64,000 nt of DNA from Candidatus Omnitrophota bacterium. GTDB taxonomy: Bacteria; Omnitrophota; Gorgyraeia; Zapsychrales; Fredricksoniimonadaceae. Below, in pieces: positions 1-64,000 of this stretch. The position numbers and the translations under genes are program-made. Numbering within the stretch: position 1 is the first letter of the stretch; the number at the start of each line of letters is the position of its first letter. Where the stretch lies: positions 17,391 to 81,390 of the forward strand of contig CAIUQE010000034.1 in the NCBI GenBank assembly GCA_903901225.1. Direction: 5' to 3'. The notes under the pieces were generated by a model, which was not told where the DNA came from, ran no database searches, and was given only the letters and a program-made list of their open reading frames with translations.

Positions 1-625
1 CTGAATGAACCTTCTCGGCTATATTATCCGAAAGAATAATATCGCCCCACCCATAAGAACTGAACGGCATCAACCTTCCCTCAAGCCCGATGAATTTTTT
101 GCCCTTAAGGTAATGGTTTGTCTTTTGATAATCACGGAACAGATCAATAAATCCTTTGAGGGCGGCGTCGCTCACGCTGAAAACCTGTATGACAGTATTT
201 TCCATGATACGATCATCCCTCATGCTGACGCAAAAAGGACTGCCCTTCCATTTGAAAAAGATCGTTGCGCGTGACCATACCGCCTCATAAATTCCCGGCA
301 TGACCTCTAAATCACGAAAAAGAGGATAAGAAACCCGCGGTTCGCTGTATCTCTCGCTCTCATAATTACCCTCTTCAAGTGTCTCAGCCTGCTCGGAAAG
401 TATCTTCTTCAAGCAGTAAACAGTATTGTTCAACAATATCCCGCTGATCTTCTGCTCATTGATCCGAAGGGTCGCAAGCCGGTCGCGTGACATGGCAAAA
501 TGCCTTGCCAATGCCTGCTGCTTCTCATCATATTCCCTGACTTCATCGTACTGGATCCTGGCGGTTACATAGCGTTCAAACCCCCGATCGATCCAATTCT
601 CAACAAATGCCTTTATCCCGTCCAT
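1..625 (-). CDS. hypothetical protein, 3'-truncated by the window edge (208+ aa; ATG at 625-623)
   Basis: I translated the minus strand by hand from the ATG at 625 down to nt 1 and found no stop. It is not in the ORF track because it has no stop inside the window. It overlaps and is more protein-like than the plus-strand ORF at 5..274. It has no recognisable family. The C-terminal part, ending KFIGLEGRLMPFSSYGWGDIIL, could precede a P-loop domain. Confidence 0.4.
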   Translation of the reverse strand, partial: MDGIKAFVENWIDRGFERYVTARIQYDEVREYDEKQQALARHFAMSRDRLATLRINEQKISGILLNNTVYCLKKILSEQAETLEEGNYESERYSEPRVSYPLFRDLEVMPGIYEAVWSRATIFFKWKGSPFCVSMRDDRIMENTVIQVFSVSDAALKGFIDLFRDYQKTNHYLKGKKFIGLEGRLMPFSSYGWGDIILSDNIAEKVHS

Positions 626-698
626 GCCAACCCCCCTGTCTTTGTATTTCTACAAGCATAACAGGGGGTGGCGACAGCATTGTGTCGCGGATATAAAC

Positions 699-735
699 AA
701 AAAGCCGGACAGCATTTTGTGCCGTCCGGCTAGCA
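699..735 (-). terminator. rho-independent terminator downstream of the 792..1385 gene
   Basis: Read on the minus strand this is a GCCGGAC..GTCCGGC hairpin followed by TTTTTGTTTATA. It sits 60 nt past the stop of the 792..1385 CDS. Confidence 0.55.
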
Positions 736-791
736 GAAAGAAAATATTAAAGTTTATAGTTTAACCTTATTGCCCTTAATTAGAACATGAA

Positions 792-1385
792 TCAGATCGC
801 CCTAACATTTGCTTCTATTTCATGTAAGAACGCCGACACAATAGGGAAATTGTTCAAAGTATCCTTAACTTGCCCGTCATTTAGAAAATGCTCGAAAAAT
901 TCTTGAGAATTAATATGCGGCATATGCCTGCTGAAAAAGTCTACAACTTCATCGACAAATAGTTTTGCCGCCGATACTGAATTCTCTTCAATATAACGGT
1001 CGCTCACGACATGATCTTGCAAAGGCACCTGGATAAGCAACAAGGGATTCTGATTGTGCGGTCCGAGTCCACACCAGCCAAACTTAGGATATCTCGTTAA
1101 ATCTCGAAATCTTCTATAATCCTGTGGATAGTATGTGAACATTATTTGATCGCTAGCAACAGTAATGAACATGGAGAAAATAAACCATGTTTTCGTCTGT
1201 TCGTCATCAAATAACCCAACTGCGCGCCTCCAGGATTCTGCGTCGAAGAAAGAATCCCCCGGATTAGTGGCATTCGTACCTGGAACAAAACTTATTCTTT
1301 TAAAATCATTTCGAAATTCCTCCAAATAGTATCCCCTAATGTCGTTTGGCATCCTATTCTCCATTTTATTTTGCTGGGCTCTCAT
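792..1385 (-). CDS. hypothetical protein (197 aa)
   Basis: Intact ORF in the low-GC island with no recognisable motifs. Confidence 0.5.
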   Translation of the reverse strand: MRAQQNKMENRMPNDIRGYYLEEFRNDFKRISFVPGTNATNPGDSFFDAESWRRAVGLFDDEQTKTWFIFSMFITVASDQIMFTYYPQDYRRFRDLTRYPKFGWCGLGPHNQNPLLLIQVPLQDHVVSDRYIEENSVSAAKLFVDEVVDFFSRHMPHINSQEFFEHFLNDGQVKDTLNNFPIVSAFLHEIEANVRAI

Positions 1386-1441
1386 ATACTTTTCAACATT
1401 CTACCTTCAGCCTACCTTTATCTCAAGAATCAAATATCAAC

Positions 1442-2014
1442 TCAATGTTTCTTATTCCTGTTCGCATGCGATCCTACGCTAAGAAGTAAATACACGGCGA
1501 TAAAACCCACCGTGATCACAAAACCGAGAACAATTTGGAACAAGTTGATAATAAATGACTCACACGCGTTCTTTGTCCAGCGCGTTGTCCTCCCAAAAGG
1601 CAGGCAGCACATGGCCAAAGTAACAAGCGTTGATATTATAGGACAACCCGGCCAGGTTTTATTGGACGGCTCCAGCTTTAAAGAACAAATCGTTAGATCG
1701 GAATGTCCAAAACAACCGTTCAACCACATACATCCCACAATTAACCATATCCCCACATAAATGAAAACATTGCTCCAGGCAAACAACGGATAATCGTACA
1801 GTTCCCTTACCCTCTCCTTGTAACTATAAATCCCCCAACTTAACAACACCCAGACAACCACGCAGCCGACAAATATAAGCGTCCCTTCCCAGGTAACACC
1901 AAGCATCGTCAATTCCTTCACAATGCTCCAGTTCATCACCCAGTTTGATATTTGCCCTAAGTAGCCCTGTGCATGGATCGTGCCCATAAACAAATACCGC
2001 CCTTTTCCTAACAT
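1442..2014 (-). CDS. hypothetical integral membrane protein (about 4 TM segments)
   Basis: Several hydrophobic helices, e.g. TLIFVGCVVVWVLLSWGIY and IVLGFVITVGFIAVYLLL. The true start is uncertain. Confidence 0.4.
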   Translation of the reverse strand: MLGKGRYLFMGTIHAQGYLGQISNWVMNWSIVKELTMLGVTWEGTLIFVGCVVVWVLLSWGIYSYKERVRELYDYPLFAWSNVFIYVGIWLIVGCMWLNGCFGHSDLTICSLKLEPSNKTWPGCPIISTLVTLAMCCLPFGRTTRWTKNACESFIINLFQIVLGFVITVGFIAVYLLLSVGSHANRNKKH

Positions 2015-2051
2015 TACCTACGACTCATTCTCTAAACCATCCCGACAATTG

Positions 2052-2438
2052 CTATGAAACAATCCCTTCAATGATCAAGGGGCTCCCCTTGTTCTCAGGC
2101 AGGCAACTTTTATCCGGAAAAAAAGTGATCATTTCGGGGCAACAAACACCGACAACATTCTTTTTCAGGCCGCTCCACTTCACAAGATAAGCAGGGATCG
2201 GGATCCTCATGAAACCATGCTTCTTTAAATCGATTTCATTGGTCCCTTTAATTAACGTGTCCAAAAGGTCGCTTGCGGCCTTACTCCCCAACTGCTGTCG
2301 CAACTTCTTCCCCATTTGGAGCCATTCTTTCTTGGGAAACATATAAAGCCCCGCCCTCTTTCCTCTAATTAGGAAAACTTTCTCAAACTTGTTCTTTTGT
2401 AAGAAGTCTTTTAGCTTCGCATTGATGACAATGTTCAT
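2052..2438 (-). CDS. MraZ-like (duplicated SpoVT/AbrB-type) putative DNA-binding protein
   Basis: Two-half architecture resembling MraZ: FLIRGKRAGLYMFPKKEW and ...KKHGFMRIPIPAYLVKWSGL. Its stop overlaps the phosphatase gene by 4 nt (ATGA). Confidence 0.35.
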   Translation of the reverse strand: MNIVINAKLKDFLQKNKFEKVFLIRGKRAGLYMFPKKEWLQMGKKLRQQLGSKAASDLLDTLIKGTNEIDLKKHGFMRIPIPAYLVKWSGLKKNVVGVCCPEMITFFPDKSCLPENKGSPLIIEGIVS

Positions 2439-2887
2439 ATAGCGCTTTCCTTAGACAAAAACCTCACCGCCGCACCGGTTCGATCTCTTCCGGCACTACA
2501 ATGAACCAGCACAGGCTTGGGCAAACCTCGAAATGCCTCCAGCACTCCCCGCGATTCTTCCGGTGATAAAGCCGGCGACTTATGATCCCGCACAGGAATA
2601 TGCACCACATCAAAACCTTTCTTTCTGTAATAAGCAACAAGCCCTTCCGTTACATCATAAAACTTGAGTTGCTCGTCATCGAGGAGGCATATAATTGACC
2701 TTATTCCGCTCTCTTGAATTGGCTCAAGCCATCGATCAACCTCCGCCTGCCCGATCCCCTGCTTCTTTGGATATCCAGGCCGCAAACTTCTAGCTAACAC
2801 ACCTTCTTTTACCCATTCAATCCCAAAACCAATACTTTCCCTTACCATGAGAGCCTCCTTATTAACTGGATAGATCATAAAGCACAA
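2435..2887 (-). CDS. protein-tyrosine / dual-specificity phosphatase family protein
   Basis: CX5R catalytic P-loop VHCSAGRDRTG. Confidence 0.7.
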   Translation of the reverse strand: MCFMIYPVNKEALMVRESIGFGIEWVKEGVLARSLRPGYPKKQGIGQAEVDRWLEPIQESGIRSIICLLDDEQLKFYDVTEGLVAYYRKKGFDVVHIPVRDHKSPALSPEESRGVLEAFRGLPKPVLVHCSAGRDRTGAAVRFLSKESAI

Positions 2888-2898
2888 AAGCGACGACC

Positions 2899-3171
2899 TT
2901 ATGTCGCACCCCTGGCAGTTTCAGGATATTTCCTGAATAAATACAGCATTCCTAACGTCAAGACCAGGTTAGCCACGCCGCTTGCGATAAATACAGGCTC
3001 CCTGATGGCGATCGCCCGGATCAGATAACAGGCTATTGCGACGAACAATATCTGATATGTCATCACGCTTAACCCTTTCGTTGACCGCTCTCTGACGGAT
3101 TTAACCAACTGCGGGATCGATGTCAGCATGCCAAGAACCATCCCAACCCATCCTATTGCCTCAGTCCACAT
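2899..3171 (-). CDS. SemiSWEET / PQ-loop (MtN3-like) small transporter
   Basis: 90 aa with three TM helices and a PQ motif in TM1 (LTSIPQLVKS). Confidence 0.6.
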   Translation of the reverse strand: MWTEAIGWVGMVLGMLTSIPQLVKSVRERSTKGLSVMTYQILFVAIACYLIRAIAIREPVFIASGVANLVLTLGMLYLFRKYPETARGAT

Positions 3172-3254
3172 ACCTCGCCTTTCTTTCGTTTAACGTCTTT
3201 ACTTCCTGTGACAAGGATACAACAATGTGGCGACATCATTATGTCGCGTTAAAA

Positions 3255-3290
3255 TAAAAAAGCCGGACAGCATTTTGTGCCGTCCAGCTT
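3255..3290 (-). terminator. rho-independent terminator downstream of the yhaV-like gene (second copy of the repeated hairpin element)
   Basis: AAAAAAGCCGGACAGCATTTTGTGCCGTCCAGCT. On the minus strand this is a hairpin followed by a T-run. Confidence 0.5.
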
Positions 3291-3365
3291 GATGATTCAG
3301 TTGAAAACAATACTATCTTCTATGCCATCAACTTTCAAATCCGCCTTACCCGCGATCCTAACGCA

Positions 3366-3818
3366 TCAATACTGGTAGCGCCGGATCCATTTCTGAATAG
3401 CAGGATCTTGAGGATCGTGGGAAGTCTTTCCGCCTCTGACCATCTGCTTAAATTCCTCATAAGGATCATTCCCACCCCCCTGCTTCCTCAAATGATCTTT
3501 ATCGTTAACATATAGATAAATGATAATGCCAGGTTTGTTCGAGAAGCAAAACATGATCCTGTACCGCTGCAACCCCTGTTTGTACCTTCTGTACTTCCTA
3601 AGATCACCGGAAAGCACGTATTCAGGCCTGTTGGGATCTTCTGGAATGATCTCTACCGTGGCCCTTCTGATCCTTGCAGCCAGTTTTACCGTCTCATGCT
3701 GGGAAAATTCATCCTTTGAAAGAGTGGCATGTAATTTCTTTACCTGCTCTTTCAGCTTGCCGATCCGCAGGGCAAATAACTCATGGCATTTGAGATAATA
3801 CTTACTCATCTTCCGCAT
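3366..3818 (-). CDS. yhaV: type II toxin-antitoxin system YhaV-family toxin
   Basis: Clear similarity to E. coli YhaV as I recall its sequence. RYRIMFCFSNKPGIIIYLYVNDKDHLRKQGGGNDPYEEFKQMVRGG matches RYRLFFRYSEKEKVIILGWMNDENTLRTYGKKTDAYTVFSKMLKRG. Confidence 0.75.
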   Translation of the reverse strand: MRKMSKYYLKCHELFALRIGKLKEQVKKLHATLSKDEFSQHETVKLAARIRRATVEIIPEDPNRPEYVLSGDLRKYRRYKQGLQRYRIMFCFSNKPGIIIYLYVNDKDHLRKQGGGNDPYEEFKQMVRGGKTSHDPQDPAIQKWIRRYQY

Positions 3819-5082
3819 CCACGCCTTTTAACAACATATCCCACTCTTTATCCCAGACCTTGTGCATGTCCTGCAACTTATGGGGATTCTTTAAAGAGTC
3901 CTCCACCAATGCTTTAATGAACGTCTTGAACTCAGGTTCTGATTCAATGTTTTCCAGCGTGTTCTTGGACACCATGATCAGACGGTCTTTATCATACTTA
4001 ATTATGATCTCAGTATTACCCGACCCGACGAACTCTTTGGGAAGATCTATCGCGCAGCTTCCACACTCCTTCAAATATCCATCCACCATCGCCCTGATCT
4101 CAGCCTTGAATGGCGCCGGCTCCAGGACCGTCAAACACGGGATCCAATGCATGATCAGGTGTTTGATCTCCTCGGGATGTGCCGGAAACGTTGCGATCAC
4201 CATAGAACCGTCAGAGCATTCCTCAACGGTCTTCTGAAGCGGGAAGAAACAACACGACTTGAAATATGGAACAACTTCCGGCGCGACGCGGATCAGGACG
4301 CGATCACCGCGCTTTTCGTCAAACCAGATATTCACACTCTCATCCAGGATCTTGTTGATATCGAGCTGCGGGCTGAAATAATCATCTTCCAGGTTTTGGA
4401 CATCCCTGATCCGGTCGACACGGTACTTCTGGATCTGCTTCTCCCCGTTCTTTATGGCGATCAAATACCAGAAGCCGCCGTAAAACGCGAGCTTGAGCGG
4501 TTCAAGATAATATTCTTTTTCGACCTGGGCCGCGTTGATGTATTTCATCCGGATGCGGTTGCTTTCAATGATAGCGGCCTGAAGAAAGCCGACCTCGGTC
4601 GTCGCCGGCAAAGGCAACTGCTGGGCTGACACCTTCACATAAAACGGCGAATCGAGCTTCTTCATGGTCACGCGCGAAAAAAGGTCCTTGAAAGAATTTT
4701 CAAATGTCTGACCCAGATCCGTGGCCATTTCGAACAGGAACGACATGAGTGACGCCTGTTCCTGGGTCAGCGAAAATTTGCGCAGCGTATACCCGGCAAG
4801 GAACGAATACCTGCCTTTATCCGGCCCGAGAATAGGGATCCCCGCTTCTTTAAGCACGGTCAGGTCACGTTCGATCGTGCGCTGGACAACATCGAATTCC
4901 TTAACAAGATGCTCAATTGAAACGGAATTGCCTTGATCAAGGACTGAAAGGATGGCAATACGGCGCGCGGCAGCCTTCTTTTGAGATTCCGGCATCTTTT
5001 TCTCAGCGGACCTCTTGAAGGTTACAGTTTTTTTCTCACGACGTGTCCGAGCCTTCTTCACGGCCTTCTTTTTTACCGGCAT
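3802..5082 (-). CDS. HTH-WYL-WCX transcriptional regulator fused in-frame to a PrlF-like (SpoVT/AbrB) antitoxin domain
   Basis: HTH at IAILSVLDQGNSVSIEHLVKEFDVVQRTIERDL and WYL motif FYGGFWYLIAIKNGEKQIQKYRVDRIRDV. The C-terminal 95 aa (nt 3802-4089) resemble PrlF (FIKALVEDSLKNPHKL...LLKGVDAEDE vs FLRFLDADIQNNPQK...LVAGMDVNIDDEIGDDE). The likely start is the ATG at 5082-5080, 2 nt after the DUF2779 stop. The ORF track extends it to 5151. Confidence 0.7.
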   Translation of the reverse strand: MPVKKKAVKKARTRREKKTVTFKRSAEKKMPESQKKAAARRIAILSVLDQGNSVSIEHLVKEFDVVQRTIERDLTVLKEAGIPILGPDKGRYSFLAGYTLRKFSLTQEQASLMSFLFEMATDLGQTFENSFKDLFSRVTMKKLDSPFYVKVSAQQLPLPATTEVGFLQAAIIESNRIRMKYINAAQVEKEYYLEPLKLAFYGGFWYLIAIKNGEKQIQKYRVDRIRDVQNLEDDYFSPQLDINKILDESVNIWFDEKRGDRVLIRVAPEVVPYFKSCCFFPLQKTVEECSDGSMVIATFPAHPEEIKHLIMHWIPCLTVLEPAPFKAEIRAMVDGYLKECGSCAIDLPKEFVGSGNTEIIIKYDKDRLIMVSKNTLENIESEPEFKTFIKALVEDSLKNPHKLQDMHKVWDKEWDMLLKGVDAEDE

Positions 5083-5084
5083 AG

Positions 5085-6647
5085 TCAACCTTTCGTAATG
5101 ACCCTTAACGCAGTCAGGATATCTACCATTCCACCTGTGTCCAACCCGCAATATGCCTCCAGATCAGCATAAACTTTGGCACGATCAATCGGGTCAACGC
5201 CCGCGCCGTAAGTTACCCTGGAATATTCTGACGTGGCCTGCCCGCCGTCGGCAATGGGCATTCCCTCATAACCCTTGCCTGTTAAAGCCGGCAGGACCTT
5301 CTTGAGCGACGCGGAGCCGTGCTCATCAGGGTGGTAATAATAGAACTTCTGGAATGGCACCAGAAGATCGACCAGACGGAGGTTGATATCTTCACAGCAC
5401 TGCCGGTACGCGGGGAACTGCTCGCCTATCTCCTTCAAACGCAATTTCTCAAAGGACTGGTTGTACGCCACCACATCCCCTTCCTGCCCCATGCAGGCGC
5501 TTAAAGCTTTGATGAATTCCAGGCGAGGATCATCGGCCTTTTTATGCAGAAAAGCATGATGTTCAACCGGCCCGCCGGGCGTTCTTTGAATATGCACAGA
5601 GAACTGGAACGGGATCTGCTGGTACGGCCGCGTGCCATTAAAGCGCGGCAGGACCTCGAAGATCGTCTCAAAATCCATAAAGTAGAGCGGGTAGCGCAAA
5701 CTTTTGATGAACGTATTGATCTCATCAAGTTCCACATGCGGTTGTTGCGTTATCGCGCAAACACGCTGGATCTGCTGGTTGGCCGACAGTTTAACGTTAT
5801 CAGGAATATCTTTAAGGCGTAAAACACCCTGGTCGATAAGGTCAAACCCTTTGGACTTCCCCCGATACAGCTCAAGCACGTGCTCCCTGGGAAGGAACGC
5901 CCAGCAGATCGGGATCATCTGGCACTCGTAAGGATCGCGGCAATGCTCCCTTATCGATATGTGCGGACACGCGGGCATGTCGATGATATCGAGAAACCCC
6001 TTCACCAACGACGGTGTCACACCGTAGAACGGCTTGATCTCTTCCGTGACATCAAGCAGGGTAAATAATTCATGGGGGTTAATATCCCCGTCACGCACAT
6101 ACGTGTTATTCACGTGCATCAAATAGCAGCGGCCGATCCTGATCCCGGCCTGTTCGTAACAATAACGCTGGAACGCGATGTCCTGTAAATAGACATCCTT
6201 GCACTTCGTCGAGCATTTCACCTCGATCACGTCCCAGACGCCGGGCTTTTCAGGTGAAGGCCGCAGGATATCCGCGCGGGCATAAAGCCGCCCCGCCTTG
6301 ATCCCAGCCTCATAGATGGGCTTCGGGTCTTTTGACGCTAATAGCGCCTGCGTTTCCGCCAGGTTCTTCAAAAAATCATCTTCCTGGACATGAACCCCTC
6401 CCGGAAAGCACCTGGTCGCCAATTCACTGACGAGATGGCCCGTATCGAAAACTTTCTGCAGCGCGGCGGTCGGTTCGGGAATTTCTAGCGGGGCATTGCA
6501 ACGCGTCCAGAGCAATTTAGGGCACTGCAAGCCGTTGAGGAATTTGGACTTGGTAAGAAGCTTCGGGTCCCTGCGGACTTTTGTTTCGATCAAGAACTCC
6601 AGCAAACCGTCGCTGCGTTCTTCCTGATAAAGGTTCTCTTCACTCAT
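5085..6647 (-). CDS. DUF2779-family protein (PD-(D/E)xK nuclease-like N-terminus and a DxE exonuclease-like motif)
   Basis: VWDVIEVKCSTK has a D..EVK motif. YFMDFETIFE is the DUF2779 signature. Length is 520 aa. Confidence 0.65.
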   Translation of the reverse strand: MSEENLYQEERSDGLLEFLIETKVRRDPKLLTKSKFLNGLQCPKLLWTRCNAPLEIPEPTAALQKVFDTGHLVSELATRCFPGGVHVQEDDFLKNLAETQALLASKDPKPIYEAGIKAGRLYARADILRPSPEKPGVWDVIEVKCSTKCKDVYLQDIAFQRYCYEQAGIRIGRCYLMHVNNTYVRDGDINPHELFTLLDVTEEIKPFYGVTPSLVKGFLDIIDMPACPHISIREHCRDPYECQMIPICWAFLPREHVLELYRGKSKGFDLIDQGVLRLKDIPDNVKLSANQQIQRVCAITQQPHVELDEINTFIKSLRYPLYFMDFETIFEVLPRFNGTRPYQQIPFQFSVHIQRTPGGPVEHHAFLHKKADDPRLEFIKALSACMGQEGDVVAYNQSFEKLRLKEIGEQFPAYRQCCEDINLRLVDLLVPFQKFYYYHPDEHGSASLKKVLPALTGKGYEGMPIADGGQATSEYSRVTYGAGVDPIDRAKVYADLEAYCGLDTGGMVDILTALRVITKG

Positions 6648-7257
6648 GGTGATCAGACCTCCACGTCATTGTTTTAAAGTATAGCCGATGCGAAACACTT
6701 TTGATAATGAAAACTTCTGCCGCATCCCTTACCCGACAGCTTCTTCACGGATATCCTCAAAGCGCATATACTGCCCCTGAAAACGCAGCATTACAGCGCC
6801 CAATGGACCATTGCGGTGTTTTCTGACACAAACCTGCATTTTTCCAAGATCAGCGACCGTGGCGCCTTAATTGAGCGGGATATTTCACTGATCTCCTGCT
6901 GACGGTCCTTTTTACCTTCCAATATAAAAGGTAGCTACGACAGCGTTATGTCGCTATTTTATAAATCAGTCTTAACCCCTCCTCCTGTTATCCCCGTATT
7001 GTAAATCTTTCATATTATGGGGACACCCGAAACTTTGATCTCTTGATGACGAGAATCCGAGCTGAAATCGTCGTCGCCCCACCGGGCGGACACAAGGTCC
7101 GCCCCTACGCTCACAATAATCATCCTCTCGATTTGCTAAAGATTTACGCAAAAACGCGGGGGAGGGCTTCATTAAGGCCATCGCTTCAATAAACTTTCAC
7201 ACCCCGGAAGCATGGAAATTCTTGTGGATTTGACGGCGTGTTGTAAAATACAGTCCT

Positions 7258-8451
7258 ATGAAACGATCCATTCACCTCTGGCTGACAGCCGGCTTCATCC
7301 TGTTATTCGCGATCGGCTTTGCCTGGCGGCACCCGCGCACGGCGCCACTGCCGGCCAATGCCGCGCTGGGTTACGGCGGACCCATTGCCATCGCCCTGAC
7401 CGCCTCGTCGACGGGAGAGATCACGGATGTCAAGGTTGCCCGGCACAATGAAACACCTTCTTACGTCACGGGCATGCCGGAATTCCTGCGGCAATTCAAC
7501 GGGCGCACGGTCCACAGCCCCCTGAAACTCGGGCACGGCATCGACGCCATGTCCGGCGCGACCGTCACCAGCCGCGCCATCCTCCTGGCCGTAAAAAAAG
7601 ACCTCTTCGGCAAGATGAACCTGCCCCTGCCCGCGGATGACACGGCGGGTGACTTTCCGTGGGCGCAGGTCCTTGCGCCGCTGTTCCTCTGGCTGATCGC
7701 CCTGGCCGCGCTCCTGCGCCGCAGCAGTGCCTTGCGCTGGGCCGCCATGGCGGGCGGGTTCGTGTATTTCGGGTTCATCACCCATACCATGCTTTCCATC
7801 GTCCAGGTCGTACAGGCCGGAATATGGCACATCCCCGGCTTCAGGGATGATCCTTTGTGGTGGCTCCTCATGGCCACGGGGCTGGCTGGCGGCTTTTTAT
7901 TTGGCCGCGTCTACTGCGGCAGCCTCTGCCCTTTCGCGCTGGTGCATGAACTGCTGCACCTGCTGGTGCGGCGCAAACGCCCGGCATCACCGGGCATCTC
8001 GCCGAACCTCGACCGCAACGCGCGGCTGATCAAATATGCTTTGCTCTTTGTGATCACGGGCCTTTGCTTTGTTCTTGGCAACGCCGCGGCGGCGAACATG
8101 GAACCGTTCATCACGCTTTTTTCAGGGCATGGCGGCAAGATGGCGTGGTTTTTCCTCGCGCTGATGTTCGTCATGGGCATATTCTACTTCCGCGCCTGGT
8201 GCGCGTACCTCTGCCCGGTGGGCGCGCTGACCGGCCTGGTCGCCCTATTCAGTGTCAACAAGATCGTCCCGGCCAAAACCTGCACGGCCTGCGACATCTG
8301 CGCGAACGCGTGTCCGTCCAACGCCATTGCCAAAGGCGCTCATGCCCGTCCCGTCGTTGACATGACGGAATGCATCGCCTGCGCGAAATGCCTTCGCGCC
8401 TGCCCGGTGAACGCGCTACAATGGAAACGTGGCCCCGATGAAAAAGCATGA
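7258..8451 (+). CDS. NosR/NapH-like membrane protein with an FMN-binding domain and 4Fe-4S ferredoxin domains
   Basis: FMN_bind signature GYGGPI...ITDVKV..HNETP..IDAMSGATVTSRA. CX3CP motifs CGSLCPF and CAYLCPVG. Two CxxCxxCxxxCP ferredoxin motifs near the C-terminus. Confidence 0.7.
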   Translation: MKRSIHLWLTAGFILLFAIGFAWRHPRTAPLPANAALGYGGPIAIALTASSTGEITDVKVARHNETPSYVTGMPEFLRQFNGRTVHSPLKLGHGIDAMSGATVTSRAILLAVKKDLFGKMNLPLPADDTAGDFPWAQVLAPLFLWLIALAALLRRSSALRWAAMAGGFVYFGFITHTMLSIVQVVQAGIWHIPGFRDDPLWWLLMATGLAGGFLFGRVYCGSLCPFALVHELLHLLVRRKRPASPGISPNLDRNARLIKYALLFVITGLCFVLGNAAAANMEPFITLFSGHGGKMAWFFLALMFVMGIFYFRAWCAYLCPVGALTGLVALFSVNKIVPAKTCTACDICANACPSNAIAKGAHARPVVDMTECIACAKCLRACPVNALQWKRGPDEKA

Positions 8452-8629
8452 CAATATCTTCATTTTTTTGACCGCCGTGGCCGTGGCTTCCGTTGCCTGG
8501 ATCATCACGGATAACATCGCGACGTCTTACGGCCAAATGGCCATGACAACCGCGTCGATCCGCCAAAATTTCATCAACATGAAACTCCCCCTGCACGAGG
8601 GAAAATACTGGAAGCCGTCCGATGAATAA
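8438..8629 (+). CDS. small single-TM membrane protein (63 aa)
   Basis: Its ATG at 8438 overlaps the upstream stop, and its TAA overlaps the ATG of the downstream radical SAM gene (ATGAATAA). One hydrophobic helix, IFIFLTAVAVASVAWIIT. Confidence 0.4.
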   Translation: MKKHDNIFIFLTAVAVASVAWIITDNIATSYGQMAMTTASIRQNFINMKLPLHEGKYWKPSDE

Positions 8630-9596
8630 GGTCGAATGCACCCTTTGCCCCCGGCGCTGTAAGATCCCCGAAGGCGGGCGTGGCGACTGCCGCGTGCGCA
8701 CCAACGTGGGCGGGAAACTTTTTTCACTCGTTTACGGCAACCCCTGCTCGGTGCATATCGACCCGATCGAGAAAAAACCGTTCTTCCACATTGTCCCGGG
8801 CTCGACCGCTTTCTCCATCGCGACCGCGGGCTGTAACCTGCACTGCCGTTACTGCCAGAACTGGCAGATATCCCAGATACCGCCGGAAGAAGCGCACAGC
8901 GAACAACTCCTCCCCGAAGAAGTTGTCCGCCAGGCGCTGGCCAACAACTGCCGGAGCATCGCCTACACCTATTCCGACCCGATCGTGTACTACGAGTACA
9001 CCTGCGACACTGCCGTCCTCGCGAAGGAAAAAGGCCTCCTGAACATCCTTGTGACCGGCGGCTACATCGAACAGGAACCTTTGCTTGAACTGTGCAAGTC
9101 CGCGCACGCGATCAAGGTCGACCTCAAAGGGATCACGGAAGAATTTTACAAGAAAATGTCGCGGGCCACGCTGAAACCTGTCCTCGACGCCATTGTCACG
9201 ATCAAAAAATCCGGCGTGTGGCTGGAGCTGTGCAACCTCATCGTCCCGACGTGGAATGACAGCGACACCGACCTGCGCCAGCTGATCCGCTGGGTCAAAG
9301 ACAACTGCGGCGAGGACACGCCGCTGCATTTTTCAAAGTTCTGGCCCATGTACCAGTTGCTGGACCTGCCGCCCACCCCTGACGCGACCATCACGCGCGC
9401 GTGGGAAATGGCCAAAGCCGAAGGCATGCGCTTCGCCTACGTGGGCAATATCCCCCAGCACCCCGGCAACAACACCTACTGCCCTCATGACGGGAAACTC
9501 CTGGTGGCGCGCCTCGGCTACGAGGTGCTGGAGAATCATATTAAAGACGGGAAATGTGAATACTGCGCGAAGGCTATACCGGGGATATGGAAATGA
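8622..9596 (+). CDS. AmmeMemoRadiSam-system radical SAM enzyme
   Basis: N-terminal CTLCPRRCKIPEGGRGDCRVR cysteine cluster plus the radical-SAM CNLHCRYC (Cx3Cx2C) motif, in a 324-aa protein. Confidence 0.7.
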   Translation: MNKVECTLCPRRCKIPEGGRGDCRVRTNVGGKLFSLVYGNPCSVHIDPIEKKPFFHIVPGSTAFSIATAGCNLHCRYCQNWQISQIPPEEAHSEQLLPEEVVRQALANNCRSIAYTYSDPIVYYEYTCDTAVLAKEKGLLNILVTGGYIEQEPLLELCKSAHAIKVDLKGITEEFYKKMSRATLKPVLDAIVTIKKSGVWLELCNLIVPTWNDSDTDLRQLIRWVKDNCGEDTPLHFSKFWPMYQLLDLPPTPDATITRAWEMAKAEGMRFAYVGNIPQHPGNNTYCPHDGKLLVARLGYEVLENHIKDGKCEYCAKAIPGIWK

Positions 9597-9692
9597 AACG
9601 TCGAAACTTTCTGAAGATATGCCTGGGTGGCCTGACGGGAATATTCCTCAGCGGCTGGCTCAAGCCTTTCAACGTCGTGAAAGCCCCAGGCC

Positions 9693-11693
9693 TCAAGGAA
9701 GCGCGCTTTTACAGGCCCGCAGATACATTAGCAGGCTGATCGCCCCCACCAGGGCCATGGTCGCCGCCGCGCCCCACAACGGCACCAGAAAAAGCCCGGC
9801 GCACAACGCGCCGCAGCCGCCGCCAATAACATCCGCCGCGTAAACTTTGCCCGCCTGCCCCTGGCCCGCCATCGCCGTATACAAACCGAACTGCAGGCCC
9901 GCCGATATCCCGGCAAGGACCGGAAAGACCCAGAAGAGCACCGGCCAGCCCAGGCCCGCGATGAACAACCCCGCGAGCAAGGCCTGCGACCCCGGCCCCG
10001 CGTGAACGGCCCATCTTGACGCTATCCGGGAGAAAATCCTTGTGCCGAGGAACGCTCCCAGCATGAACCCCGCGGTCAAAAGCCCCACCGCCGCGTAGGC
10101 ATACCCGAAGAACGCCTGGACGGCAAAGATCACAGCGACCTGAAAAACCATTTGTGTAAAACCCATGAGGCCAGCCCCAACGAACGGTACCGCCGCCGGA
10201 TAGGCCAGGGAGGCCGCGATCAAGGCGCACGGCAGGACCAGCCACAGGAATTTCGGCGCCTGTTCCACGGCTTCAACAAGCTTTGAAAAAGCACCGCCAT
10301 AGTTGCTCGTCATGAACAGGAAAGAACGTTCGACCGTCACAGGCCGTTCATCCGTACCCACTTCGCTCGCCCCGGCGAGCCAGCGCAGGGCCGCGTCCAC
10401 GCGCGCGGGGCTCATGCGCTCCTTCAGATAATACCCCCGCATGAACTGCGTCGTGATCTTGCGTTCCCGCAAACGCCCGACAAGAAGATCCGCCGTCACG
10501 GGCGGGATATCGTCCCCGGCGATGAATGTCATCTTTTCACCCGGGATCACCCGCACATCCCGGAAGACCGCCGACAAGGTGGCCATAACCGAACGGGCGT
10601 ACGCCATGCCCTGGCGGTTGAGAGAATCCTCGGAAGAACTGATCGTCACGGACACCAGGCCGCCGCGGCTCAAATGACGCCGGGCCAGAGCAAAAAACTC
10701 CCGCGTGAAGAACCGGCCCGTCAACAGGTCGGCGGGGTCGGAACCATTCACCGCGATGACATCATAAAGGTCGCGCGCGTGATCAAGAAAGGCGCGCGGA
10801 TCGCCGGTGAGAACCCTCAGGCGCGGGTCACGAATATCAGCGATATGATCCCGCTCCAGGGCGACAGCCTCGGGGTCAATCTCGGCATAATCAAGTTGTT
10901 CCACAGGATGCTTTAGCACTTGTGCCCCGGCCTGCGACACGCCACCGCCGACGAGAAACACCCGGCGCGGGGCGGGATGGACAAGAACCCCGGCATGGAC
11001 CTCTTCGGCCGCAAGCGCATCGGGCGCGGTGAAAAGGTGTTTCCCGTTCTCAAAGAGGCTCTTCTGCGCGCCGCGCTCAACGACAACAAGATGGCCGTAA
11101 TGCGACTGGCGCGCCGTCACAACATGGTACCCCGGCCAGGCGGCCTGTTCGGCCCATTGCGCCACACCGGGTGGTAACGGAGAAAAAATGACAAAGGTCA
11201 TCAAGAGCCCGCCCGCCACAAATCCTAAAGCTTCACCACCATAAACCCTGACTGCCGCCGCGTCGCTCCCCCCCGCTCTGGCCAATATCGCGAAAGCGCC
11301 ACCCAACACCATCGTCAGCGGCAACAAAAGCCCGGCCGCGGCCACCGCCACGATCCCCGGCTGCGCAATACTGCCCAACGGGATACCCAGCGCCGGCTTG
11401 AGCAAACCCGCTCCGAGAACAGTCAATGGAAGCAAAAATACCGATGAGATCAAGAGGAGGAACGCGACACGAAGGTCAGAGGAGCGAACAATAAAACTTC
11501 CCGCGGCAATGCCCGCCAGCCAGGTCCCGAGGACAACGGCAACAACAAATTCGTTGCCGCTGAAGGCCGACATCAGCGCGCGGATCAGGATGACCTGGGC
11601 GAGCGCGGATATGAACCCCAGCACTCCCGCGGCTCCGGCGCCCCACAGGGCACCGGAAGACGGCCTGGATCCGGTCATGCCATTTCTTTTCAT
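9693..11693 (-). CDS. fused MFS / spermidine synthase-family protein (polyamine aminopropyltransferase-like)
   Basis: Multi-TM N- and C-terminal regions flank a spermidine-synthase-like core (VFLVGGGVSQAGAQVLKHP...DVIAVNGSDP). Confidence 0.7.
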   Translation of the reverse strand: MKRNGMTGSRPSSGALWGAGAAGVLGFISALAQVILIRALMSAFSGNEFVVAVVLGTWLAGIAAGSFIVRSSDLRVAFLLLISSVFLLPLTVLGAGLLKPALGIPLGSIAQPGIVAVAAAGLLLPLTMVLGGAFAILARAGGSDAAAVRVYGGEALGFVAGGLLMTFVIFSPLPPGVAQWAEQAAWPGYHVVTARQSHYGHLVVVERGAQKSLFENGKHLFTAPDALAAEEVHAGVLVHPAPRRVFLVGGGVSQAGAQVLKHPVEQLDYAEIDPEAVALERDHIADIRDPRLRVLTGDPRAFLDHARDLYDVIAVNGSDPADLLTGRFFTREFFALARRHLSRGGLVSVTISSSEDSLNRQGMAYARSVMATLSAVFRDVRVIPGEKMTFIAGDDIPPVTADLLVGRLRERKITTQFMRGYYLKERMSPARVDAALRWLAGASEVGTDERPVTVERSFLFMTSNYGGAFSKLVEAVEQAPKFLWLVLPCALIAASLAYPAAVPFVGAGLMGFTQMVFQVAVIFAVQAFFGYAYAAVGLLTAGFMLGAFLGTRIFSRIASRWAVHAGPGSQALLAGLFIAGLGWPVLFWVFPVLAGISAGLQFGLYTAMAGQGQAGKVYAADVIGGGCGALCAGLFLVPLWGAAATMALVGAISLLMYLRACKSALP

Positions 11694-12166
11694 TTCAATC
11701 TTAAAAAAGAACTGCTAAAACGGAAAAAGACATAAACAGCATAAGGCCCGGCGATAATGCCCGCGATGAGCGGCCATGAGAACTCCCGCGTAAAAAATCC
11801 CGCGACGAACATCGGGCCGGAAATGATCACGCCCCACAAAGGGCCGAAGACGACGAAATAAAACCACTCGCGCGCCAGCACTCGCTCATGTTCGCTGCGG
11901 AAGAATAAACTTGAGACCAGATAAGCGGCCCGCAAGGACGTGACGACAATATAGACGACCCGGGTCACAAGGTAGCAGCCGTAAAGCCCGAACATGATGA
12001 CAAAATTCCGGGGCCATAGCTGTTTGTCGTCAAAAGAGCCTGCCAGGAACAATGGAAGGTACATCGCGGCCGCCCAGAAAAGCCCGAACAGCCAGAACAT
12101 GACCCATTCCGTGGCAGCCAATTTCCTGAACCAGGCAATAATATCGCTATGTATCCGGCTGTTCAT
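11690..12166 (-). CDS. hypothetical membrane protein
   Basis: 158 aa with 4 predicted TM helices. It overlaps the downstream gene by 4 nt. Confidence 0.5.
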   Translation of the reverse strand: MNSRIHSDIIAWFRKLAATEWVMFWLFGLFWAAAMYLPLFLAGSFDDKQLWPRNFVIMFGLYGCYLVTRVVYIVVTSLRAAYLVSSLFFRSEHERVLAREWFYFVVFGPLWGVIISGPMFVAGFFTREFSWPLIAGIIAGPYAVYVFFRFSSSFLRLK

Positions 12167-12228
12167 ATCAATTTCATTCTATCGCCACGCGAAAAAAATA
12201 TCAAGCCTTGGCACAACCCCACGCCGGA

Positions 12229-13092
12229 TCAATGCGCGAAGGATATGACAAAGATCCCGGCGACCATGAGCCCAACCGCGAACAAACGTTCCCGGCCGCC
12301 GCCTTCTTTCAGGAACCACATCCCCCACAGCGCCGTCATCATGACGCTCGTGCGCTTGATGGCGATCACATACGGCACGATGGTCAGTTTCAGCGCGTTC
12401 ATCTGGAACATCATGACCAGCGCCATGCAAAACCCTATGGCCACAAGCCACGGCCACGCGCCGCGGACCCTCTCTTGCGCGTCCTTGACCTTGACGATCA
12501 TGATGATCCCCAAAAGAACGGCCACCACGGCATTGAGCGCCAGGCTCCACGTCAAAGGCGAAGAATTACGCACCCCGATCTTGTCAATGTTGCCGCCGAT
12601 GCTGTAAAGGACCGCCACGATGAGCATGTAACGGCTCCCGCGCGCCTTGATGAGCCGGCGAAAAGGCGCCAGGACATCTTCCTGCTCTGGATGATAAAAA
12701 AGGATATAACACCCCAGCACAATGAGGATCATGCCCACTATCCCCATGGGTTTCGGGAATTCTCCGACGATGAGCGGGGACGTCACCAGCAGGAGCAACG
12801 GCGTGAAACTCAGCATCGGGATGGTCAGCGAAAGGTCGGAAAGTTCAATGGACTTGAAGAAAAATACCGAAGAAACGGTCAAGACAAGCGAAGTGGCCAA
12901 CAGCGCGGGCCAGAACGCAACGCTCGGGACAACGGGATGTTCCCATATGCAGAGCACGGCAAGGAACGGCAAAGAGAAGAAACTCACCGCCCAGGCCGTG
13001 ATATAAGGGCTTACACGCTTTGAAACACGCTTGGAAAGGATATCCTGCGCGGATGTGCAGACGGCGGTGAGGAATGACAGTACGAGCCACAT
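12229..13092 (-). CDS. EamA/DMT-family transporter
   Basis: About 10 TM helices in a duplicated EamA-like arrangement over 287 aa. Confidence 0.65.
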   Translation of the reverse strand: MWLVLSFLTAVCTSAQDILSKRVSKRVSPYITAWAVSFFSLPFLAVLCIWEHPVVPSVAFWPALLATSLVLTVSSVFFFKSIELSDLSLTIPMLSFTPLLLLVTSPLIVGEFPKPMGIVGMILIVLGCYILFYHPEQEDVLAPFRRLIKARGSRYMLIVAVLYSIGGNIDKIGVRNSSPLTWSLALNAVVAVLLGIIMIVKVKDAQERVRGAWPWLVAIGFCMALVMMFQMNALKLTIVPYVIAIKRTSVMMTALWGMWFLKEGGGRERLFAVGLMVAGIFVISFAH

Positions 13093-13139
13093 GATAGGCA
13101 GTATTTTACCCGGATTGCGATGGCCGGCATAGACAATAT

Positions 13140-13898
13140 CTATTTTTCCGGGTTGAATTTTCCCGTCAGCATCTGGTTCTTTTTCCCGTGCGCCGGGATC
13201 TTGCGGACCTCAAAACCCCGCGCCTCCAGGCCGCGGCGCACGAATCCTGCCACGGTGAATGTGGACAAGGTTGTGCCGGGCTTACTCAAGGCGGCCATGG
13301 CCTCAAACACCTGCTCTGACCACATCGCGGGATTCTTCGACGGGGCAAACCCGTCCAGGAACCACGCGTCAGCACGCTGAGGGGCAATGTTGTCCGCCGT
13401 GATCCGCGCAAGCGCGGCCACCACATCATCAAAGACGATGGTCAAACGGACCTGACGATCCTTGAAATACCAGTCCCGCACGCGCCCCGGCGATGGCTCA
13501 TAGCAACCGGCCAGTTCATGGCCAATATCCCCCAACGCCGGCCAAAGGCCCAGGGCCCGCGCCATATCATCCTTGCCAAGCGGATATAATTCGAGCGAGA
13601 CAAAATGCAACTTCCAGGAAGGCGGCGCGCTTTGCTCCCAGACCTGACGGGCGCAACAAAAATCCAGTCCCGTCCCAAAACCGGTCTCAATGATGGTGAA
13701 CGTCCCCGGACATGAAGGATCTAAAGCTGAAAAACGCTCCTGGAGGGAATTACCGCGGCAGCAGACGTGCACCGCTTCGTCGTAACCGTTATCCTGGCAA
13801 AAATACTGGTCATTGAATTCCACGGAATACGGCACGCCGTTATCTCCCCAGCGCAGGGCTCCCGACAGCGAGCCAACGGGCGAGTCCATCATGCCCAT
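13140..13898 (-). CDS. MnmC-like tRNA U34 (mnm5s2U) methyltransferase domain protein (MnmD-type)
   Basis: FTIIETGFGTGLDF and DAWFLDGFAPSKNPAMWS motifs, typical of the MnmC methyltransferase half. Confidence 0.7.
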   Translation of the reverse strand: MGMMDSPVGSLSGALRWGDNGVPYSVEFNDQYFCQDNGYDEAVHVCCRGNSLQERFSALDPSCPGTFTIIETGFGTGLDFCCARQVWEQSAPPSWKLHFVSLELYPLGKDDMARALGLWPALGDIGHELAGCYEPSPGRVRDWYFKDRQVRLTIVFDDVVAALARITADNIAPQRADAWFLDGFAPSKNPAMWSEQVFEAMAALSKPGTTLSTFTVAGFVRRGLEARGFEVRKIPAHGKKNQMLTGKFNPEK

Positions 13899-14599
13899 CG
13901 TCCGACCAGGGAATAAAAATGTTCAGGGACCGGCGCATTGAACGTCATGCGTTCCTTTGTTTTGGGATGCGGGAAAGAGATCGCGTAGGAGTGCAGTGCA
14001 AGAAAAGGATACTTGGCGCCAGGCCTTCCATACTTCGTATCACCGACGAGCGGATGCCCGTGATGCGCCATGTGGACACGGATCTGGTTCTTGCGCCCGG
14101 TCAGAAGGTCAATTTCAAGCAGGCTGTATCTGTCCGTCGCCTTGATAACTTTATACGCCGTGCGAGCGAGCTTGCCGTCTTCCGCTTCTTCCAGGGAATG
14201 CACGCGGTACTTGTCATCCTCGACCAGATAGCTTTCGATCAACCCCTCGGGCTTGGCCAGGCGCCCGTGCACGACGGCATAATATGTTTTTTTGGTATCA
14301 GGCCAGTTGTTCTTGAGGGTCTGCTGGATCGTTTCACTCTTCGCAAAAATGAGCACACCTGACGTTTCCCGGTCCAGCCGGTGCACGACGTAAACACAAC
14401 GGTGCGAACGGGAATTGCCCTTGCGCACGTAAAGATTAAGAAGCTGGTGAACGGTCCGCTCACGCTCATACATCGCGGCGACGGTGAGAAGGCCAGCCGC
14501 CTTGTTGCCAACGATGATGTCATCGTCATCATAAAGAATGTGAAAACCTTTGGGCTGATGCTTTCCCGAGACAGGTTTATTGGTATGCCGCGCCATCAT
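13889..14599 (-). CDS. RluA-family pseudouridine synthase
   Basis: HRLDRETSGVLIFAKS catalytic motif. Its start overlaps the stop of giant gene 1. Confidence 0.8.
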   Translation of the reverse strand: MMARHTNKPVSGKHQPKGFHILYDDDDIIVGNKAAGLLTVAAMYERERTVHQLLNLYVRKGNSRSHRCVYVVHRLDRETSGVLIFAKSETIQQTLKNNWPDTKKTYYAVVHGRLAKPEGLIESYLVEDDKYRVHSLEEAEDGKLARTAYKVIKATDRYSLLEIDLLTGRKNQIRVHMAHHGHPLVGDTKYGRPGAKYPFLALHSYAISFPHPKTKERMTFNAPVPEHFYSLVGRWA

Positions 14600-17500
14600 T
14601 TTCCTTCCATTACCGCCGCTCCGGCGCCGTTGAACAAAGGCAGCCCCGCCGCCGGACGTATGTTCAAAATAACCGGCACCAGGCCGTCGATGTGGATATT
14701 GTCCAGGTCCTGCTGGGCTACCGGCAAAGGCACCCCGGCGCCGTCGCGCTTGATCTGCATGTCGAGATTGGAGGCGGCGAAATCGATACCGCCTGGCTGA
14801 ACAACTTTCTCTGCCATGTCAGAAGACTCTGAATTTGATCCAGTTACTTTGCGTTTCGATGTTGTCGCGGCCTGATCAGGAAACCGGCTTATATCCTCTA
14901 TCGGTCGTTCCGATTTAATTAAAAGCCAGTCGTCTCCCCTGAATGATATCCCATCAATCCCATAAATGTAAGCCACAACATCAATCAAATAAGGTGCCAA
15001 ATGCCATAAATTATGATCAAATTCATCGTTATCAAAAACTTTAAACATCTCATTGCGAATTAAAGATACGGAACTATCAGACACGACATCCCCATCAAAT
15101 GAAATCTTGACCCAGGAATCTGATTCCTGTAAAAATTTTAACAATGCCCTGTTCCCATTATTAACAAAAGTCCAAATGGATCTTCCATTAAAATAAGATT
15201 CCGCCTTACCCCACGAAAATCCATCACGACAAATATGCTCGACATCTTCGGGCGATTGAGTAACTCGCTTATGATTAACCTCATGGAACAATTCAAGAAT
15301 TTTTCTTTCTCTACCAGAATAATACGATCCCATCTCCAGGACAAACTTTGCCAGCTTCCTGCTTTGAATTAACGCCTGCCGTAGCGTTCTTTGAGAACCT
15401 TCTTTTAACGGATCATCCAGTGTAGGAAAAACATACGGCATTTCAGCGATAGCTCGACCCAACAATCCCGGCATCAGCTCCATACCAACAGAATTGAACA
15501 ATGTAAAATTGTTATTCTGCGTATCATTCCGCAACCAAACCTCTTCTCCTCCCGGGGCAACAAAGCGCAGATTGAGCTCAATCTGAGCGAAGGCTGATGG
15601 AGGGGTAAATCTTGCTTCCAGAATATAATTACCATCCCCGTCACGCTCATCCGTGGCCGTCAATGCCAACGGCAGATCGCTCTCGGGTGCAGACCAGTCA
15701 TGATAACTGATGCCAACCTCGTCAATATCAAAATGGCTAAAACGGACAAAACCTTTTATGGCCCTAAGATACCTGTCGAGTCGCTCGCGGGACATCTGTT
15801 TGTCATTCAGCGCCATGGCGAACCTGAGGGCAACCTGCCCCTGTTTGTCGACAACGACCTCGGATCCACTCGGCTGCTGGATATGCCCGGCCCAGACTAA
15901 CTTCACCCCAGATAGATCACCCGCCGCATCTGTTACGGCCTGGCTTTGATCCGGAACATTCTTTTTCAATTCAGCCACACGATATTCAAGATATTCCGGC
16001 AACGTCATGGAAACCGCGGGAAAATCAATGTGCTCATATTTTTTGCGCAATGTTAATCCCATTTTCATTTGAGCCACCAGCGACATCGCGTCCCCCATCG
16101 ACGCCGCGCCCCGCCCGAAAGGGTTCGCCTGAAAGAACCACCATTCATATTCGGCAAGCGCCGACAACCGATTATCCATCCTCAACGCATCATCCATGAT
16201 CCGATCCCATAATTGAGTCAAGTGTTCCATAATAGCAGGGATATCCGTATCGTTAGCGTTATAAAGCAGGATCGCGTCTCCCTGGTCATCCATCTTCTGC
16301 ACATACATTACGCCCGTCGACCCGATCTCCTGCTCATGAGAATAACGCCTGAAATCAGATTCAGTGTACGATTTCACAAACCCGGGATGGCTTAACCGCT
16401 GGTGCAGCATTTTATACAGATCGCCATACCTGTTAGAACCCCGGATGCGCGTGGCCGGAATAAGATCATCTGGCAACCCCAGGAACCTTGTTTGAGAATC
16501 GATACGAAGATCCTCGGCCACCCTGCCTTCACTCGGACGCACGCCCGTTTCAGCCGCCGTCAACCGCGCCTGAAAAACTGAATGCAATATCCTTATATGC
16601 CTTTGTTCGGGCCTTTTGAACAAAGAAACGACCATGGCGGCCATGATCTTGCCGAAACGGTAATTAGTATCAAATCCGGAATTTTTAGGGGCACTCATGA
16701 TCTTGCGGACCTTCCTCTCCAGAAGATCATAATATTGGAACTCAGGAACAGCTACAGCCCCAAGCCCTTCGAAACCACGCCATGTTCTTATGCCAACATC
16801 CTGCGCCAGGTCCTTCGTCGCCGCAGCCTGGCCGGACCAGTTCATCCCGTTTGCCGGCTCTAGATCCGGAACATTCTTTTTCAGTTCAGCTACGCGATAT
16901 TCAAGATATTCCGGCAACGTCATGGATAACGCGCGGAAATCAAGGTTCTCGTAACCAACACGTATCGATAACCCCATCTTCAGCTGGGCCACCATCGACA
17001 TCGCGTCTCCCAAAGCCGCCCCGCCCCTCCCGAAAGGATTCGCCTGGAAGAACCACCATTCATATTCAGGGAGCACTGACAAACGACGGTCCATACCCAG
17101 CGTGGCATCCATCATCGTATCCCATAGTTCAGTCAAATGCCGCATAATGACAGGAACATCCGGATCTCTGGCGCTATAGATCCGGATCGACGTGCCAAAA
17201 GAATCAATGATCTGTTGATACATCCCGCCCGTTGATCCAATTTTCTGGTCACGGAAATATCGTACGCCATTGGTAATATAATGATTTTCTGAAAATCCTT
17301 TTTCCAGCAGTCGTTGATGTACCATTTGATACAATTTTTGATACCTTCCGGAATTCCGAACAGAGATGTATGGCGTACCGTCGATCCATTCTAAAGTCAA
17401 ACCTGAAAGTCTTGCCTCTGAAACATTACGAAAAACTCCCACAACTGTATAGTCATCAATACTCAGCTGTTCAGAAGCCACTGACAGGCGTGCCTTAACC

Positions 17501-26160: not shown

Positions 26161-26410
26161 TATAGTCCTTGATCCATCTGCCGCTAAAGAATACCAAAAG
26201 ATCTTCAGATCCAACCACGTCATCGGCATCGCCATCCGGCAATCCATCGAGAAACTTGCTACATCCCCCTTTGAGGGTAAGCCGTTGGCCGGCAATAAAA
26301 AAGGCTGTTTCTCCCTGCGCAAGGGCGATTATCGCGTAATCTATGAAATTCATCTTCCGCATACCATCCACATCATCCAGATAGGCCATCGCAAGGACGT
26401 CTACCGTTAA
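26150..26410 (+). CDS. type II toxin, RelE/ParE family
   Basis: 86 aa from the internal Met MPFDIVLDPSAAKEYQKI, with a C-terminus ...YRVIYEIHLPHTIHIIQIGHRKDVYR typical of ParE/RelE. The ORF track extends it upstream to 26078. Confidence 0.7.
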   Translation: MPFDIVLDPSAAKEYQKIFRSNHVIGIAIRQSIEKLATSPFEGKPLAGNKKGCFSLRKGDYRVIYEIHLPHTIHIIQIGHRKDVYR

Positions 26411-26507
26411 ATCGCGCCTCTTGCGACAACATGCTCGCATCAAATACCCTCTATAATTAATTTATAGACGAAGTATTTACTATAAAACTGAATAAATCAA
26501 GAGGAGG

Positions 26508-27854
26508 TCAAAACTGGGTGCGGTACTTGAGAAAAACGCGGTCGTCCGGAGTTGGGCGGGCTGATGTCGATGGCTCTGTACCCTGTTGCAAGGGGAGGAT
26601 CTCTTTCTGCGCGCCGAGCGTGACCTTGTCCGTCACCCGGTATTCACCCTCCAACGTCTGCGTCAGCGCGCGCTGATGCGCCTCATCCGGAGTGTTGGCC
26701 ACAGCCACGCCATAACCAACATCGAGTTTGTCAGAAAGATCCCTGTTAAAGGTCACACCCTGTTTCGTCTGATCAAGCTTGTAAGATATGCCGGAAAATC
26801 CGAAAAATCCGGCCACCCGTGACCCCGCCCCGCCAAAAAAGAAATAGTCGATGAAATCACCGGCCAGCTCGGGCGTCATCTTGCGGCCTCCCGCGGAAAC
26901 CCCCGCGAGGTTCCACTTCTTTCCCGTCGTCAGCATCAGCAAAAGCTGCTCTTCGGGCAAAGGGGGATCGGATACAAGGCGCACATCCGGCTTCGAGCGC
27001 GTGCCTTTGGCGGAAATATCAATATGAACGCGCGCGACCGTCGCTGTCGCGTGGACATCAAGCTCAGGATTTGCCGGATCACCGGAAAAGGTCAGCCGGC
27101 TTTCACCCAGGTGCAGAAGGGCACGCGGCGCCTGCAATATCCCGCCGTGGATATCCAGTGTACCGTACGTTCCCCACAACCCGCTCGTACGCGAAAAGTA
27201 CAGCGCACAACTGACAGGCGCGTCACGCAATAGAAACCCGCCCTTGGGAATATGCCCGACCACGAACACACCCGCGAGCTCTGGTTTCTCCAACGTCCCG
27301 GTCAATTGCAGATCAAGGCTCTTCAATTCTCCTTTTAACGGCGGAGGGTTCCTGAAATGCCGGATGACCTTCCGCAGGACGTCAAGATCAAGGCTGGAAG
27401 AATAAATTTCCGCGTGATAACGCCCCCGACTCAACCTGCCGTTGAGGACCACGGGATCGGCTCCCGGAGCAAGGATACGGGCATTGTCGAGCATGACATC
27501 AAGGCCGTTGAACGCCGCCCGCGCCAGGCTCACGTCCAGTTCCTGCACGCGCACGATACTTCCCGCCGGAAGGAATGACGGCGCGATAGCCTGCAGATTG
27601 AAGATCCGCACCCCGCGCCATAAGGAGCCCTCGCAACGTTCATAGGCCATCTGCTCCGGGCCTAAAAAATACGTTGATGCCGCGCGCAGTGAAACCCTGG
27701 CACCCTGGGGCATAACGAGGAAGAAGGCGACAGCCCCGGCGAGCACGACGAAAGCAACAAGCAACGTGAGCAGCGTGAACCCGATGAGCCGGAACACGAA
27801 GGGCCTGGCCACGTCAGCGCCTGATCTTTCCCAGGAGCCGCAAAAGGCCGTCAA
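26508..27854 (-). CDS. TamB/AsmA-like protein (DUF490-type C-terminal domain) with an N-terminal TM anchor
   Basis: N-terminal hydrophobic anchor. C-terminal LVSDPPLPEEQLLLMLTTGKKW motif, characteristic of the TamB DUF490 domain. At 448 aa it is much shorter than canonical TamB. Confidence 0.5.
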   Translation of the reverse strand: MTAFCGSWERSGADVARPFVFRLIGFTLLTLLVAFVVLAGAVAFFLVMPQGARVSLRAASTYFLGPEQMAYERCEGSLWRGVRIFNLQAIAPSFLPAGSIVRVQELDVSLARAAFNGLDVMLDNARILAPGADPVVLNGRLSRGRYHAEIYSSSLDLDVLRKVIRHFRNPPPLKGELKSLDLQLTGTLEKPELAGVFVVGHIPKGGFLLRDAPVSCALYFSRTSGLWGTYGTLDIHGGILQAPRALLHLGESRLTFSGDPANPELDVHATATVARVHIDISAKGTRSKPDVRLVSDPPLPEEQLLLMLTTGKKWNLAGVSAGGRKMTPELAGDFIDYFFFGGAGSRVAGFFGFSGISYKLDQTKQGVTFNRDLSDKLDVGYGVAVANTPDEAHQRALTQTLEGEYRVTDKVTLGAQKEILPLQQGTEPSTSARPTPDDRVFLKYRTQF

Positions 27855-28476
27855 GGATGGTCAACGGGTGCGGCGGGCATCCCGGGATATAAAGGTCAAC
27901 GGGGATGAGCGCGCCGGCTCCCGTCGAAGCTTGAGGGCCGTCGGCGAATAATCCGCCCGCGATCGCGCACGTCCCCACCGCGATAACGATCTTCGGCTCA
28001 GGCATGGCGGCGTAGGTCCGCACGAGGGCGTCGTGCATGTTGCGCGGGACTGGCCCCGTCACCACAAGGCCGTCGGCATGTCGGGGGGAGGCCACGAACT
28101 GGATACCAAAACGGCTCAGGTCAAACACTACGGTATTAAGGACATTAAGATCAAGTTCGCAGGCATTGCATCCGCCCGCGGAAACCTGGCGCAATTTGAT
28201 GGAACGACCGAACACCCGCAGCATTTCCGCGTTCAACGCGCGGGCCAGCTTTTGCCCGTCCTCACCCGCAACAAGGTCACCGCGCGTGGATGCGGCCATG
28301 CGAAAGTCCCCGGCATACGCCACCCCGTCATCGGGCGCGAACGTTACGGCCCCGGCATCCACTCCGGCGGCCAGGGGCCTGCCGCGATATCGTGGCGGCA
28401 GCACAGGCGCTATACCTTTGGGGAACGCCAGGGTGCGCGCGCGTTGCCTCAACCGTGTCATGATGATCTTCAGCAT
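27814..28476 (-). CDS. NuoB / hydrogenase small-subunit-like protein (HyfI/HycG family)
   Basis: GGCNACELD, GTCAIAGG and PGCPPHP cysteine motifs, giving four Cys for one [4Fe-4S] cluster. Confidence 0.8.
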   Translation of the reverse strand: MLKIIMTRLRQRARTLAFPKGIAPVLPPRYRGRPLAAGVDAGAVTFAPDDGVAYAGDFRMAASTRGDLVAGEDGQKLARALNAEMLRVFGRSIKLRQVSAGGCNACELDLNVLNTVVFDLSRFGIQFVASPRHADGLVVTGPVPRNMHDALVRTYAAMPEPKIVIAVGTCAIAGGLFADGPQASTGAGALIPVDLYIPGCPPHPLTILDGLLRLLGKIRR

Positions 28477-28488
28477 ATCAATCCCGCC

Positions 28489-30000
28489 TCACAGGTCATG
28501 CCCGCAGTAGGACAAATTAAAGCTCTTGTTGCACAACGGAAAATCCGAGATCTCCCCGCCGCGCATCGCCAGGGCCAGCGCGTGCCAGTTATGGAACGAC
28601 GGGTCCTTGACCTTGTACCTGGTAAAAACCCCCCGATCGTCGGTGATCCCGGCATGCATGATCTCGCCGCGCCAGCCTTCGACCAGCGACAATGCCAGCA
28701 TCCCGGGCTGCATGGGACCCGGCGGGACAAATATCCCGCCCTTGGGCAAGGTCGGCAATACCTTGAGCAGGAAATCCAAAGAACGCAAAGCCTCCTGTTT
28801 CTTCACCAAAGCGCGCGCGTGCACATCGCCCGTGGCGCTCACCGAAAGGGGGATGTGATGGAACTGCCACATCCCGGAAGCATAGTTGATGCGAACGTCG
28901 CGCTCGAGATGGCTGGCGCGGGCCGCGGGACCGACAACGCCGAATTTCTTCGCGTCGTCCATGGACAGCACGCCGACCCCCTCAAAACGCGCGAGCACCG
29001 ACGGCCTGGAAAATAGCAGCTCACTCACGTCCTCGAATTCACGGCGACACTGCTTCAGTTTCCGGCAAAAGTCATCGGCCATGGCCGGCTCAATATCAAA
29101 CACAACACCACCCGGCCGGCACAACCCCTTGCCGAAACGATTGCCGGTCAAGGCCAGCAAAAAGTTGAGGTAATCGCCACGCATGCGGCCAAAATACGCG
29201 CTCGTCGGAAGGAAGCCCGTGTCCATCCCCATGGCGCCAAGGTCGCCGGTATGATTCGCCAGGCGCTCCAATTCAAGCGCCACCGCGCGGATAGCCTGCG
29301 CTCTCGGCGGGATCACGCAACCGGCCAAAGATTCCACCACTTCGCAGAACGCCGTTGAATGCCCCAGGGCCGTGTCGCCCGCGATGGCTTCGCTTAAAAA
29401 CGCTCCTCGCTGAACATCAACACCGCGCAGCATGGGTTCAATGCCGCGGTGCTGGTAGCCGAGCTGGATCTCCAGATGAAGTATTTCTTCCCCGTGGCAC
29501 TGGAAACGGAAATGCCCCGGCTCGATGATGCCCGCGTGAACAGGCCCGACGCCGACTTCATGGACTTCGTCGCCGCCCACCGCGTAAAAAGGATACACGC
29601 CGGGGATCACCTGGCGGGATATGTCAGGCCAGATATCCGCGGCACCGCGGTAATTGGAATGGTAGCGCAAGGGCTTGGGCCACGGATGCCCGTCTGGCAC
29701 GACCGCCCATTGCTCCGCGATCTCACGCTCAAAAGCATGGGCCTGCACAAGATCCTTGGCCAGGCTTTCATAACGGGGGCTGTCCGCCGGAAGCCGCGTC
29801 GAAAAGACTTCCAGCGACGCCTCCTCGTCAAAACCAATGACCGCGTAAAGGCGCACGCTCCCGTCATCCAGCCGGTCGCCGAAAAGGTTGACCAGCCGCC
29901 CCTCGCCGTTACAGGCATCGATGACCCGCGCGCGAAATTCCCCCGCGAGAAGTTCCGGGACATTTTTCAGCGACGCGCGCCCGCCATTGAATAATTCCAT
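28489..30000 (-). CDS. fused NuoC/NuoD-like subunit (group-4 hydrogenase large-subunit homolog lacking the NiFe-binding cysteines)
   Basis: GPVHAGIIEPGHFRF signature. The N-terminal CxxC position reads AGDTALGHSTAF and the C-terminal DPCxxC position reads DPSFHNWHA, so there are no Ni-Fe ligands. Confidence 0.75.
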   Translation of the reverse strand: MELFNGGRASLKNVPELLAGEFRARVIDACNGEGRLVNLFGDRLDDGSVRLYAVIGFDEEASLEVFSTRLPADSPRYESLAKDLVQAHAFEREIAEQWAVVPDGHPWPKPLRYHSNYRGAADIWPDISRQVIPGVYPFYAVGGDEVHEVGVGPVHAGIIEPGHFRFQCHGEEILHLEIQLGYQHRGIEPMLRGVDVQRGAFLSEAIAGDTALGHSTAFCEVVESLAGCVIPPRAQAIRAVALELERLANHTGDLGAMGMDTGFLPTSAYFGRMRGDYLNFLLALTGNRFGKGLCRPGGVVFDIEPAMADDFCRKLKQCRREFEDVSELLFSRPSVLARFEGVGVLSMDDAKKFGVVGPAARASHLERDVRINYASGMWQFHHIPLSVSATGDVHARALVKKQEALRSLDFLLKVLPTLPKGGIFVPPGPMQPGMLALSLVEGWRGEIMHAGITDDRGVFTRYKVKDPSFHNWHALALAMRGGEISDFPLCNKSFNLSYCGHDL

Positions 30001-30001
30001 A

Positions 30002-31414
30002 TCAGGCCCCCACCAAGGCCGCCGCCGCGCGGATGACCCGCTCCAGCGGCACCGGCAGCCATACGCCCAGGACGAACAAACCCGCCGCCCCCAGCCCGAT
30101 CGCCGTGTTCATAAAAATATTTTCTTTCTTCTCCAGGACGGGCGCCGACGCTTCCCCCTGCGCCGCCTCGAGGATGATCCGCCCGATACCGACGAACACC
30201 AGCGCCAGGCAGGCGACCACCACTACGGCAAGGACATAATGTTTTGACGTGATCGCGGCGTTGAGGATCATGAGCTCGCTGTGGAACGTGGCAAACGGGA
30301 ACATGCCGGTACCCGCCAGGAACCCCACGATCAGGAACACGCCCGTCACGGGGTAAACATGGAGCACGCCCCGCACATCACCGACGCGCGCGGAGCCGTA
30401 TTTCTGGGCGATCGACCCGGCCGTAAAGAACATGATGACTTTCGCCAGGGCATTATTGATCATGTGGAACAAGGCGCCGAAAACTCCCGCCCCGCCGAGG
30501 CCAAGCCCCAGGACCAGAAGCCCCATGTGCTCGATGGACGAATAAGCGAACGCCCGCTTGATGTTCTTTTCGCCGAGGACGAACAAGGCGGGAACAATGA
30601 GCGACAGGACCGCCGAAAGGATCAGGATCGACCCGTAAAATTCCGTGAGGCCTGTTTTATGGCAGATCTGGCTGACACGCAGGAGCGCCAGGAACGCGCA
30701 CTGGGTGAGCGCGCCGGCCATCACGACCACCACCATCCCCGTGGCCTGGCCGTAGGCCTCGGGCTTCCAGCTGTGCGTCGGGGCCAGCCCCATCTTGCAG
30801 CCATAACCGACGAACAGGAAGATGACGCTCAGCTTGAGCCAGTTGACCAGAAGCAGCGGCGCGCCGTTCAATAACGATGGCAACAGGAGCGTGTGGACAT
30901 CGTGCGCGGCGATCGCGAGGAAGAATGTCCCCAGCAGCGCCAGGGCGATGCCGACCGAACAGATCAGCAAATATTTCCAGGTCGCCTCAAGGCTCTGGGG
31001 CGTGCGGTGAAAACTGATGAGCGGCGCGCTCAGCAATGTCGTCGTCTCGACGGAAACCCATAACAGGCCCATGTGGTAACTCATGGCCACAACGCTCATG
31101 GCCGATAATACGAACAGCAGGCAGGCCATGAAGTTCCTGTTGTTCCTTTGTTCATGTTCAAAATACCCGATCATGTAGACCGCCAGGCTCAGGAAAAGGA
31201 ACGTGTCGATCGACAGCATGATCAGCCCCAGCGGGTCGAGCACCAGAGCGCCGTCGAATTGCGCGGCGGGCAGCTGTCGCCAGCACGACGCCACGAGGCC
31301 CGCGTGGACCAGGGCCACGGCCAGGAAAAGGAAGCAGCGCGCCGCGTTCTTCAGCGGCAGGAACGCGAGCAGGGCTCCCGTGAACGGGACAAAGATGAGC
31401 GCCGGCAGTATCAT
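30002..31414 (-). CDS. NuoN/HyfF-like proton-conducting antiporter subunit
   Basis: About 14 TM helices in the Mrp/complex-I antiporter family. Confidence 0.7.
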   Translation of the reverse strand: MILPALIFVPFTGALLAFLPLKNAARCFLFLAVALVHAGLVASCWRQLPAAQFDGALVLDPLGLIMLSIDTFLFLSLAVYMIGYFEHEQRNNRNFMACLLFVLSAMSVVAMSYHMGLLWVSVETTTLLSAPLISFHRTPQSLEATWKYLLICSVGIALALLGTFFLAIAAHDVHTLLLPSLLNGAPLLLVNWLKLSVIFLFVGYGCKMGLAPTHSWKPEAYGQATGMVVVVMAGALTQCAFLALLRVSQICHKTGLTEFYGSILILSAVLSLIVPALFVLGEKNIKRAFAYSSIEHMGLLVLGLGLGGAGVFGALFHMINNALAKVIMFFTAGSIAQKYGSARVGDVRGVLHVYPVTGVFLIVGFLAGTGMFPFATFHSELMILNAAITSKHYVLAVVVVACLALVFVGIGRIILEAAQGEASAPVLEKKENIFMNTAIGLGAAGLFVLGVWLPVPLERVIRAAAALVGA

Positions 31415-32079
31415 CCGCTTTCCCCCATCTTGCCGCGGTTCGATCCCGGTGAACGCTCGAAAGCCTCATTGATGTGATTGACAACGATGGCCATGATGAA
31501 CACGGCCACAAAGATATCCAGCAGGATGCCCATTTCCATAATGACAGGCATGGCATCGAACAAGGAAAGCCCGAAAAGGAATATCCCGTTCTCCATCATG
31601 AGGTACCCCAGCACCTGGGCCACGGCCAGCGTGCGGGTCACCATGATCATGAACCCCAACAGCACCGTCGCGAGTGAACACGGCAGGATCAGGTCGGACA
31701 AAGGCTTGCCCGGCAATTTCAGGGACAAGGACACCCAAAAGGCCCCCGCGATCAGCAGCGCGCCGAAGATCAGCGAAGCGCCGACCCCGATGATCGGCTT
31801 GATCTCGGAACGCATGGACACCCGGCGTATGGCCCAGAACAGGATATACGGGACAAGCCCCGCCTTGAGCACCAGCGTCCCGAGCGCCAGGGTGATATCA
31901 CGCCCGCTCAGGTCATGCGCGTGCAGGAAGAAAGGCACAAAACCCAGGACAAAAGCCTGGGCCGCGAAAAGCTGGATCACCCCGATCAGCCGGTGCGTCG
32001 CCAGCATCGCCAGGGCGAAGAAAACGATAAGAATGCAACTTGCGTCGATCCATGCTGTCATCTTGGCTACATCCTCCAC
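31411..32079 (-). CDS. HyfE-like membrane subunit (duplicated NuoK-like)
   Basis: 222 aa and 6-7 TM helices, similar in size and topology to hydrogenase-4 component E. Confidence 0.6.
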   Translation of the reverse strand: MEDVAKMTAWIDASCILIVFFALAMLATHRLIGVIQLFAAQAFVLGFVPFFLHAHDLSGRDITLALGTLVLKAGLVPYILFWAIRRVSMRSEIKPIIGVGASLIFGALLIAGAFWVSLSLKLPGKPLSDLILPCSLATVLLGFMIMVTRTLAVAQVLGYLMMENGIFLFGLSLFDAMPVIMEMGILLDIFVAVFIMAIVVNHINEAFERSPGSNRGKMGESG

Positions 32080-32993
32080 AAACCCACAATGAACGCGAAA
32101 AAGGCCAGAACGAACGCGATCAGCAAAAAGTTCCTCACGCGGTTAAGCCGCAAACGCGCCATCACCGATTCGACGACCCCCACCAGGACCGCCATCCCCG
32201 TCACCCCGCCCAGAAAAATGCCCATATCCACCGGAGGATATCCCGTCCGGAAAGGAATGACCAGCGGGACCAAAATAGCCGCGAACAGCAAAAGCTTCAC
32301 GGCCGCGCCATAGAGCATATACGCCAAATCAATGCCGCTGTGCTCGAGGATCATCACCTCATGGATCATCGTCAGTTCCAGGTGCGTGTCCGGATCGTCA
32401 ACAGGGATACGGCAGTTCTCCGCCAGGAGCACGATGAACAAGCTCGCCGCCACAAGCAGGAGCGCGGGCCCCGCGTGCTCCCACGACAAAGGCGCGTCAA
32501 CACCGATCATGCCGGACAACGAAAAGCCGTGCGCCAATAACGCCAGCGTGATGAAATTCATGAACAAGGCCAACTCGCCCAGGCACGCGAAAAAAGCCTC
32601 ACGGCTGGCCCCCATGCCTTCCATGGAAAAACCAGTATCCAGGGCGGCCGTGATCATGAAGAACCGGGCCAGGCCGAGCATGGCCGCCAGCCACAGGATG
32701 TCGCCCGTGAACGCCGCCGGGGCCCTGGATATGCCCAACGGCACCAGCAGCGACAACGCCAGCATCGCGGCGAACACGACCAGCGGCGCGGCGCGGAACA
32801 CCCATGTGGTCGTGCGGCTGTAGACGGAATTCTTGAAGAAAAGCCGCCTCAGGTCAAAGAACGGCTGCAGCAGCGACGGACCGGTCCTCCCGGCGAAACG
32901 TGCCTTGACCCTGGCGATCACGCCAACGAATAAAGGCGCCAGGACCAGGACCAGCAGCCCGTGCGAACAAACGTCGAATACCATCATCAGCAT
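32067..32993 (-). CDS. NuoH / HycD / HyfC-like membrane subunit
   Basis: 308 aa, with the NuoH-family N-terminus LAPLFVGVIARVKARFAGRTGPSLLQPFFDL. Confidence 0.75.
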   Translation of the reverse strand: MLMMVFDVCSHGLLVLVLAPLFVGVIARVKARFAGRTGPSLLQPFFDLRRLFFKNSVYSRTTTWVFRAAPLVVFAAMLALSLLVPLGISRAPAAFTGDILWLAAMLGLARFFMITAALDTGFSMEGMGASREAFFACLGELALFMNFITLALLAHGFSLSGMIGVDAPLSWEHAGPALLLVAASLFIVLLAENCRIPVDDPDTHLELTMIHEVMILEHSGIDLAYMLYGAAVKLLLFAAILVPLVIPFRTGYPPVDMGIFLGGVTGMAVLVGVVESVMARLRLNRVRNFLLIAFVLAFFAFIVGLWRM

Positions 32994-33000
32994 AAAAGTT

Positions 33001-34827
33001 TCATTTCAATTTCCAGACCAAAAGGACGAGCAGGAATACAAAAATATACATCAGATACGTCTGCGTGTAACGGATGCGGTTGATATCGATCCGCCGCGAA
33101 AGGCTTGTCAGTCGCCTGAACAAAGGATAAAAGAGCATGCTTTCCGACGCGTCATGGACCGAAGAATGCAGGTCGGCCTTTCCCGGAAAATCAGCCGCTA
33201 TCGATGGAGCCTGGCGCCGGAACAAAAGGACGCCTTTGGCGAATTCCATGACCGGCCTGGCGAAGGAGGAAGCGGTATACTGGAACCGCGGCGCGACGCC
33301 TGTTCCGCCTGAAAACCCACAGTTCCACGTCGGGACCAGTGCCATCGGGCGCAGGCCCGACAACGCCAGCCGCCGCAGGGCTGCCAGCACAAAGGCCAGG
33401 ACCAGAAATATAGCCGCCATGCCCGTGACCATGGCCAGCGGCGCCAGGACATTTTCAACCCCCGAAGGCAGAGCACGCGCGATGTACGCGCCCGCGGCCA
33501 GCGTCAAGCGCACCCAGGGTTGCGGCAGCACCCCGATCACAAGGCACAACCCCGCGAGGACCATCATCGGCACGATCATCCAGACCGACACCTCGTGCAC
33601 GCGTTCCGGCGCCGGAAGGGACCTCGGCTCTCCGAGAAAAACAGTCCCGTAAACTTTTGTGAAACACGCCAGCGCGAGCGCCCCCATCAAAGCCAGCGCC
33701 AGGATCGCCAGGCCGCAAACAACAGCCCCCGGCAACGGCAGATGGCCCAGCCCGTGAAAAAGCCCGAAAAAAATAATGAATTCACTGACGAAGCCGTTGA
33801 ACAACGGCAACCCGCAAATGGAAACAGCCCCTACGAGGAAAAGGGCGGCCGTGACGGGCATGTTTTTTGCCATCCCGCCCAGGCGGTCCAAAGCGCCCGT
33901 ATGGGCCTTCTGGATAACGGCGCCCGCGCCGAAGAACAAAAGCCCCTTGAAGATCGAATGGTTCACGACGTGCAGGAGCGCCCCGCCAAAACCCAACATC
34001 GTCAGGAGCGGATCATGATAACTGCGTCCCAAAAGCCCGCTGCCCAGCCCCAGCGCGATGATGCCGATATTTTCAATGCTGTGATACGCCAGGAGTTTTT
34101 TGAGTTCATGCTGCCCCAGCGCGTAGAGAACACCCATGACCCCGGAAACCACCCCTGTCAGTACGAGCACATACCCGCACCACTCCGGAAGGCCGCCCGT
34201 CATCCATATCACGCGGCAGATCCCGTAAATGCCCGTCTTGATCGCGACGCCGGACAGGAGAGCCGACACGTGCGACGGCGCCGCCGGATGCGCGTGCGGC
34301 AGCCAGATATGGCCCGGGATGAACCCGGCCTTGACCCCGAAGCCGACCATGGCCAGAAGAAAGACCGTTCCCGCGATAACGGGCGGGAACTGCGCCCGCG
34401 CGATCATGTCAAAATCCATGGACCCCGCCGTATGAGCCATCAGCAGGAACATCAGAAAAAGGCAGAACGTGCCCCCATGCGCCATGACCAGGTAAAGGAA
34501 CCCCGCCTTGCGCGCCGCGGGATCCTCGTCGTTAAAAACGATCAGTAAATAGGTCGCGATCGACATGATCTCCCACGCGCCCAAAAACAGCACCACATTG
34601 CTGGCCGTGGCGATGACCACCAGCACCAGGGCCAGTACGATATAAAAGAAAATATGCGGCCCCAGCGGCTTTTTCCCGGCGTAAGCGCGCATGTACCCCG
34701 CGCCATAGATCCCCGCGCACACCACGAGTAGCGTGATCGCCACAAGGAACACCGCGCTCAACAGGTCGATCCTGAAAGTGAACGCGCCGAAAGGTACCTG
34801 CCAGGCCGACTGGAATAGGGTCCCCAT
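33001..34827 (-). CDS. NuoL / HyfB / HycC-like proton-pumping membrane subunit
   Basis: 608 aa with antiporter-family motifs (e.g. WLPHAHPAAPSHVSALLSGVAIKTGIYG). Confidence 0.8.
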   Translation of the reverse strand: MGTLFQSAWQVPFGAFTFRIDLLSAVFLVAITLLVVCAGIYGAGYMRAYAGKKPLGPHIFFYIVLALVLVVIATASNVVLFLGAWEIMSIATYLLIVFNDEDPAARKAGFLYLVMAHGGTFCLFLMFLLMAHTAGSMDFDMIARAQFPPVIAGTVFLLAMVGFGVKAGFIPGHIWLPHAHPAAPSHVSALLSGVAIKTGIYGICRVIWMTGGLPEWCGYVLVLTGVVSGVMGVLYALGQHELKKLLAYHSIENIGIIALGLGSGLLGRSYHDPLLTMLGFGGALLHVVNHSIFKGLLFFGAGAVIQKAHTGALDRLGGMAKNMPVTAALFLVGAVSICGLPLFNGFVSEFIIFFGLFHGLGHLPLPGAVVCGLAILALALMGALALACFTKVYGTVFLGEPRSLPAPERVHEVSVWMIVPMMVLAGLCLVIGVLPQPWVRLTLAAGAYIARALPSGVENVLAPLAMVTGMAAIFLVLAFVLAALRRLALSGLRPMALVPTWNCGFSGGTGVAPRFQYTASSFARPVMEFAKGVLLFRRQAPSIAADFPGKADLHSSVHDASESMLFYPLFRRLTSLSRRIDINRIRYTQTYLMYIFVFLLVLLVWKLK

Positions 34828-35529
34828 TTAACCGGCCCCCGAGGTTTTGGCTTCCGCCACCTGGAAAATCGCCAGGATCTCCTCGCGGGCCACCGACAAA
34901 GGCGCCGTCCGGCTTTTCGCCAGGACAGCCCTTACAGCGTCATCCTGAAGGCAGAACGCCAGCCGGGATAACAGCGACAGATGGCCTTTGAACGAGGAAG
35001 AAAGGATCATGAAAAGCGTATGGACCGGCTGGCCATCCACAGCGGAAAAATCAACGGAATTCTCCAGGAAGAACAAGCCCACCACCGGCTCGACACCGGC
35101 CAGAACGACCGGATGCTTCACGTGCGGGATGGCGATCCCGTCTCCCAGGCCTGTCGTGCCGACCTGTTCACGGGAGAGGAGCATTTCTTTCAACGGCGCT
35201 TTCTGGATGTGCGCGGGCAAAGGAAGAAGGTCGAGCGCGTTGCCCAGGACCTCCTCGCTGGAGGCCCCTTTCAAGCCAAAATGGACACCGCCACGCGCGA
35301 GCGCCGGCGTGATGACATCCTGCCCCTGGCGCGCCCTTTCACAAAGTTTGAGCGCTCCGGGCGTGAGCGCCACCCGTTCCTTCAGCGCCCATTCCAGCAC
35401 CTCGACGGAATTGAAATAATACTGGTCATTGGCCTTGACTGCGGGCATACCCCAGACGTTAAGCCACTGGTAAAGCGTCTTTTCCTTGACCTCGAACGCG
35501 TCCTCGATATCGCGGAATGTCAATTGCAT
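34828..35529 (-). CDS. excisionase-type HTH (HTH_17) fused to a PTS EIIA-type-2 (PtsN-like) domain; putative regulator
   Basis: N-terminal EKTLYQWLNVWGMPAVKANDQYYF is an HTH_17-type motif. The C-terminal domain contains GDGIAIPHVKHP, matching the conserved His of EIIA-Ntr/Fru. The stop directly abuts the start of the NuoL-like gene. Confidence 0.6.
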   Translation of the reverse strand: MQLTFRDIEDAFEVKEKTLYQWLNVWGMPAVKANDQYYFNSVEVLEWALKERVALTPGALKLCERARQGQDVITPALARGGVHFGLKGASSEEVLGNALDLLPLPAHIQKAPLKEMLLSREQVGTTGLGDGIAIPHVKHPVVLAGVEPVVGLFFLENSVDFSAVDGQPVHTLFMILSSSFKGHLSLLSRLAFCLQDDAVRAVLAKSRTAPLSVAREEILAIFQVAEAKTSGAG

Positions 35530-35532
35530 GCG

Positions 35533-37194
35533 TTACCCTTTTTTCAGGTCTTCCAGGATGATGCTCGCGCGGGCGATCGCCTCTTTCATGCTGGAGAAAA
35601 CATTATCCTCGCCAATGAGCTCATAAAGGTTCGCCTTGACGATCTCGTTCAGGGGCTGAACGTGCAGCCCCGTGATGATCAGCGCGACGCGTTCCTTGCG
35701 GCTTTTCTCGTAAAAGCTCCTCAAGGCATGCATACCCGTCGAATCAATGATCGGCACGTCACGGAAACGCAGGATACGCACGCGCGGATTCCCGCCCACC
35801 TGCCGGTCGATCTCGTCAAAACGGCTGGCCGCCCCGAAGAACAACGGGCCATTGATCTCGTAGATCTCGACATCTTTCGGGATAACAAAGTTCGACAACG
35901 GCAAGTCTTCACCCTTTTCATCCGCGTCGTATTCCCTGGCCACCAATTTGATGTTCGTCGCGTCGGACATCCGCTTCATGAAGATGAACGTCGCCAGGAC
36001 AACACCGACCTCGATCGCCGCGTTCAGATCAACGAATACCGTCAGCCCAAACGTTGTTACAAGGACCAAAGCCCCGCCGCGCGACCACTTCAATAGCTCC
36101 ACGAACGAACGCCATTCGCTCATGTGATACGCGACAACAACAAGGATCCCGGCCAGGCAAGCCAGCGGCACATACTTGATCAAGCCGCCCAAAAACAGCA
36201 TGATCAACAGCACCGTGATGGCGTGGATCATGCCGGCTACGGGCGTGCGCCCGCCGTTCTTGATGTTCGTCACGGTCCGCGCGATAGCCCCGGTCGCTGG
36301 GATGCCGCCGAACAAAGCCGAGGCGATGTTCGCCGCCCCCTGCGCGATAAGCTCGGTGTTAGAGCGGTGCCGCGCGCCGATCATCCCGTCGGCCACAATG
36401 GCCGAAAGAAGCGATTCAATGGCACCGAGCAAAGCGATCGTGACCGCGGGCTGGAACAGCTCACGCAGCAACGCGAGATTGATCAGCGGGAAATGCGGCA
36501 TGGGCAGGACGCGGGGCAATTCCCCGAAACGGCTGCCAACCGTCTCAACCTGCAAATGGCACAGGGCCGTCACGGCCGTCACGACAATAAGTGCGATGAG
36601 CGCCCCGGGCACCCGTTTGGATATCTTCGGCGTTATCACGATCAAAAGGACCGTTAAAAGGCCCGTCATCAGCGCGTCGTAATTGACCGTCCCGATGTTG
36701 GCGATGAAAAGGTGCCACTTCTCGATGAATTCCGCCGGGACCTTGCCGATGGAAAGCCCCAGGAAATCCTTCACCTGCGAAGAAAAGATGATCACCGCGA
36801 TACCGCTCGTGAACCCGACGATAACGGAATGGGGGATGAATTTCACGGCGGTCCCGAGCCTGGCGAAGCCCATGATCAACAGAAGGACGCCGCCCATGAG
36901 GGTCGCCAGGATAAGCCCGTCCACCCCGTGCTTTTGAACAATACCATAAACAATGACCACAAAAGCGCCCGTGGGCCCGCCGATCTGCACGCGGCTGCCG
37001 CCAAGCGCTGAAATGATGAACCCCGCGACGATCGCGGTAAAAAGCCCCTTGTCCGGCGAAACACCCGAGGCGATGGCAAAGGCAACGGCCAGAGGGATCG
37101 CCACAACACCCACAATGAGGCCCGCGATGGCGTCAGAAAAGAACTGTGCTTTGGAATAATCTTTCAGGCAGGTGACAAGCTTTGGAGCGAACAT
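35533..37194 (-). CDS. SulP-family anion permease with a C-terminal STAS domain
   Basis: SulP TM core plus a STAS domain (...ILRFRDVPIIDSTGMHALRSF...). Confidence 0.8.
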   Translation of the reverse strand: MFAPKLVTCLKDYSKAQFFSDAIAGLIVGVVAIPLAVAFAIASGVSPDKGLFTAIVAGFIISALGGSRVQIGGPTGAFVVIVYGIVQKHGVDGLILATLMGGVLLLIMGFARLGTAVKFIPHSVIVGFTSGIAVIIFSSQVKDFLGLSIGKVPAEFIEKWHLFIANIGTVNYDALMTGLLTVLLIVITPKISKRVPGALIALIVVTAVTALCHLQVETVGSRFGELPRVLPMPHFPLINLALLRELFQPAVTIALLGAIESLLSAIVADGMIGARHRSNTELIAQGAANIASALFGGIPATGAIARTVTNIKNGGRTPVAGMIHAITVLLIMLFLGGLIKYVPLACLAGILVVVAYHMSEWRSFVELLKWSRGGALVLVTTFGLTVFVDLNAAIEVGVVLATFIFMKRMSDATNIKLVAREYDADEKGEDLPLSNFVIPKDVEIYEINGPLFFGAASRFDEIDRQVGGNPRVRILRFRDVPIIDSTGMHALRSFYEKSRKERVALIITGLHVQPLNEIVKANLYELIGEDNVFSSMKEAIARASIILEDLKKG

Positions 37195-37316
37195 AATACC
37201 CTTTCAGAACAACTCTAGTGGAATTTTTTATAGGATGGGATACGGGTTCAATTATACGCTCTATTAGACGGCTGTAAACAGATACCCTGCGAAAATCCAG
37301 GCAAGCGGGCTTGCAG

Positions 37317-38198
37317 TTATTTCGGCTCGGGATGGACCGTGACATCGGCGTCCGGATACACGTCCCGGATGGCTTTTTCGACGTCTTCGGTAAGGCGATG
37401 GGCGTCCTGCAGGGACATGCGGCCGTCGAGCAGGACATGGAGTTCCACAAAAAGCTGCGGCCCGGAAGAACGGACGCGCACGTTATGACAATTGAGGACA
37501 CCGGGGATCGCTTCCGCGGTGGCGATGACTTTTTCTTCCAGCCCCTCAGGCGCCGCGTCGAGCAGGGCGTTGACCGTGCGGCTGCCGAGTTGCCAGCTGA
37601 TATGGATGACAATGATGCCGACAACAAGCGCGGCAACGGCGTCCGCGTAATGGAGCCACGCAACCGCGGGGATCATGTCGCCGATCACGACGCATCCAAG
37701 CCCGAGAATAACGACTGCCGAACTCCAGATATCGGTCGAAAAATGGAGCGCGTCGGCTTCCAGCGCCTGGCTGTTGTATTTTTTCGCGGCCTTGAACAGC
37801 ATGCGCGAACGCGACACGTCAATGATGATGGACACCGCCATGACAACGAACGACCAGACGGTCACTTGCACATCCGTCCTGCCGGAAATGATGCGGTGGA
37901 TCGCCTCATAGCCGATCCACGCGCACGTCAACAGCAGGAGCGCTGTCTCAAACAACGCCGAAAGATTTTCGACCTTACCGTGGCCGTAACGATGCTCACG
38001 ATCGGCGGGCTTCGCGGAGGCGCGCACCGCCAGCAGTGTGACCACAGCCGCCACCAGGTCAAACCCCGAATGGGCCGCTTCGGCGAGAATACCCAAACTC
38101 CCGGTGCCAAACCCCACCACGATCTTCATGACAACAAGGACCATCGCCGCAAACACCGAGTTTGCAGCCACGCTCTCTTTTTTCTTGCCCTGCCCCAT
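37317..38198 (-). CDS. cation diffusion facilitator (CDF) family transporter
   Basis: HSGFDLVAAVVTLLAVRASAKPADREHRYGHGKVENL signature. The start is taken at the internal Met MGQGKKKESV. The upstream extension to 38597 is Arg-rich and looks spurious. Confidence 0.7.
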   Translation of the reverse strand: MGQGKKKESVAANSVFAAMVLVVMKIVVGFGTGSLGILAEAAHSGFDLVAAVVTLLAVRASAKPADREHRYGHGKVENLSALFETALLLLTCAWIGYEAIHRIISGRTDVQVTVWSFVVMAVSIIIDVSRSRMLFKAAKKYNSQALEADALHFSTDIWSSAVVILGLGCVVIGDMIPAVAWLHYADAVAALVVGIIVIHISWQLGSRTVNALLDAAPEGLEEKVIATAEAIPGVLNCHNVRVRSSGPQLFVELHVLLDGRMSLQDAHRLTEDVEKAIRDVYPDADVTVHPEPK

Positions 38199-38271
38199 GT
38201 CATGATCGCTAGATTTCTTCAAAAATTCCCGCACCTTTCCATCAACCCGGATCTTGCCACAAAGATCCTGG

Positions 38272-39465
38272 TTAACACTTTTTCGCGAAAGCTTTACCGT
38301 ATTCCACAAACCCGGCCATGGCCTTGTCATCAGGCTCCCACTGGTGCTTGATGCCCTCGTCCACCACCTCCAGCCCGGCCTCGGCAAGGGTGCTGTTAAG
38401 GTGCTTCTGCGCCTCCCCGGACCAGCCGTAGCAACCGAACGCCGCGGCCTTCTTGCCCCGGAACGCCATGCCGCGCATCTCTTCAAGGAAGCCGCCAACG
38501 GACGACAACGCGCATTTATTATGCGACGGTGAGCCGACAAGCAGGGCCTTGGAACGGAACACCTCCACCAGAACATCGTTCTTGTCCGCCGCGCCAAGGT
38601 TCATGACATTGACGATCACGTGCGGGTCCGCCAGGTGGATCCCCTTGGCGATCTCTTCGGCCATGACGCGCGTCCCGCCCCAGATCGTGTCATAAACGAT
38701 CGCGATGCGGTTCTCTTTATATTCATTCGCCCATGATTCGTATTTGTCGATCGCCCTGGCGACATCGGCACCGCGCCAGCAGGCCCCGTGGCTGGTGCAG
38801 ATCATGTCAATGGGAAGGTTCATCGCTTTCAATTCCCTGATCTTGAGCTGGACCGACTTACTCCAGGGGGCGATGATATTCGCGTAATATTTCATATCCT
38901 CGTCCCACAGGATCGCGGGATCCACAAGGTCGGCCCATATCTGGTCGGTCGCGTAATGCTGGCCGAAAGCATCCGTCGTAAAAAGGATATTATCACCGGT
39001 CAAATAGGAGAACATCGTATCCGGCCAATGGAGCATCGGCGCTTCAATGAAGACGAACTTCTTCCCGTTGCCGACATCAAGCGTATCGCCGGTACGGACG
39101 ATCTTGAAATTCCAATCCTTGTGGTAATGCCCCTTGAGGCATCTGGCGCCATTGGCCGTGCAATAGACCGGCACATCGGGGATCATGGCCATCAGGTCCC
39201 GCATCGCCCCGCTGTGGTCAGGTTCCGCGTGATTGCTGATGATGGCGTCGATCTTGCGGATATCGACCGCCTCGGGCAGCCCGCGCAGGAACTCCTCGGC
39301 AAAGGGGCTCCAGACCGTATCCATCAGGACCGTTTTTTCTTCCTTGATAAGATAGGAATTGTAGGTCGTCCCGTGATGAGTGGAAAGTTCATGGCCATGG
39401 AACATGCGCAGTTCCCAATCCACCTTCCCGACCCAGGAAACATTGTTCTTGATGTTGATCGCCAT
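38272..39465 (-). CDS. fprA: flavodiiron protein (FprA-type A-flavoprotein; metallo-beta-lactamase plus flavodoxin domains)
   Basis: Di-iron ligand motif HAEPDHSG in the beta-lactamase-like domain, with a C-terminal flavodoxin-like domain. Confidence 0.8.
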   Translation of the reverse strand: MAINIKNNVSWVGKVDWELRMFHGHELSTHHGTTYNSYLIKEEKTVLMDTVWSPFAEEFLRGLPEAVDIRKIDAIISNHAEPDHSGAMRDLMAMIPDVPVYCTANGARCLKGHYHKDWNFKIVRTGDTLDVGNGKKFVFIEAPMLHWPDTMFSYLTGDNILFTTDAFGQHYATDQIWADLVDPAILWDEDMKYYANIIAPWSKSVQLKIRELKAMNLPIDMICTSHGACWRGADVARAIDKYESWANEYKENRIAIVYDTIWGGTRVMAEEIAKGIHLADPHVIVNVMNLGAADKNDVLVEVFRSKALLVGSPSHNKCALSSVGGFLEEMRGMAFRGKKAAAFGCYGWSGEAQKHLNSTLAEAGLEVVDEGIKHQWEPDDKAMAGFVEYGKAFAKKC

Positions 39466-39565
39466 AGATCCCCTGCCTTTTAAGGACGTAGTCGCGCCGG
39501 AATAAAATTTATTACGTGAATTCTACCACACTATCCTTTTTGATGGCGTTGTGTTTTATCAATTG

Positions 39566-39598
39566 TAAAAAAAGCCTCCGGAATAACCCGGAGGCCTT
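39566..39598 (-). terminator. rho-independent terminator after the DEAD-box helicase gene
   Basis: On the minus strand: GCCTCCGG-GTTATT-CCGGAGGC followed by TTTTTTT. Confidence 0.65.
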
Positions 39599-39624
39599 AG
39601 AAAACGTCCTGTTGAGACCGTCCG

Positions 39625-40863
39625 TTATCTGAAACGGCGCCGGCCGCGCGCGAGGTTCCTGTTCACGAAACTGCGCCCGCCGCCGCTGGACCTGCCGCTT
39701 GAACCTGAACCGCCTGCCGGTGGACGGTACAATGTGTGTGTTTCCACGTCAGGATGCTGGGCCTGCGTGATCTGAGAACGAACGGTCTTCTCGATCGCCT
39801 GGATCAGGTCCGCCTGGTCCGGTGTGGCGATGGAAATGGCACGTCCTTCCATGCCCGCGCGGCCCGTGCGGCCGATGCGATGCACGTAATTCTCAGCGTC
39901 ATCCGGAAGATCAAAGTTAATGACAACTTCAATGCCCTTGACATCGATCCCGCGCGCCGCGATATCGGTGGCCACGAGCACCCTGTAACGCCCGACCTTG
40001 AAACCTTCAAGCGCCTGGCGGCGCTGGGCCAGCGTCTTGTCCGAATGGATCTCGGCCGCGCTGTGGCCCATCACCTTAATATCGCGCGTCAGTTTCCTGG
40101 CGCCGTGCTTGGTGCGCGAGAAAAGGAGCACCGAGCCGCGGTATTCGCCAAGGAGTTTCTGCAAAAGAAGGATCTTCGATTCGCGCTTGACGACAAAGAT
40201 CTCCTGCACAACATTCTCGGCCGCCGTGCCCTGGGGCGCGACCTCAATGTTGATCGGGAGTTTCATGTGGCGCCCCGCCATGACCATGATGTCACGCGGC
40301 ATGGTCGCCGAAAAGAGCATGGTCTGGCGCTCCTTGGGGACCTCGCGCAGGATCTGCTCGATCTGGGGCGCGAAGCCCATGTCGAACATGCGGTCCGCTT
40401 CATCCAGGACAAGGATAGCAACGTTATTCAAACGTGCCGTACCGCGCTGCAAATGGTCGATCAGGCGGCCCGGTGTCGCGACAAGGATGCGCGCGCCTCT
40501 TTTAATATCACGGATCTGTTCCTCCATCGACGCGCCGCCGATAAGAACCGTACTCTTGATACCGAACGGAACCGCCACCTTACGGATGGTCTCATCGACC
40601 TGCAGGGCCAGCTCGCGGGTCGGCACAACAATAAGACCGTTAGATGTCCCTTGCGCAAGCCGCTGGACCATGGGGATCGCAAAGGCCAGGGTCTTGCCCG
40701 TGCCGGTTTGCGCAATGCCCATGATGTCCTTGCCTTCGACCGCCAGCGGGATCGCCTTATACTGGATGGGCGTGGGGATCTGGAATTTCATCCGCTCCAG
40801 CGTTTCCAGCACCTTGGGGGCAATCCCAAGGCCAAAAAATGTTGTTGGGTGTGTGTTAGGCAT
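39625..40863 (-). CDS. DEAD-box ATP-dependent RNA helicase (RhlE-like)
   Basis: AQTGTGKT, VLDEADRMFDMGF, SAT and HRIGRTGRAG motifs. Confidence 0.85.
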   Translation of the reverse strand: MPNTHPTTFFGLGIAPKVLETLERMKFQIPTPIQYKAIPLAVEGKDIMGIAQTGTGKTLAFAIPMVQRLAQGTSNGLIVVPTRELALQVDETIRKVAVPFGIKSTVLIGGASMEEQIRDIKRGARILVATPGRLIDHLQRGTARLNNVAILVLDEADRMFDMGFAPQIEQILREVPKERQTMLFSATMPRDIMVMAGRHMKLPINIEVAPQGTAAENVVQEIFVVKRESKILLLQKLLGEYRGSVLLFSRTKHGARKLTRDIKVMGHSAAEIHSDKTLAQRRQALEGFKVGRYRVLVATDIAARGIDVKGIEVVINFDLPDDAENYVHRIGRTGRAGMEGRAISIATPDQADLIQAIEKTVRSQITQAQHPDVETHTLYRPPAGGSGSSGRSSGGGRSFVNRNLARGRRRFR

Positions 40864-40992
40864 GTTTTGATTCTTCTTTCTTATTCTTGTTTTTTAATAT
40901 GTAAGGTAATACGGAAGGAGGCTGAGGTGAGTTGCTCTTTGTCCTGATCGCTACCTTGTTCTGCACCATCATCCCTTATTTGCCTCCAAACG

Positions 40993-41598
40993 TCAATCCT
41001 TTTCTTTTACCACCCGTAATTGCGGTGTCAGGAGCCCGGCGACCATTTTCTGTAAAGCCTCTATCCCGATATTCTTTCGCGAGCTGACCCAAAATATATC
41101 AGGAACCCCGATGGCAAGCTGGCCGGCGATCTCCTTCTTGCGGGCCTCGATCCCCGCGGGGCCGATCTTGTCGACCTTGTTGACGATGATGCTGAAAGGA
41201 TATTTGTGATGGATAAGCCAGTTGATCATCAGAATATCCAGCTTGGTCGGCCCCGCCACCACATCAAGGATGACAAATACCATGCAGAGGCTGTCGCGGC
41301 TGCCCAGATAACTTTCGATCATCGGCCCTAACGGCGCATTGTCAGACCTTGACCCGGTGGCGTAGCCATACCCCGGAAGATCGACGATCCAGCGGTAGGG
41401 CCTGACCTCGTAGACATTAATGGTCCTGGTCTTGCCCGGGACCTGCGAGACACGCGCCATGTTCGTTTTCTGGCACAAGGCATTGATGAGCGTGCTTTTG
41501 CCGGCGTTGGACCGTCCGACAAAAGACACCTCGGCATCGCTCTCGCCGAGCTTCAACGCGTCCGTTTCGGTCACCAAATGTTTGGTCATGCGTAACAT
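40993..41598 (-). CDS. engB: ribosome biogenesis GTP-binding protein YihA/YsxC (EngB)
   Basis: GRSNAGKSTLINAL P-loop in a ~200-aa protein. Confidence 0.85.
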   Translation of the reverse strand: MLRMTKHLVTETDALKLGESDAEVSFVGRSNAGKSTLINALCQKTNMARVSQVPGKTRTINVYEVRPYRWIVDLPGYGYATGSRSDNAPLGPMIESYLGSRDSLCMVFVILDVVAGPTKLDILMINWLIHHKYPFSIIVNKVDKIGPAGIEARKKEIAGQLAIGVPDIFWVSSRKNIGIEALQKMVAGLLTPQLRVVKEKD

Positions 41599-41606
41599 GC
41601 AATATC

Positions 41607-42938
41607 CTATCTTATGAACCGCACCGCGCGGACCCTTTCCAGAAGAGAACCCTTGGACGTGCCGGAACCCGGCGAAAGATCGCTCACGACCACGCGCCCC
41701 AGCGCGACGAACACCTCGCGGCCGCCCTTCATTTCACGGTAACCTGACGTCGCGTGAATGGCATAAAGCCCGCCGTCAACCTCCCCAAGGTAAAGCATGA
41801 CATGCCCCTTGAGGCACAACAGCGTCGCCCCCGCGAGCGCCTGGCGGGCAATGGCCTCCGCCTTATCCGGCGCCTTAAATGAAATATCGAACTCCGCGAT
41901 GGGCAGGCCCGCTCTCGCCTGCTGGGCGGAATTGCGCGGCAGGTCAAACCCCATGGTCGCGAAAACCATGCGGATGAATCGCGAACAATCCTGCCCGCCG
42001 TTGCTGTCACCCCAGCCGTAGGGCGCGTCGAGCAGTTTGAACGCCTGGGTGATCGCGGCGCGGGGAGTATACGGAAGATCCCCCTCGGCCACATCGTTGC
42101 GCGCGATAAAAGCGCTGACCCATCTGGCCCGGCCGTCAGCACGGCGCAACGCGTAAACGACCTCAACCGCCTGCGGCGTCTGTCCCTTGAGCGCGAACCT
42201 GTCGCCCATCCGGGCCGTAGCCGCGGCGAACCACAACCCCGGGCCTAAGCAGACACGCGCGCGCGGCGCCGTGATAACAACAAAGATCTTGGGCGCAAGG
42301 ATGGCCCGCCAGGCATCTTCATCCGTCAACGCGATGTCGCGGGCGCGGACCCAGCCCGAGGAAACACCGTCCTTGATGAAGAACCACCGGTTATCCGCGG
42401 TCTCATGCAGGACAACGACGGGCGTGCCCGCGCTTATCCCGCTGTCCTGGACCTCGTCGAACCCGGTGTCGTTGCGTTGGGCATAAAGCGGCTCTTCCGT
42501 CGGGACACAACGTATGCGCGTGAAAGTTGTTGCCACGGCATAACGCGTGACGAGCCAGGGGCCAAGCCGGGAAAAGTTCATGTTCTGCCGCAGCGGCGTA
42601 AAGAACCCGTCGCCCGCCACGGACCCGTCGCGGCGGAAAAGCCTGTTCTGACGCAGATGCTCACCCGCCTTGAAAGCCTCGGCCCTGAGCTCGACCAAAG
42701 GGATCTTATGGGGGTACGCGGCAAGGTCATCCGTAAGCCGGTTGGCCACGAGGCCCTTGTTGAAGGCCGTGATCTCAGCCGGGGCCATCAGCACCTTGTC
42801 CGGCGCCGAATGCCGGTCAAGCCATAACCGGGGCGAACGCATCGCGGCCGTGACGCGGGGCAATGTGCCGGCGCACGCCGGGTCGACGATCGCCACGCCA
42901 ACACTGATCAGGAAAAGAAACGACAACATTGTCCGCAT
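41607..42938 (-). CDS. secreted NlpC/P60-family peptidoglycan hydrolase
   Basis: Signal peptide MRTMLSFLFLISVGVAIVDPACAG. DCSRFIRMVF catalytic Cys motif. The ORF track's extension to 43568 is high-GC read-through. Confidence 0.65.
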   Translation of the reverse strand: MRTMLSFLFLISVGVAIVDPACAGTLPRVTAAMRSPRLWLDRHSAPDKVLMAPAEITAFNKGLVANRLTDDLAAYPHKIPLVELRAEAFKAGEHLRQNRLFRRDGSVAGDGFFTPLRQNMNFSRLGPWLVTRYAVATTFTRIRCVPTEEPLYAQRNDTGFDEVQDSGISAGTPVVVLHETADNRWFFIKDGVSSGWVRARDIALTDEDAWRAILAPKIFVVITAPRARVCLGPGLWFAAATARMGDRFALKGQTPQAVEVVYALRRADGRARWVSAFIARNDVAEGDLPYTPRAAITQAFKLLDAPYGWGDSNGGQDCSRFIRMVFATMGFDLPRNSAQQARAGLPIAEFDISFKAPDKAEAIARQALAGATLLCLKGHVMLYLGEVDGGLYAIHATSGYREMKGGREVFVALGRVVVSDLSPGSGTSKGSLLERVRAVRFIR

Positions 42939-44071
42939 AGTATCCCCAGGTAAGTTCCAACGATATTGCCCAATATGGCCAGCAGGAGCCCGACCGATGC
43001 CAGGCCCGGCTGATAAACCTCGGCCACGACCGGCGCGGAAGCCACGCCGCCCACGTTCGCCTGGCTCGCCACCGCCACGAGAAAAAACGGCGCGCGCAGC
43101 AGCCAGGCGCCCGTTATCAAGAAAAACGCGTGCACCGCGACGATCACCCCGCCCGCGGCGATCAGGACCAGCGCGGAGCTGATGTTCGTCAGGCTCGCCT
43201 TCGCGCCAATGGCCGCCAGCACGAAATAAAGGATATAATAACCCAGCGCCGACGCTCCGGACTGTTCCAGGCGGCGCACGGGCGTCATCGACAGCGCGAG
43301 GCCCAGCAACGACACCAGCACGATCGTCCAGGCATAGGGAGAAATGACGTCTTTGACCAGCGGCAGCATCAGTGCCACCTGGCGCGCCAGCAGGCTTCCC
43401 ACTCCCGCGAACATCAGCACGAACGTCACGCCGCCCGCGCTCCAGCGCACCGGCGCCTGCTTTATCGCGGCCCGCGGCCCAAGCGCATCGATCACCTCCC
43501 GCCGGGAACGCAGCCAGCGGTCCATGACAGGCTGCAGCCCCGCCACGGCGATCAGCATGCCCATCCACACGTACGGCACGATGGTATCAACAACCACCAT
43601 GGGCGCGAAAATGCGGTCAGGCACACCGAAAGCCTCTTTCACCGCGATCATATTGGCGCTCCCGCCGGTCCAGGACGCCGACAAAGCGCCAAACCCGCTC
43701 CAGAAATCCCCGCCGACGGTATTTTTAAAGATACGGAAAGAAAGGACCGTGCCCGCCATGATGCCCAACGCCCCGATGAAGAACATGGCCACCGCCAGGG
43801 CACCCAGCCGCAGGATCGCTTTCAGGTCAACGGTTACAAGCAACAACAAAAGGCTCATGGGCAACAGGTGCGTCGTCACCCGGGAAAGTATCTTGGCCTG
43901 CGGGTCGATGATACCGCAGGTGGACAGGAGCATGGGCAGGAAATATATCCAGAAAACCGGGGGAAGGAAGTCGAACCACCGCCGCGTGCGCTCATGCCGG
44001 CTCAGGCCCAGGACAAGCGCTTCGACGGCCGCGAGAACGGCGATGATCAACAATGAACGCGCATCCATCAA
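42908..44071 (-). CDS. DUF819-family integral membrane protein
   Basis: 387 aa, polytopic. Confidence 0.5.
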   Translation of the reverse strand: MMDARSLLIIAVLAAVEALVLGLSRHERTRRWFDFLPPVFWIYFLPMLLSTCGIIDPQAKILSRVTTHLLPMSLLLLLVTVDLKAILRLGALAVAMFFIGALGIMAGTVLSFRIFKNTVGGDFWSGFGALSASWTGGSANMIAVKEAFGVPDRIFAPMVVVDTIVPYVWMGMLIAVAGLQPVMDRWLRSRREVIDALGPRAAIKQAPVRWSAGGVTFVLMFAGVGSLLARQVALMLPLVKDVISPYAWTIVLVSLLGLALSMTPVRRLEQSGASALGYYILYFVLAAIGAKASLTNISSALVLIAAGGVIVAVHAFFLITGAWLLRAPFFLVAVASQANVGGVASAPVVAEVYQPGLASVGLLLAILGNIVGTYLGILCGQCCRFFS

Positions 44072-44085
44072 TAAGCTCCGTCAGT

Positions 44086-45183
44086 TCACGCGAATCCCGG
44101 CGGGACAACCCCGATGCCGGGGCCGGCGTCCGCAAGGCCAAAGTTCCCTTTTCCGTCGAGATAAGGCGCGCGCGCCGACGGGCCTTTCAGGAAAAATGTC
44201 GTATCCAGGTCAACGAACCTGAAACCTCCCAGCCCCGCCGCCAGGTGCGCCGCCGCCGTGATCGCCAGGGAACTTTCCATCATCGCCCCGATCATCAGCT
44301 CTAGCCCCGCGGCACGCGCGGCGCGGGCAATAGCCTCGGCCTCGATGATGCCGCTCTTCATGAGCTTCACATTGACCGCGCTCACGGCTTTCAGGCGAAT
44401 AGCGCGCCGCACATCCTCCAGCGACTTCACGCTTTCATCCGCGCAAACCAGCACACGCCCCCTGACAGCGCGCGTGACCCTGGCAAGTCCGTCCCAATCG
44501 TCCCGAGGCACCGGCTGCTCGAGAAGCAGCGGAAGAACCCCCCGGGCCTTCAACGCCTTCAGGAATTCAAGCGTCCCCGCCGCGTCATACCCCTGGTTCA
44601 CGTCGACGATAATGCCCGCCCTCGGTGAAACACGGCTGACCGCAAGGACCCTCCGCACGTCAAGGTCCATGTCGCGGCCCACCTTGACCTTGAACACGCG
44701 AAAACCCTGCCGGAAGAACGCGGTCGCCGCGGTCCGCGCTTCATCCAGCGTCCCGATGACGATCGTGATATCCGAACTCAGCGGCGCGGGCCTTATACCG
44801 AACAGCTTCCAGAGCGGGATCCCCCGCGCGCGCGTCCACGCGTCGAAGACCGCCATTTCCAGCGCCGCCAGGCCCGCGTGGTTGCCCGTGAACGCCGCGC
44901 GAAAAGTCCGCAAAAAAGACACGGGGTCGGAAATATCCTCGCCCTCGCACGCGCGCGCCGCTTTCTTCAGGTTGTCGCGCGTCCGCGGCACGCTTTCCCC
45001 CGTGATATGGGGCGCCACCGCGGCCTCGCCAAAACCCCTGATGCCGTTGGCAAGCTCGATCATCAAAAAAACATTTTCAAGCGTGGTGTGCTGGCCTGTG
45101 GCGATACGGAATGGCGTGACAAGCGGCGCTTCGACGACAGAAACCCGCGCCCGCCGGACAACGGCCCATAAAGGATCGCTCAT
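44086..45183 (-). CDS. dipeptide epimerase / enolase-superfamily (MR/MLE) enzyme
   Basis: Enolase-superfamily fold with KVKVGRD..D..VDVNQGY..E motifs. Confidence 0.65.
   Translation of the reverse strand: MSDPLWAVVRRARVSVVEAPLVTPFRIATGQHTTLENVFLMIELANGIRGFGEAAVAPHITGESVPRTRDNLKKAARACEGEDISDPVSFLRTFRAAFTGNHAGLAALEMAVFDAWTRARGIPLWKLFGIRPAPLSSDITIVIGTLDEARTAATAFFRQGFRVFKVKVGRDMDLDVRRVLAVSRVSPRAGIIVDVNQGYDAAGTLEFLKALKARGVLPLLLEQPVPRDDWDGLARVTRAVRGRVLVCADESVKSLEDVRRAIRLKAVSAVNVKLMKSGIIEAEAIARAARAAGLELMIGAMMESSLAITAAAHLAAGLGGFRFVDLDTTFFLKGPSARAPYLDGKGNFGLADAGPGIGVVPPGFA

Positions 45184-64000: not shown

Follow-up and report, generated by a model that had tools for sequence, protein, structure and literature searches.

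The closest described relatives of the promoters reported here are those that depend on PafBC (RecA-NDp) in mycobacteria and other Actinobacteria. Their 22-nt motif, tGTCgg(N10)tA(N3)T, has its 5' part at -28 to -23 and operates without a -35 box (PMC8635444), in combination with a canonical -10 box. PafBC is a PafB/PafC heterodimer of HTH-WYL-WCX build that binds DNA only together with RNA polymerase, touches a non-palindromic site with a single HTH and controls a regulon of ~150 DNA-repair genes across the genome. DriD of Caulobacter crescentus is a homodimeric, autoregulating HTH-3HB-WYL-WCX activator, of which Arg37 contacts guanine. It recognizes the pseudo-palindrome ATACGAC(N7)GTCGTAT, with CGAC/GTCG cores and an AT-rich centre, at a fixed distance to the -10 box of promoters without a -35 box (PMC10853764, PMC13004042). 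In contrast, BrxR and CapW are WYL repressors of defence systems (PMC13004042); they bind inverted repeats in the promoters of the defence-type genes beside them.

The window analysed here (64,000 nucleotides of an Omnitrophota contig) begins within a low-GC island. The GC content of positions 1-6960 is 0.473 (0.444 for 1-3300 and 0.499 for 3301-6960) compared to 0.565 for the rest of the window, the lowest value among 115 equally long sliding windows (mean 0.557, sd 0.035). The tetranucleotide correlation of this segment to the high-GC core is 0.45, while ordinary segments reach 0.96-0.97. The initial annotation had described the genes of 1-6650 as AT-richer than the rest and had placed a GC boundary at ~6650-7250; the profile confirms a compositionally distinct segment, with the shift between about 6650 and 7258. 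Note that low GC is not unique to it, since two further patches of the window, at 14.5-26.5 kb (0.504) and 49.5-56.5 kb (0.514), both giant repetitive ORFs, are also GC-poor. Leftwards of position 1, the low-GC region extends over at least another 9.2 kb in locus L002, which belongs to the same metagenome contig as locus L001; L001 and the window are identical over a 16,647-base overlap. No integrase, tRNA or flanking repeat is present in the visible part of the island, and the gene context is the same in all assemblies carrying the locus. From composition and gene content, it is plausible that the island is an acquired region. Its genes in the window are:

1-625, minus strand: AAA ATPase gene, 5' part (full 458 aa), truncated at the window edge; behind operator A
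792-1352, minus strand: uncharacterised gene, 186 aa
1442-2014, minus strand: uncharacterised gene, 190 aa, apparently a membrane protein (by eye)
2052-2438, minus strand: weakly MraZ-like (AbrB-fold) protein, 128 aa; matches under the Pfam and NCBIfam cut-offs
2435-2848, minus strand: dual-specificity/tyrosine phosphatase-like protein, 137-aa model
2899-3171, minus strand: SemiSWEET/PQ-loop membrane protein, 90 aa; behind operator B
3366-3818, minus strand: YhaV-family toxin (Pfam E = 3e-26); start overlaps the 3' end of the WYL1-antitoxin gene
3802-5082, minus strand: WYL1, HTH-WYL-WCX regulator, 426 aa; candidate palindrome binder
3805-4062, minus strand: C-terminal tail of WYL1, AbrB/MazE/VagC-type antitoxin fused in frame
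5085-6647, minus strand: DUF2779 protein, 520 aa, Cas4-like PD-(D/E)XK nuclease plus predicted 3'-5' exonuclease

To the left of the window, the island includes a unit of a small protein, DnaB_C, DUF6745, a second DUF2779 protein, GIY-YIG and WYL2, a paralog of WYL1. The WYL1::antitoxin fusion lies directly upstream of the YhaV toxin gene. As in the PrlF-YhaV type II toxin-antitoxin system, the YhaV-family toxin gene is overlapped by the preceding AbrB/MazE-fold antitoxin coding sequence; here, however, the antitoxin is no separate protein but an in-frame C-terminal fusion to a WYL regulator, and ~14 residues at the N-terminus of the 98-aa stand-alone form are missing from it.

Within the island, the initial annotation had reported three copies of a hairpin element, the third of them partial; it took the two full copies to terminate the upstream minus-strand genes and the element to be REP/MITE-like punctuation. 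Read on the minus strand, the gene strand, the element consists of two parts, a strong intrinsic terminator and an 18-bp palindrome, GCGACA-N6-TGTCGC. The two are separable, the terminator being present in 2 copies and the palindrome in 6. The long arm AAAAAGCCGGACAGCATTTTGTGCCGTCCGGCT occurs at 699-731 without mismatch and at 3257-3289 with one (chance expectation 0), and palindromes are located at 671-688, 3230-3247 and 6937-6954, in agreement with the reported repeat positions. All three reported palindromes are thus present, while a fourth, at 2890-2907, had been overlooked. The regulatory features are:

655-660, minus strand: -10 box TATGCT, exactly 10 nt past operator A; start codon at 625, ~23 nt beyond the predicted transcription start
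671-688, minus strand: operator palindrome copy A, reading GCGACACAATGCTGTCGC, ahead of the AAA-ATPase gene
703-731, minus strand: intrinsic terminator A, 12-bp stem, loop CAAAA and T-run; predicted to end the transcript of the 186-aa gene (792-1352)
2874-2879, minus strand: -10 box TATGAT, 10 nt past the operator at 2890-2907
2890-2907, minus strand: overlooked operator palindrome, GCGACATAAGGTCGTCGC, one mismatch, overlapping the SemiSWEET stop codon; without terminator
3214-3219, minus strand: -10 box TATCCT, 10 nt past operator B
3230-3247, minus strand: operator palindrome copy B, GCGACATAATGATGTCGC, ahead of the SemiSWEET gene
3260-3290, minus strand: intrinsic terminator B, 13-bp stem and T-run; predicted to end the DUF2779-WYL1-YhaV operon
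6921-6926, minus strand: -10 box TATATT, 10 nt past operator C; 5' leader of ~267 nt to the DUF2779 start at 6647
6937-6954, minus strand: operator palindrome copy C, GCGACATAACGCTGTCGT, at the right edge of the island; putative promoter of the DUF2779-WYL1-YhaV operon

The terminator half has the hallmarks of intrinsic (Rho-independent) terminators: a GC-rich stem of 12-13 bp, a 5-nt loop and a T-run directly past the stop codon, with strong folding. On the minus strand it reads AGCCGGACGGCA-caaaa-TGCTGTCCGGCT, then the T-run. The 86-nt stretches with terminator and palindrome fold at -30.9 kcal/mol (z -4.9 and -5.2), and A and B are the top two terminator-like matches in 1-7300. B differs from A at a single position, which still pairs (U.G) on the minus strand but is mismatched on the plus strand. 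In contrast, the third palindrome copy forms a weak hairpin (-7 kcal/mol, z -0.8). The earlier assignment as a terminator holds for the hairpin with the 12-13 bp stem and T-run (z about -5), and the palindrome alone is a weak hairpin; that the element punctuates transcription units was seen correctly. The terminator-plus-palindrome composite is also found between unrelated genes in comparison loci L009 and L006/L007, and such conservation of the hairpin sequence together with the operator is unusual for a plain terminator. Searches of 185,579 reference genomes and of the JGI metagenomes gave no exact match to the long arm.

The palindromes are tied to -10 boxes. In addition to the four copies in the window, two lie just past its left edge (17412 and 20107 of L001), giving 6 per 21.5 kb compared to 0.03 expected. 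All six lie between genes and on the strand of the genes, and each is followed at exactly 10 nt by a TATnnT hexamer (TATCCT, TATGCT, TATACT, TATAAT, TATATT and TATGAT). The copies are located 12-64 nt ahead of the next start codon, except for the operon-leader copy at 290 nt. The combined palindrome/-10 motif had 7 matches (shuffle mean 0.27). Neither the palindrome nor the long arm occurs in the remaining ~57 kb of the window. Because of the -10 box at 2874-2879, we favour the ATG at 2848 (137 aa, AAGGAGG ahead) as the phosphatase start. By inspection, none of the six copies has a TTGACA-like -35 box at 16-18 bp from the -10 box, although TTGACA may not be the Omnitrophota consensus, and a generic sigma-70 scan listed none of these promoters.

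Two candidates for binding the palindrome are encoded in the island itself, the HTH-WYL-WCX regulators WYL1 (Pfam: HTH_11/HTH_DeoR, WYL and WCX) and WYL2. The best solved relatives of WYL1, of WYL2 and of their clade profile are PafBC (6sj9), DriD (8tp8, 9pfq) and PafC (7p5x), PafBC being the top one for the clade profile. No BrxR or CapW entry is among the nine PDB structures that this profile matches at E <= 0.001. WYL2 can be aligned with DriD from end to end (E = 4e-8) at low sequence identity. The recognition-helix pattern Q-R-T-x-(E/Q)-R-D is conserved, its R-T being aligned with R-R-T of DriD. At the DNA level, TGTCGC-N10-TATnnT matches the published PafBC consensus in letters and spacing, and the DriD site has the same half-sites, CGAC/GTCG.

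We compared the locus with 26 loci (360 kb) from MAGs labelled Omnitrophota or Planctomycetota, picked by WYL homology alone. CGAC-N8-GTCG occurs 46 times in these loci, and other gaps (4-7, 9-12) 0-3 times. Seventy unique sites gave the consensus gCGACA..A.g.TGTCGc-N10-TAta.T, in which the CGAC/GTCG cores are fixed by the search pattern itself; outside the cores, A4 is conserved in 66/70 sites and T11 in 65/70. The operator centre is conserved asymmetrically (A7, G9), a feature not accounted for by a symmetric dimer. TAnnnT is found at offset 11 past GTCG in 70 of 146 orientations (other offsets, 1-16). In a group of 20 loci, mainly from Elusimicrobia MAGs, the gap is 9 nt and offset 11 is kept (40/54 orientations), and one site has a -10 box on both sides. 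Since the gap changes and the offset does not, what is conserved is the spacing between the proximal half-site and the -10 box. Recurrently, the first gene behind such a promoter encodes DUF2779 (8, the most frequent), an AAA ATPase (7) or the WYL regulator (4). In L006 and L008, some of the operators that closely precede a WYL gene are without a -10 box at N10.

Taken together, the element is probably a composite of an intrinsic terminator and a WYL-regulator operator within a -35-less promoter, through which WYL1 or WYL2 would activate the units of the island. Compared to PafBC, the promoter-proximal half-site TGTCGC at -28 to -23 would occupy the register of the mycobacterial '-26 element'. 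Counting against a simple PafBC equivalent, the site here is fully palindromic and has another half-site at about -40 to -35, whereas PafBC is a heterodimer on a non-palindromic motif; the presence of a single WYL gene per locus in relatives suggests a homodimer. The hosts also differ (Omnitrophota, Planctomycetota and Elusimicrobia MAGs, not Actinobacteria), and what is in view here is a local island. DriD acts as a homodimer; its gap is 7 nt, compared to 8 here and 9 in the Elusimicrobia-group relatives. Moreover, the published oligos, as we read them, indicate GTCG-N21 to the -10 box for DriD, compared to GTCG-N11 here, which would place the present site about one helical turn nearer to the -10 box.

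The direction of control must be weighed against BrxR and CapW, which sit beside defence-type genes and repress (PMC13004042). A WYL regulator on the same operator could cover the -35 region of promoters that are otherwise active until phage infection or DNA damage releases it, making this a de-repressible defence or stress island. The operator, spanning about -40 to -23, would occlude RNA polymerase, the island has defence-like genes (Cas4-like nuclease, GIY-YIG, YhaV toxin, AAA ATPases), and the operators close to the WYL start codons in L006 and L008 look autoregulatory. Nevertheless, we consider repression unlikely. The six copies have no TTGACA-like -35 box and the sigma-70 scan lists no such promoter; the motif equals the consensus of an activator, PafBC; and the closest solved relatives are activators. 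The distance from half-site to -10 box is rigid to one base across phyla, even with a changed gap, which fits a factor working with polymerase rather than simple occlusion. Rigid -10 coupling and the missing -35 box point to activation.

Explanations without a WYL protein at the palindrome fare worse. As an RNA hairpin (an mRNA-stabilising 3' end, processing site or attenuator), the palindrome could form 6-7 bp, two copies within apparent operons have no upstream terminator and would be transcribed, and the copy at 2890-2907, followed by TTTTGTGCTT, is listed in the terminator scan. However, stability is weak, as seen for the third copy, stem positions are fixed rather than covarying (A4 and T11; the cores being set by the search), and several copies have pairing-breaking mismatches, such as A-C in the 2890 copy. 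A hairpin would also give no reason for a -10 box 11 nt past GTCG, or for boxes flanking one Elusimicrobia-group site on both sides, and we regard this reading as very improbable. Equally poor are the prospects of another island protein, the weakly MraZ-like protein (2052-2438) or the antitoxin fused to WYL1, as the palindrome's ligand. AbrB/MazE-type antitoxins and MraZ do bind DNA, yet loci chosen by WYL homology alone carry the palindrome, operators are present in L004-L008, of which the gene tables contain no MraZ or YhaV gene, and in L009 and L012, where neither a YhaV gene nor an antitoxin tail follows the WYL gene. The fused antitoxin is N-terminally shortened, and the half-sites are those of a WYL regulator, DriD. 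The REP/MITE-like reading of the initial annotation, by which a mobile or repetitive element in an acquired region acts through its hairpins without a dedicated island protein, is already largely refuted and scarcely credible. Two near-identical ~80-nt copies between unrelated genes in a low-GC region, with the same composite between unrelated genes elsewhere, do recall short palindromic intergenic repeats that punctuate operons. However, the hairpins occur independently (2 and 6 copies), copy number is very low and no dispersed copies were found, including exact copies of the long arm in the databases searched and in the remainder of the window. No terminal inverted repeats or target-site duplications were seen around the element by eye. 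The palindrome sequence, not merely its pairing, is conserved across phyla, always beside WYL genes and in fixed register with the -10 box, and it matches PafBC and DriD targets.

In the activator model, the terminator would end the upstream transcription unit, with the palindrome ~13-14 nt further and TATnnT exactly 10 nt beyond it. WYL1 and/or WYL2, probably as a homodimer, would bind the palindrome, and the housekeeping RNA polymerase would most likely need the regulator to use these promoters without a -35 box, a dependence demonstrated for PafBC and DriD. Palindrome binding by WYL1/WYL2, activation rather than repression, and the switching-on of the regulator by a nucleic-acid signal, for example single-stranded DNA, are what we infer. 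At least six such promoters would drive the island units: DUF2779 nuclease-WYL1::antitoxin-YhaV toxin; SemiSWEET; the phosphatase with the weakly MraZ-like protein and two unknowns; two AAA ATPases, with one promoter each; and the small protein-DnaB_C-DUF6745-second DUF2779-GIY-YIG-WYL2 unit. As judged from the comparison loci, this promoter design recurs in at least three bacterial phyla.

The GC content of positions 1-6960 is 0.473, compared to 0.565 in the remainder of the window, confirming the composition described in the initial annotation. This segment ranks lowest in GC among 115 sliding windows of equal size (mean 0.557, sd 0.035), and its tetranucleotide profile correlates with that of the high-GC core with an r of only 0.45 (0.96-0.97 for ordinary segments). 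Thus, 1-6960 has the deviant base composition that serves as a criterion of a horizontally acquired island. To the left of the window, low GC and repeats continue for at least 9.2 kb, as seen on a metagenome contig (L001/L002) whose sequence matches the window without a single difference along 16,647 bases, and all contigs bearing the locus have the same gene context. A scan of the window detected no tRNA or tmRNA and hence no tRNA-linked integration site. An integrase is absent from the gene tables of the ~16 kb of island seen, the left end lying beyond that stretch.

Other GC-poor patches occur at 14.5-26.5 kb and 49.5-56.5 kb. These represent a different phenomenon from the island, namely giant repetitive ORFs with internal and mutual repeats:

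14596-19686, minus strand, ORF of 1696 aa
19702-22170, minus strand, ORF of 822 aa
22260-25886, minus strand, ORF of 1208 aa
49272-56699, minus strand, ORF of 2475 aa

The repeats have a period of 561 nt at ~50.8-53.8 kb and include 300-nt families common to 19-25 kb and 56 kb. Two perfect copies of a further hairpin rich in GC, GGGCGGAC-N5-GTCCGCCC, are present, at 7084-7104 in the gap separating the island from a NapH-like gene (7258-8451) and at 25097-25117 within the 1208-aa ORF. By eye, neither copy is followed by a T-run.

The genes in 1-6650 are all on the minus strand:

1-625, minus strand, AAA ATPase, truncated by the window edge
792-2014, minus strand, two proteins of no assigned function
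2052-2438, minus strand, weakly MraZ-like protein (below cut-offs)
2435-2848, minus strand, phosphatase
2899-3171, minus strand, SemiSWEET
3366-3818, minus strand, YhaV toxin (Pfam Toxin_YhaV, E = 3e-26)
3802-5082, minus strand, WYL1, an HTH-WYL-WCX regulator (Pfam HTH_11/HTH_DeoR, WYL and WCX)
5085-6647, minus strand, DUF2779 protein, Cas4-like nuclease plus predicted 3'-5' exonuclease (PMC3985635, PMC13621843)

Left of the window the island encodes a second AAA ATPase, DUF6745/MORN and DnaB_C proteins, a second, paralogous DUF2779 protein (best match in the protein collection 78%), a GIY-YIG protein and a further WYL regulator, WYL2. The last three form a second module at L002 16866-19910 (about window -5500 to -8560), with products of 520, 142 and 339 aa, respectively. 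Apart from a weak match to Cas4 (E = 0.0024), PADLOC assigned nothing but generic WYL models to the island proteins and found no known defence system. All homologs of WYL1 with a source name are from Candidatus Omnitrophica MAGs.

The initial annotation had described a repeated, REP/MITE-like two-hairpin element of ~65 nt. All its copies were recovered; when read on the minus strand, the element splits into two separate pieces. One piece is a long hairpin, AGCCGGACGGCA-caaaa-TGCTGTCCGGCT, which is followed by a T-run and lies 61-76 nt past a stop codon. It is the strongest terminator-like match of the region and has just two copies, at 703-731 and 3260-3290 (minus strand), each with the GC-rich stem-loop and U-run at a gene 3' end that define an intrinsic terminator. 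The other piece is an 18-bp palindrome, GCGACA-N6-TGTCGC. Its copies at 671-688, 3230-3247 and 6937-6954 had been noted before, while a fourth at 2890-2907 had been overlooked.

Including the extension to the left, six copies of the palindrome are present in 21.5 kb, compared to 0.03 expected. All six are intergenic and in gene orientation, two of them within apparent operons without a terminator. Exactly 10 nt past each palindrome follows a -10-like hexamer (TATCCT, TATGCT, TATACT, TATAAT, TATATT or TATGAT), so that all copies read [T/C]GTCG[C/T]-N10-TATNNT. The distance from the palindrome to the next start codon is 12-64 nt, or 290 nt for the operon-leader copy. The combined motif had seven matches in 68.9 kb (shuffle mean 0.27), every one on the gene strand and within the island; the seventh, located in an ORF and devoid of the left half-site, is probably due to chance. 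Inspection revealed no TTGACA-like hexamer 16-18 bp upstream of the -10 boxes, where the operator centre is found instead (ATAATG, ACAATG, GTAAGG and so on). Note that the -35 consensus of the host phylum may differ from TTGACA. A generic sigma-70 scan reported none of the six palindrome promoters. We propose that the repeated element would consist of a terminator followed by a WYL-dependent promoter, and that an operator common to at least six promoters would arrange the island into co-regulated units.

With up to 2 mismatches permitted, a search for an operator belonging to the DUF2779-GIY-YIG-WYL2 module itself found none. Its genes are close-packed after the operator-promoter at L002 14813, and both WYL genes therefore appear to be downstream of palindrome promoters. 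The phosphatase may begin at an ATG at 2848 (137 aa, preceded by AAGGAGG) or at a TTG at 2887 (150 aa); since the -10 box at 2874-2879 puts the predicted transcription start near 2867, the ATG is the most likely start. The 5' leader of the DUF2779 gene, from the operator-promoter to the start codon, is unusually long (~267 nt; 6648-6914, minus strand). Inverted repeats, both imperfect, are located in it at 6779-6823 and 6847-6894, along with a sigma-70-like match at 6707-6678; Rfam found nothing in 6648-6914.

Loci from other MAGs were fetched for one reason only, that they encode a relative of WYL1. In three lineages with regulators 48-61% identical, 2-6 copies each of GCGACA-N6-TGTCG[CT] were found. 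Nearly all of these lie between genes, are in gene orientation and have N10-TATnnT behind them. Across 26 loci of Omnitrophota- and Planctomycetota-labelled MAGs (360 kb), CGAC-N8-GTCG occurs 46 times, compared to 0-3 times for each of the other gaps from 4 to 12. The consensus of 70 unique sites (from L002, L005, L006, L008 and L009-L054) is gCGACA..A.g.TGTCGc-N10-TAta.T with an AT-rich upstream flank. When the -10 box was not imposed, TAnnnT was found at offset 11 past GTCG in 70 of 146 orientations, compared to 1-16 at other offsets. A group of mainly Elusimicrobia MAGs (20 loci) has a 9-nt gap; even so, 40 of 54 orientations keep the -10 box at offset 11, counted from the proximal half-site. 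Because this offset is unchanged when the gap increases from 8 to 9, what is conserved is the spacing between proximal half-site and -10 box. Such constancy would be expected if the proximal HTH took the position of PafB beside the polymerase. The commonest first genes after palindrome promoters encode DUF2779 proteins (8 of 52), AAA ATPases (7) and the WYL regulator itself (4).

Many of the CGAC-N9-GTCG operators in L036-L053 (mainly Elusimicrobia MAGs) are flanked on either side by a -10 box at offset 11, so that a single palindrome serves divergent promoters; such sites typically separate the WYL gene from its neighbour. Conservation of the operator centre is asymmetric relative to the -10 box: of the 70 sites, 58 have A at position 7 and 52 have G at position 9. 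These positions coincide with where a -35 hexamer would be, and a symmetric dimer offers no explanation for them.

The terminator also accompanies the operator in other genomes. A hairpin GCCGGAYGGCA...TGCTRTYCGG was found with it at L009 13884 and 16054 and at L006 16625 (L007 16371), where the pair lies between unrelated genes. The stem changes in L006 are transitions that preserve G.U pairs. Overall, a terminator-like hairpin precedes the operator at 10 of 70 sites, compared to 7 of 350 random positions. That the hairpin sequence is kept together with the operator is unusual for a plain terminator; the association may have arisen by recombination at conserved junctions or through selection favouring insulated units.

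WYL regulators are common, and to our knowledge DNA targets have been established for few of them (PafBC, DriD, BrxR, CapW and SiwR). We found no papers naming both WYL and Omnitrophota. The best solved relatives of WYL1, of WYL2 and of a profile of the 19-member clade are PafBC (6sj9), DriD (8tp8, 9pfq) and PafC (7p5x). PafBC recognizes tGTCgg(N10)tA(N3)T, with the 5' part at -23 to -28 (the "-26 element"), a canonical -10 and no -35 (PMC8635444). The island sites, TGTCGC(N10)TATNNT, agree with this 22-nt motif in letters and spacing and share the lack of a recognisable -35, as judged against TTGACA. In contrast to the non-palindromic site and PafB/PafC heterodimer of that system, the sites here are 18-bp palindromes and each relative locus has one WYL gene. 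By this resemblance, the island promoters would work like a PafBC promoter, yet outside the PafBC system. In promoters of the PafBC type, the activator touches sigma region 4 and responds to ssDNA.

DriD binds ATACGAC(N7)GTCGTAT at a fixed distance to the -10 in promoters devoid of a -35 (PMC10853764, PMC13004042). Its half-sites, CGAC/GTCG, are identical to those of the island operator, which likewise stands at a single fixed distance from the -10, and the domain order HTH-WYL-WCX is the same, WYL2 aligning to 8tp8 over residues 38-330. Members of the clade share the recognition helix Q-R-T-x-(E/Q)-R-D, whose R-T aligns with the R-R-T of DriD, in which Arg37 contacts guanine. However, the gap is 7 in DriD and 8 in the island sites, with 0 sites of gap 7 in the 360 kb of related loci compared to 46 of gap 8. 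Moreover, by our reading the published DriD oligonucleotides have GTCG-N21-(-10), compared to GTCG-N11-(-10) here. We infer from this spacing that the palindrome resembles the site of DriD but sits in the register of PafBC.

The missing -35, the single-base rigidity of the spacing and the fact that the closest relatives are activator WYL regulators favour activation by the WYL regulator over repression. A BrxR/CapW-like repressor acting at the palindrome appears unlikely; no BrxR or CapW was among the nine structure matches at E <= 0.001. The initial annotation draws on a repeat that is real, and its interpretation is supported in part; its REP/MITE reading of the element is disfavoured. Across the window and its 9.2-kb extension in L002, ~73 kb in all, the two-hairpin element has two full copies, and the terminator arm had 0 exact matches in reference genomes and 0 in JGI metagenomes. 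When the three copies are aligned together with flanking sequence, they lose similarity to the left and to the right, and by visual impression neither terminal inverted repeats nor a target-site duplication are seen.

The 86-nt stretches with both long hairpin and palindrome have a folding energy of -30.9 kcal/mol (z -4.9 and -5.2). Rfam at gathering thresholds found no family in the whole window. A reading of the palindrome as a pure RNA hairpin is disfavoured. Three further candidates were set aside: integron attC sites (these are longer than the repeat, and R'/R'' cores were not seen), a CRISPR-like array (the spacing is irregular and in kilobases) and a sigma-54 or ECF promoter (the -10 box resembles that of sigma-70, and 10 nt would not suffice to space a -35/-10 pair).

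WYL1 carries a C-terminal tail of 86 aa (3805-4062, minus strand) that forms an in-frame AbrB/MazE/VagC-type antitoxin. Stand-alone 98-aa PF04014 antitoxins match 98% of the tail at up to 93% identity, and the end of WYL1 replaces ~14 of their N-terminal residues. Database search thus bears out the idea of an antitoxin. Pfam gave nothing relevant for the tail, nor did BLASTP against a presumed E. coli PrlF sequence (E = 31). Elsewhere the antitoxin is a stand-alone gene with YhaV immediately after; here the WYL1-antitoxin gene is directly upstream of, and overlaps, the YhaV gene at 3366-3818. The locus therefore has the YhaV toxin and adjacent AbrB-fold antitoxin of a YhaV/PrlF-type system, with the antitoxin fused to WYL1; the regulator precedes a toxin to whose antitoxin it is physically joined. 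On 29 contigs this fusion protein is encoded in identical form. An antitoxin tail apparent by tblastn in L009 and L012 was dismissed, as the WYL genes there are ordinary (~340 aa) and YhaV is absent.

A related island in two comparison loci (L006/L007; L006 1117-1907 and 6274-6573) shows a hint of mobility, with a resolvase gene and one of MerR/HTH_17 type at one end. A 99-aa protein encoded in the island is sigma-70 region 4 alone, intriguing given the promoters without a -35.

In conclusion, we tentatively propose, at somewhat less than even confidence, a class of -35-less hybrid promoters across Omnitrophota, Planctomycetota and Elusimicrobia. A homodimeric WYL regulator would bind a DriD-like palindrome with its proximal half-site in the exact PafBC '-26' register and control a conserved, as yet uncharacterised module of DUF2779 (Cas4-like plus exonuclease) nuclease and AAA ATPase; in this genome the regulator would have captured a YhaV antitoxin by fusion. 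What appears new are putative WYL-controlled hybrid promoters outside Actinobacteria and Alphaproteobacteria. The proposal supplies a predicted operator, promoter geometry and core regulon for a whole WYL clade in poorly studied, mostly uncultured phyla, and connects two separately described systems, the DriD palindrome and the PafBC -26 register. The constant distance from proximal half-site to -10 offers a testable handle on how a symmetric dimer might stand in for -35 recognition. The widespread, uncharacterised DUF2779 nucleases are placed in a regulatory setting that probably involves DNA damage or phage stress, and the WYL1 tail provides a natural regulator-antitoxin fusion. For annotation, GCGACA-N6-TGTCGC-N10-TATnnT may be used in promoter calling and gene-start correction in these genomes, and a 'REP/MITE-like hairpin repeat' can turn out to be a terminator and an operator. 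If the regulator has indeed captured the antitoxin, the toxin would be gated directly by what becomes of the sensor-regulator. If the cross-phylum class is true, PafBC-style reprogramming of the housekeeping polymerase would be ancient and widespread rather than an actinobacterial speciality.

Follow-up and report, generated by a model that had tools for sequence, protein, structure and literature searches.

Across a family of mosaic islands that, judging from sequence comparison, spans several phyla, a DUF2779 gene is conserved together with a regulator from one particular wHTH-WYL-WCX clade. In the window (the whole 64-kb stretch of DNA analysed here), this pair lies in a low-GC island, and the DUF2779 gene encodes a predicted fusion of two nucleases. 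The best overall explanation, to which we assign a probability of about 0.6, is that DUF2779 accompanies a DriD/PafBC-like WYL protein that acts as master switch for an island that is probably mobile, and that a toxin–antitoxin (TA) pair was captured later. The earlier note on this DNA had likened the arrangement of nuclease, WYL regulator and TA pair to a compact defence or abortive-infection module; the nuclease, the WYL link and the low GC content stand, while the TA pair proved not to be part of the conserved module.

The DUF2779 nuclease and its WYL partner

The minus-strand open reading frame (ORF) running from 6647 to 5085 was called as a real gene of 520 aa. Its product matches Pfam PF11074 (E = 3e-42; 144.3 bits versus a gathering cut-off of 23.3, residues 322-447), and its AlphaFold2 model reaches a pLDDT of 89.8. 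Domain analysis revealed an N-terminal Cas4-like PD-(D/E)xK nuclease domain (5868-6560, minus strand; approximately residues 30-260) with D126, E142-V-K144, Q160xxY and four cysteines, followed by a C-terminal RNase-H-fold DEDDy 3'-5' exonuclease domain (5088-5699, minus strand; approximately residues 317-520) with D325xE327, D427 and Y499xxxD503. Across 20 aligned homologues, D126...E142-V143-K144 and F323-M-D325-F-E327-T328 show no variation, bearing out both motifs that the earlier note had picked out, the PD-(D/E)xK-like D..EVK and the exonuclease-like DxE within FMDFET. Q160xxY, Cys42/236/242/248, D427 and Y499xxxD503 are likewise invariant across these homologues, and C42, C236, C242 and C248 follow the Cas4-type four-cysteine pattern of Fe-S ligands. 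By these conserved motifs, the ORF is a predicted two-nuclease fusion, joining a Cas4-like Fe-S PD-(D/E)xK nuclease to a DEDDy 3'-5' exonuclease. The literature searched reports no biochemistry for any member of the DUF2779 family.

DUF2779 is the first gene of a minus-strand transcription unit in the order DUF2779, WYL::PrlF, YhaV, with a promoter motif (6953-6921) at its head and a terminator (3290-3260) at its end. Its 3' end reads ...AAA GGT TGA CT ATG CCG..., with the stop codon at 5087-5085 and the WYL start codon at 5082; the 2-nt gap reported earlier can thus be read directly from the sequence, and this spacing suggests that the two genes are translationally coupled. The unit is closed by an intrinsic terminator (3260-3290, minus strand) with a 13-bp stem, seven GC pairs and a T-run. 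The T-run is followed at once by the next promoter box, a pattern also seen in related islands.

The linkage between DUF2779 and the WYL regulator is maintained well beyond this organism. All eight assessable close-clade loci carry a clade WYL gene within 5.2 kb of DUF2779 and on the same strand, directly adjacent in four of them (gap of -4 to +16 nt). The WYL gene adjoins DUF2779 in L086, L003 and L095/P0038 and lies 0.6-5.2 kb away in L100, L096, L082 and L083; the genes between them in relatives have no Pfam assignment except for an HSDR_N-like protein and a GIY-YIG nuclease. A second set, DUF2779-GIY-YIG-WYL, is present in the same island as the pair studied here (66% identity for DUF2779, 58% for WYL), and only DUF2779 and WYL are common to most of the 14 islands compared. 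Both the close-clade loci and this second set uphold the proposed association of nuclease and regulator. A recent tandem duplication of the two modules was considered and rejected, the copies being as diverged from each other as from those of other metagenome-assembled genomes (MAGs).

The wider DUF2779 family presents a different picture. A WYL gene follows DUF2779 as its downstream neighbour at 2 of 68 loci, immediate neighbours are heterogeneous, and no TA pair was seen beside DUF2779 in those 68. The earlier note had named homologues set consistently in housekeeping repair contexts, without WYL or TA linkage, as what would refute its view; the outcome of this comparison is divided, with varied neighbours in the family at large and a systematic WYL link within the clade. 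It appears highly improbable to us that DUF2779 is an ordinary housekeeping repair nuclease whose proximity to WYL is incidental. The unrelated neighbours of most family members and a mycoplasma homologue that is quasi-essential (PMC13621843), in the minimal cell JCVI-syn3, would fit such a role; the clade-wide systematic pairing, found in duplicate within the island, and the low-GC location argue against it, as do DriD-type N5 boxes located 86-180 nt upstream of distant DUF2779 genes (L153, L155, L166).

GC content ranges from 0.40 to 0.53 over positions 1-7000 versus 0.58-0.65 in the flank, in agreement with the low-GC island noted previously. A large serine recombinase adjoins the P0038 module, Bro-N is present in L100, one related island lies on an IMG/VR contig, and relatives with 60-69% identity occur in MAGs labelled Omnitrophota and Planctomycetales. 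Together with the low GC content, these features suggest that the island is probably mobile. For this organism, the far end of the island, an integrase and att sites were not found; tRNA and Rfam scans of the whole window returned nothing (no RNA family in Rfam), hence no tRNA-type integration site was identified. PHROGs contains no family for DUF2779, and its neighbours match only unknown-function or ATPase families. A typical phage origin was rejected, as tblastn detected no DUF2779 in GenBank phages and IMG/VR yielded only five loci. On plasmids, DUF2779 occurs in 33 records (Arcobacter, Helicobacter and others) with 30-37% identity.

A palindromic promoter box and its putative regulator

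The motif CGACA-N6-TGTCG-N11-TAnnnT precedes four transcription units in the island portion of the window and is present at all 20 related WYL loci; its fuller form is GCGACA-N6-TGTCGC-N10-TAnnnT, without a -35 element. In the promoter of the DUF2779 unit (6921-6953, minus strand), the perfect palindromic box CGACATAACGCTGTCG (6953-6938) is separated by 11 nt from the -10 element TATATT (6926-6921), and a -35 element is lacking. The other three, also on the minus strand, are a box with TATCCT (3214-3246) before a PQ-loop gene (3171-2899), a 1-mismatch box with TATGAT (2874-2906) before phosphatase, MraZ-like and hypothetical genes, and a box with TATGCT (655-687) before an AAA ATPase gene that extends past the window start.

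The distribution of this motif is highly non-random. The 64 kb contain three perfect boxes versus 0.04 expected, all within the island, and four matches to the full motif versus 0.02 expected, every one of them on the minus strand of the island. Across the 20 loci with a clade WYL gene we counted 57 perfect boxes in 340 kb; loci with only a distant WYL had none in 310 kb, and those without a detected WYL had four in 1.43 Mb, two of these on the L083 island. The informative matches are full motifs that are perfect or have one mismatch, since a search allowing up to two mismatches in the box pattern showed no enrichment (41 hits versus 29.7 expected).

The placement of the box is equally constrained. 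Among related islands, 30 of 35 distinct sites are intergenic, and 30 of 35 carry the fuller motif without a -35 element. TAnnnT follows exactly 11 nt past TGTCG in the direction of the gene at 29 of 34 sites, compared with three on the other strand. The box spans about -40 to -23, and the hexamer at 17-nt spacing averages approximately two of six matches to a -35 element (position counts over related sites).

One reservation concerns the DUF2779 unit itself, whose 5' leader (6648-6920, minus strand; about 265 nt) is unusually long. Within it are a match to a sigma70-like promoter (6707-6678), an inverted repeat (6847-6856/6885-6894) and a faint remnant of a DnaB_C-like gene's 3' end (6845-6750). 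The distance from box to ATG is an atypical 290 nt here versus 8-120 nt to the DUF2779 start in relatives. Because of this distance and the sigma70-like promoter, the box at 6938-6953 may not be the sole driver of the unit.

This arrangement resembles two described promoter types. The PafBC motif, tGTCgg(N10)tA(N3)T, acts as a -26 element in promoters lacking a -35 (PMC8635444), and the DriD box, ATACGAC(N7)GTCGTAT, overlaps the site of the -35 and keeps a constant distance to the -10, DriD being activated by single-stranded DNA (ssDNA) (PMC10853764, PMC13004042, PMC9186387). Promoters without a -35 are a hallmark of DriD or PafBC dependence (PMC8635444, PMC13004042). Since the island box matches both the DriD box and the geometry of the PafBC -26 element, the WYL protein most probably activates the mosaic island in response to ssDNA.

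The gene for this protein (5082-3802, minus strand; 426 aa) encodes HTH_11/DeoR, WYL and WCX domains (Pfam; residues 40-85, 167-229 and 261-334), followed by a C-terminal PrlF-like tail. The regulator part (4063-5082, minus strand; residues 1-340) is a complete wHTH-WYL-WCX protein with recognition helix R68-T-I-E71-R72-D73; all 31 homologues terminate at the position equivalent to C340. In a profile search against solved structures, the closest relatives were PafBC (1.5e-12) and DriD (~1e-7); neither BrxR nor CapW appeared at E<=0.01. R68 and R72 of R-T-I-E-R-D align with S-R-M-F-E-R-D of PafB and match R46/R50; R72 is invariant among the homologues and R68 is replaced by K in two. They are thereby the counterparts of the guanine-reading arginines of DriD (R37/R41) and PafB (R46/R50). 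Of the 10 ssDNA-contact positions of DriD, six are conserved or conservatively replaced and (near-)invariant within the clade, and four are changed (S172A, R178Y, K202Q, R204Q). A second intact paralogue, WYL-2, is encoded 13 kb away in the same island, and the two paralogues are indistinguishable as candidates for binding the box.

Whether the regulator activates or represses bears directly on its role. A CapW/BrxR-like repressor could occlude the promoter at the box and leave upon binding ssDNA, an explanation that we consider possible but hold with limited credence. A box at about -40 to -23 would also block RNA polymerase, CapW is an ssDNA-sensing wHTH-WYL-WCX repressor (PMC11662680), and the WYL proteins described in association with islands or defence are mostly repressors (PMC9122601). 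However, the promoters lack any -35 match (~2/6), as do DriD/PafBC-dependent promoters, the half-site and its N10 spacing to TAnnnT equal the PafBC motif, and the profile search retrieved PafBC and DriD rather than BrxR or CapW. These features may point to activation rather than repression, the argument for activation as such being the absence of a -35 element.

In the activator mechanism that we favour, the WYL protein would bind the palindrome and, by analogy with DriD and PafBC, would activate the -35-less promoters once its WYL domain binds ssDNA. Possible sources of this signal are DNA damage, replication or transfer intermediates of the element, and the degraded DNA of an invader. As the inferred ssDNA-dependent activator of these promoters, the protein would be the master switch of the probably mobile island. 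DUF2779, produced together with the switch, would have DNA ends or ssDNA as its substrate, in both polarities; it may make or, more probably, clear the ssDNA signal, and may process element or foreign DNA. A counterpoint to such a signal-shaping role is that a WYL neighbour is missing in most of the DUF2779 family.

The box also heads unrelated cargo units, encoding PQ-loop, phosphatase, AAA ATPase and DnaB-like proteins, and the regulated unit is therefore the whole mosaic island rather than a three-gene defence cassette.

The captured prlF-yhaV cassette

The C-terminal part of the regulator (3802-4062, minus strand; residues 341-426 plus stop) is an in-frame fusion to residues 13-98 of a stand-alone antitoxin. 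The fused antitoxin lacks the first 12 residues, that is, the first beta-strand of the AbrB-like fold, and has no upstream promoter. Although HMM support is weak (Pfam E = 0.16; NCBIfam E = 0.038), the tail was assigned as PrlF-like because it is ~90% identical to the 98-aa stand-alone antitoxins that partner close YhaV relatives. At the DNA level, the stretch from 4075 to 3368 is 86% identical, without gaps, to a stand-alone prlF-yhaV cassette. The junction reads TGT(C340)|GGA(codon 13): a complete WYL sequence is joined exactly at its stop codon to prlF codon 13, resembling a simple deletion at short similarity (TTG AAG versus TTT AAG).

The adjoining YhaV-family toxin (3366-3809, minus strand; 147 aa) matches Pfam Toxin_YhaV PF11663 (2.8e-26; 92.7 bits versus a cut-off of 35). 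Its ATG overlaps the fusion stop by 8 nt (GATGAGTAA), an overlap identical in stand-alone relatives, and the protein is 84-89% identical to the YhaV of stand-alone pairs (dN/dS 0.06-0.09). The PrlF tail shows a dN/dS of 0.08. This purifying selection and the intact toxin suggest that the truncated AbrB-like part may still fold and that the tail may still neutralise YhaV; the AlphaFold2 model of the fusion is uninformative (pLDDT 53.5, tail below 50).

Among 5.8 billion clustered proteins and 1.84 billion representatives the fusion stands as a singleton, and YhaV adjoins DUF2779 at none of about 170 other loci. The view that the TA pair belongs to a conserved module thus finds no support, with YhaV at no other DUF2779 locus examined and the WYL::PrlF fusion unique to this organism. 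By these comparisons, the prlF-yhaV cassette is a lineage-specific later capture.

Could the three genes nonetheless constitute a defence or abortive-infection module, in which DUF2779 attacks invader DNA, the WYL protein senses the fragments, and YhaV is released and translation shut down? The tight junctions within one transcription unit and the physical tethering of the toxin to a ligand-sensing protein would accord with this. So would the ResIII, GmrSD, NERD or AbiE genes that neighbour some DUF2779 genes, and the common occurrence of WYL regulators beside defence systems and TA pairs (PMC9122601, PMC4012209). We regard this explanation as unlikely. The TA pair occurs in one lineage only, and the three-part module is thus not a conserved system; the other 31 clade WYL proteins have no effector tail, and unrelated cargo units lie under the same promoter box. 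A PADLOC-style scan (PADLOC-DB v2), of the kind the earlier note had proposed, found no defence system: matches were restricted to a Cas4 domain (E = 0.0024) and generic WYL/Csa3, with none for YhaV or five further neighbours.

Another possibility, equally improbable in our assessment, is that the fusion is a functionless accident, in which a deletion joined WYL to prlF, the tail still works or YhaV is inactive, and WYL-2 performs the regulation. Its singleton status, the intact paralogue 13 kb away and the deletion-like junction are compatible with an accident. Against it, contigs from several independent samples show an identical locus (the fusion is present on 29 contigs), the WYL part retains every clade-invariant residue, the in-frame join preserves the entire WYL sequence, and tail and toxin have a dN/dS of ~0.08.

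Under later capture, which we prefer, the TA pair, having lost its own promoter, would now need the WYL promoter and reading frame to supply the antitoxin. The most likely role of the pair would be addiction or stabilisation of the regulatory locus, with YhaV held on the C-terminus of the regulator. A more elaborate and decidedly doubtful variant is that WYL::PrlF is an ssDNA-gated antitoxin: ssDNA from DUF2779 activity or damage would switch on the island promoters and also alter the PrlF tail, releasing the YhaV RNase. The C-terminal strap of BrxR-family proteins lies packed over their WYL domain (PMC9122601), bringing the C-terminus close to the domain that binds the ligand. If true, such an antitoxin would connect a type II toxin and a sensor of nucleic acids directly, in a way that is new.

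Collectively, these observations give a widespread, uncharacterised two-nuclease protein a concrete regulatory context. Co-transcription with WYL in one clade and DriD-type boxes in another suggest a role for DUF2779 in a response triggered by ssDNA or DNA damage. The PafBC-type geometry, with a -26 in place of a -35 element, has so far been described in actinobacteria, and the related DriD arrangement in Caulobacter; here it would serve as a common switch for entire mosaic islands in uncultivated lineages, among them MAGs with Omnitrophota and Planctomycetales labels. CGACA-N6-TGTCG-N11-TAnnnT provides a simple signature for locating island transcription units. The WYL::PrlF fusion, in turn, is a natural experiment in which a toxin antidote is built into a ligand-sensing transcription factor, and it shows TA cassettes lodging in regulatory genes, whether or not the toxin is gated.

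Comparison with known systems

The E. coli PrlF-YhaV type II TA system shares with this locus a YhaV-family toxin and an upstream antitoxin with overlapping stop and start codons, and its PrlF resembles the C-terminal half of the fused antitoxin. In PrlF-YhaV the antitoxin is free and 98-111 aa long, whereas here it is the C-terminal portion (residues 341-426) of a WYL transcription factor of 426 aa, lacking both the complete AbrB/SpoVT-type N-terminal domain and the autoregulated promoter of its own.

The mycoplasma DUF2779 protein MMSYN1_0389, described as a Cas4-like and DEDD nuclease fusion of RNase-H-like family F.17, has the same two-domain organisation and catalytic residues as the product of 5085-6647 (PMC13621843, PMC3985635). 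All four Cas4-type cysteines are present here versus two in MMSYN1_0389. Our protein is ~130 residues shorter than the UU173-type, reaching only 32 bits versus the NCBIfam cut-off of 225, and it is island-encoded with a WYL partner, whereas MMSYN1_0389 is a quasi-essential chromosomal gene. Compared with the CRISPR-associated prespacer-trimming nucleases Cas4 and Cas2-DEDDh, both activities would here reside in one polypeptide; no cas genes occur in the annotated neighbourhood (+/-10 kb), and the Cas4-style association with cas1/cas2 is absent.

CapW and BrxR, the WYL repressors of CBASS, BREX and defence islands, share the wHTH-WYL-WCX architecture and the control of neighbouring island genes; CapW senses ssDNA, and BrxR homologues are often found beside TA pairs (PMC11662680, PMC9122601). 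They repress otherwise functional promoters, whereas the box here lies in promoters without a -35, and no known defence system is under its control.

PafBC, the mycobacterial DNA-damage activator that works by "sigma adaptation", shares the geometry TGTCG(G/C)-N10-TAnnnT without a -35, and the two arginines of its RxxERD helix, a helix also present here, read the GTC triplet (PMC8635444, PMC11804915). PafBC is a heterodimer or fused tandem that recognises a non-palindromic half-site and binds only with RNA polymerase, in contrast to the full palindrome and single-gene regulator of the island. The lineages also differ, and the proteasome-gene link of PafBC is not seen here.

DriD, the Caulobacter crescentus wHTH-WYL-WCX activator of an SOS-independent DNA-damage response, has the same domain order as the WYL protein, to which its similarity is remote (E ~1e-7). 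The island regulator is presumed to act, like DriD, as a homodimer on a palindrome with CGAC/GTCG half-sites (PMC10853764, PMC13004042, PMC9186387). In both, the box takes the place of the -35 at a fixed distance from the -10, the helix pattern is R..ER, and several of the residues that contact ssDNA are retained. The island box has a spacer longer by one base (CGACA-N6-TGTCG versus N5 for DriD), and the putative regulon is a low-GC mosaic island rather than dispersed chromosomal repair genes. Unlike DriD, the WYL protein is co-transcribed downstream of a DUF2779 nuclease and, in this organism, carries an antitoxin tail.

The DUF2779 gene and its neighbours

The DUF2779 gene lies on the minus strand (6647 to 5085; 520 aa; Pfam DUF2779, E = 3e-42) in an island, low in GC over window positions 1-7000, that continues past the window start. 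As the earlier note had reported, a 2-nt gap separates it from the next gene (...GGT TGA CT ATG CCG...). Alignment of 20 sequences revealed that the nuclease-like and exonuclease-like motifs named in that note are both invariant columns (D126...E142-V-K144 and D325-F-E327), as are Q160xxY, cysteines 42, 236, 242 and 248, D427 and Y499xxxD503. Both domain assignments have already been published for the family (family F.17, PMC3985635; MMSYN1_0389, PMC13621843). Gene order, junctions, catalytic motifs and terminator are established here.

The family is large (4109 matches at E<=1e-5 among 8000 candidates scored) and extends across many bacterial phyla and DPANN archaea. A survey of 80 representative genome loci, with neighbours counted downstream at 68 and upstream at 70, revealed heterogeneous immediate surroundings: a WYL protein (2/68) or a TPR protein (5/68) downstream, and upstream, among others, ResIII (3/70) and GmrSD_N, NERD, UvrD and UDG (2/70 each). 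Within the clade of at least 55% identity, WYL proteins of the window regulator's own clade (clade WYL) adjoin DUF2779 at gaps of -4 to +16 nt in the window and in the related loci L086, L003 and L095/P0038, follow it by 0.6-2.7 kb in L100 and L096, and precede it by 2.7-5.2 kb in L082 and L083. The earlier reading of these genes as a compact module for defence or abortive infection is only partly supported: the WYL link holds, on the same strand, in 8/8 distinct clade loci with enough flank, and YhaV was found at 0 of ~170 DUF2779 loci other than the window. At L086:8461-9880, an AbiEii/AbiEi pair immediately upstream of the DUF2779-WYL pair and bordering housekeeping genes represents another toxin-antitoxin or abortive-infection cassette lodged beside such a module.

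Fusion of the WYL regulator to a PrlF antitoxin

The second gene of the unit (5082-3802) encodes HTH_11/DeoR, WYL and WCX domains at residues 40-334, followed by an 86-residue tail whose PrlF identity is barely detected by HMMs. The third (3809-3366) encodes a clear YhaV toxin (2.8e-26), its ATG overlapping the WYL gene stop by 8 nt. Close YhaV relatives (84-89% identity) have housekeeping surroundings, and each adjoins, with a likewise 8-nt overlap, a free 98-aa antitoxin that from residue 13 on is ~90% identical to the WYL gene's tail. At the DNA level, window positions 4075 to 3368 align without gaps to the stand-alone cassette at 86% identity, and the similarity stops at the yhaV stop.

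The other WYL homologues (n = 31 among 5.8 billion clustered proteins; 256-342 aa) all terminate in ...GYLKxC, coinciding with C340 of the window protein. The junction joins ...GAG TGT to GGA AGC..., placing prlF codon 13 directly after the last WYL codon. A search of the WCX-plus-tail segment against 1.84 billion representatives returned 153 matches, each to one part or the other and none to both. An assembly artefact was rejected as the source of the fusion, which 29 contigs contain; three independently assembled fusion loci are identical across 4 kb. Compared with stand-alone pairs, the tail has a dN/dS of 0.08 and YhaV one of 0.06-0.09 (dS 0.6-1.2), and these low ratios indicate purifying selection on both along the combined path.

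Insertion of a prlF-yhaV cassette behind the WYL gene may have been followed by a deletion that took the WYL stop, the cassette promoter and 12 codons; antitoxin synthesis would now be slaved to WYL, with the toxin kept on the regulator. The captured pair would most simply serve addiction, and ligand-gated YhaV release is possible, though unsupported. An in-frame ATG at window 4087-4089 (Met332 of the fusion) lies 9 codons 5' of the junction; if used, it would yield a 95-aa product, MVDGYLKECGSCAIDLPKEF..., mimicking the free 98-aa antitoxin. Neither a promoter nor a good ribosome-binding site was seen for this start.

A shared promoter box in a mosaic island

Alignment of the regions upstream of clade DUF2779 and WYL genes revealed a palindromic box, CGACA-N6-TGTCG. 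The 64-kb window holds three perfect copies (0.04 expected), all in the island. Allowing one mismatch, a motif search for CGACA-N6-TGTCG-N11-TAnnnT recovered four copies (0.02 expected), all on the gene strand (minus; 6953-6921, 3246-3214, 2906-2874 and 687-655), each just past the preceding unit's terminator and ahead of one gene or several. Perfect boxes numbered 57 across 340 kb of the 20 loci with a clade WYL (20/20 loci), 0 across 310 kb of loci with distant WYL matches only, and 4, two of them in L083's island, across 1.43 Mb without detected WYL. Clade loci have almost no boxes with N5 or N7 spacing. Most boxes are intergenic (30/35 distinct sites), and TAnnnT lies exactly 11 nt past TGTCG at 29/34 sites in gene direction versus 3 on the other strand. 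No -35-like hexamer was found at these promoters, hexamers at 17-nt spacing averaging ~2/6 matches. This analysis establishes the promoter motif, the strict co-occurrence of motif and WYL clade, and the fusion history.

Outside the island, the sole near-perfect box (42324-42339, CGTCAACGCGATGTCG, one mismatch) is probably due to chance, since ~2 are expected. The leader from the WYL-type promoter to the DUF2779 ATG (6648-6920) measures ~265 nt versus 8-120 nt in relatives. Within it, 6707-6678 matches a sigma70-like promoter, an inverted repeat pairs 6847-6856 with 6885-6894, and 6845-6750 retains, at the protein level, a weak relic (37% over 32 aa) of the C-terminal end of a DnaB_C-like gene.

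Distant DUF2779 genes (32-35% identity) carry DriD-type CGACA-N5-TGTCG boxes 86-180 nt upstream of their starts in L153, L155 and L166. The four sites (L153:9880, L155:7495, L155:7565 and L166:1044; L161, L164 and L169 are further loci of this group) compare with ~0.05 expected over all 300-nt upstream windows combined. The DUF2779 stop is overlapped by a WYL gene in L153 and L164. Boxes and overlaps suggest that WYL regulons recurrently target DUF2779.

A second set lies in the same island but outside the window, ~10.6 kb past its start on the minus-strand side (L176:16866-19910, same contig). It comprises DUF2779-2 (66% identity), a 142-aa GIY-YIG nuclease and WYL-2 (339 aa, 58% identity), which ends at the same position as the window's WYL part; a DnaB_C-like gene and DUF6745 lie ahead of the set. 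The modules differ from each other as much as copies from other MAGs do, and DUF2779-2 shares 78% identity with an Omnitrophota protein (P0009).

All-against-all clustering revealed that only DUF2779 and WYL are common to most of 14 islands; the remaining mosaic cargo includes AAA ATPases, DUF6745/MORN, PQ-loop, phosphatases, a DnaB_C-like gene, PAD_porph and TPR. The island's gene array is co-directional, with a GC content of 0.40-0.53 versus 0.58-0.65 in the flank. A large serine recombinase and an HTH_3 gene adjoin the P0038 module, L100 contains a Bro-N protein, the AbiEii/AbiEi pair precedes the L086 module, one related island is located on an IMG/VR contig, and MAGs carrying the labels Omnitrophota and Planctomycetales share 60-69% identity. 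Taken together, this argues for a mosaic element that is probably mobile. Neither phage structural genes nor a PHROG signal was found. We infer the mobility, since the analysis reached neither a recombinase nor an att site in the window organism.

Island cargo at 2899-3171 and 2052-2887 follows its own WYL-type promoters; the products are a 90-aa PQ-loop membrane protein, a Tc-R-P-type DSP/PTP phosphatase (~137-150 aa) and a protein of 128 aa that weakly resembles MraZ. Among related islands, those of L083, L081, L013 and the P0038 contig again encode PQ-loop proteins and Tc-R-P/PTP-SAK phosphatases. The island also encodes two paralogous 248-aa MORN-repeat + DUF6745 proteins (L176:13626-14372 and 16054-16800; 40% identical), and further DUF6745 proteins occur in the islands of L082 and L083. 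Elsewhere in the window, very long minus-strand ORFs at 14596-19686 (1696 aa; weak AvrB_AvrC match in precomputed annotation), 22260-25886 (1208 aa) and 49272-56699 (2475 aa) occupy segments of GC 0.48-0.54, below their surroundings.

Comparison with DriD, PafBC and CapW

PafBC promoters, tGTCgg(N10)tA(N3)T, lack a -35 and carry a "-26 element" at positions -28 to -23 (PMC8635444); their sequence core and spacing equal the right half of the window box, TGTCGC-N10-TAnnnT. The DriD site, ATACGAC(N7)GTCGTAT = CGACA-N5-TGTCG, overlaps the position of the absent -35 and keeps a fixed distance to the -10, and DriD activates once ssDNA fills its WYL domain (PMC10853764, PMC13004042, PMC9186387). The window box is the same palindrome with a spacer one base longer (N6 versus N5).

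The solved sequences closest to the clade WYL profile were PafBC (1.5e-12) and DriD entries (~1e-7). The window's recognition helix, R68-T-I-E-R72-D, aligns with PafB S-R46-M-F-E-R50-D, in which R46 and R50 read both guanines in GTC (PMC8635444); their DriD counterparts are R37 and R41 (PMC10853764). Six of the ten DriD ssDNA-contact positions are kept or conservatively replaced (Y181, K189, Y206, Y220, R221 and W253) and are invariant or nearly so across the clade; the remaining four are not kept. On this comparison, the WYL protein probably belongs to the functional class of DriD/PafBC-type ssDNA-activated activators. The main alternative is a CapW-like repressor; no BrxR or CapW entry matched the clade WYL profile at E<=0.01.

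As an activator of this class, a WYL dimer on the box, with ssDNA bound, would recruit RNA polymerase to the island's -35-less promoters. DUF2779, encoded first in the transcription unit of the regulator, would degrade or resect DNA with both polarities, and could create or, more likely, remove the ssDNA signal, or process element or foreign DNA. Compared with known systems, three things are new: the pairing of DUF2779 with WYL, the unique WYL::antitoxin fusion, and a promoter signature of DriD/PafBC type that extends island-wide and lies outside the taxa in which such promoters were described.

Follow-up and report, generated by a model that had tools for sequence, protein, structure and literature searches.

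Omnitrophota are uncultured, very small bacteria that are believed to be predators of other cells or to live on them. The window analyzed here is a 64,000-nucleotide piece of the chromosome of one such bacterium, which has a GC content of about 60% and is known from metagenome assemblies. It contains four large paralogous genes, G1 to G4, that share a head and a tail and differ in the middle part, or cargo. The question raised by the locus is how AT-rich sequence came to lie inside genes whose ends resemble the rest of the chromosome. The first-pass annotation proposed that AT-rich cargo had been acquired horizontally and grafted between native modules. Exchange of cargo between the modules is borne out by the comparisons given below, but a low-GC source was not found. 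The genes and their conserved modules are as follows.

14596..19686, minus strand: G1, an ORF of 1696 aa, composed of a signal peptide and N module, three AvrB/XopAH-like repeats, a middle domain, AT-rich cargo and a C module
18661..19686, minus strand: signal peptide and N module of G1, ending at the motif RKYFSGG (aa 336-342)
14599..14793, minus strand: C module of G1 at the extreme C-terminus, GGIDF...IKRDGAGVPLP...GLVPVILNIRPA
19702..22170, minus strand: G2, 822 aa, composed of an N module (21154-22170), unique cargo and a C module (19705-19863)
22260..25886, minus strand: G3, 1208 aa, composed of an N module (24753-25886), AT segment 1, a HAD domain, AT segment 2 and a C module (22263-22439)
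49272..56699, minus strand: G4, 2475 aa, composed of an N module (55572-56699), an AT-rich unique segment, repeats and a C module (49275-49469)

All four reading frames are unbroken. Downstream of G1, and overlapping its stop codon, lies a pseudouridine synthase gene. The next family member comes straight after G3 and after G2, and a GGDEF/EAL gene is downstream of G4. In the source annotation the length of G3 is 1197 aa. No secretion machinery was identified within the window, and there are no T3SS genes among its annotated genes. A YhaV toxin gene and a phosphatase domain associated with polymorphic toxins are found elsewhere in the window.

The architecture of the family consists of a Sec-type signal peptide (cleavage AxA|Q), an N module of ~340-380 aa, variable cargo and a C module of ~55-65 aa. 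All four genes of the window encode the signal peptide with an N module ending in RKYF[SA]GG, and all four end in a C module of the form GGID[FL]...PVI..I.P at the extreme C-terminus. The N modules of G1-G4 are 46-66% identical to one another, and an alignment with 19 database members has 58 invariant columns. More than 1178 homologs of the N module were found, nearly all of them in Omnitrophota, and the GTDB representative genomes contain 581 stretches encoding a relative, often several per genome. The C module is at the extreme C-terminus in all 75 copies taken from related loci, with a median distance of 7 residues to the stop codon. The subtypes of the two modules co-vary (N-C pairs: 43 A-A, 12 B-B, 5 B-A and 0 A-B; Fisher p = 4e-9). 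Neither Pfam nor NCBIfam contains a match for the family, and the portions of the Omnitrophota literature that were searched do not describe it. The family is a previously unannotated one that is distributed phylum-wide in Omnitrophota. The cargos of the window do not occur at any of 80 related Omnitrophota loci that were sampled, most of which have a flanking GC of 38-50%.

The AT-rich stretches reported earlier at ~14800-15560, ~22290-23300 and ~54300-55300 were recovered at or near all three positions. In 200-nt windows the raw GC is as low as 0.32-0.38 at 14900-15300 and 0.365-0.40 at 22500-23000, and in 500-nt windows it is 0.44-0.46 at 54000-55500. A two-state HMM on the GC of the third codon position (GC3) was used to delimit the low segments. 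It found six of them, with a GC3 of 0.34-0.45, in three of the four paralogs (G1, G3 and G4), and none in G2. Only 210 of 10,874 housekeeping codons, all from one gene, were assigned to the low state. Three of the segments (17197-17610, 23913-24677 and 51321-51536) had not been reported before, and the second of the earlier ranges needs trimming, because it contains the segment at 22461-23069 but also takes in the host-like C module of G3. The segments and the recognizable cargo domains are listed here.

14782..15771, minus strand: AT-rich cargo of G1, aa 1306-1635, GC3 0.39, z = -12.4, ending exactly at the start of the C module
15937..18534, minus strand: three AvrB/XopAH-like repeats of G1, aa 385-670, 675-941 and 980-1250, with ~49% mutual identity
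17197..17610, minus strand: AT-rich segment in repeat 2 of G1, GC3 0.36, z = -9.4
23913..24677, minus strand: AT segment 1 of G3, aa 404-658, GC3 0.43, z = -9.6, beginning 26 aa past the end of the N module
23352..23894, minus strand: HAD-type hydrolase domain of G3, aa 665-845, Pfam PF00702 E = 3e-16
22461..23069, minus strand: AT segment 2 of G3, aa 940-1142, GC3 0.34, z = -11.5, stopping 8 aa before the C module
54312..55424, minus strand: AT segment of G4, aa 426-796, GC3 0.45, z = -10.7, beginning 50 aa past the end of the N module
51321..51536, minus strand: short low-GC3 segment within the repeats of G4, aa 1722-1793, GC3 0.39

For four of the six segments, the nearest module junction is 0-50 aa away. 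GC3 is ~0.73 in the neighboring housekeeping genes and ranges from 0.67 to 0.84 over about 30 genes nearby. In a simulation, codons were redrawn from the housekeeping codon usage of the window while the amino acid sequence was held fixed. The expected GC3 of the AT segments is then 0.70-0.73 and the observed values, 0.37-0.46, deviate from it by z = -9 to -12; their total GC is expected to be 0.52-0.55 and is observed to be 0.40-0.44. For the G1 segment flagged by the first-pass annotation, GC is 0.41 compared to an expected 0.54 (z = -14), and GC3 is 0.37 compared to 0.71 (z = -12). The genes are a compositional mosaic at synonymous sites, of which amino acid composition explains little. The tetranucleotide usage of the AT segments, corrected for base composition, correlates with that of the host at 0.82, a lower value than any obtained from 200 host samples of matched size (0.90 +/- 0.03).

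The terminal modules had been described as native and as having more than 60% GC. Their native character is supported by the simulation, in which the C modules are host-like (GC3 z ~0; G1, GC3 0.74, z = 0.0) and the N modules nearly so (GC3 0.65-0.70, z = -1.4 to -3.1; G1, GC3 0.65, z = -3.1). The figure of 60% is not reached by the N modules, with a total GC of 0.53-0.56, nor by all of the C modules (0.56-0.71). The cargo is also less uniform than a simple description of it as AT-rich would imply. Besides the six low segments it contains the HAD domain of G3, which is host-like (GC3 0.68, z = -1.2), and intermediate parts, namely the AvrB-like repeats, the G2 cargo and the G4 repeats, with z = -5 to -7 per segment. 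The G4 repeats comprise at least 7 diverged copies of ~190 aa each at about 50100-54212; taken as one block of 1567 codons, they have z = -12.9 at a GC3 of 0.60.

Some of the cargo resembles known domain families. G1 matches the Pfam AvrB profile PF05394 in three stretches (whole-protein E = 1.2e-22, 81 bits, cut-off 23.2), each repeat matching only the C-terminal part of the profile, with the best stretch covering 218-278 of 326. The NCBIfam model NF041403 gives 79 bits with G1, against a cut-off of 220. The HAD domain of G3 is above the cut-offs of both PF00702 (60.7 bits; 26.4) and TIGR01509 (34.4 bits; 29.4). A methyltransferase-like character had been suggested for the G3 cargo. This was not confirmed, as the cargo has no Pfam match at E <= 1 and no methyltransferase among its PDB matches at E <= 1. 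A motif-I-like string, ILFVGVGRG, is the only part of it that recalls a methyltransferase.

The AT-rich cargos themselves have no match in Pfam, NCBIfam or the PDB. For AT segment 2 of G3, Pfam and PDB sequence searches gave no match; this segment and AT segment 1 have no homolog but themselves, and the G4 segment has none. In a word-indexed search of 5.8 billion proteins the cargo of G1 had a single close copy, and the G3 and G4 segments, joined into one query, retrieved G3 itself only. An exhaustive HMMER search of 1.84 billion representatives with the G1 cargo found one close cluster and three relatives at 27-30% identity. The close relatives are only L001/P0121 and the P0123 cluster. The distant ones lie inside other large Omnitrophota proteins, in genomes of ~0.48-0.49 GC, where the GC3 of the domain is 0.50 and not 0.35. 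Viral contigs and JGI metagenome contigs contain no match to the AT-rich cargos. Since these cargos have almost no relatives, the protein, viral and JGI contig searches yielded no low-GC donor. Carriage of the cargo by a phage or mobile element was considered and set aside, with no viral matches and no transposase or integrase noticed beside the four family genes. An ADP-ribosyltransferase-like reading of the G1 cargo, made from conserved His, Gly..Trp, Tyr and Asp columns, was dropped because no match supported it.

In the window, a TamB gene is followed by the genes for proteins of 1208, 822 and 1696 aa and by the pseudouridine synthase gene. The relatives have the same order, but the proteins between TamB and pseudouridine synthase are 2080, 1115 and 1377-1381 aa long. 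The 2080-aa protein has an extra acetyltransferase domain. The cargo in the G2 slot of the relative has no similarity to that of G2, whereas the C modules are 90% identical in DNA sequence. Within the window, the C modules of G1 and G2 are 94% identical in DNA sequence despite the unrelated cargo adjoining them. The G1 ortholog of the relative has two AvrB-like repeats where G1 has three. Repeat 2, which holds the AT segment at 17197..17610, is the one missing (alignment gap 17668-16769), and this segment is within an indel specific to the lineage of the window. The internal repeats were sought by BLAST of sub-fragments.

The synonymous divergence along G1 is very uneven. Relative to a baseline dS of 0.52-0.69 in other housekeeping genes, it is 0.69 in the N module, 0.26 in AvrB repeat 1, 1.5 in repeat 3 and 0.58 in the middle domain. 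It is then 0.26 and later 0.05 in the AT cargo, 0.13 in the C module and 0.146 in the adjoining pseudouridine synthase gene. The sliding DNA identity to the related species reveals one further feature.

13950..15300, no strand: recent recombination tract of ~1.4 kb, with 96-100% DNA identity to a related species and ~83% elsewhere, running from the AT-rich core through the C module and across most of the gene for pseudouridine synthase

The tract carries a host-like housekeeping gene as well, so its donor was a close relative and the tract leaves the AT-richness unexplained. A third lineage, L001, has the same G1 cargo at 91-98% DNA identity, followed by genes for pantothenate kinase, GroES and GroEL. 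Its identity to the window falls to 73% inside the C module, placing a breakpoint near 14730, and dS against it is 0.13 in the cargo and 0.84 in the C module. The different cargo in syntenic slots, the uneven dS of G1 and the breakpoint inside the C module together support exchange of cargo between conserved modules. The variants have been made by recombination that replaces the variable domain, with breakpoints at the modules.

The reading that we consider probable, with moderate confidence, is that the AT-rich cargo was imported by recombination between inherited N and C modules of proteins that would be exported effectors or surface proteins. The modules would be passed on with the genome, their subtypes varying together as matched pairs, and the cargo would be replaced, lengthened or shortened by crossovers in or beside them. 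The AT-rich stretches would be the cassettes imported most recently, from genomes of lower GC, with their adjustment to the host incomplete. The proteins most likely act against other cells. The N and C modules may function in export, sorting or delivery, and the activity itself may come from the cargo, with AvrB-like, HAD phosphatase and other domains as candidates. We infer the low-GC donor, export past the inner membrane and any effector function. A bolder version, which is put forward tentatively and to which we give somewhat less than even chances, holds that the N module and C tag constitute an undescribed, phylum-wide export or delivery scaffold. Its co-evolving ends would double as recombination arms, and the AT segments would be recent loans from a gene pool that these putatively predatory or parasitic nanobacteria have in common throughout the phylum. 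If so, any enzyme cassette placed between head and tail would become an exported effector.

The most serious rival to import is drift towards AT in place. The cargo would be native, fast-evolving and rarely recombining, and would decay to an AT-rich mutational equilibrium, while the modules recombine and stay host-like. Lineage-specific, fast-evolving cargo under weak codon selection would thereby escape GC-biased gene conversion or selection. The family as a whole agrees with this. The cargo has a lower GC3 than the N module in 78 of 83 family genes (mean -0.086, p = 1e-14), in genomes of every GC level, a pattern as compatible with a systematic bias as with import. The GC3 of the N module equals that of the flanks, cargo GC3 follows host GC3 (rho 0.76), dN/dS is 0.41 in the cargo compared to 0.10-0.12 in the modules, and the donor searches were negative. 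The extent of the shift is harder to reconcile with drift. A fall in GC3 from ~0.73 to 0.34-0.39 requires near-saturating synonymous change, but the cargos are absent from the orthologous slots of a species only dS 0.5-0.7 away, and the AT-rich core hardly differs between lineages (dS 0.05). The boundaries are abrupt and coincide with module junctions, and the same genes contain the host-like HAD domain. The gap between host GC3 and the lowest cargo window is ~0.40 here, above the largest found in 76 family genes (0.365). Drift as the explanation of these segments is rather unlikely, although it deserves more weight than any of the readings that follow.

In classical polymorphic toxin-immunity loci of the Rhs, CdiA or MafB type, an AT-rich toxin tip and its immunity gene would be swapped together. 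The resemblance may extend to large exported proteins with a conserved, host-like or GC-rich part and compositionally deviant, AT-rich variable segments beside it, to variants made by recombination and to several paralogs per genome. Hill and colleagues reportedly found in the 1990s that the Rhs core is GC-rich and the core extensions AT-rich. The modular build and the YhaV toxin gene and toxin-associated phosphatase domain of the window would be in keeping with such a locus. In polymorphic toxins, however, the variable toxin domain is C-terminal, is replaced by recombination and has its immunity gene directly downstream (Zhang et al. 2012, PMC3482391). In the present proteins the variation lies in the interior, both ends, including the extreme C-terminus, are conserved, and none of the four genes has a small immunity-like gene behind it. 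The recognizable cargo is of the enzyme or effector type (AvrB-like, HAD) and not a nuclease or deaminase. Pfam and NCBIfam give no match to Rhs/YD repeats or the Rhs core, haemagglutinin repeats, PT-TG or other trafficking domains. This reading is largely refuted and is very improbable.

An assembly or binning artifact, in which foreign reads were joined into a metagenomic contig, is more improbable still. The window does come from metagenome assemblies, and one short public scaffold (L002) agrees with it at 100% up to a point and continues into a gene that is unrelated. Independent assemblies agree, however, and an artifact is rejected for that reason: 10 contigs that stem from several samples and several assemblers (ENA, NCBI, Logan) carry G3 at 100% identity, and two independent assemblies, L084 and L001, as well as the P0123 cluster with its three members, have the AT-rich cargo of G1 in frame at the position it has here. 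The four uninterrupted reading frames also speak against it. The last possibility, that Lys/Asn/Ile-rich protein sequence with host-like codon choice is the sole cause of the AT-richness, would agree with the somewhat lower GC at codon positions 1+2 (0.41-0.46 compared to 0.47-0.49 in the N modules), but has practically no chance of being right because the codon simulation locates the AT-richness at synonymous sites.

By analogy, the system may be compared with MARTX as well as with Rhs and polymorphic toxins. MARTX proteins of Vibrio and its relatives have conserved N- and C-terminal arms that enclose a mosaic of effector domains, to which recombination adds domains or from which it removes them (PMC4468845, citing Kwak et al. 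2011). The present family would share with them the conserved ends and a central modular set that varies between close relatives through in-frame recombination, including variation in domain copy number (two or three AvrB-like repeats). Unlike MARTX, it has no RTX/glycine-rich repeats and no cysteine-protease autoprocessing domain (Peptidase_C80) by Pfam and NCBIfam, has a Sec signal peptide in place of a type I secretion signal and a C module of only ~60 aa, and is an unrelated protein family in a different phylum. The likeness to AvrB/XopAH type III effectors is that of the three G1 repeats to the C-terminal part of PF05394; here, however, the domain forms tandem repeats in a protein predicted to be Sec-exported, and no T3SS was seen in the window.

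A Sec signal combined with a short conserved domain that is always at the extreme C-terminus recalls the substrates of type IX secretion and other proteins for which a C-terminal tag directs sorting. Nevertheless, there is no sorting-domain match, including TIGR04183 (NCBIfam/Pfam, E <= 0.1), there is a second conserved region, the N module of 340-380 aa, that co-varies with the tag, and no type IX genes were identified. Giant open reading frames are known from Omnitrophota, namely the 'Archaeovorins' and dockerin-type giants (West-Roberts et al. 2023, preprint, 10.1101/2023.11.21.568195; Seymour et al. 2023, PMC10066038). These are large exported proteins with little annotation and a mixture of enzyme domains, for which an action on host or prey cells is proposed, which is similar to what is suggested here for the same phylum, and the distant relatives of the AT-rich cargo domain of G1 lie inside such large proteins. 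The present proteins have 0.8-2.5 thousand aa, however, as opposed to more than 6,700 aa in the giants, and what defines them is a particular pairing of N and C modules, of which the portions consulted make no mention.

The compositional mosaic provides a simple marker, obtained from sequence only, of the newest cargo, and the history of recombination can be tested directly by means of the syntenic relatives. The family is a natural system in which to study in-frame exchange of cassettes. With more than 1000 members, several copies per genome, a conserved head and tail and a rapidly exchanged enzymatic middle, the family is a concrete candidate for the effector repertoire of the phylum.

The genes of the window lie almost throughout on the minus strand. 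About 30 are ordinary genes, including those for hydrogenase/complex-I-like subunits, transporters, a DEAD-box helicase, RNase II and PPK2, with a GC content of 0.55-0.65 and a third-codon-position GC (GC3) of 0.63-0.84. Four large paralogous genes stand apart compositionally, at approximately 0.49-0.54 GC:

G1, 14596-19686, 1696 aa
G2, 19702-22170, 822 aa
G3, 22260-25886, 1208 aa
G4, 49272-56699, 2475 aa

Public metagenomic contigs, up to 110 kb long and drawn from several samples, contain G3 at 100% identity, and therefore the sequence is not a one-off assembly product. A TamB-domain gene (translocation and assembly module; 26508-27854) is directly upstream of the G3-G2-G1 array in the window and in all three assemblies of a related species.

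Common to the four proteins are a signal peptide and an N module (about 340-380 aa, 46-66% identity) ending in the motif RKYF[SA]GG. They also share a C module of about 55-65 aa starting with GGID[FL]; variable cargo lies in between. The N module has more than 1178 homologs in the databases, and the named ones are nearly all from Candidatus Omnitrophota MAGs. GTDB species representatives contain 581 stretches that code for a relative, frequently with several in one genome. The C module occupies the extreme C terminus in 75 copies, with the consensus GGIDLNxxNLxLQIKRDGxGVPLPxxQQDLxxIxIDGLVPVIxxIxPA. Subtypes of the two modules are paired non-randomly in 80 Omnitrophota loci (43 A-A, 12 B-B, 5 B-A and 0 A-B; Fisher p = 4e-9). 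This co-variation of head and tail suggests that the modules work jointly or share recognizing machinery. Neither module has a match in Pfam or NCBIfam, and the family appears to be undescribed.

The first-pass annotation had placed AT-rich stretches in the cargo of G1, G3 and G4, and sliding-window GC bears this out. In 100-codon windows, GC3 reaches minima of 0.33-0.38 for the segments of G1 and G3, and of 0.44-0.48 for G4. A two-state HMM on GC3 called six low-GC3 segments, none of them in G2.

Low-GC3 segments called by the two-state HMM
G1: 14782-15771; 17197-17610
G3: 22461-23069; 23913-24677
G4: 54312-55424; 51321-51536

Only 210 of 10,874 housekeeping codons were put in the low state. 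The sole housekeeping-type ORF with a low-GC3 stretch (210 codons) is an NlpC/P60 and SH3 gene at 41607-43568; the stretch could reflect a wrongly assigned GTG start, an overlapping reading frame or a genuine mosaic.

Codon simulation, with the amino-acid sequence fixed and codons redrawn from host usage
AT-rich segments: GC expected 0.52-0.55, observed 0.40-0.44; GC3 z = -9.4 to -12.4
C modules: z ~0
HAD domain: z = -1.2
N modules: z = -1.4 to -3.1
Remaining cargo: z = -5 to -7 per segment
Pooled G4 repeat block, 1567 codons: GC3 0.60, z = -12.9

Since the deviation of the AT-rich segments persists with amino acids fixed, amino-acid composition is ruled out as its cause. The compositional mosaic that had been proposed is real, and it is located at synonymous sites. 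After correction for base composition, tetranucleotide usage likewise departs slightly from that of the host (correlation 0.82, below 200 of 200 size-matched host samples). The GC content of over 60% ascribed to the N modules was an overstatement; it is 0.53-0.56.

In G1 the recognizable cargo is a set of three AvrB/XopAH-like repeats; in G3 it is a HAD hydrolase. The AT-rich segments have no known match in Pfam, NCBIfam or PDB searches, and those of G3 and G4 match only themselves in protein, viral-contig and JGI metagenome-contig searches. The window's cargos are absent from the 80 related loci, although the C module is present in more than 50. Relatives of the G1 AT-rich cargo form one close cluster, plus three at 27-30% identity inside other large Omnitrophota proteins, apparently without the N module. 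Where DNA existed for this distant domain, it has a GC3 near 0.50, and the genomes that carry it have about 0.48-0.49 GC. Homolog searches for the G1, G3 and G4 segments found no low-GC donor. The G1 cargo (14839-15585) and proteins P0124-P0126 belong to a small domain family with an MPYxPxWLD motif and conserved His, Gly..Trp and Tyr..Asp columns. It also occurs within Omnitrophota proteins of 849 to 3960 aa with other architectures; the structure model of the domain has a pLDDT of 59.5. A block of G4 (50100-54212, aa ~830-2200) contains at least seven diverged repeats, each about 190 aa long, with 28-41% identity and intermediate GC3; they match no known family.

The three assemblies of the related species keep the window's neighbors on both sides of the family array: the TamB-domain gene upstream, and pseudouridine synthase, methyltransferase, EamA and spermidine-synthase-like genes downstream. 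The slots between them hold proteins of 2080 aa (acetyltransferase and HAD), 1115 aa and 1377-1381 aa, where the window has 1208, 822 and 1696 aa, respectively. In the G2 slot, the related species' cargo (NUDIX-like by eye) has no similarity to that of G2, and the C modules are 90% identical in DNA. AvrB repeat 2, which contains the AT-rich 17197-17610, is missing. Divergence from L084, the 16.5-kb syntenic contig used for DNA comparison, is patchy within G1.

dS of parts of G1 against L084
N module: 0.69
AvrB repeat 1: 0.26
AvrB repeat 3: 1.5
Middle domain: 0.58
AT cargo, 5' part: 0.26
AT cargo, 3' part: 0.05
C module: 0.13

Housekeeping dS is 0.52-0.69, except in the pseudouridine synthase (0.146), because this gene lies in a tract of 96-100% DNA identity from ~15300 to ~13950. 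The tract covers the AT-rich core and the C module and extends through most of the pseudouridine synthase. As it includes a host-like housekeeping gene, it represents exchange between close relatives and not the original arrival of the AT-rich DNA.

In a third lineage (L001), the AT-rich cargo of G1 recurs with 91-98% identity in DNA and is likewise AT-rich (GC3 0.38). Downstream of it are genes for pantothenate kinase, GroES and GroEL in place of pseudouridine synthase. Identity drops to 73% within the C module, and dS is 0.13 in the cargo and 0.84 in the C module. Four of the six AT-rich segments lie 0-50 aa from a module junction. Despite unrelated cargos, G1 and G2 have C modules with 94% DNA identity, which suggests conversion between the paralogs. 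The proposal that cargo was acquired horizontally and grafted between native modules thus stands as regards exchange itself, given the slots, the dS patchwork and the breakpoints; for the origin of the AT-richness it is a candidate account.

A 1.4-kb public scaffold (L002; ENA ERZ18667000) shares 1084 nt with the window at 100% identity (18761-19844), comprising the G2 C terminus and the G1 N module, and switches at 18761 to an HU (Bac_DNA_binding) gene; it is either a chimeric assembly from repeated modules or a genuine structural variant. Positions 1-6650 form a low-GC (0.41-0.47) accessory-gene island. It encodes a DUF2779 protein, a WYL/HTH regulator, a toxin of the YhaV type and a small DSP-PTPase of a type linked with polymorphic toxins. 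At this slot, beside a Fer4/FMN-binding gene, the related species instead has another family member (at least 1817 aa, with a GGIDL-type C module at its end), without similarity to the window. About 450 nt (11693-12142), between the EamA and spermidine-synthase-like genes, are missing from the related species' syntenic locus and constitute a small lineage-specific insertion; its ORF (11690-12166, 158 aa, GC 0.52) has no Pfam match.

Of 83 family genes from other genomes, 78 have a lower GC3 in the cargo than in the N module (mean -0.086, p = 1e-14). N-module GC3 equals that of the flanks, and cargo GC3 follows that of the host (rho 0.76). This offset fits either a general excess of AT in imported or accessory DNA, or AT drift in place of unique, fast-evolving and rarely recombining cargo segments. 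Drift, with which the family-wide offset is compatible, carries appreciable weight. However, the contrast in the window, about 0.40 GC3, exceeds the largest among 76 family genes with flank estimates (0.365), and slow decay in place is also made less likely by the patchy distribution of the AT-rich cargo and its low dS. We lean towards module-armed, in-frame cargo exchange in an exported scaffold. The N and C modules would be vertically inherited, co-evolving parts of this scaffold and, together with repeats within the cargo, would provide homology arms for recombination. Cassettes would be inserted, replaced or deleted in frame, and the AT-rich segments would be the least ameliorated imports from the phylum's generally lower-GC gene pool.

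Rhs elements have a GC-rich core and AT-rich extensions, and G1-G4 may be likened to them in compositional pattern. The logic of exchange resembles that of polymorphic toxins (PMC3482391), and the closest layout, conserved ends around a swappable middle, is that of MARTX toxins (PMC4468845). Nevertheless, G1-G4 mostly lack the defining features of these systems. Polymorphic toxins have a variable C terminus and a downstream immunity gene, whereas the C terminus of G1-G4 is conserved and no immunity gene follows. Pfam and NCBIfam searches detected neither the YD repeats of Rhs, nor the RTX repeats and autoprocessing domain of MARTX, nor a match to known C-terminal sorting-tag models. That the proteins are effectors or surface proteins directed against other cells is suggested by their signal peptide and effector-like cargo, together with the lifestyle inferred for the phylum (PMC10066038; 10.1101/2023.11.21.568195). 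Compositional signals of this kind are familiar; the family exposed by this one is large, unannotated and directly testable.

Follow-up and report, generated by a model that had tools for sequence, protein, structure and literature searches.

A putative operon of a Candidatus Omnitrophota bacterium joining a SulP-STAS permease, an HTH-EIIA regulator and an Ehr/Hyq-type complex without predicted NiFe ligands

What kind of machine is encoded by nine closely packed genes of a Candidatus Omnitrophota bacterium, which resemble the genes of complex I and hydrogenase-4 but are accompanied by an anion permease and a phosphotransferase-type regulator? The genes lie in a stretch of 64,000 nucleotides, referred to here as the window. 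An earlier note on this DNA described an 'Ehr'-type, NiFe-ligand-free membrane module related to complex I and Hyf, and this description is confirmed. The machine is of a known kind: by its sequence, the complex is a member of the Ehr/Hyq family, which has been named and described (Coppi 2005; Marreiros et al. 2013; A. caulinodans hyq) and the function of which is still unknown in the literature (PMC12342949, PMC10284858, PMC7894505). We put at about even the chance that the locus is one operon, made up of the SulP-STAS permease, the HTH_17-EIIA regulator and the six-subunit Ehr/Hyq-type complex, here predicted to be related to Hyf and complex I but to have no NiFe site.

The gene block and its transcription

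The nine ORFs are consecutive, lie on the minus strand where the earlier note had placed them and belong to the families given in Table 1 (Pfam, NCBIfam). Their order, as previously noted, is SulP-STAS, HTH-EIIA, HyfB/NuoL-like, NuoH-like, HyfE-like, HyfF/NuoN-like, NuoCD/HycE-like, NuoB/HycG-like and TamB-like. The spacing is likewise as tight as had been claimed, from a gap of at most 12 nt to an overlap of 4 nt, or of 13 nt between EhrB and EhrC if EhrC starts at the GTG at 32079. Every reading frame is intact, and the genes are translationally coupled. A search of other genomes, which the earlier note had proposed, found the ehr order in over 80 loci of more than 10 phyla, and the gene block is far beyond chance.

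Table 1. Features of the locus (positions in the window)
Feature	Position	Strand	Evidence or remark
Short GC hairpin	37301..37314	-	directly after the stop codon of the upstream cation-efflux (CDF) gene; weak consensus match only
Sigma-70-like promoter TTTACA-16-TATAAT	37251..37278	-	11/12 match; 57 nt 5' of the SulP start codon
SulP/SLC26 anion permease with C-terminal STAS, 553 aa, DauA/SLC26Dg-like	35533..37194	-	Pfam/NCBIfam/PDB
HTH_17-like DNA-binding domain fused to PtsN-type EIIA, 233 aa	34828..35529	-	Pfam PTS_EIIA_2 5e-20
EhrA, HyfB/NuoL-type antiporter-like subunit, 608 aa	33001..34827	-	NCBIfam hydrogenase-4 subunit B 544 bits; Pfam Proton_antipo_M
EhrB, NuoH/HycD-like subunit, 308 aa	32067..32993	-	Pfam NADHdh 3.7e-31
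EhrC, HyfE-like small membrane subunit	31411..32079	-	NCBIfam hydrogenase-4 membrane subunit (HyfE) 1.6e-22
EhrD, HyfF/NuoN-M-type antiporter-like subunit, 470 aa	30002..31414	-	NCBIfam hydrogenase-4 subunit F 270 bits
EhrL, NuoC::NuoD/HycE-like large subunit without NiFe ligands, 503 aa	28489..30000	-	HycE 7z0s_E 1.1e-49
EhrS N-terminal part (residues 1-~92), vestigial NuoI/HycF domain	28201..28476	-	alignment and family profile
EhrS C-terminal part (residues ~93-220), NuoB/HycG-like	27814..28200	-	MbhJ 4.8e-33, HycG 4e-32
TamB/DUF490-domain protein, 434 aa	26508..27812	-	Pfam TamB 6e-20; 1 nt 3' of EhrS

The predicted promoter 5' of SulP is probably the start of the transcription unit, and the GC hairpin is probably the boundary of the preceding one. 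From GGGTATCTGTTTACA onward the promoter region is kept in L002, a relative with 87-97% identity in which the upstream gene is different. The spacing, together with the one strong promoter-like site, bears out the claim that the permease, regulator and TamB-like genes are co-operonic with the complex. With L002 as the reference, every gene is under strong purifying selection (dN/dS 0.05-0.14). In the locus counts below, the window's own locus is L001.

The peripheral and membrane arms

EhrL matches Pfam Complex1_49kDa, with a weak 30kDa N-terminus, and its best PDB match is HycE (7z0s_E). In the alignment, the N-terminal NiFe motif RVCGICGFAH of HycE corresponds to AIAGDTALGH in EhrL, in which both cysteines are gone, as had been read from AGDTALGH. 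The C-terminal ligand position had been placed at DPSFHNWHA, but this aligns with 'AATYANWPT' of HycE, whereas the counterpart of HycE 'DPCY..' is 'NLSY' in the terminal NKSFNLSYCGHDL, so that the site is NLSYCGHDL. The statement that there is no cysteine at either position must therefore be qualified by one in NLSYCGHDL; since this cysteine is single, out of register by one position and replaceable (C/A/S in close relatives), the conclusion that EhrL has no CxxC holds. The HycE alignment, in which no intact CxxC or DPCxxC is found, confirms that the ligands are missing, and the Ehr-type module is in the ordinary sense neither a hydrogenase nor a formate hydrogenlyase, in agreement with the earlier note. 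EhrL stops where a mature hydrogenase has its C-terminus. Its polar residues AGDTxxGH ... NKSFNLSYxGHDL are strictly conserved, with invariance across 18, 85 and 120 homologs, and the former NiFe site is thus predicted to be an invariant, cysteine-free polar pocket. The dN/dS of EhrL is 0.09. The complex-I quinone ligands His38 and Tyr87 of Nqo4 are not conserved, the aligned residues being Ile159 and Gly208.

The EhrS ORF (27814-28476) matches Pfam Oxidored_q6. The proximal [4Fe-4S] cluster keeps its four cysteines (C103, C106, C170 and C200, aligned to MbhJ/HycG); they are at least 95% conserved in 72 loci, and of the 120 closest homologs 116 have the cluster motifs. The family profile of the N-terminal segment matches HycF (7z0s_F, E=1.5e-22) and NuoI chains (1e-16 to 1e-12). 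In the window this segment has no cysteines, both CxxCxxCxxxCP motifs being deleted or substituted, and compared with Cys-bearing homologs it has deletions of 27 and 7 aa, while the N-terminal 'RT..FP....LPPRYRGRP' is kept. Its dN/dS is 0.35, against 0.06 for the NuoB part. The claim that no NuoI/HyfH is present is hence correct as to a separate gene, but a Cys-less vestige is fused to EhrS. Most relatives in other phyla keep the NuoI-type 2x[4Fe-4S] domain, whereas none of the examined Omnitrophota homologs retains any of its eight cysteines; the loss is a lineage-specific degeneration and not a family trait. The AlphaFold model of EhrS is unusable (pLDDT 40).

In EhrA, the TM5 WE, TM7 K, TM8 K, HxxxHxxxK and TM12 E hallmarks are at least 93% conserved among 59 homologs. 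The EhrB loop ENxRxPxDDPxTHLELTMiHE, the membrane glutamates of EhrC (216-222 aa, according to which start codon is used) and the E, K and K/E residues of EhrD are conserved as well. Because every hallmark charged residue is kept, the membrane arm (two antiporter-like, one NuoH-like and one HyfE-like subunit) is predicted to be a competent ion translocator.

The regulator, the permease and the TamB-like gene

The N-terminal HTH of the EIIA protein is weak, as are the precomputed HTH_17 matches in its homologs, and the PDB matches of the EIIA part are PtsN chains only. The predicted phospho-acceptor is His136, within GDGIAIPH; it aligns with the histidine of GNGIAIPH in E. coli PtsN (1a6j), which we take to be the phospho-acceptor His73. 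The histidine is at least 90% conserved across 35 operon-linked homologs. The stop codon of the EIIA gene abuts the EhrA start codon. Of about 52 loci whose sequence extends that far, 34, from many phyla, have a same-strand HTH-EIIA gene immediately upstream of ehr; the gene is a family-wide Ehr partner. In Geobacter-type loci, EIIA is paired with a second NuoL-like gene. Upstream of EIIA genes, TGTCCAA tandem repeats 10 bp apart, just past the -10 element, are 3.7-fold enriched and are a candidate operator. For the window the operator idea is weakened, because its own promoter has no such repeats.

The permease matches Pfam Sulfate_transp (5.6e-87) and STAS (3e-13), and its dN/dS is 0.05. It had been called BicA-like, but it is nearer to DauA (512 bits, cut-off 614) than to BicA (266 bits, cut-off 880) by NCBIfam, and nearer to SLC26Dg (5da0, 1.5e-55) than to BicA (6ki1, 9e-48) in the PDB. 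SulP is a facultative partner of ehr, found in 8 of about 57 loci having enough flank. Orthologous SulPs of a single subfamily, with 50-58% identity, adjoin ehr in L001-3 and L084 of the Omnitrophota, in L075 of the Verrucomicrobia and in L048 and L034 of the Gemmatimonadota, three phyla in all. Malic enzyme and CitMHS are recurrent neighbours of ehr, the CO2-releasing malic enzyme adjoining it in L084, L085 and L019, and this context points to C4-dicarboxylates rather than bicarbonate.

The TamB-like gene (NCBIfam TamB 27.9 bits, cut-off 825) is probably co-transcribed with ehr. Among 85 ehr loci it is found only in L001 and L002, its position in other Omnitrophota being occupied by an MFS gene, PgaA or Ppx; it is a lineage-specific incidental neighbour outside the Ehr module.

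Possible function and relation to known systems

The mechanism that we tentatively favour, at somewhat under an even chance, is that an event at the pocket and cluster drives ion pumping by a complex that is controlled by EIIA and made alongside an anion permease. H+ or Na+ translocation would be coupled to a redox or ligand event where the cluster, the pocket and NuoH meet. The likeliest event would be electron exchange between the single [4Fe-4S] cluster and menaquinone, and a small donor, ferredoxin or flavodoxin for example, may dock directly at the former place of the NuoI clusters. Phosphorylation of His136 would set ehr expression, possibly also activity via contact with the NuoL-like subunit, and would thereby link the pump with PEP/pyruvate or with C/N status. 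This lineage would make the pump along with a permease, probably for C4-dicarboxylates, and the pump could power or balance the ion-coupled uptake by this permease. The genes menE, menC, menA, menB and menD lie in the same window (59077-63958), and judging from them the host genome can make menaquinone. The redox part is weakened, however, because equivalents of Nqo4 His38 and Tyr87 are absent from EhrL, and with the NuoI clusters lost there is no demonstrated electron route to the remaining cluster. Some Ehr-bearing lineages reportedly have no quinone synthesis (PMC6349859), which counts against the menaquinone step. A further weak point is the phosphorylation step: the window yielded neither an HPr/NPr nor an EI gene, apart from one weak match inside an RNase II ORF.

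It is rather unlikely that the complex is instead a non-redox, PTS-gated cation/proton antiporter resembling Mrp, in which the peripheral arm and cluster act as a cap, either structural or redox-sensing. The loss of the NuoI cysteines throughout the Omnitrophota homologs, the intact antiporter residues, the translational coupling of EIIA to the NuoL-like gene and the extra NuoL-like gene paired with EIIA in Geobacter-type loci agree with such an antiporter. So do the precedents of PtsN with K+/H+ antiporters, PtsN controlling cation transporters through direct binding (PMC11808508); direct gating of the complex by EIIA, on the model of PtsN with YcgO, TrkA and Kdp, is about equally improbable. 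If the arm were no more than a cap, the near-invariance of the four proximal cysteines and of the pocket would be difficult to account for. The low dN/dS of EhrL also speaks against a cap, the three clusters kept by most family members indicate redox ancestry, and the HTH domain and operator-like repeats suggest transcriptional rather than allosteric control. The inorganic-carbon or anion uptake machine of the earlier note, in which the NuoL-like module powers or partners SulP (cf. DabAB, MpsAB and cyanobacterial NDH-1MS), appears quite unlikely. It could draw on the single SulP subfamily adjoining ehr in three phyla, on the adjacent malic enzyme and on the degenerate NuoI domain in 6 of the 7 SulP-bearing loci (the window counted once, as L001). 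But this last correlation reflects only 2-3 independent lineages and has a counter-example in L075, with 10 cysteines; the permease scores higher with DauA and with the fumarate transporter SLC26Dg than with BicA; most ehr loci have no SulP; the malic enzyme and CitMHS context fits C4-dicarboxylate catabolism; and neither the scanned window genes nor the annotated ehr loci include a gene for DabA (PF10070), CupA or a carbonic anhydrase, so that the bicarbonate analogy receives little support.

Readings as an enzyme or a relic are less probable still. A ferredoxin- or FDH-coupled complex, FHL-like or of the 'FDH-Ehr' type proposed for Margulisbacteria (PMC6349859), passing electrons to an unidentified acceptor, would accord with the greater abundance of Ehr subunits in formate-grown G. 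sulfurreducens (PMC7894505), with the closest solved homologs being the FHL subunits HycE and HycF (HycG being second for EhrS), and with the retention in most family members of the NuoI-type 2x[4Fe-4S] domain required for wiring. It is very unlikely here, as these clusters are absent from the window version, no fdh, nuoE/F or HycB-like gene occurs in the operon or scanned flanks, and neighbour clustering of 80 loci gives no recurrent FDH. An unorthodox 'endo-hydrogenase' (H2:quinone oxidoreductase), as claimed for A. caulinodans Hyq, is highly improbable. Deletion of hyq raises H2 evolution about ten-fold during N2 fixation (PMC2650096, PMC3357923), and HyqG has the same Cys-free motifs and HyqI likewise no NuoI; yet the phenotype may be indirect, Hyq is just 33% identical, NiFe ligands are absent, no hyp maturation genes were found among the scanned window ORFs, and H2 does not induce Ehr in Nitrospira moscoviensis (PMC12342949). 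That the locus is a decaying, non-functional hydrogenase-operon relic, as assumed for Geobacter Ehr (PMC13194489), is scarcely credible. The lost NiFe ligands and NuoI clusters and the relaxed constraint on the EhrS vestige might suggest it, but selection on all genes effectively refutes it; the frames are intact and coupled, the motifs are invariant in more than 120 homologs of 55-92% identity, and the family is conserved over more than 10 phyla.

Ehr complexes are related to Ech, the energy-converting hydrogenase, an example being Geobacter sulfurreducens GSU0739-0745 (Coppi 2005; Marreiros et al. 2013). The Geobacter Ehr has the same set and order of NuoL-like, NuoH-like, HyfE-like, NuoN-like, fused NuoCD and NuoB-type subunits, and as in the window the large subunit has lost both CxxC while the proximal 4-Cys cluster is retained. 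The Ehr proteins of Geobacterales, Planctomycetota and Verrucomicrobiota are 45-53% identical to those of the window, with the same AGDT.../NKSFNLSY... motifs, and many of the loci share the HTH-EIIA gene. The window differs in a NuoI-type domain lacking the eight cysteines and ~34 residues, in a single NuoL-like gene where Geobacterales have EhrA-1 and EhrA-2, and in probable co-transcription with SulP. In A. caulinodans, hyqRBCEFGI has an identical B-C-E-F-G-I order behind a small regulator gene (PMC2650096, PMC3357923). HyqG (504 aa, no CxxC) has SGDS... and a C-terminus, FPLCNKSFNCSYSGHDL, nearly identical to the motifs of EhrL, and HyqI has only the proximal cluster, like EhrS; this NuoI-less relative has been proposed to be quinone-linked (PMC3357923). 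In contrast to EhrS, HyqI (177 aa) has no NuoI segment at all, HyqR is a 104-aa XRE-type HTH protein not homologous to HTH_17-EIIA, and hyq, unlike the window operon, is under NifA/sigma-54 control.

E. coli Hyc/Hyf (PDB 7Z0S) offers the closest solved structures for EhrL and the NuoI-like segment, HycG being just behind P. furiosus MbhJ for EhrS, and the membrane subunits score best with the HyfB, HyfE and HyfF models. The locus, however, has no NiFe ligands, functional HycF clusters or HycB, FdhF, HyfA, HyfD or Hyp/HycI genes, and EhrL has no protease-cleaved extension. Complex I (Nuo/Nqo) and Pyrococcus MBS/MBX share the core of NuoB, C, D, H and antiporter-like subunits and have likewise lost the NiFe site, with another pocket in its place; the locus lacks NuoEFG, A and J and the Nqo4 quinone ligands of complex I, and MbsL (6u8y_L) matches far more weakly (2.3e-15). 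Like PtsN (EIIA-Ntr), HTH-EIIA has the EIIA_2 fold with the active-site His conserved, and its genetic linkage to a cation-transporter-like module recalls the PtsN targets TrkA, KdpD and YcgO. It differs from PtsN in its score, 58.7 bits, far under the equivalog cut-off of 138.7 (NCBIfam), in its additional N-terminal HTH_17-like DNA-binding domain, and in the location of its gene inside the target operon rather than beside rpoN.

Operon structure and distribution

The Ehr operon described in the earlier note, a complex-I/Hyf-like module without a NiFe site, is real and its location was correct: nine closely packed ORFs of the families named there lie on the minus strand at 26508-37194, as assigned with Pfam and NCBIfam. 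Their spacing ranges from a 12-nt gap to a 4-nt overlap, or a 13-nt overlap if EhrC starts at the GTG at 32079, and the sole strong promoter-like site on the operon's strand is found upstream of SulP. These predicted co-transcription signals tie SulP to the ehr genes. The gene set B-C-E-F-G-I (NuoL-, NuoH-, HyfE-, NuoN-, NuoCD-, and NuoB-like), by which Ehr and the related Hyq complex are recognized, is complete. By its named homologs in the databases, the organism belongs to Candidatus Omnitrophota.

Features of the ehr operon and of the menaquinone-like genes in the window
Feature	Position	Strand	Basis or remark
Promoter-like TTTACA-16-TATAAT	37278-37251	-	within 122-nt spacer upstream of SulP
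SulP + STAS	35533-37194	-	Pfam/NCBIfam
PTS_EIIA_2, weak N-terminal HTH (HTH-EIIA)	34828-35529	-	Pfam/NCBIfam
HyfB/NuoL-like (EhrA)	33001-34827	-	Pfam/NCBIfam
NuoH-like (EhrB)	32067-32993	-	Pfam/NCBIfam
HyfE-like (EhrC)	31411-32079	-	Pfam/NCBIfam
HyfF/NuoN-like (EhrD)	30002-31414	-	Pfam/NCBIfam
NuoC::NuoD / HycE-like (EhrL, large subunit)	28489-30000	-	Pfam/NCBIfam
NuoB/HycG-like (EhrS, small subunit)	27814-28476	-	Pfam/NCBIfam
TamB C-terminal domain protein, 434 aa	26508-27812	-	Pfam/NCBIfam; start from gene calls of the identical contig L001
menE (AMP-binding, MenE-like), menC (MR_MLE/MenC_N), menA (UbiA prenyltransferase), menB (enoyl-CoA hydratase family), menD (TPP enzyme, MenD-like)	59077-63958	-	

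The TamB-like gene was rejected as an Ehr component. Its product has the DUF490 C-terminal domain only, scores 27.9 bits with the NCBIfam TamB model (cut-off 825), and differs from full-length TamB, which has about 1200 aa and is encoded next to TamA. Among the loci compared, the gene is confined to L001 and the nearest relative, L002, and it is placed outside the system because of this limited conservation.

Several other features of the window were recorded. Four huge minus-strand ORFs (49272-56699, 2475 aa; 14596-19686, 1696 aa; 22260-25886, 1208 aa; 19702-22170, 822 aa) are almost or entirely without Pfam signal; a HAD hydrolase domain is all that is recognized in the 1208-aa protein. The G+C content of these stretches is 0.48-0.53, versus 0.59-0.62 in the ehr operon, and the 87%-identical relative carries a fused 2080-aa version downstream of TamB. 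At the left end (3802-6647, minus strand; G+C 0.43-0.45), a WYL/WCX-domain HTH regulator beside a DUF2779 protein may represent a mobile or defence-related islet. On the plus strand, 7258-9596 encodes a NosR/NapH/RnfG-like membrane redox protein (FMN_bind, Fer4_5, and 2x[4Fe-4S] domains) and, after it, a radical-SAM enzyme.

Scanning a single genome from each species gave at least 593 related loci in more than 10 phyla, of which 80 were retrieved for comparison. These belong to the Planctomycetota, Verrucomicrobiota, Geobacterales (including the cultured Geomonas limicola), Desulfobacterota, Gemmatimonadota, Acidobacteriota, Spirochaetota, Elusimicrobiota, Hydrogenedentota, Fibrobacterota, Actinomycetota, and other lineages. 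ORF-based neighbour clustering lost real genes to shadow ORFs in GC-rich loci and was replaced by tblastn mapping. The search for the gene order in other genomes, which the note had proposed, bore it out for the six structural genes: they are collinear in all loci so mapped (80+) and in the Rhizobium hyq operon. Two loci (L049:13467-21000 and L076:2538-10000) contain two tandem ehr clusters each, the large subunit of the second copy being 38-39% identical, a sign of old paralogous Ehr subfamilies.

About half of the Nitrospirales genomes carry Ehr/Hyq. To our knowledge, no function has been assigned to these complexes since 2005. According to papers that cite Coppi (2005) and Marreiros et al. 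(2013), Ehr takes its name from work on GSU0739-45 of Geobacter sulfurreducens and was generalised by the latter authors. Papers of 2023-2025 state the function of Ehr as unknown (PMC10284858, PMC12342949).

Cofactor sites, membrane arm, and selection

The best solved homolog of EhrL is Escherichia coli HycE (7z0s_E, 1.1e-49). At the N-terminal site, HycE RVCGICGFAH is opposite EhrL AIAGDTALGH, and therefore both N-terminal NiFe cysteines are replaced. At the C-terminal site, HycE '..LDPCY' is opposite '..FNLSY' of the EhrL terminal NKSFNLSYCGHDL, with DPCYSC opposite NLSYCG, so that Ser and Gly occupy the ligand positions. Cys499, beside a ligand position, is C, A, or S in close relatives, and the EhrL terminus coincides with the end of mature hydrogenase large subunits. 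The absence of both CxxC motifs, as claimed in the note, is thus upheld by the HycE alignment, but the C-terminal motif had been misplaced: the DPSFHNWHA cited for it is opposite HycE 'AATYANWPT' and so is not a ligand motif.

The absence of both motifs, a character of Ehr/Hyq, is conserved in sets of 18, 85, and 120 homologs. Across 85 sequences representing many phyla, conservation of the motifs AGDT..GH and NKSFNLSY.G.DL is at least 75-95%, and among the 120 closest homologs they are near-invariant. The replacement residues at the former NiFe site show no drift, and an invariant polar pocket stands in place of NiFe. EhrL also matches PF00346, by which a survey of Omnitrophota scored 'respiratory complex I' (PMC10066038); therefore, surveys based on PF00346 may count Ehr operons as complex I.

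In EhrS, C103, C106, C170, and C200 align with the ligands of MbhJ and HycG, as expected for a proximal (N2-type) [4Fe-4S] cluster, and the conservation of these cysteines over 72 loci is 95% or higher. The protein carries about 92 additional N-terminal residues. A single-sequence search of the PDB with this N-terminus alone gave nothing meaningful, and its homology is visible only with a family profile, which matches HycF from residue one (7z0s_F, 1.5e-22) and also NuoI of many complex I structures. NuoI and NuoB are therefore fused in the small subunit of this family (NuoI::NuoB), as previously noted (PMC6349859, Supplementary Note 4, citing Marreiros 2013). An AlphaFold2 model of EhrS built with 47 close homologs was unusable (pLDDT 40).

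In most homologs from other phyla the N-terminal region has two full CxxCxxCxxxCP motifs. The window EhrS retains an 'RT..FP....LPPRYRGRP' segment there, and deletions of 27 and 7 residues, plus substitutions, remove all eight NuoI cysteines. The NuoI-type 2x[4Fe-4S] clusters described for many Ehr are thus lacking. They are likewise lacking in the 120 closest homologs, proteins of 220-229 aa with 64-92% identity and 0-3 cysteines in the region, of which 116 keep the proximal-cluster motifs. Across the loci, the region has at least eight cysteines in 47 of 72, four to seven in Desulfobacterales and Gemmatimonadota, and none or one in all eight from Omnitrophota. The note had reported no NuoI/HyfH gene; it was right in that the clusters are missing, but a cysteine-less segment derived from NuoI/HycF persists within EhrS. 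Rhizobial HyqI is devoid of the segment altogether, and therefore NuoI-type clusters are not universal in the Ehr/Hyq family. Taken together, the Omnitrophota and HyqI patterns show that these clusters were lost repeatedly (in Omnitrophota, in Hyq, and partly in Gemmatimonadota), and that the proximal cluster and the pocket were kept.

EhrA retains the TM5 Glu, the TM7 and TM8 Lys, the HxxxHxxxK connecting motif, and the TM12 Glu, and EhrB, EhrC, and EhrD retain hallmark charged residues; by sequence, the ion-translocating membrane arm is intact. Compared with the 87-97% identical L002, dN/dS is 0.05-0.14 for SulP, EIIA, EhrA, EhrB, EhrD, EhrL, and EhrS. The NuoB part of EhrS taken alone gives 0.06, and its vestigial NuoI part 0.35. 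These values indicate strong purifying selection on the operon. Ehr has been regarded as non-functional in one paper (PMC13194489); for the window operon, dN/dS rules out a decaying relic, a reading that is left with practically no probability, and indicates a functional system.

Regulator, permease, and neighbouring genes

By tblastn mapping, an HTH-EIIA gene (an HTH_17-like DNA-binding domain fused to a PtsN-type EIIA) immediately precedes the ehr genes, in their orientation, in 34 of the roughly 52 loci that have upstream sequence. In some Geobacter-type loci, the gene leads a divergent pair whose other member is a second NuoL-like gene. All 35 EIIA proteins have the HTH core in common, and GdGiAiPH is invariant among them. 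In the window protein, His136 is opposite the histidine of the GNGIAIPH motif of E. coli PtsN, the phospho-acceptor His73. Structure matches are to PtsN only, and both the EIIA_2 fold and the phosphorylatable His in G-x-G-(I/V)-A-x-P-H are present. The protein falls short of the PtsN equivalog score and therefore belongs to a paralogous subfamily with an added HTH. The comparison exposes a family-wide HTH-EIIA partner, of which no earlier description was found in the literature searched; a limited search likewise gave no paper linking Ehr to EIIA or SulP.

In Verrucomicrobia, Planctomycetes, and others (L005-L016, L023, L026, L029, L058), tandem TGTCCAA repeats with a spacing of exactly 10 bp precede the EIIA start codons by 20-80 nt and come immediately after a -10-like element, in some loci with an inverted copy, TTGGACA, upstream. 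TGTCC/GGACA occurs 6.6 times per kb upstream of EIIA genes versus a background of 1.8 per kb. The repeats fit a DNA-binding autoregulator and are a candidate operator of HTH_17-EIIA; the motif is absent from the window's own promoter. In the window and the loci no convincing HPr/NPr was found. One weak tblastn match to E. coli NPr (57947-58165, minus strand; 29% over 73 aa, E=3e-4) lies, in frame, in the N-terminal part of an RNB/RNase II ORF; it is probably a spurious hit.

Two Omnitrophota ehr operons (L083 and L085; EhrL 72-74% identical to that of the window), one led by EIIA and the other by malic enzyme, have in common a conserved hairpin in the 5' leader (CCCCTGTCATGCTAAAGGA...GGGG) with a U-run after it (L083:3989-4028, L085:3027-3067). 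With -26 kcal/mol, z-scores of -4.9 and -3.1, and compensatory inner-stem changes, it looks like an attenuator or terminator. The hairpin is absent from the window's leader, and Rfam gave no matches on the window, L083, or L085.

SulP of one orthologous subfamily (50-58% identical) adjoins ehr in Omnitrophota (L001-3 and L084), Verrucomicrobia (L075), and Gemmatimonadota (L048 and L034); the link is recurrent yet facultative. The NCBIfam scores are 512.5 bits for DauA (cut-off 614) and 266 bits for BicA (cut-off 880), and the structure matches are SLC26Dg (1.5e-55) and BicA (6ki1, 9e-48). By these scores DauA is the closest named model, yet SulP is no equivalog of it. An ACT-domain malic enzyme gene is directly upstream of EIIA-ehr in two Omnitrophota (L084:1-2617, L085:3098-4522) and one Planctomycetaceae locus (L019:2511-3914). 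L084 has a CitMHS carrier, and an MFS gene is downstream in L084, L004, and L035. Malic enzyme and CitMHS suggest a tie to C4-dicarboxylate catabolism and, together with the DauA-like SulP, a context of organic-acid metabolism.

Modes of action and comparison with known systems

The operon very probably encodes a PTS-linked complex of the Ehr/Hyq type. In the mechanism we favour, albeit tentatively, an event at the interface of cluster, pocket, and NuoH would drive H+ or Na+ translocation, the most plausible event being electron exchange with menaquinone, with the donor docking directly. The PTS phosphorylation state of His136 would set expression and perhaps activity, and SulP would supply or exploit an ion-coupled anion flux, probably of C4-dicarboxylates. 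The menaquinone-like genes suggest that this Omnitrophota genome probably makes menaquinone, which bears on a quinone-linked role. A non-redox, PTS-gated antiporter is unlikely; it has the intact arm and the loss of the NuoI cysteines on its side and the conserved proximal cluster on the other. Uptake of inorganic carbon, as proposed in the earlier note, is distinctly improbable. It drew on a BicA-like SulP and on a likeness to DabAB/MpsAB: SulP falls short of the BicA equivalog score and matches 6ki1 less well than SLC26Dg, and DabA (DUF2309/PF10070), the partner of NuoL-like DabB, is absent from the neighbouring proteins and from the annotated loci.

A complex coupled to FDH or ferredoxin is very improbable, given the Cys-less NuoI segment, although Ehr subunits rise in formate-grown Geobacter (PMC7894505) and an FDH-Ehr complex has been proposed (PMC6349859). 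Still less probable is a Hyq-like hydrogenase. Azorhizobium hyqRBCEFGI has the same gene order and a Cys-free 504-aa HyqG, and its deletion raises H2 evolution, whence an 'endo-hydrogenase / H2:quinone' role was proposed (PMC2650096, PMC3357923). Both the L1 (RxCGxCxxxH) and L2 (DPCxxCxxH/R) motifs of group 4 [NiFe]-hydrogenases and FHL are missing from EhrL, which confirms the note in that this is neither; moreover, no Hyp maturation gene, endopeptidase, or FdhF/HycB partner is among the window ORFs scanned by Pfam. A more speculative scheme, in our judgement improbable, is that in Omnitrophota, and independently in some Gemmatimonadota, Ehr shed its electron-input clusters and became a PTS-gated ion engine that, with SulP/STAS, would energise or gate uptake of C4-dicarboxylates or bicarbonate and not respiration, HTH-EIIA acting as both operon regulator and, by analogy with GlnK-AmtB, plug of the NuoL-like subunit.

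Ehr/Hyq stands at the evolutionary junction of membrane hydrogenases and complex I, and the operon offers concrete handles on a 20-year-old question of function. The repeated loss of NuoI clusters versus the invariant proximal cluster and Cys-free pocket narrows the location of the chemistry, and the conserved HTH-EIIA partner links Ehr to PTS (PEP/pyruvate, C/N) signalling, a handle available in Geobacter and Geomonas.

Unlike complex I, the operon has no NuoEFG NADH module and no NuoA/J/K, and the quinone ligands Tyr87 and His38 of Nqo4 are replaced by Gly208 and Ile159 in EhrL. A homolog on a rhizobial plasmid shares 33% identity with the window EhrL and has the C-terminal motif in common; its regulator, HyqR, was rejected as an HTH-EIIA homolog, being an XRE-type HTH protein without similarity. 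The window operon is a member of the known Ehr family and not categorically new, and its architecture is lineage-specific in that the NuoI domain is vestigial and SulP is predicted to be co-transcribed.
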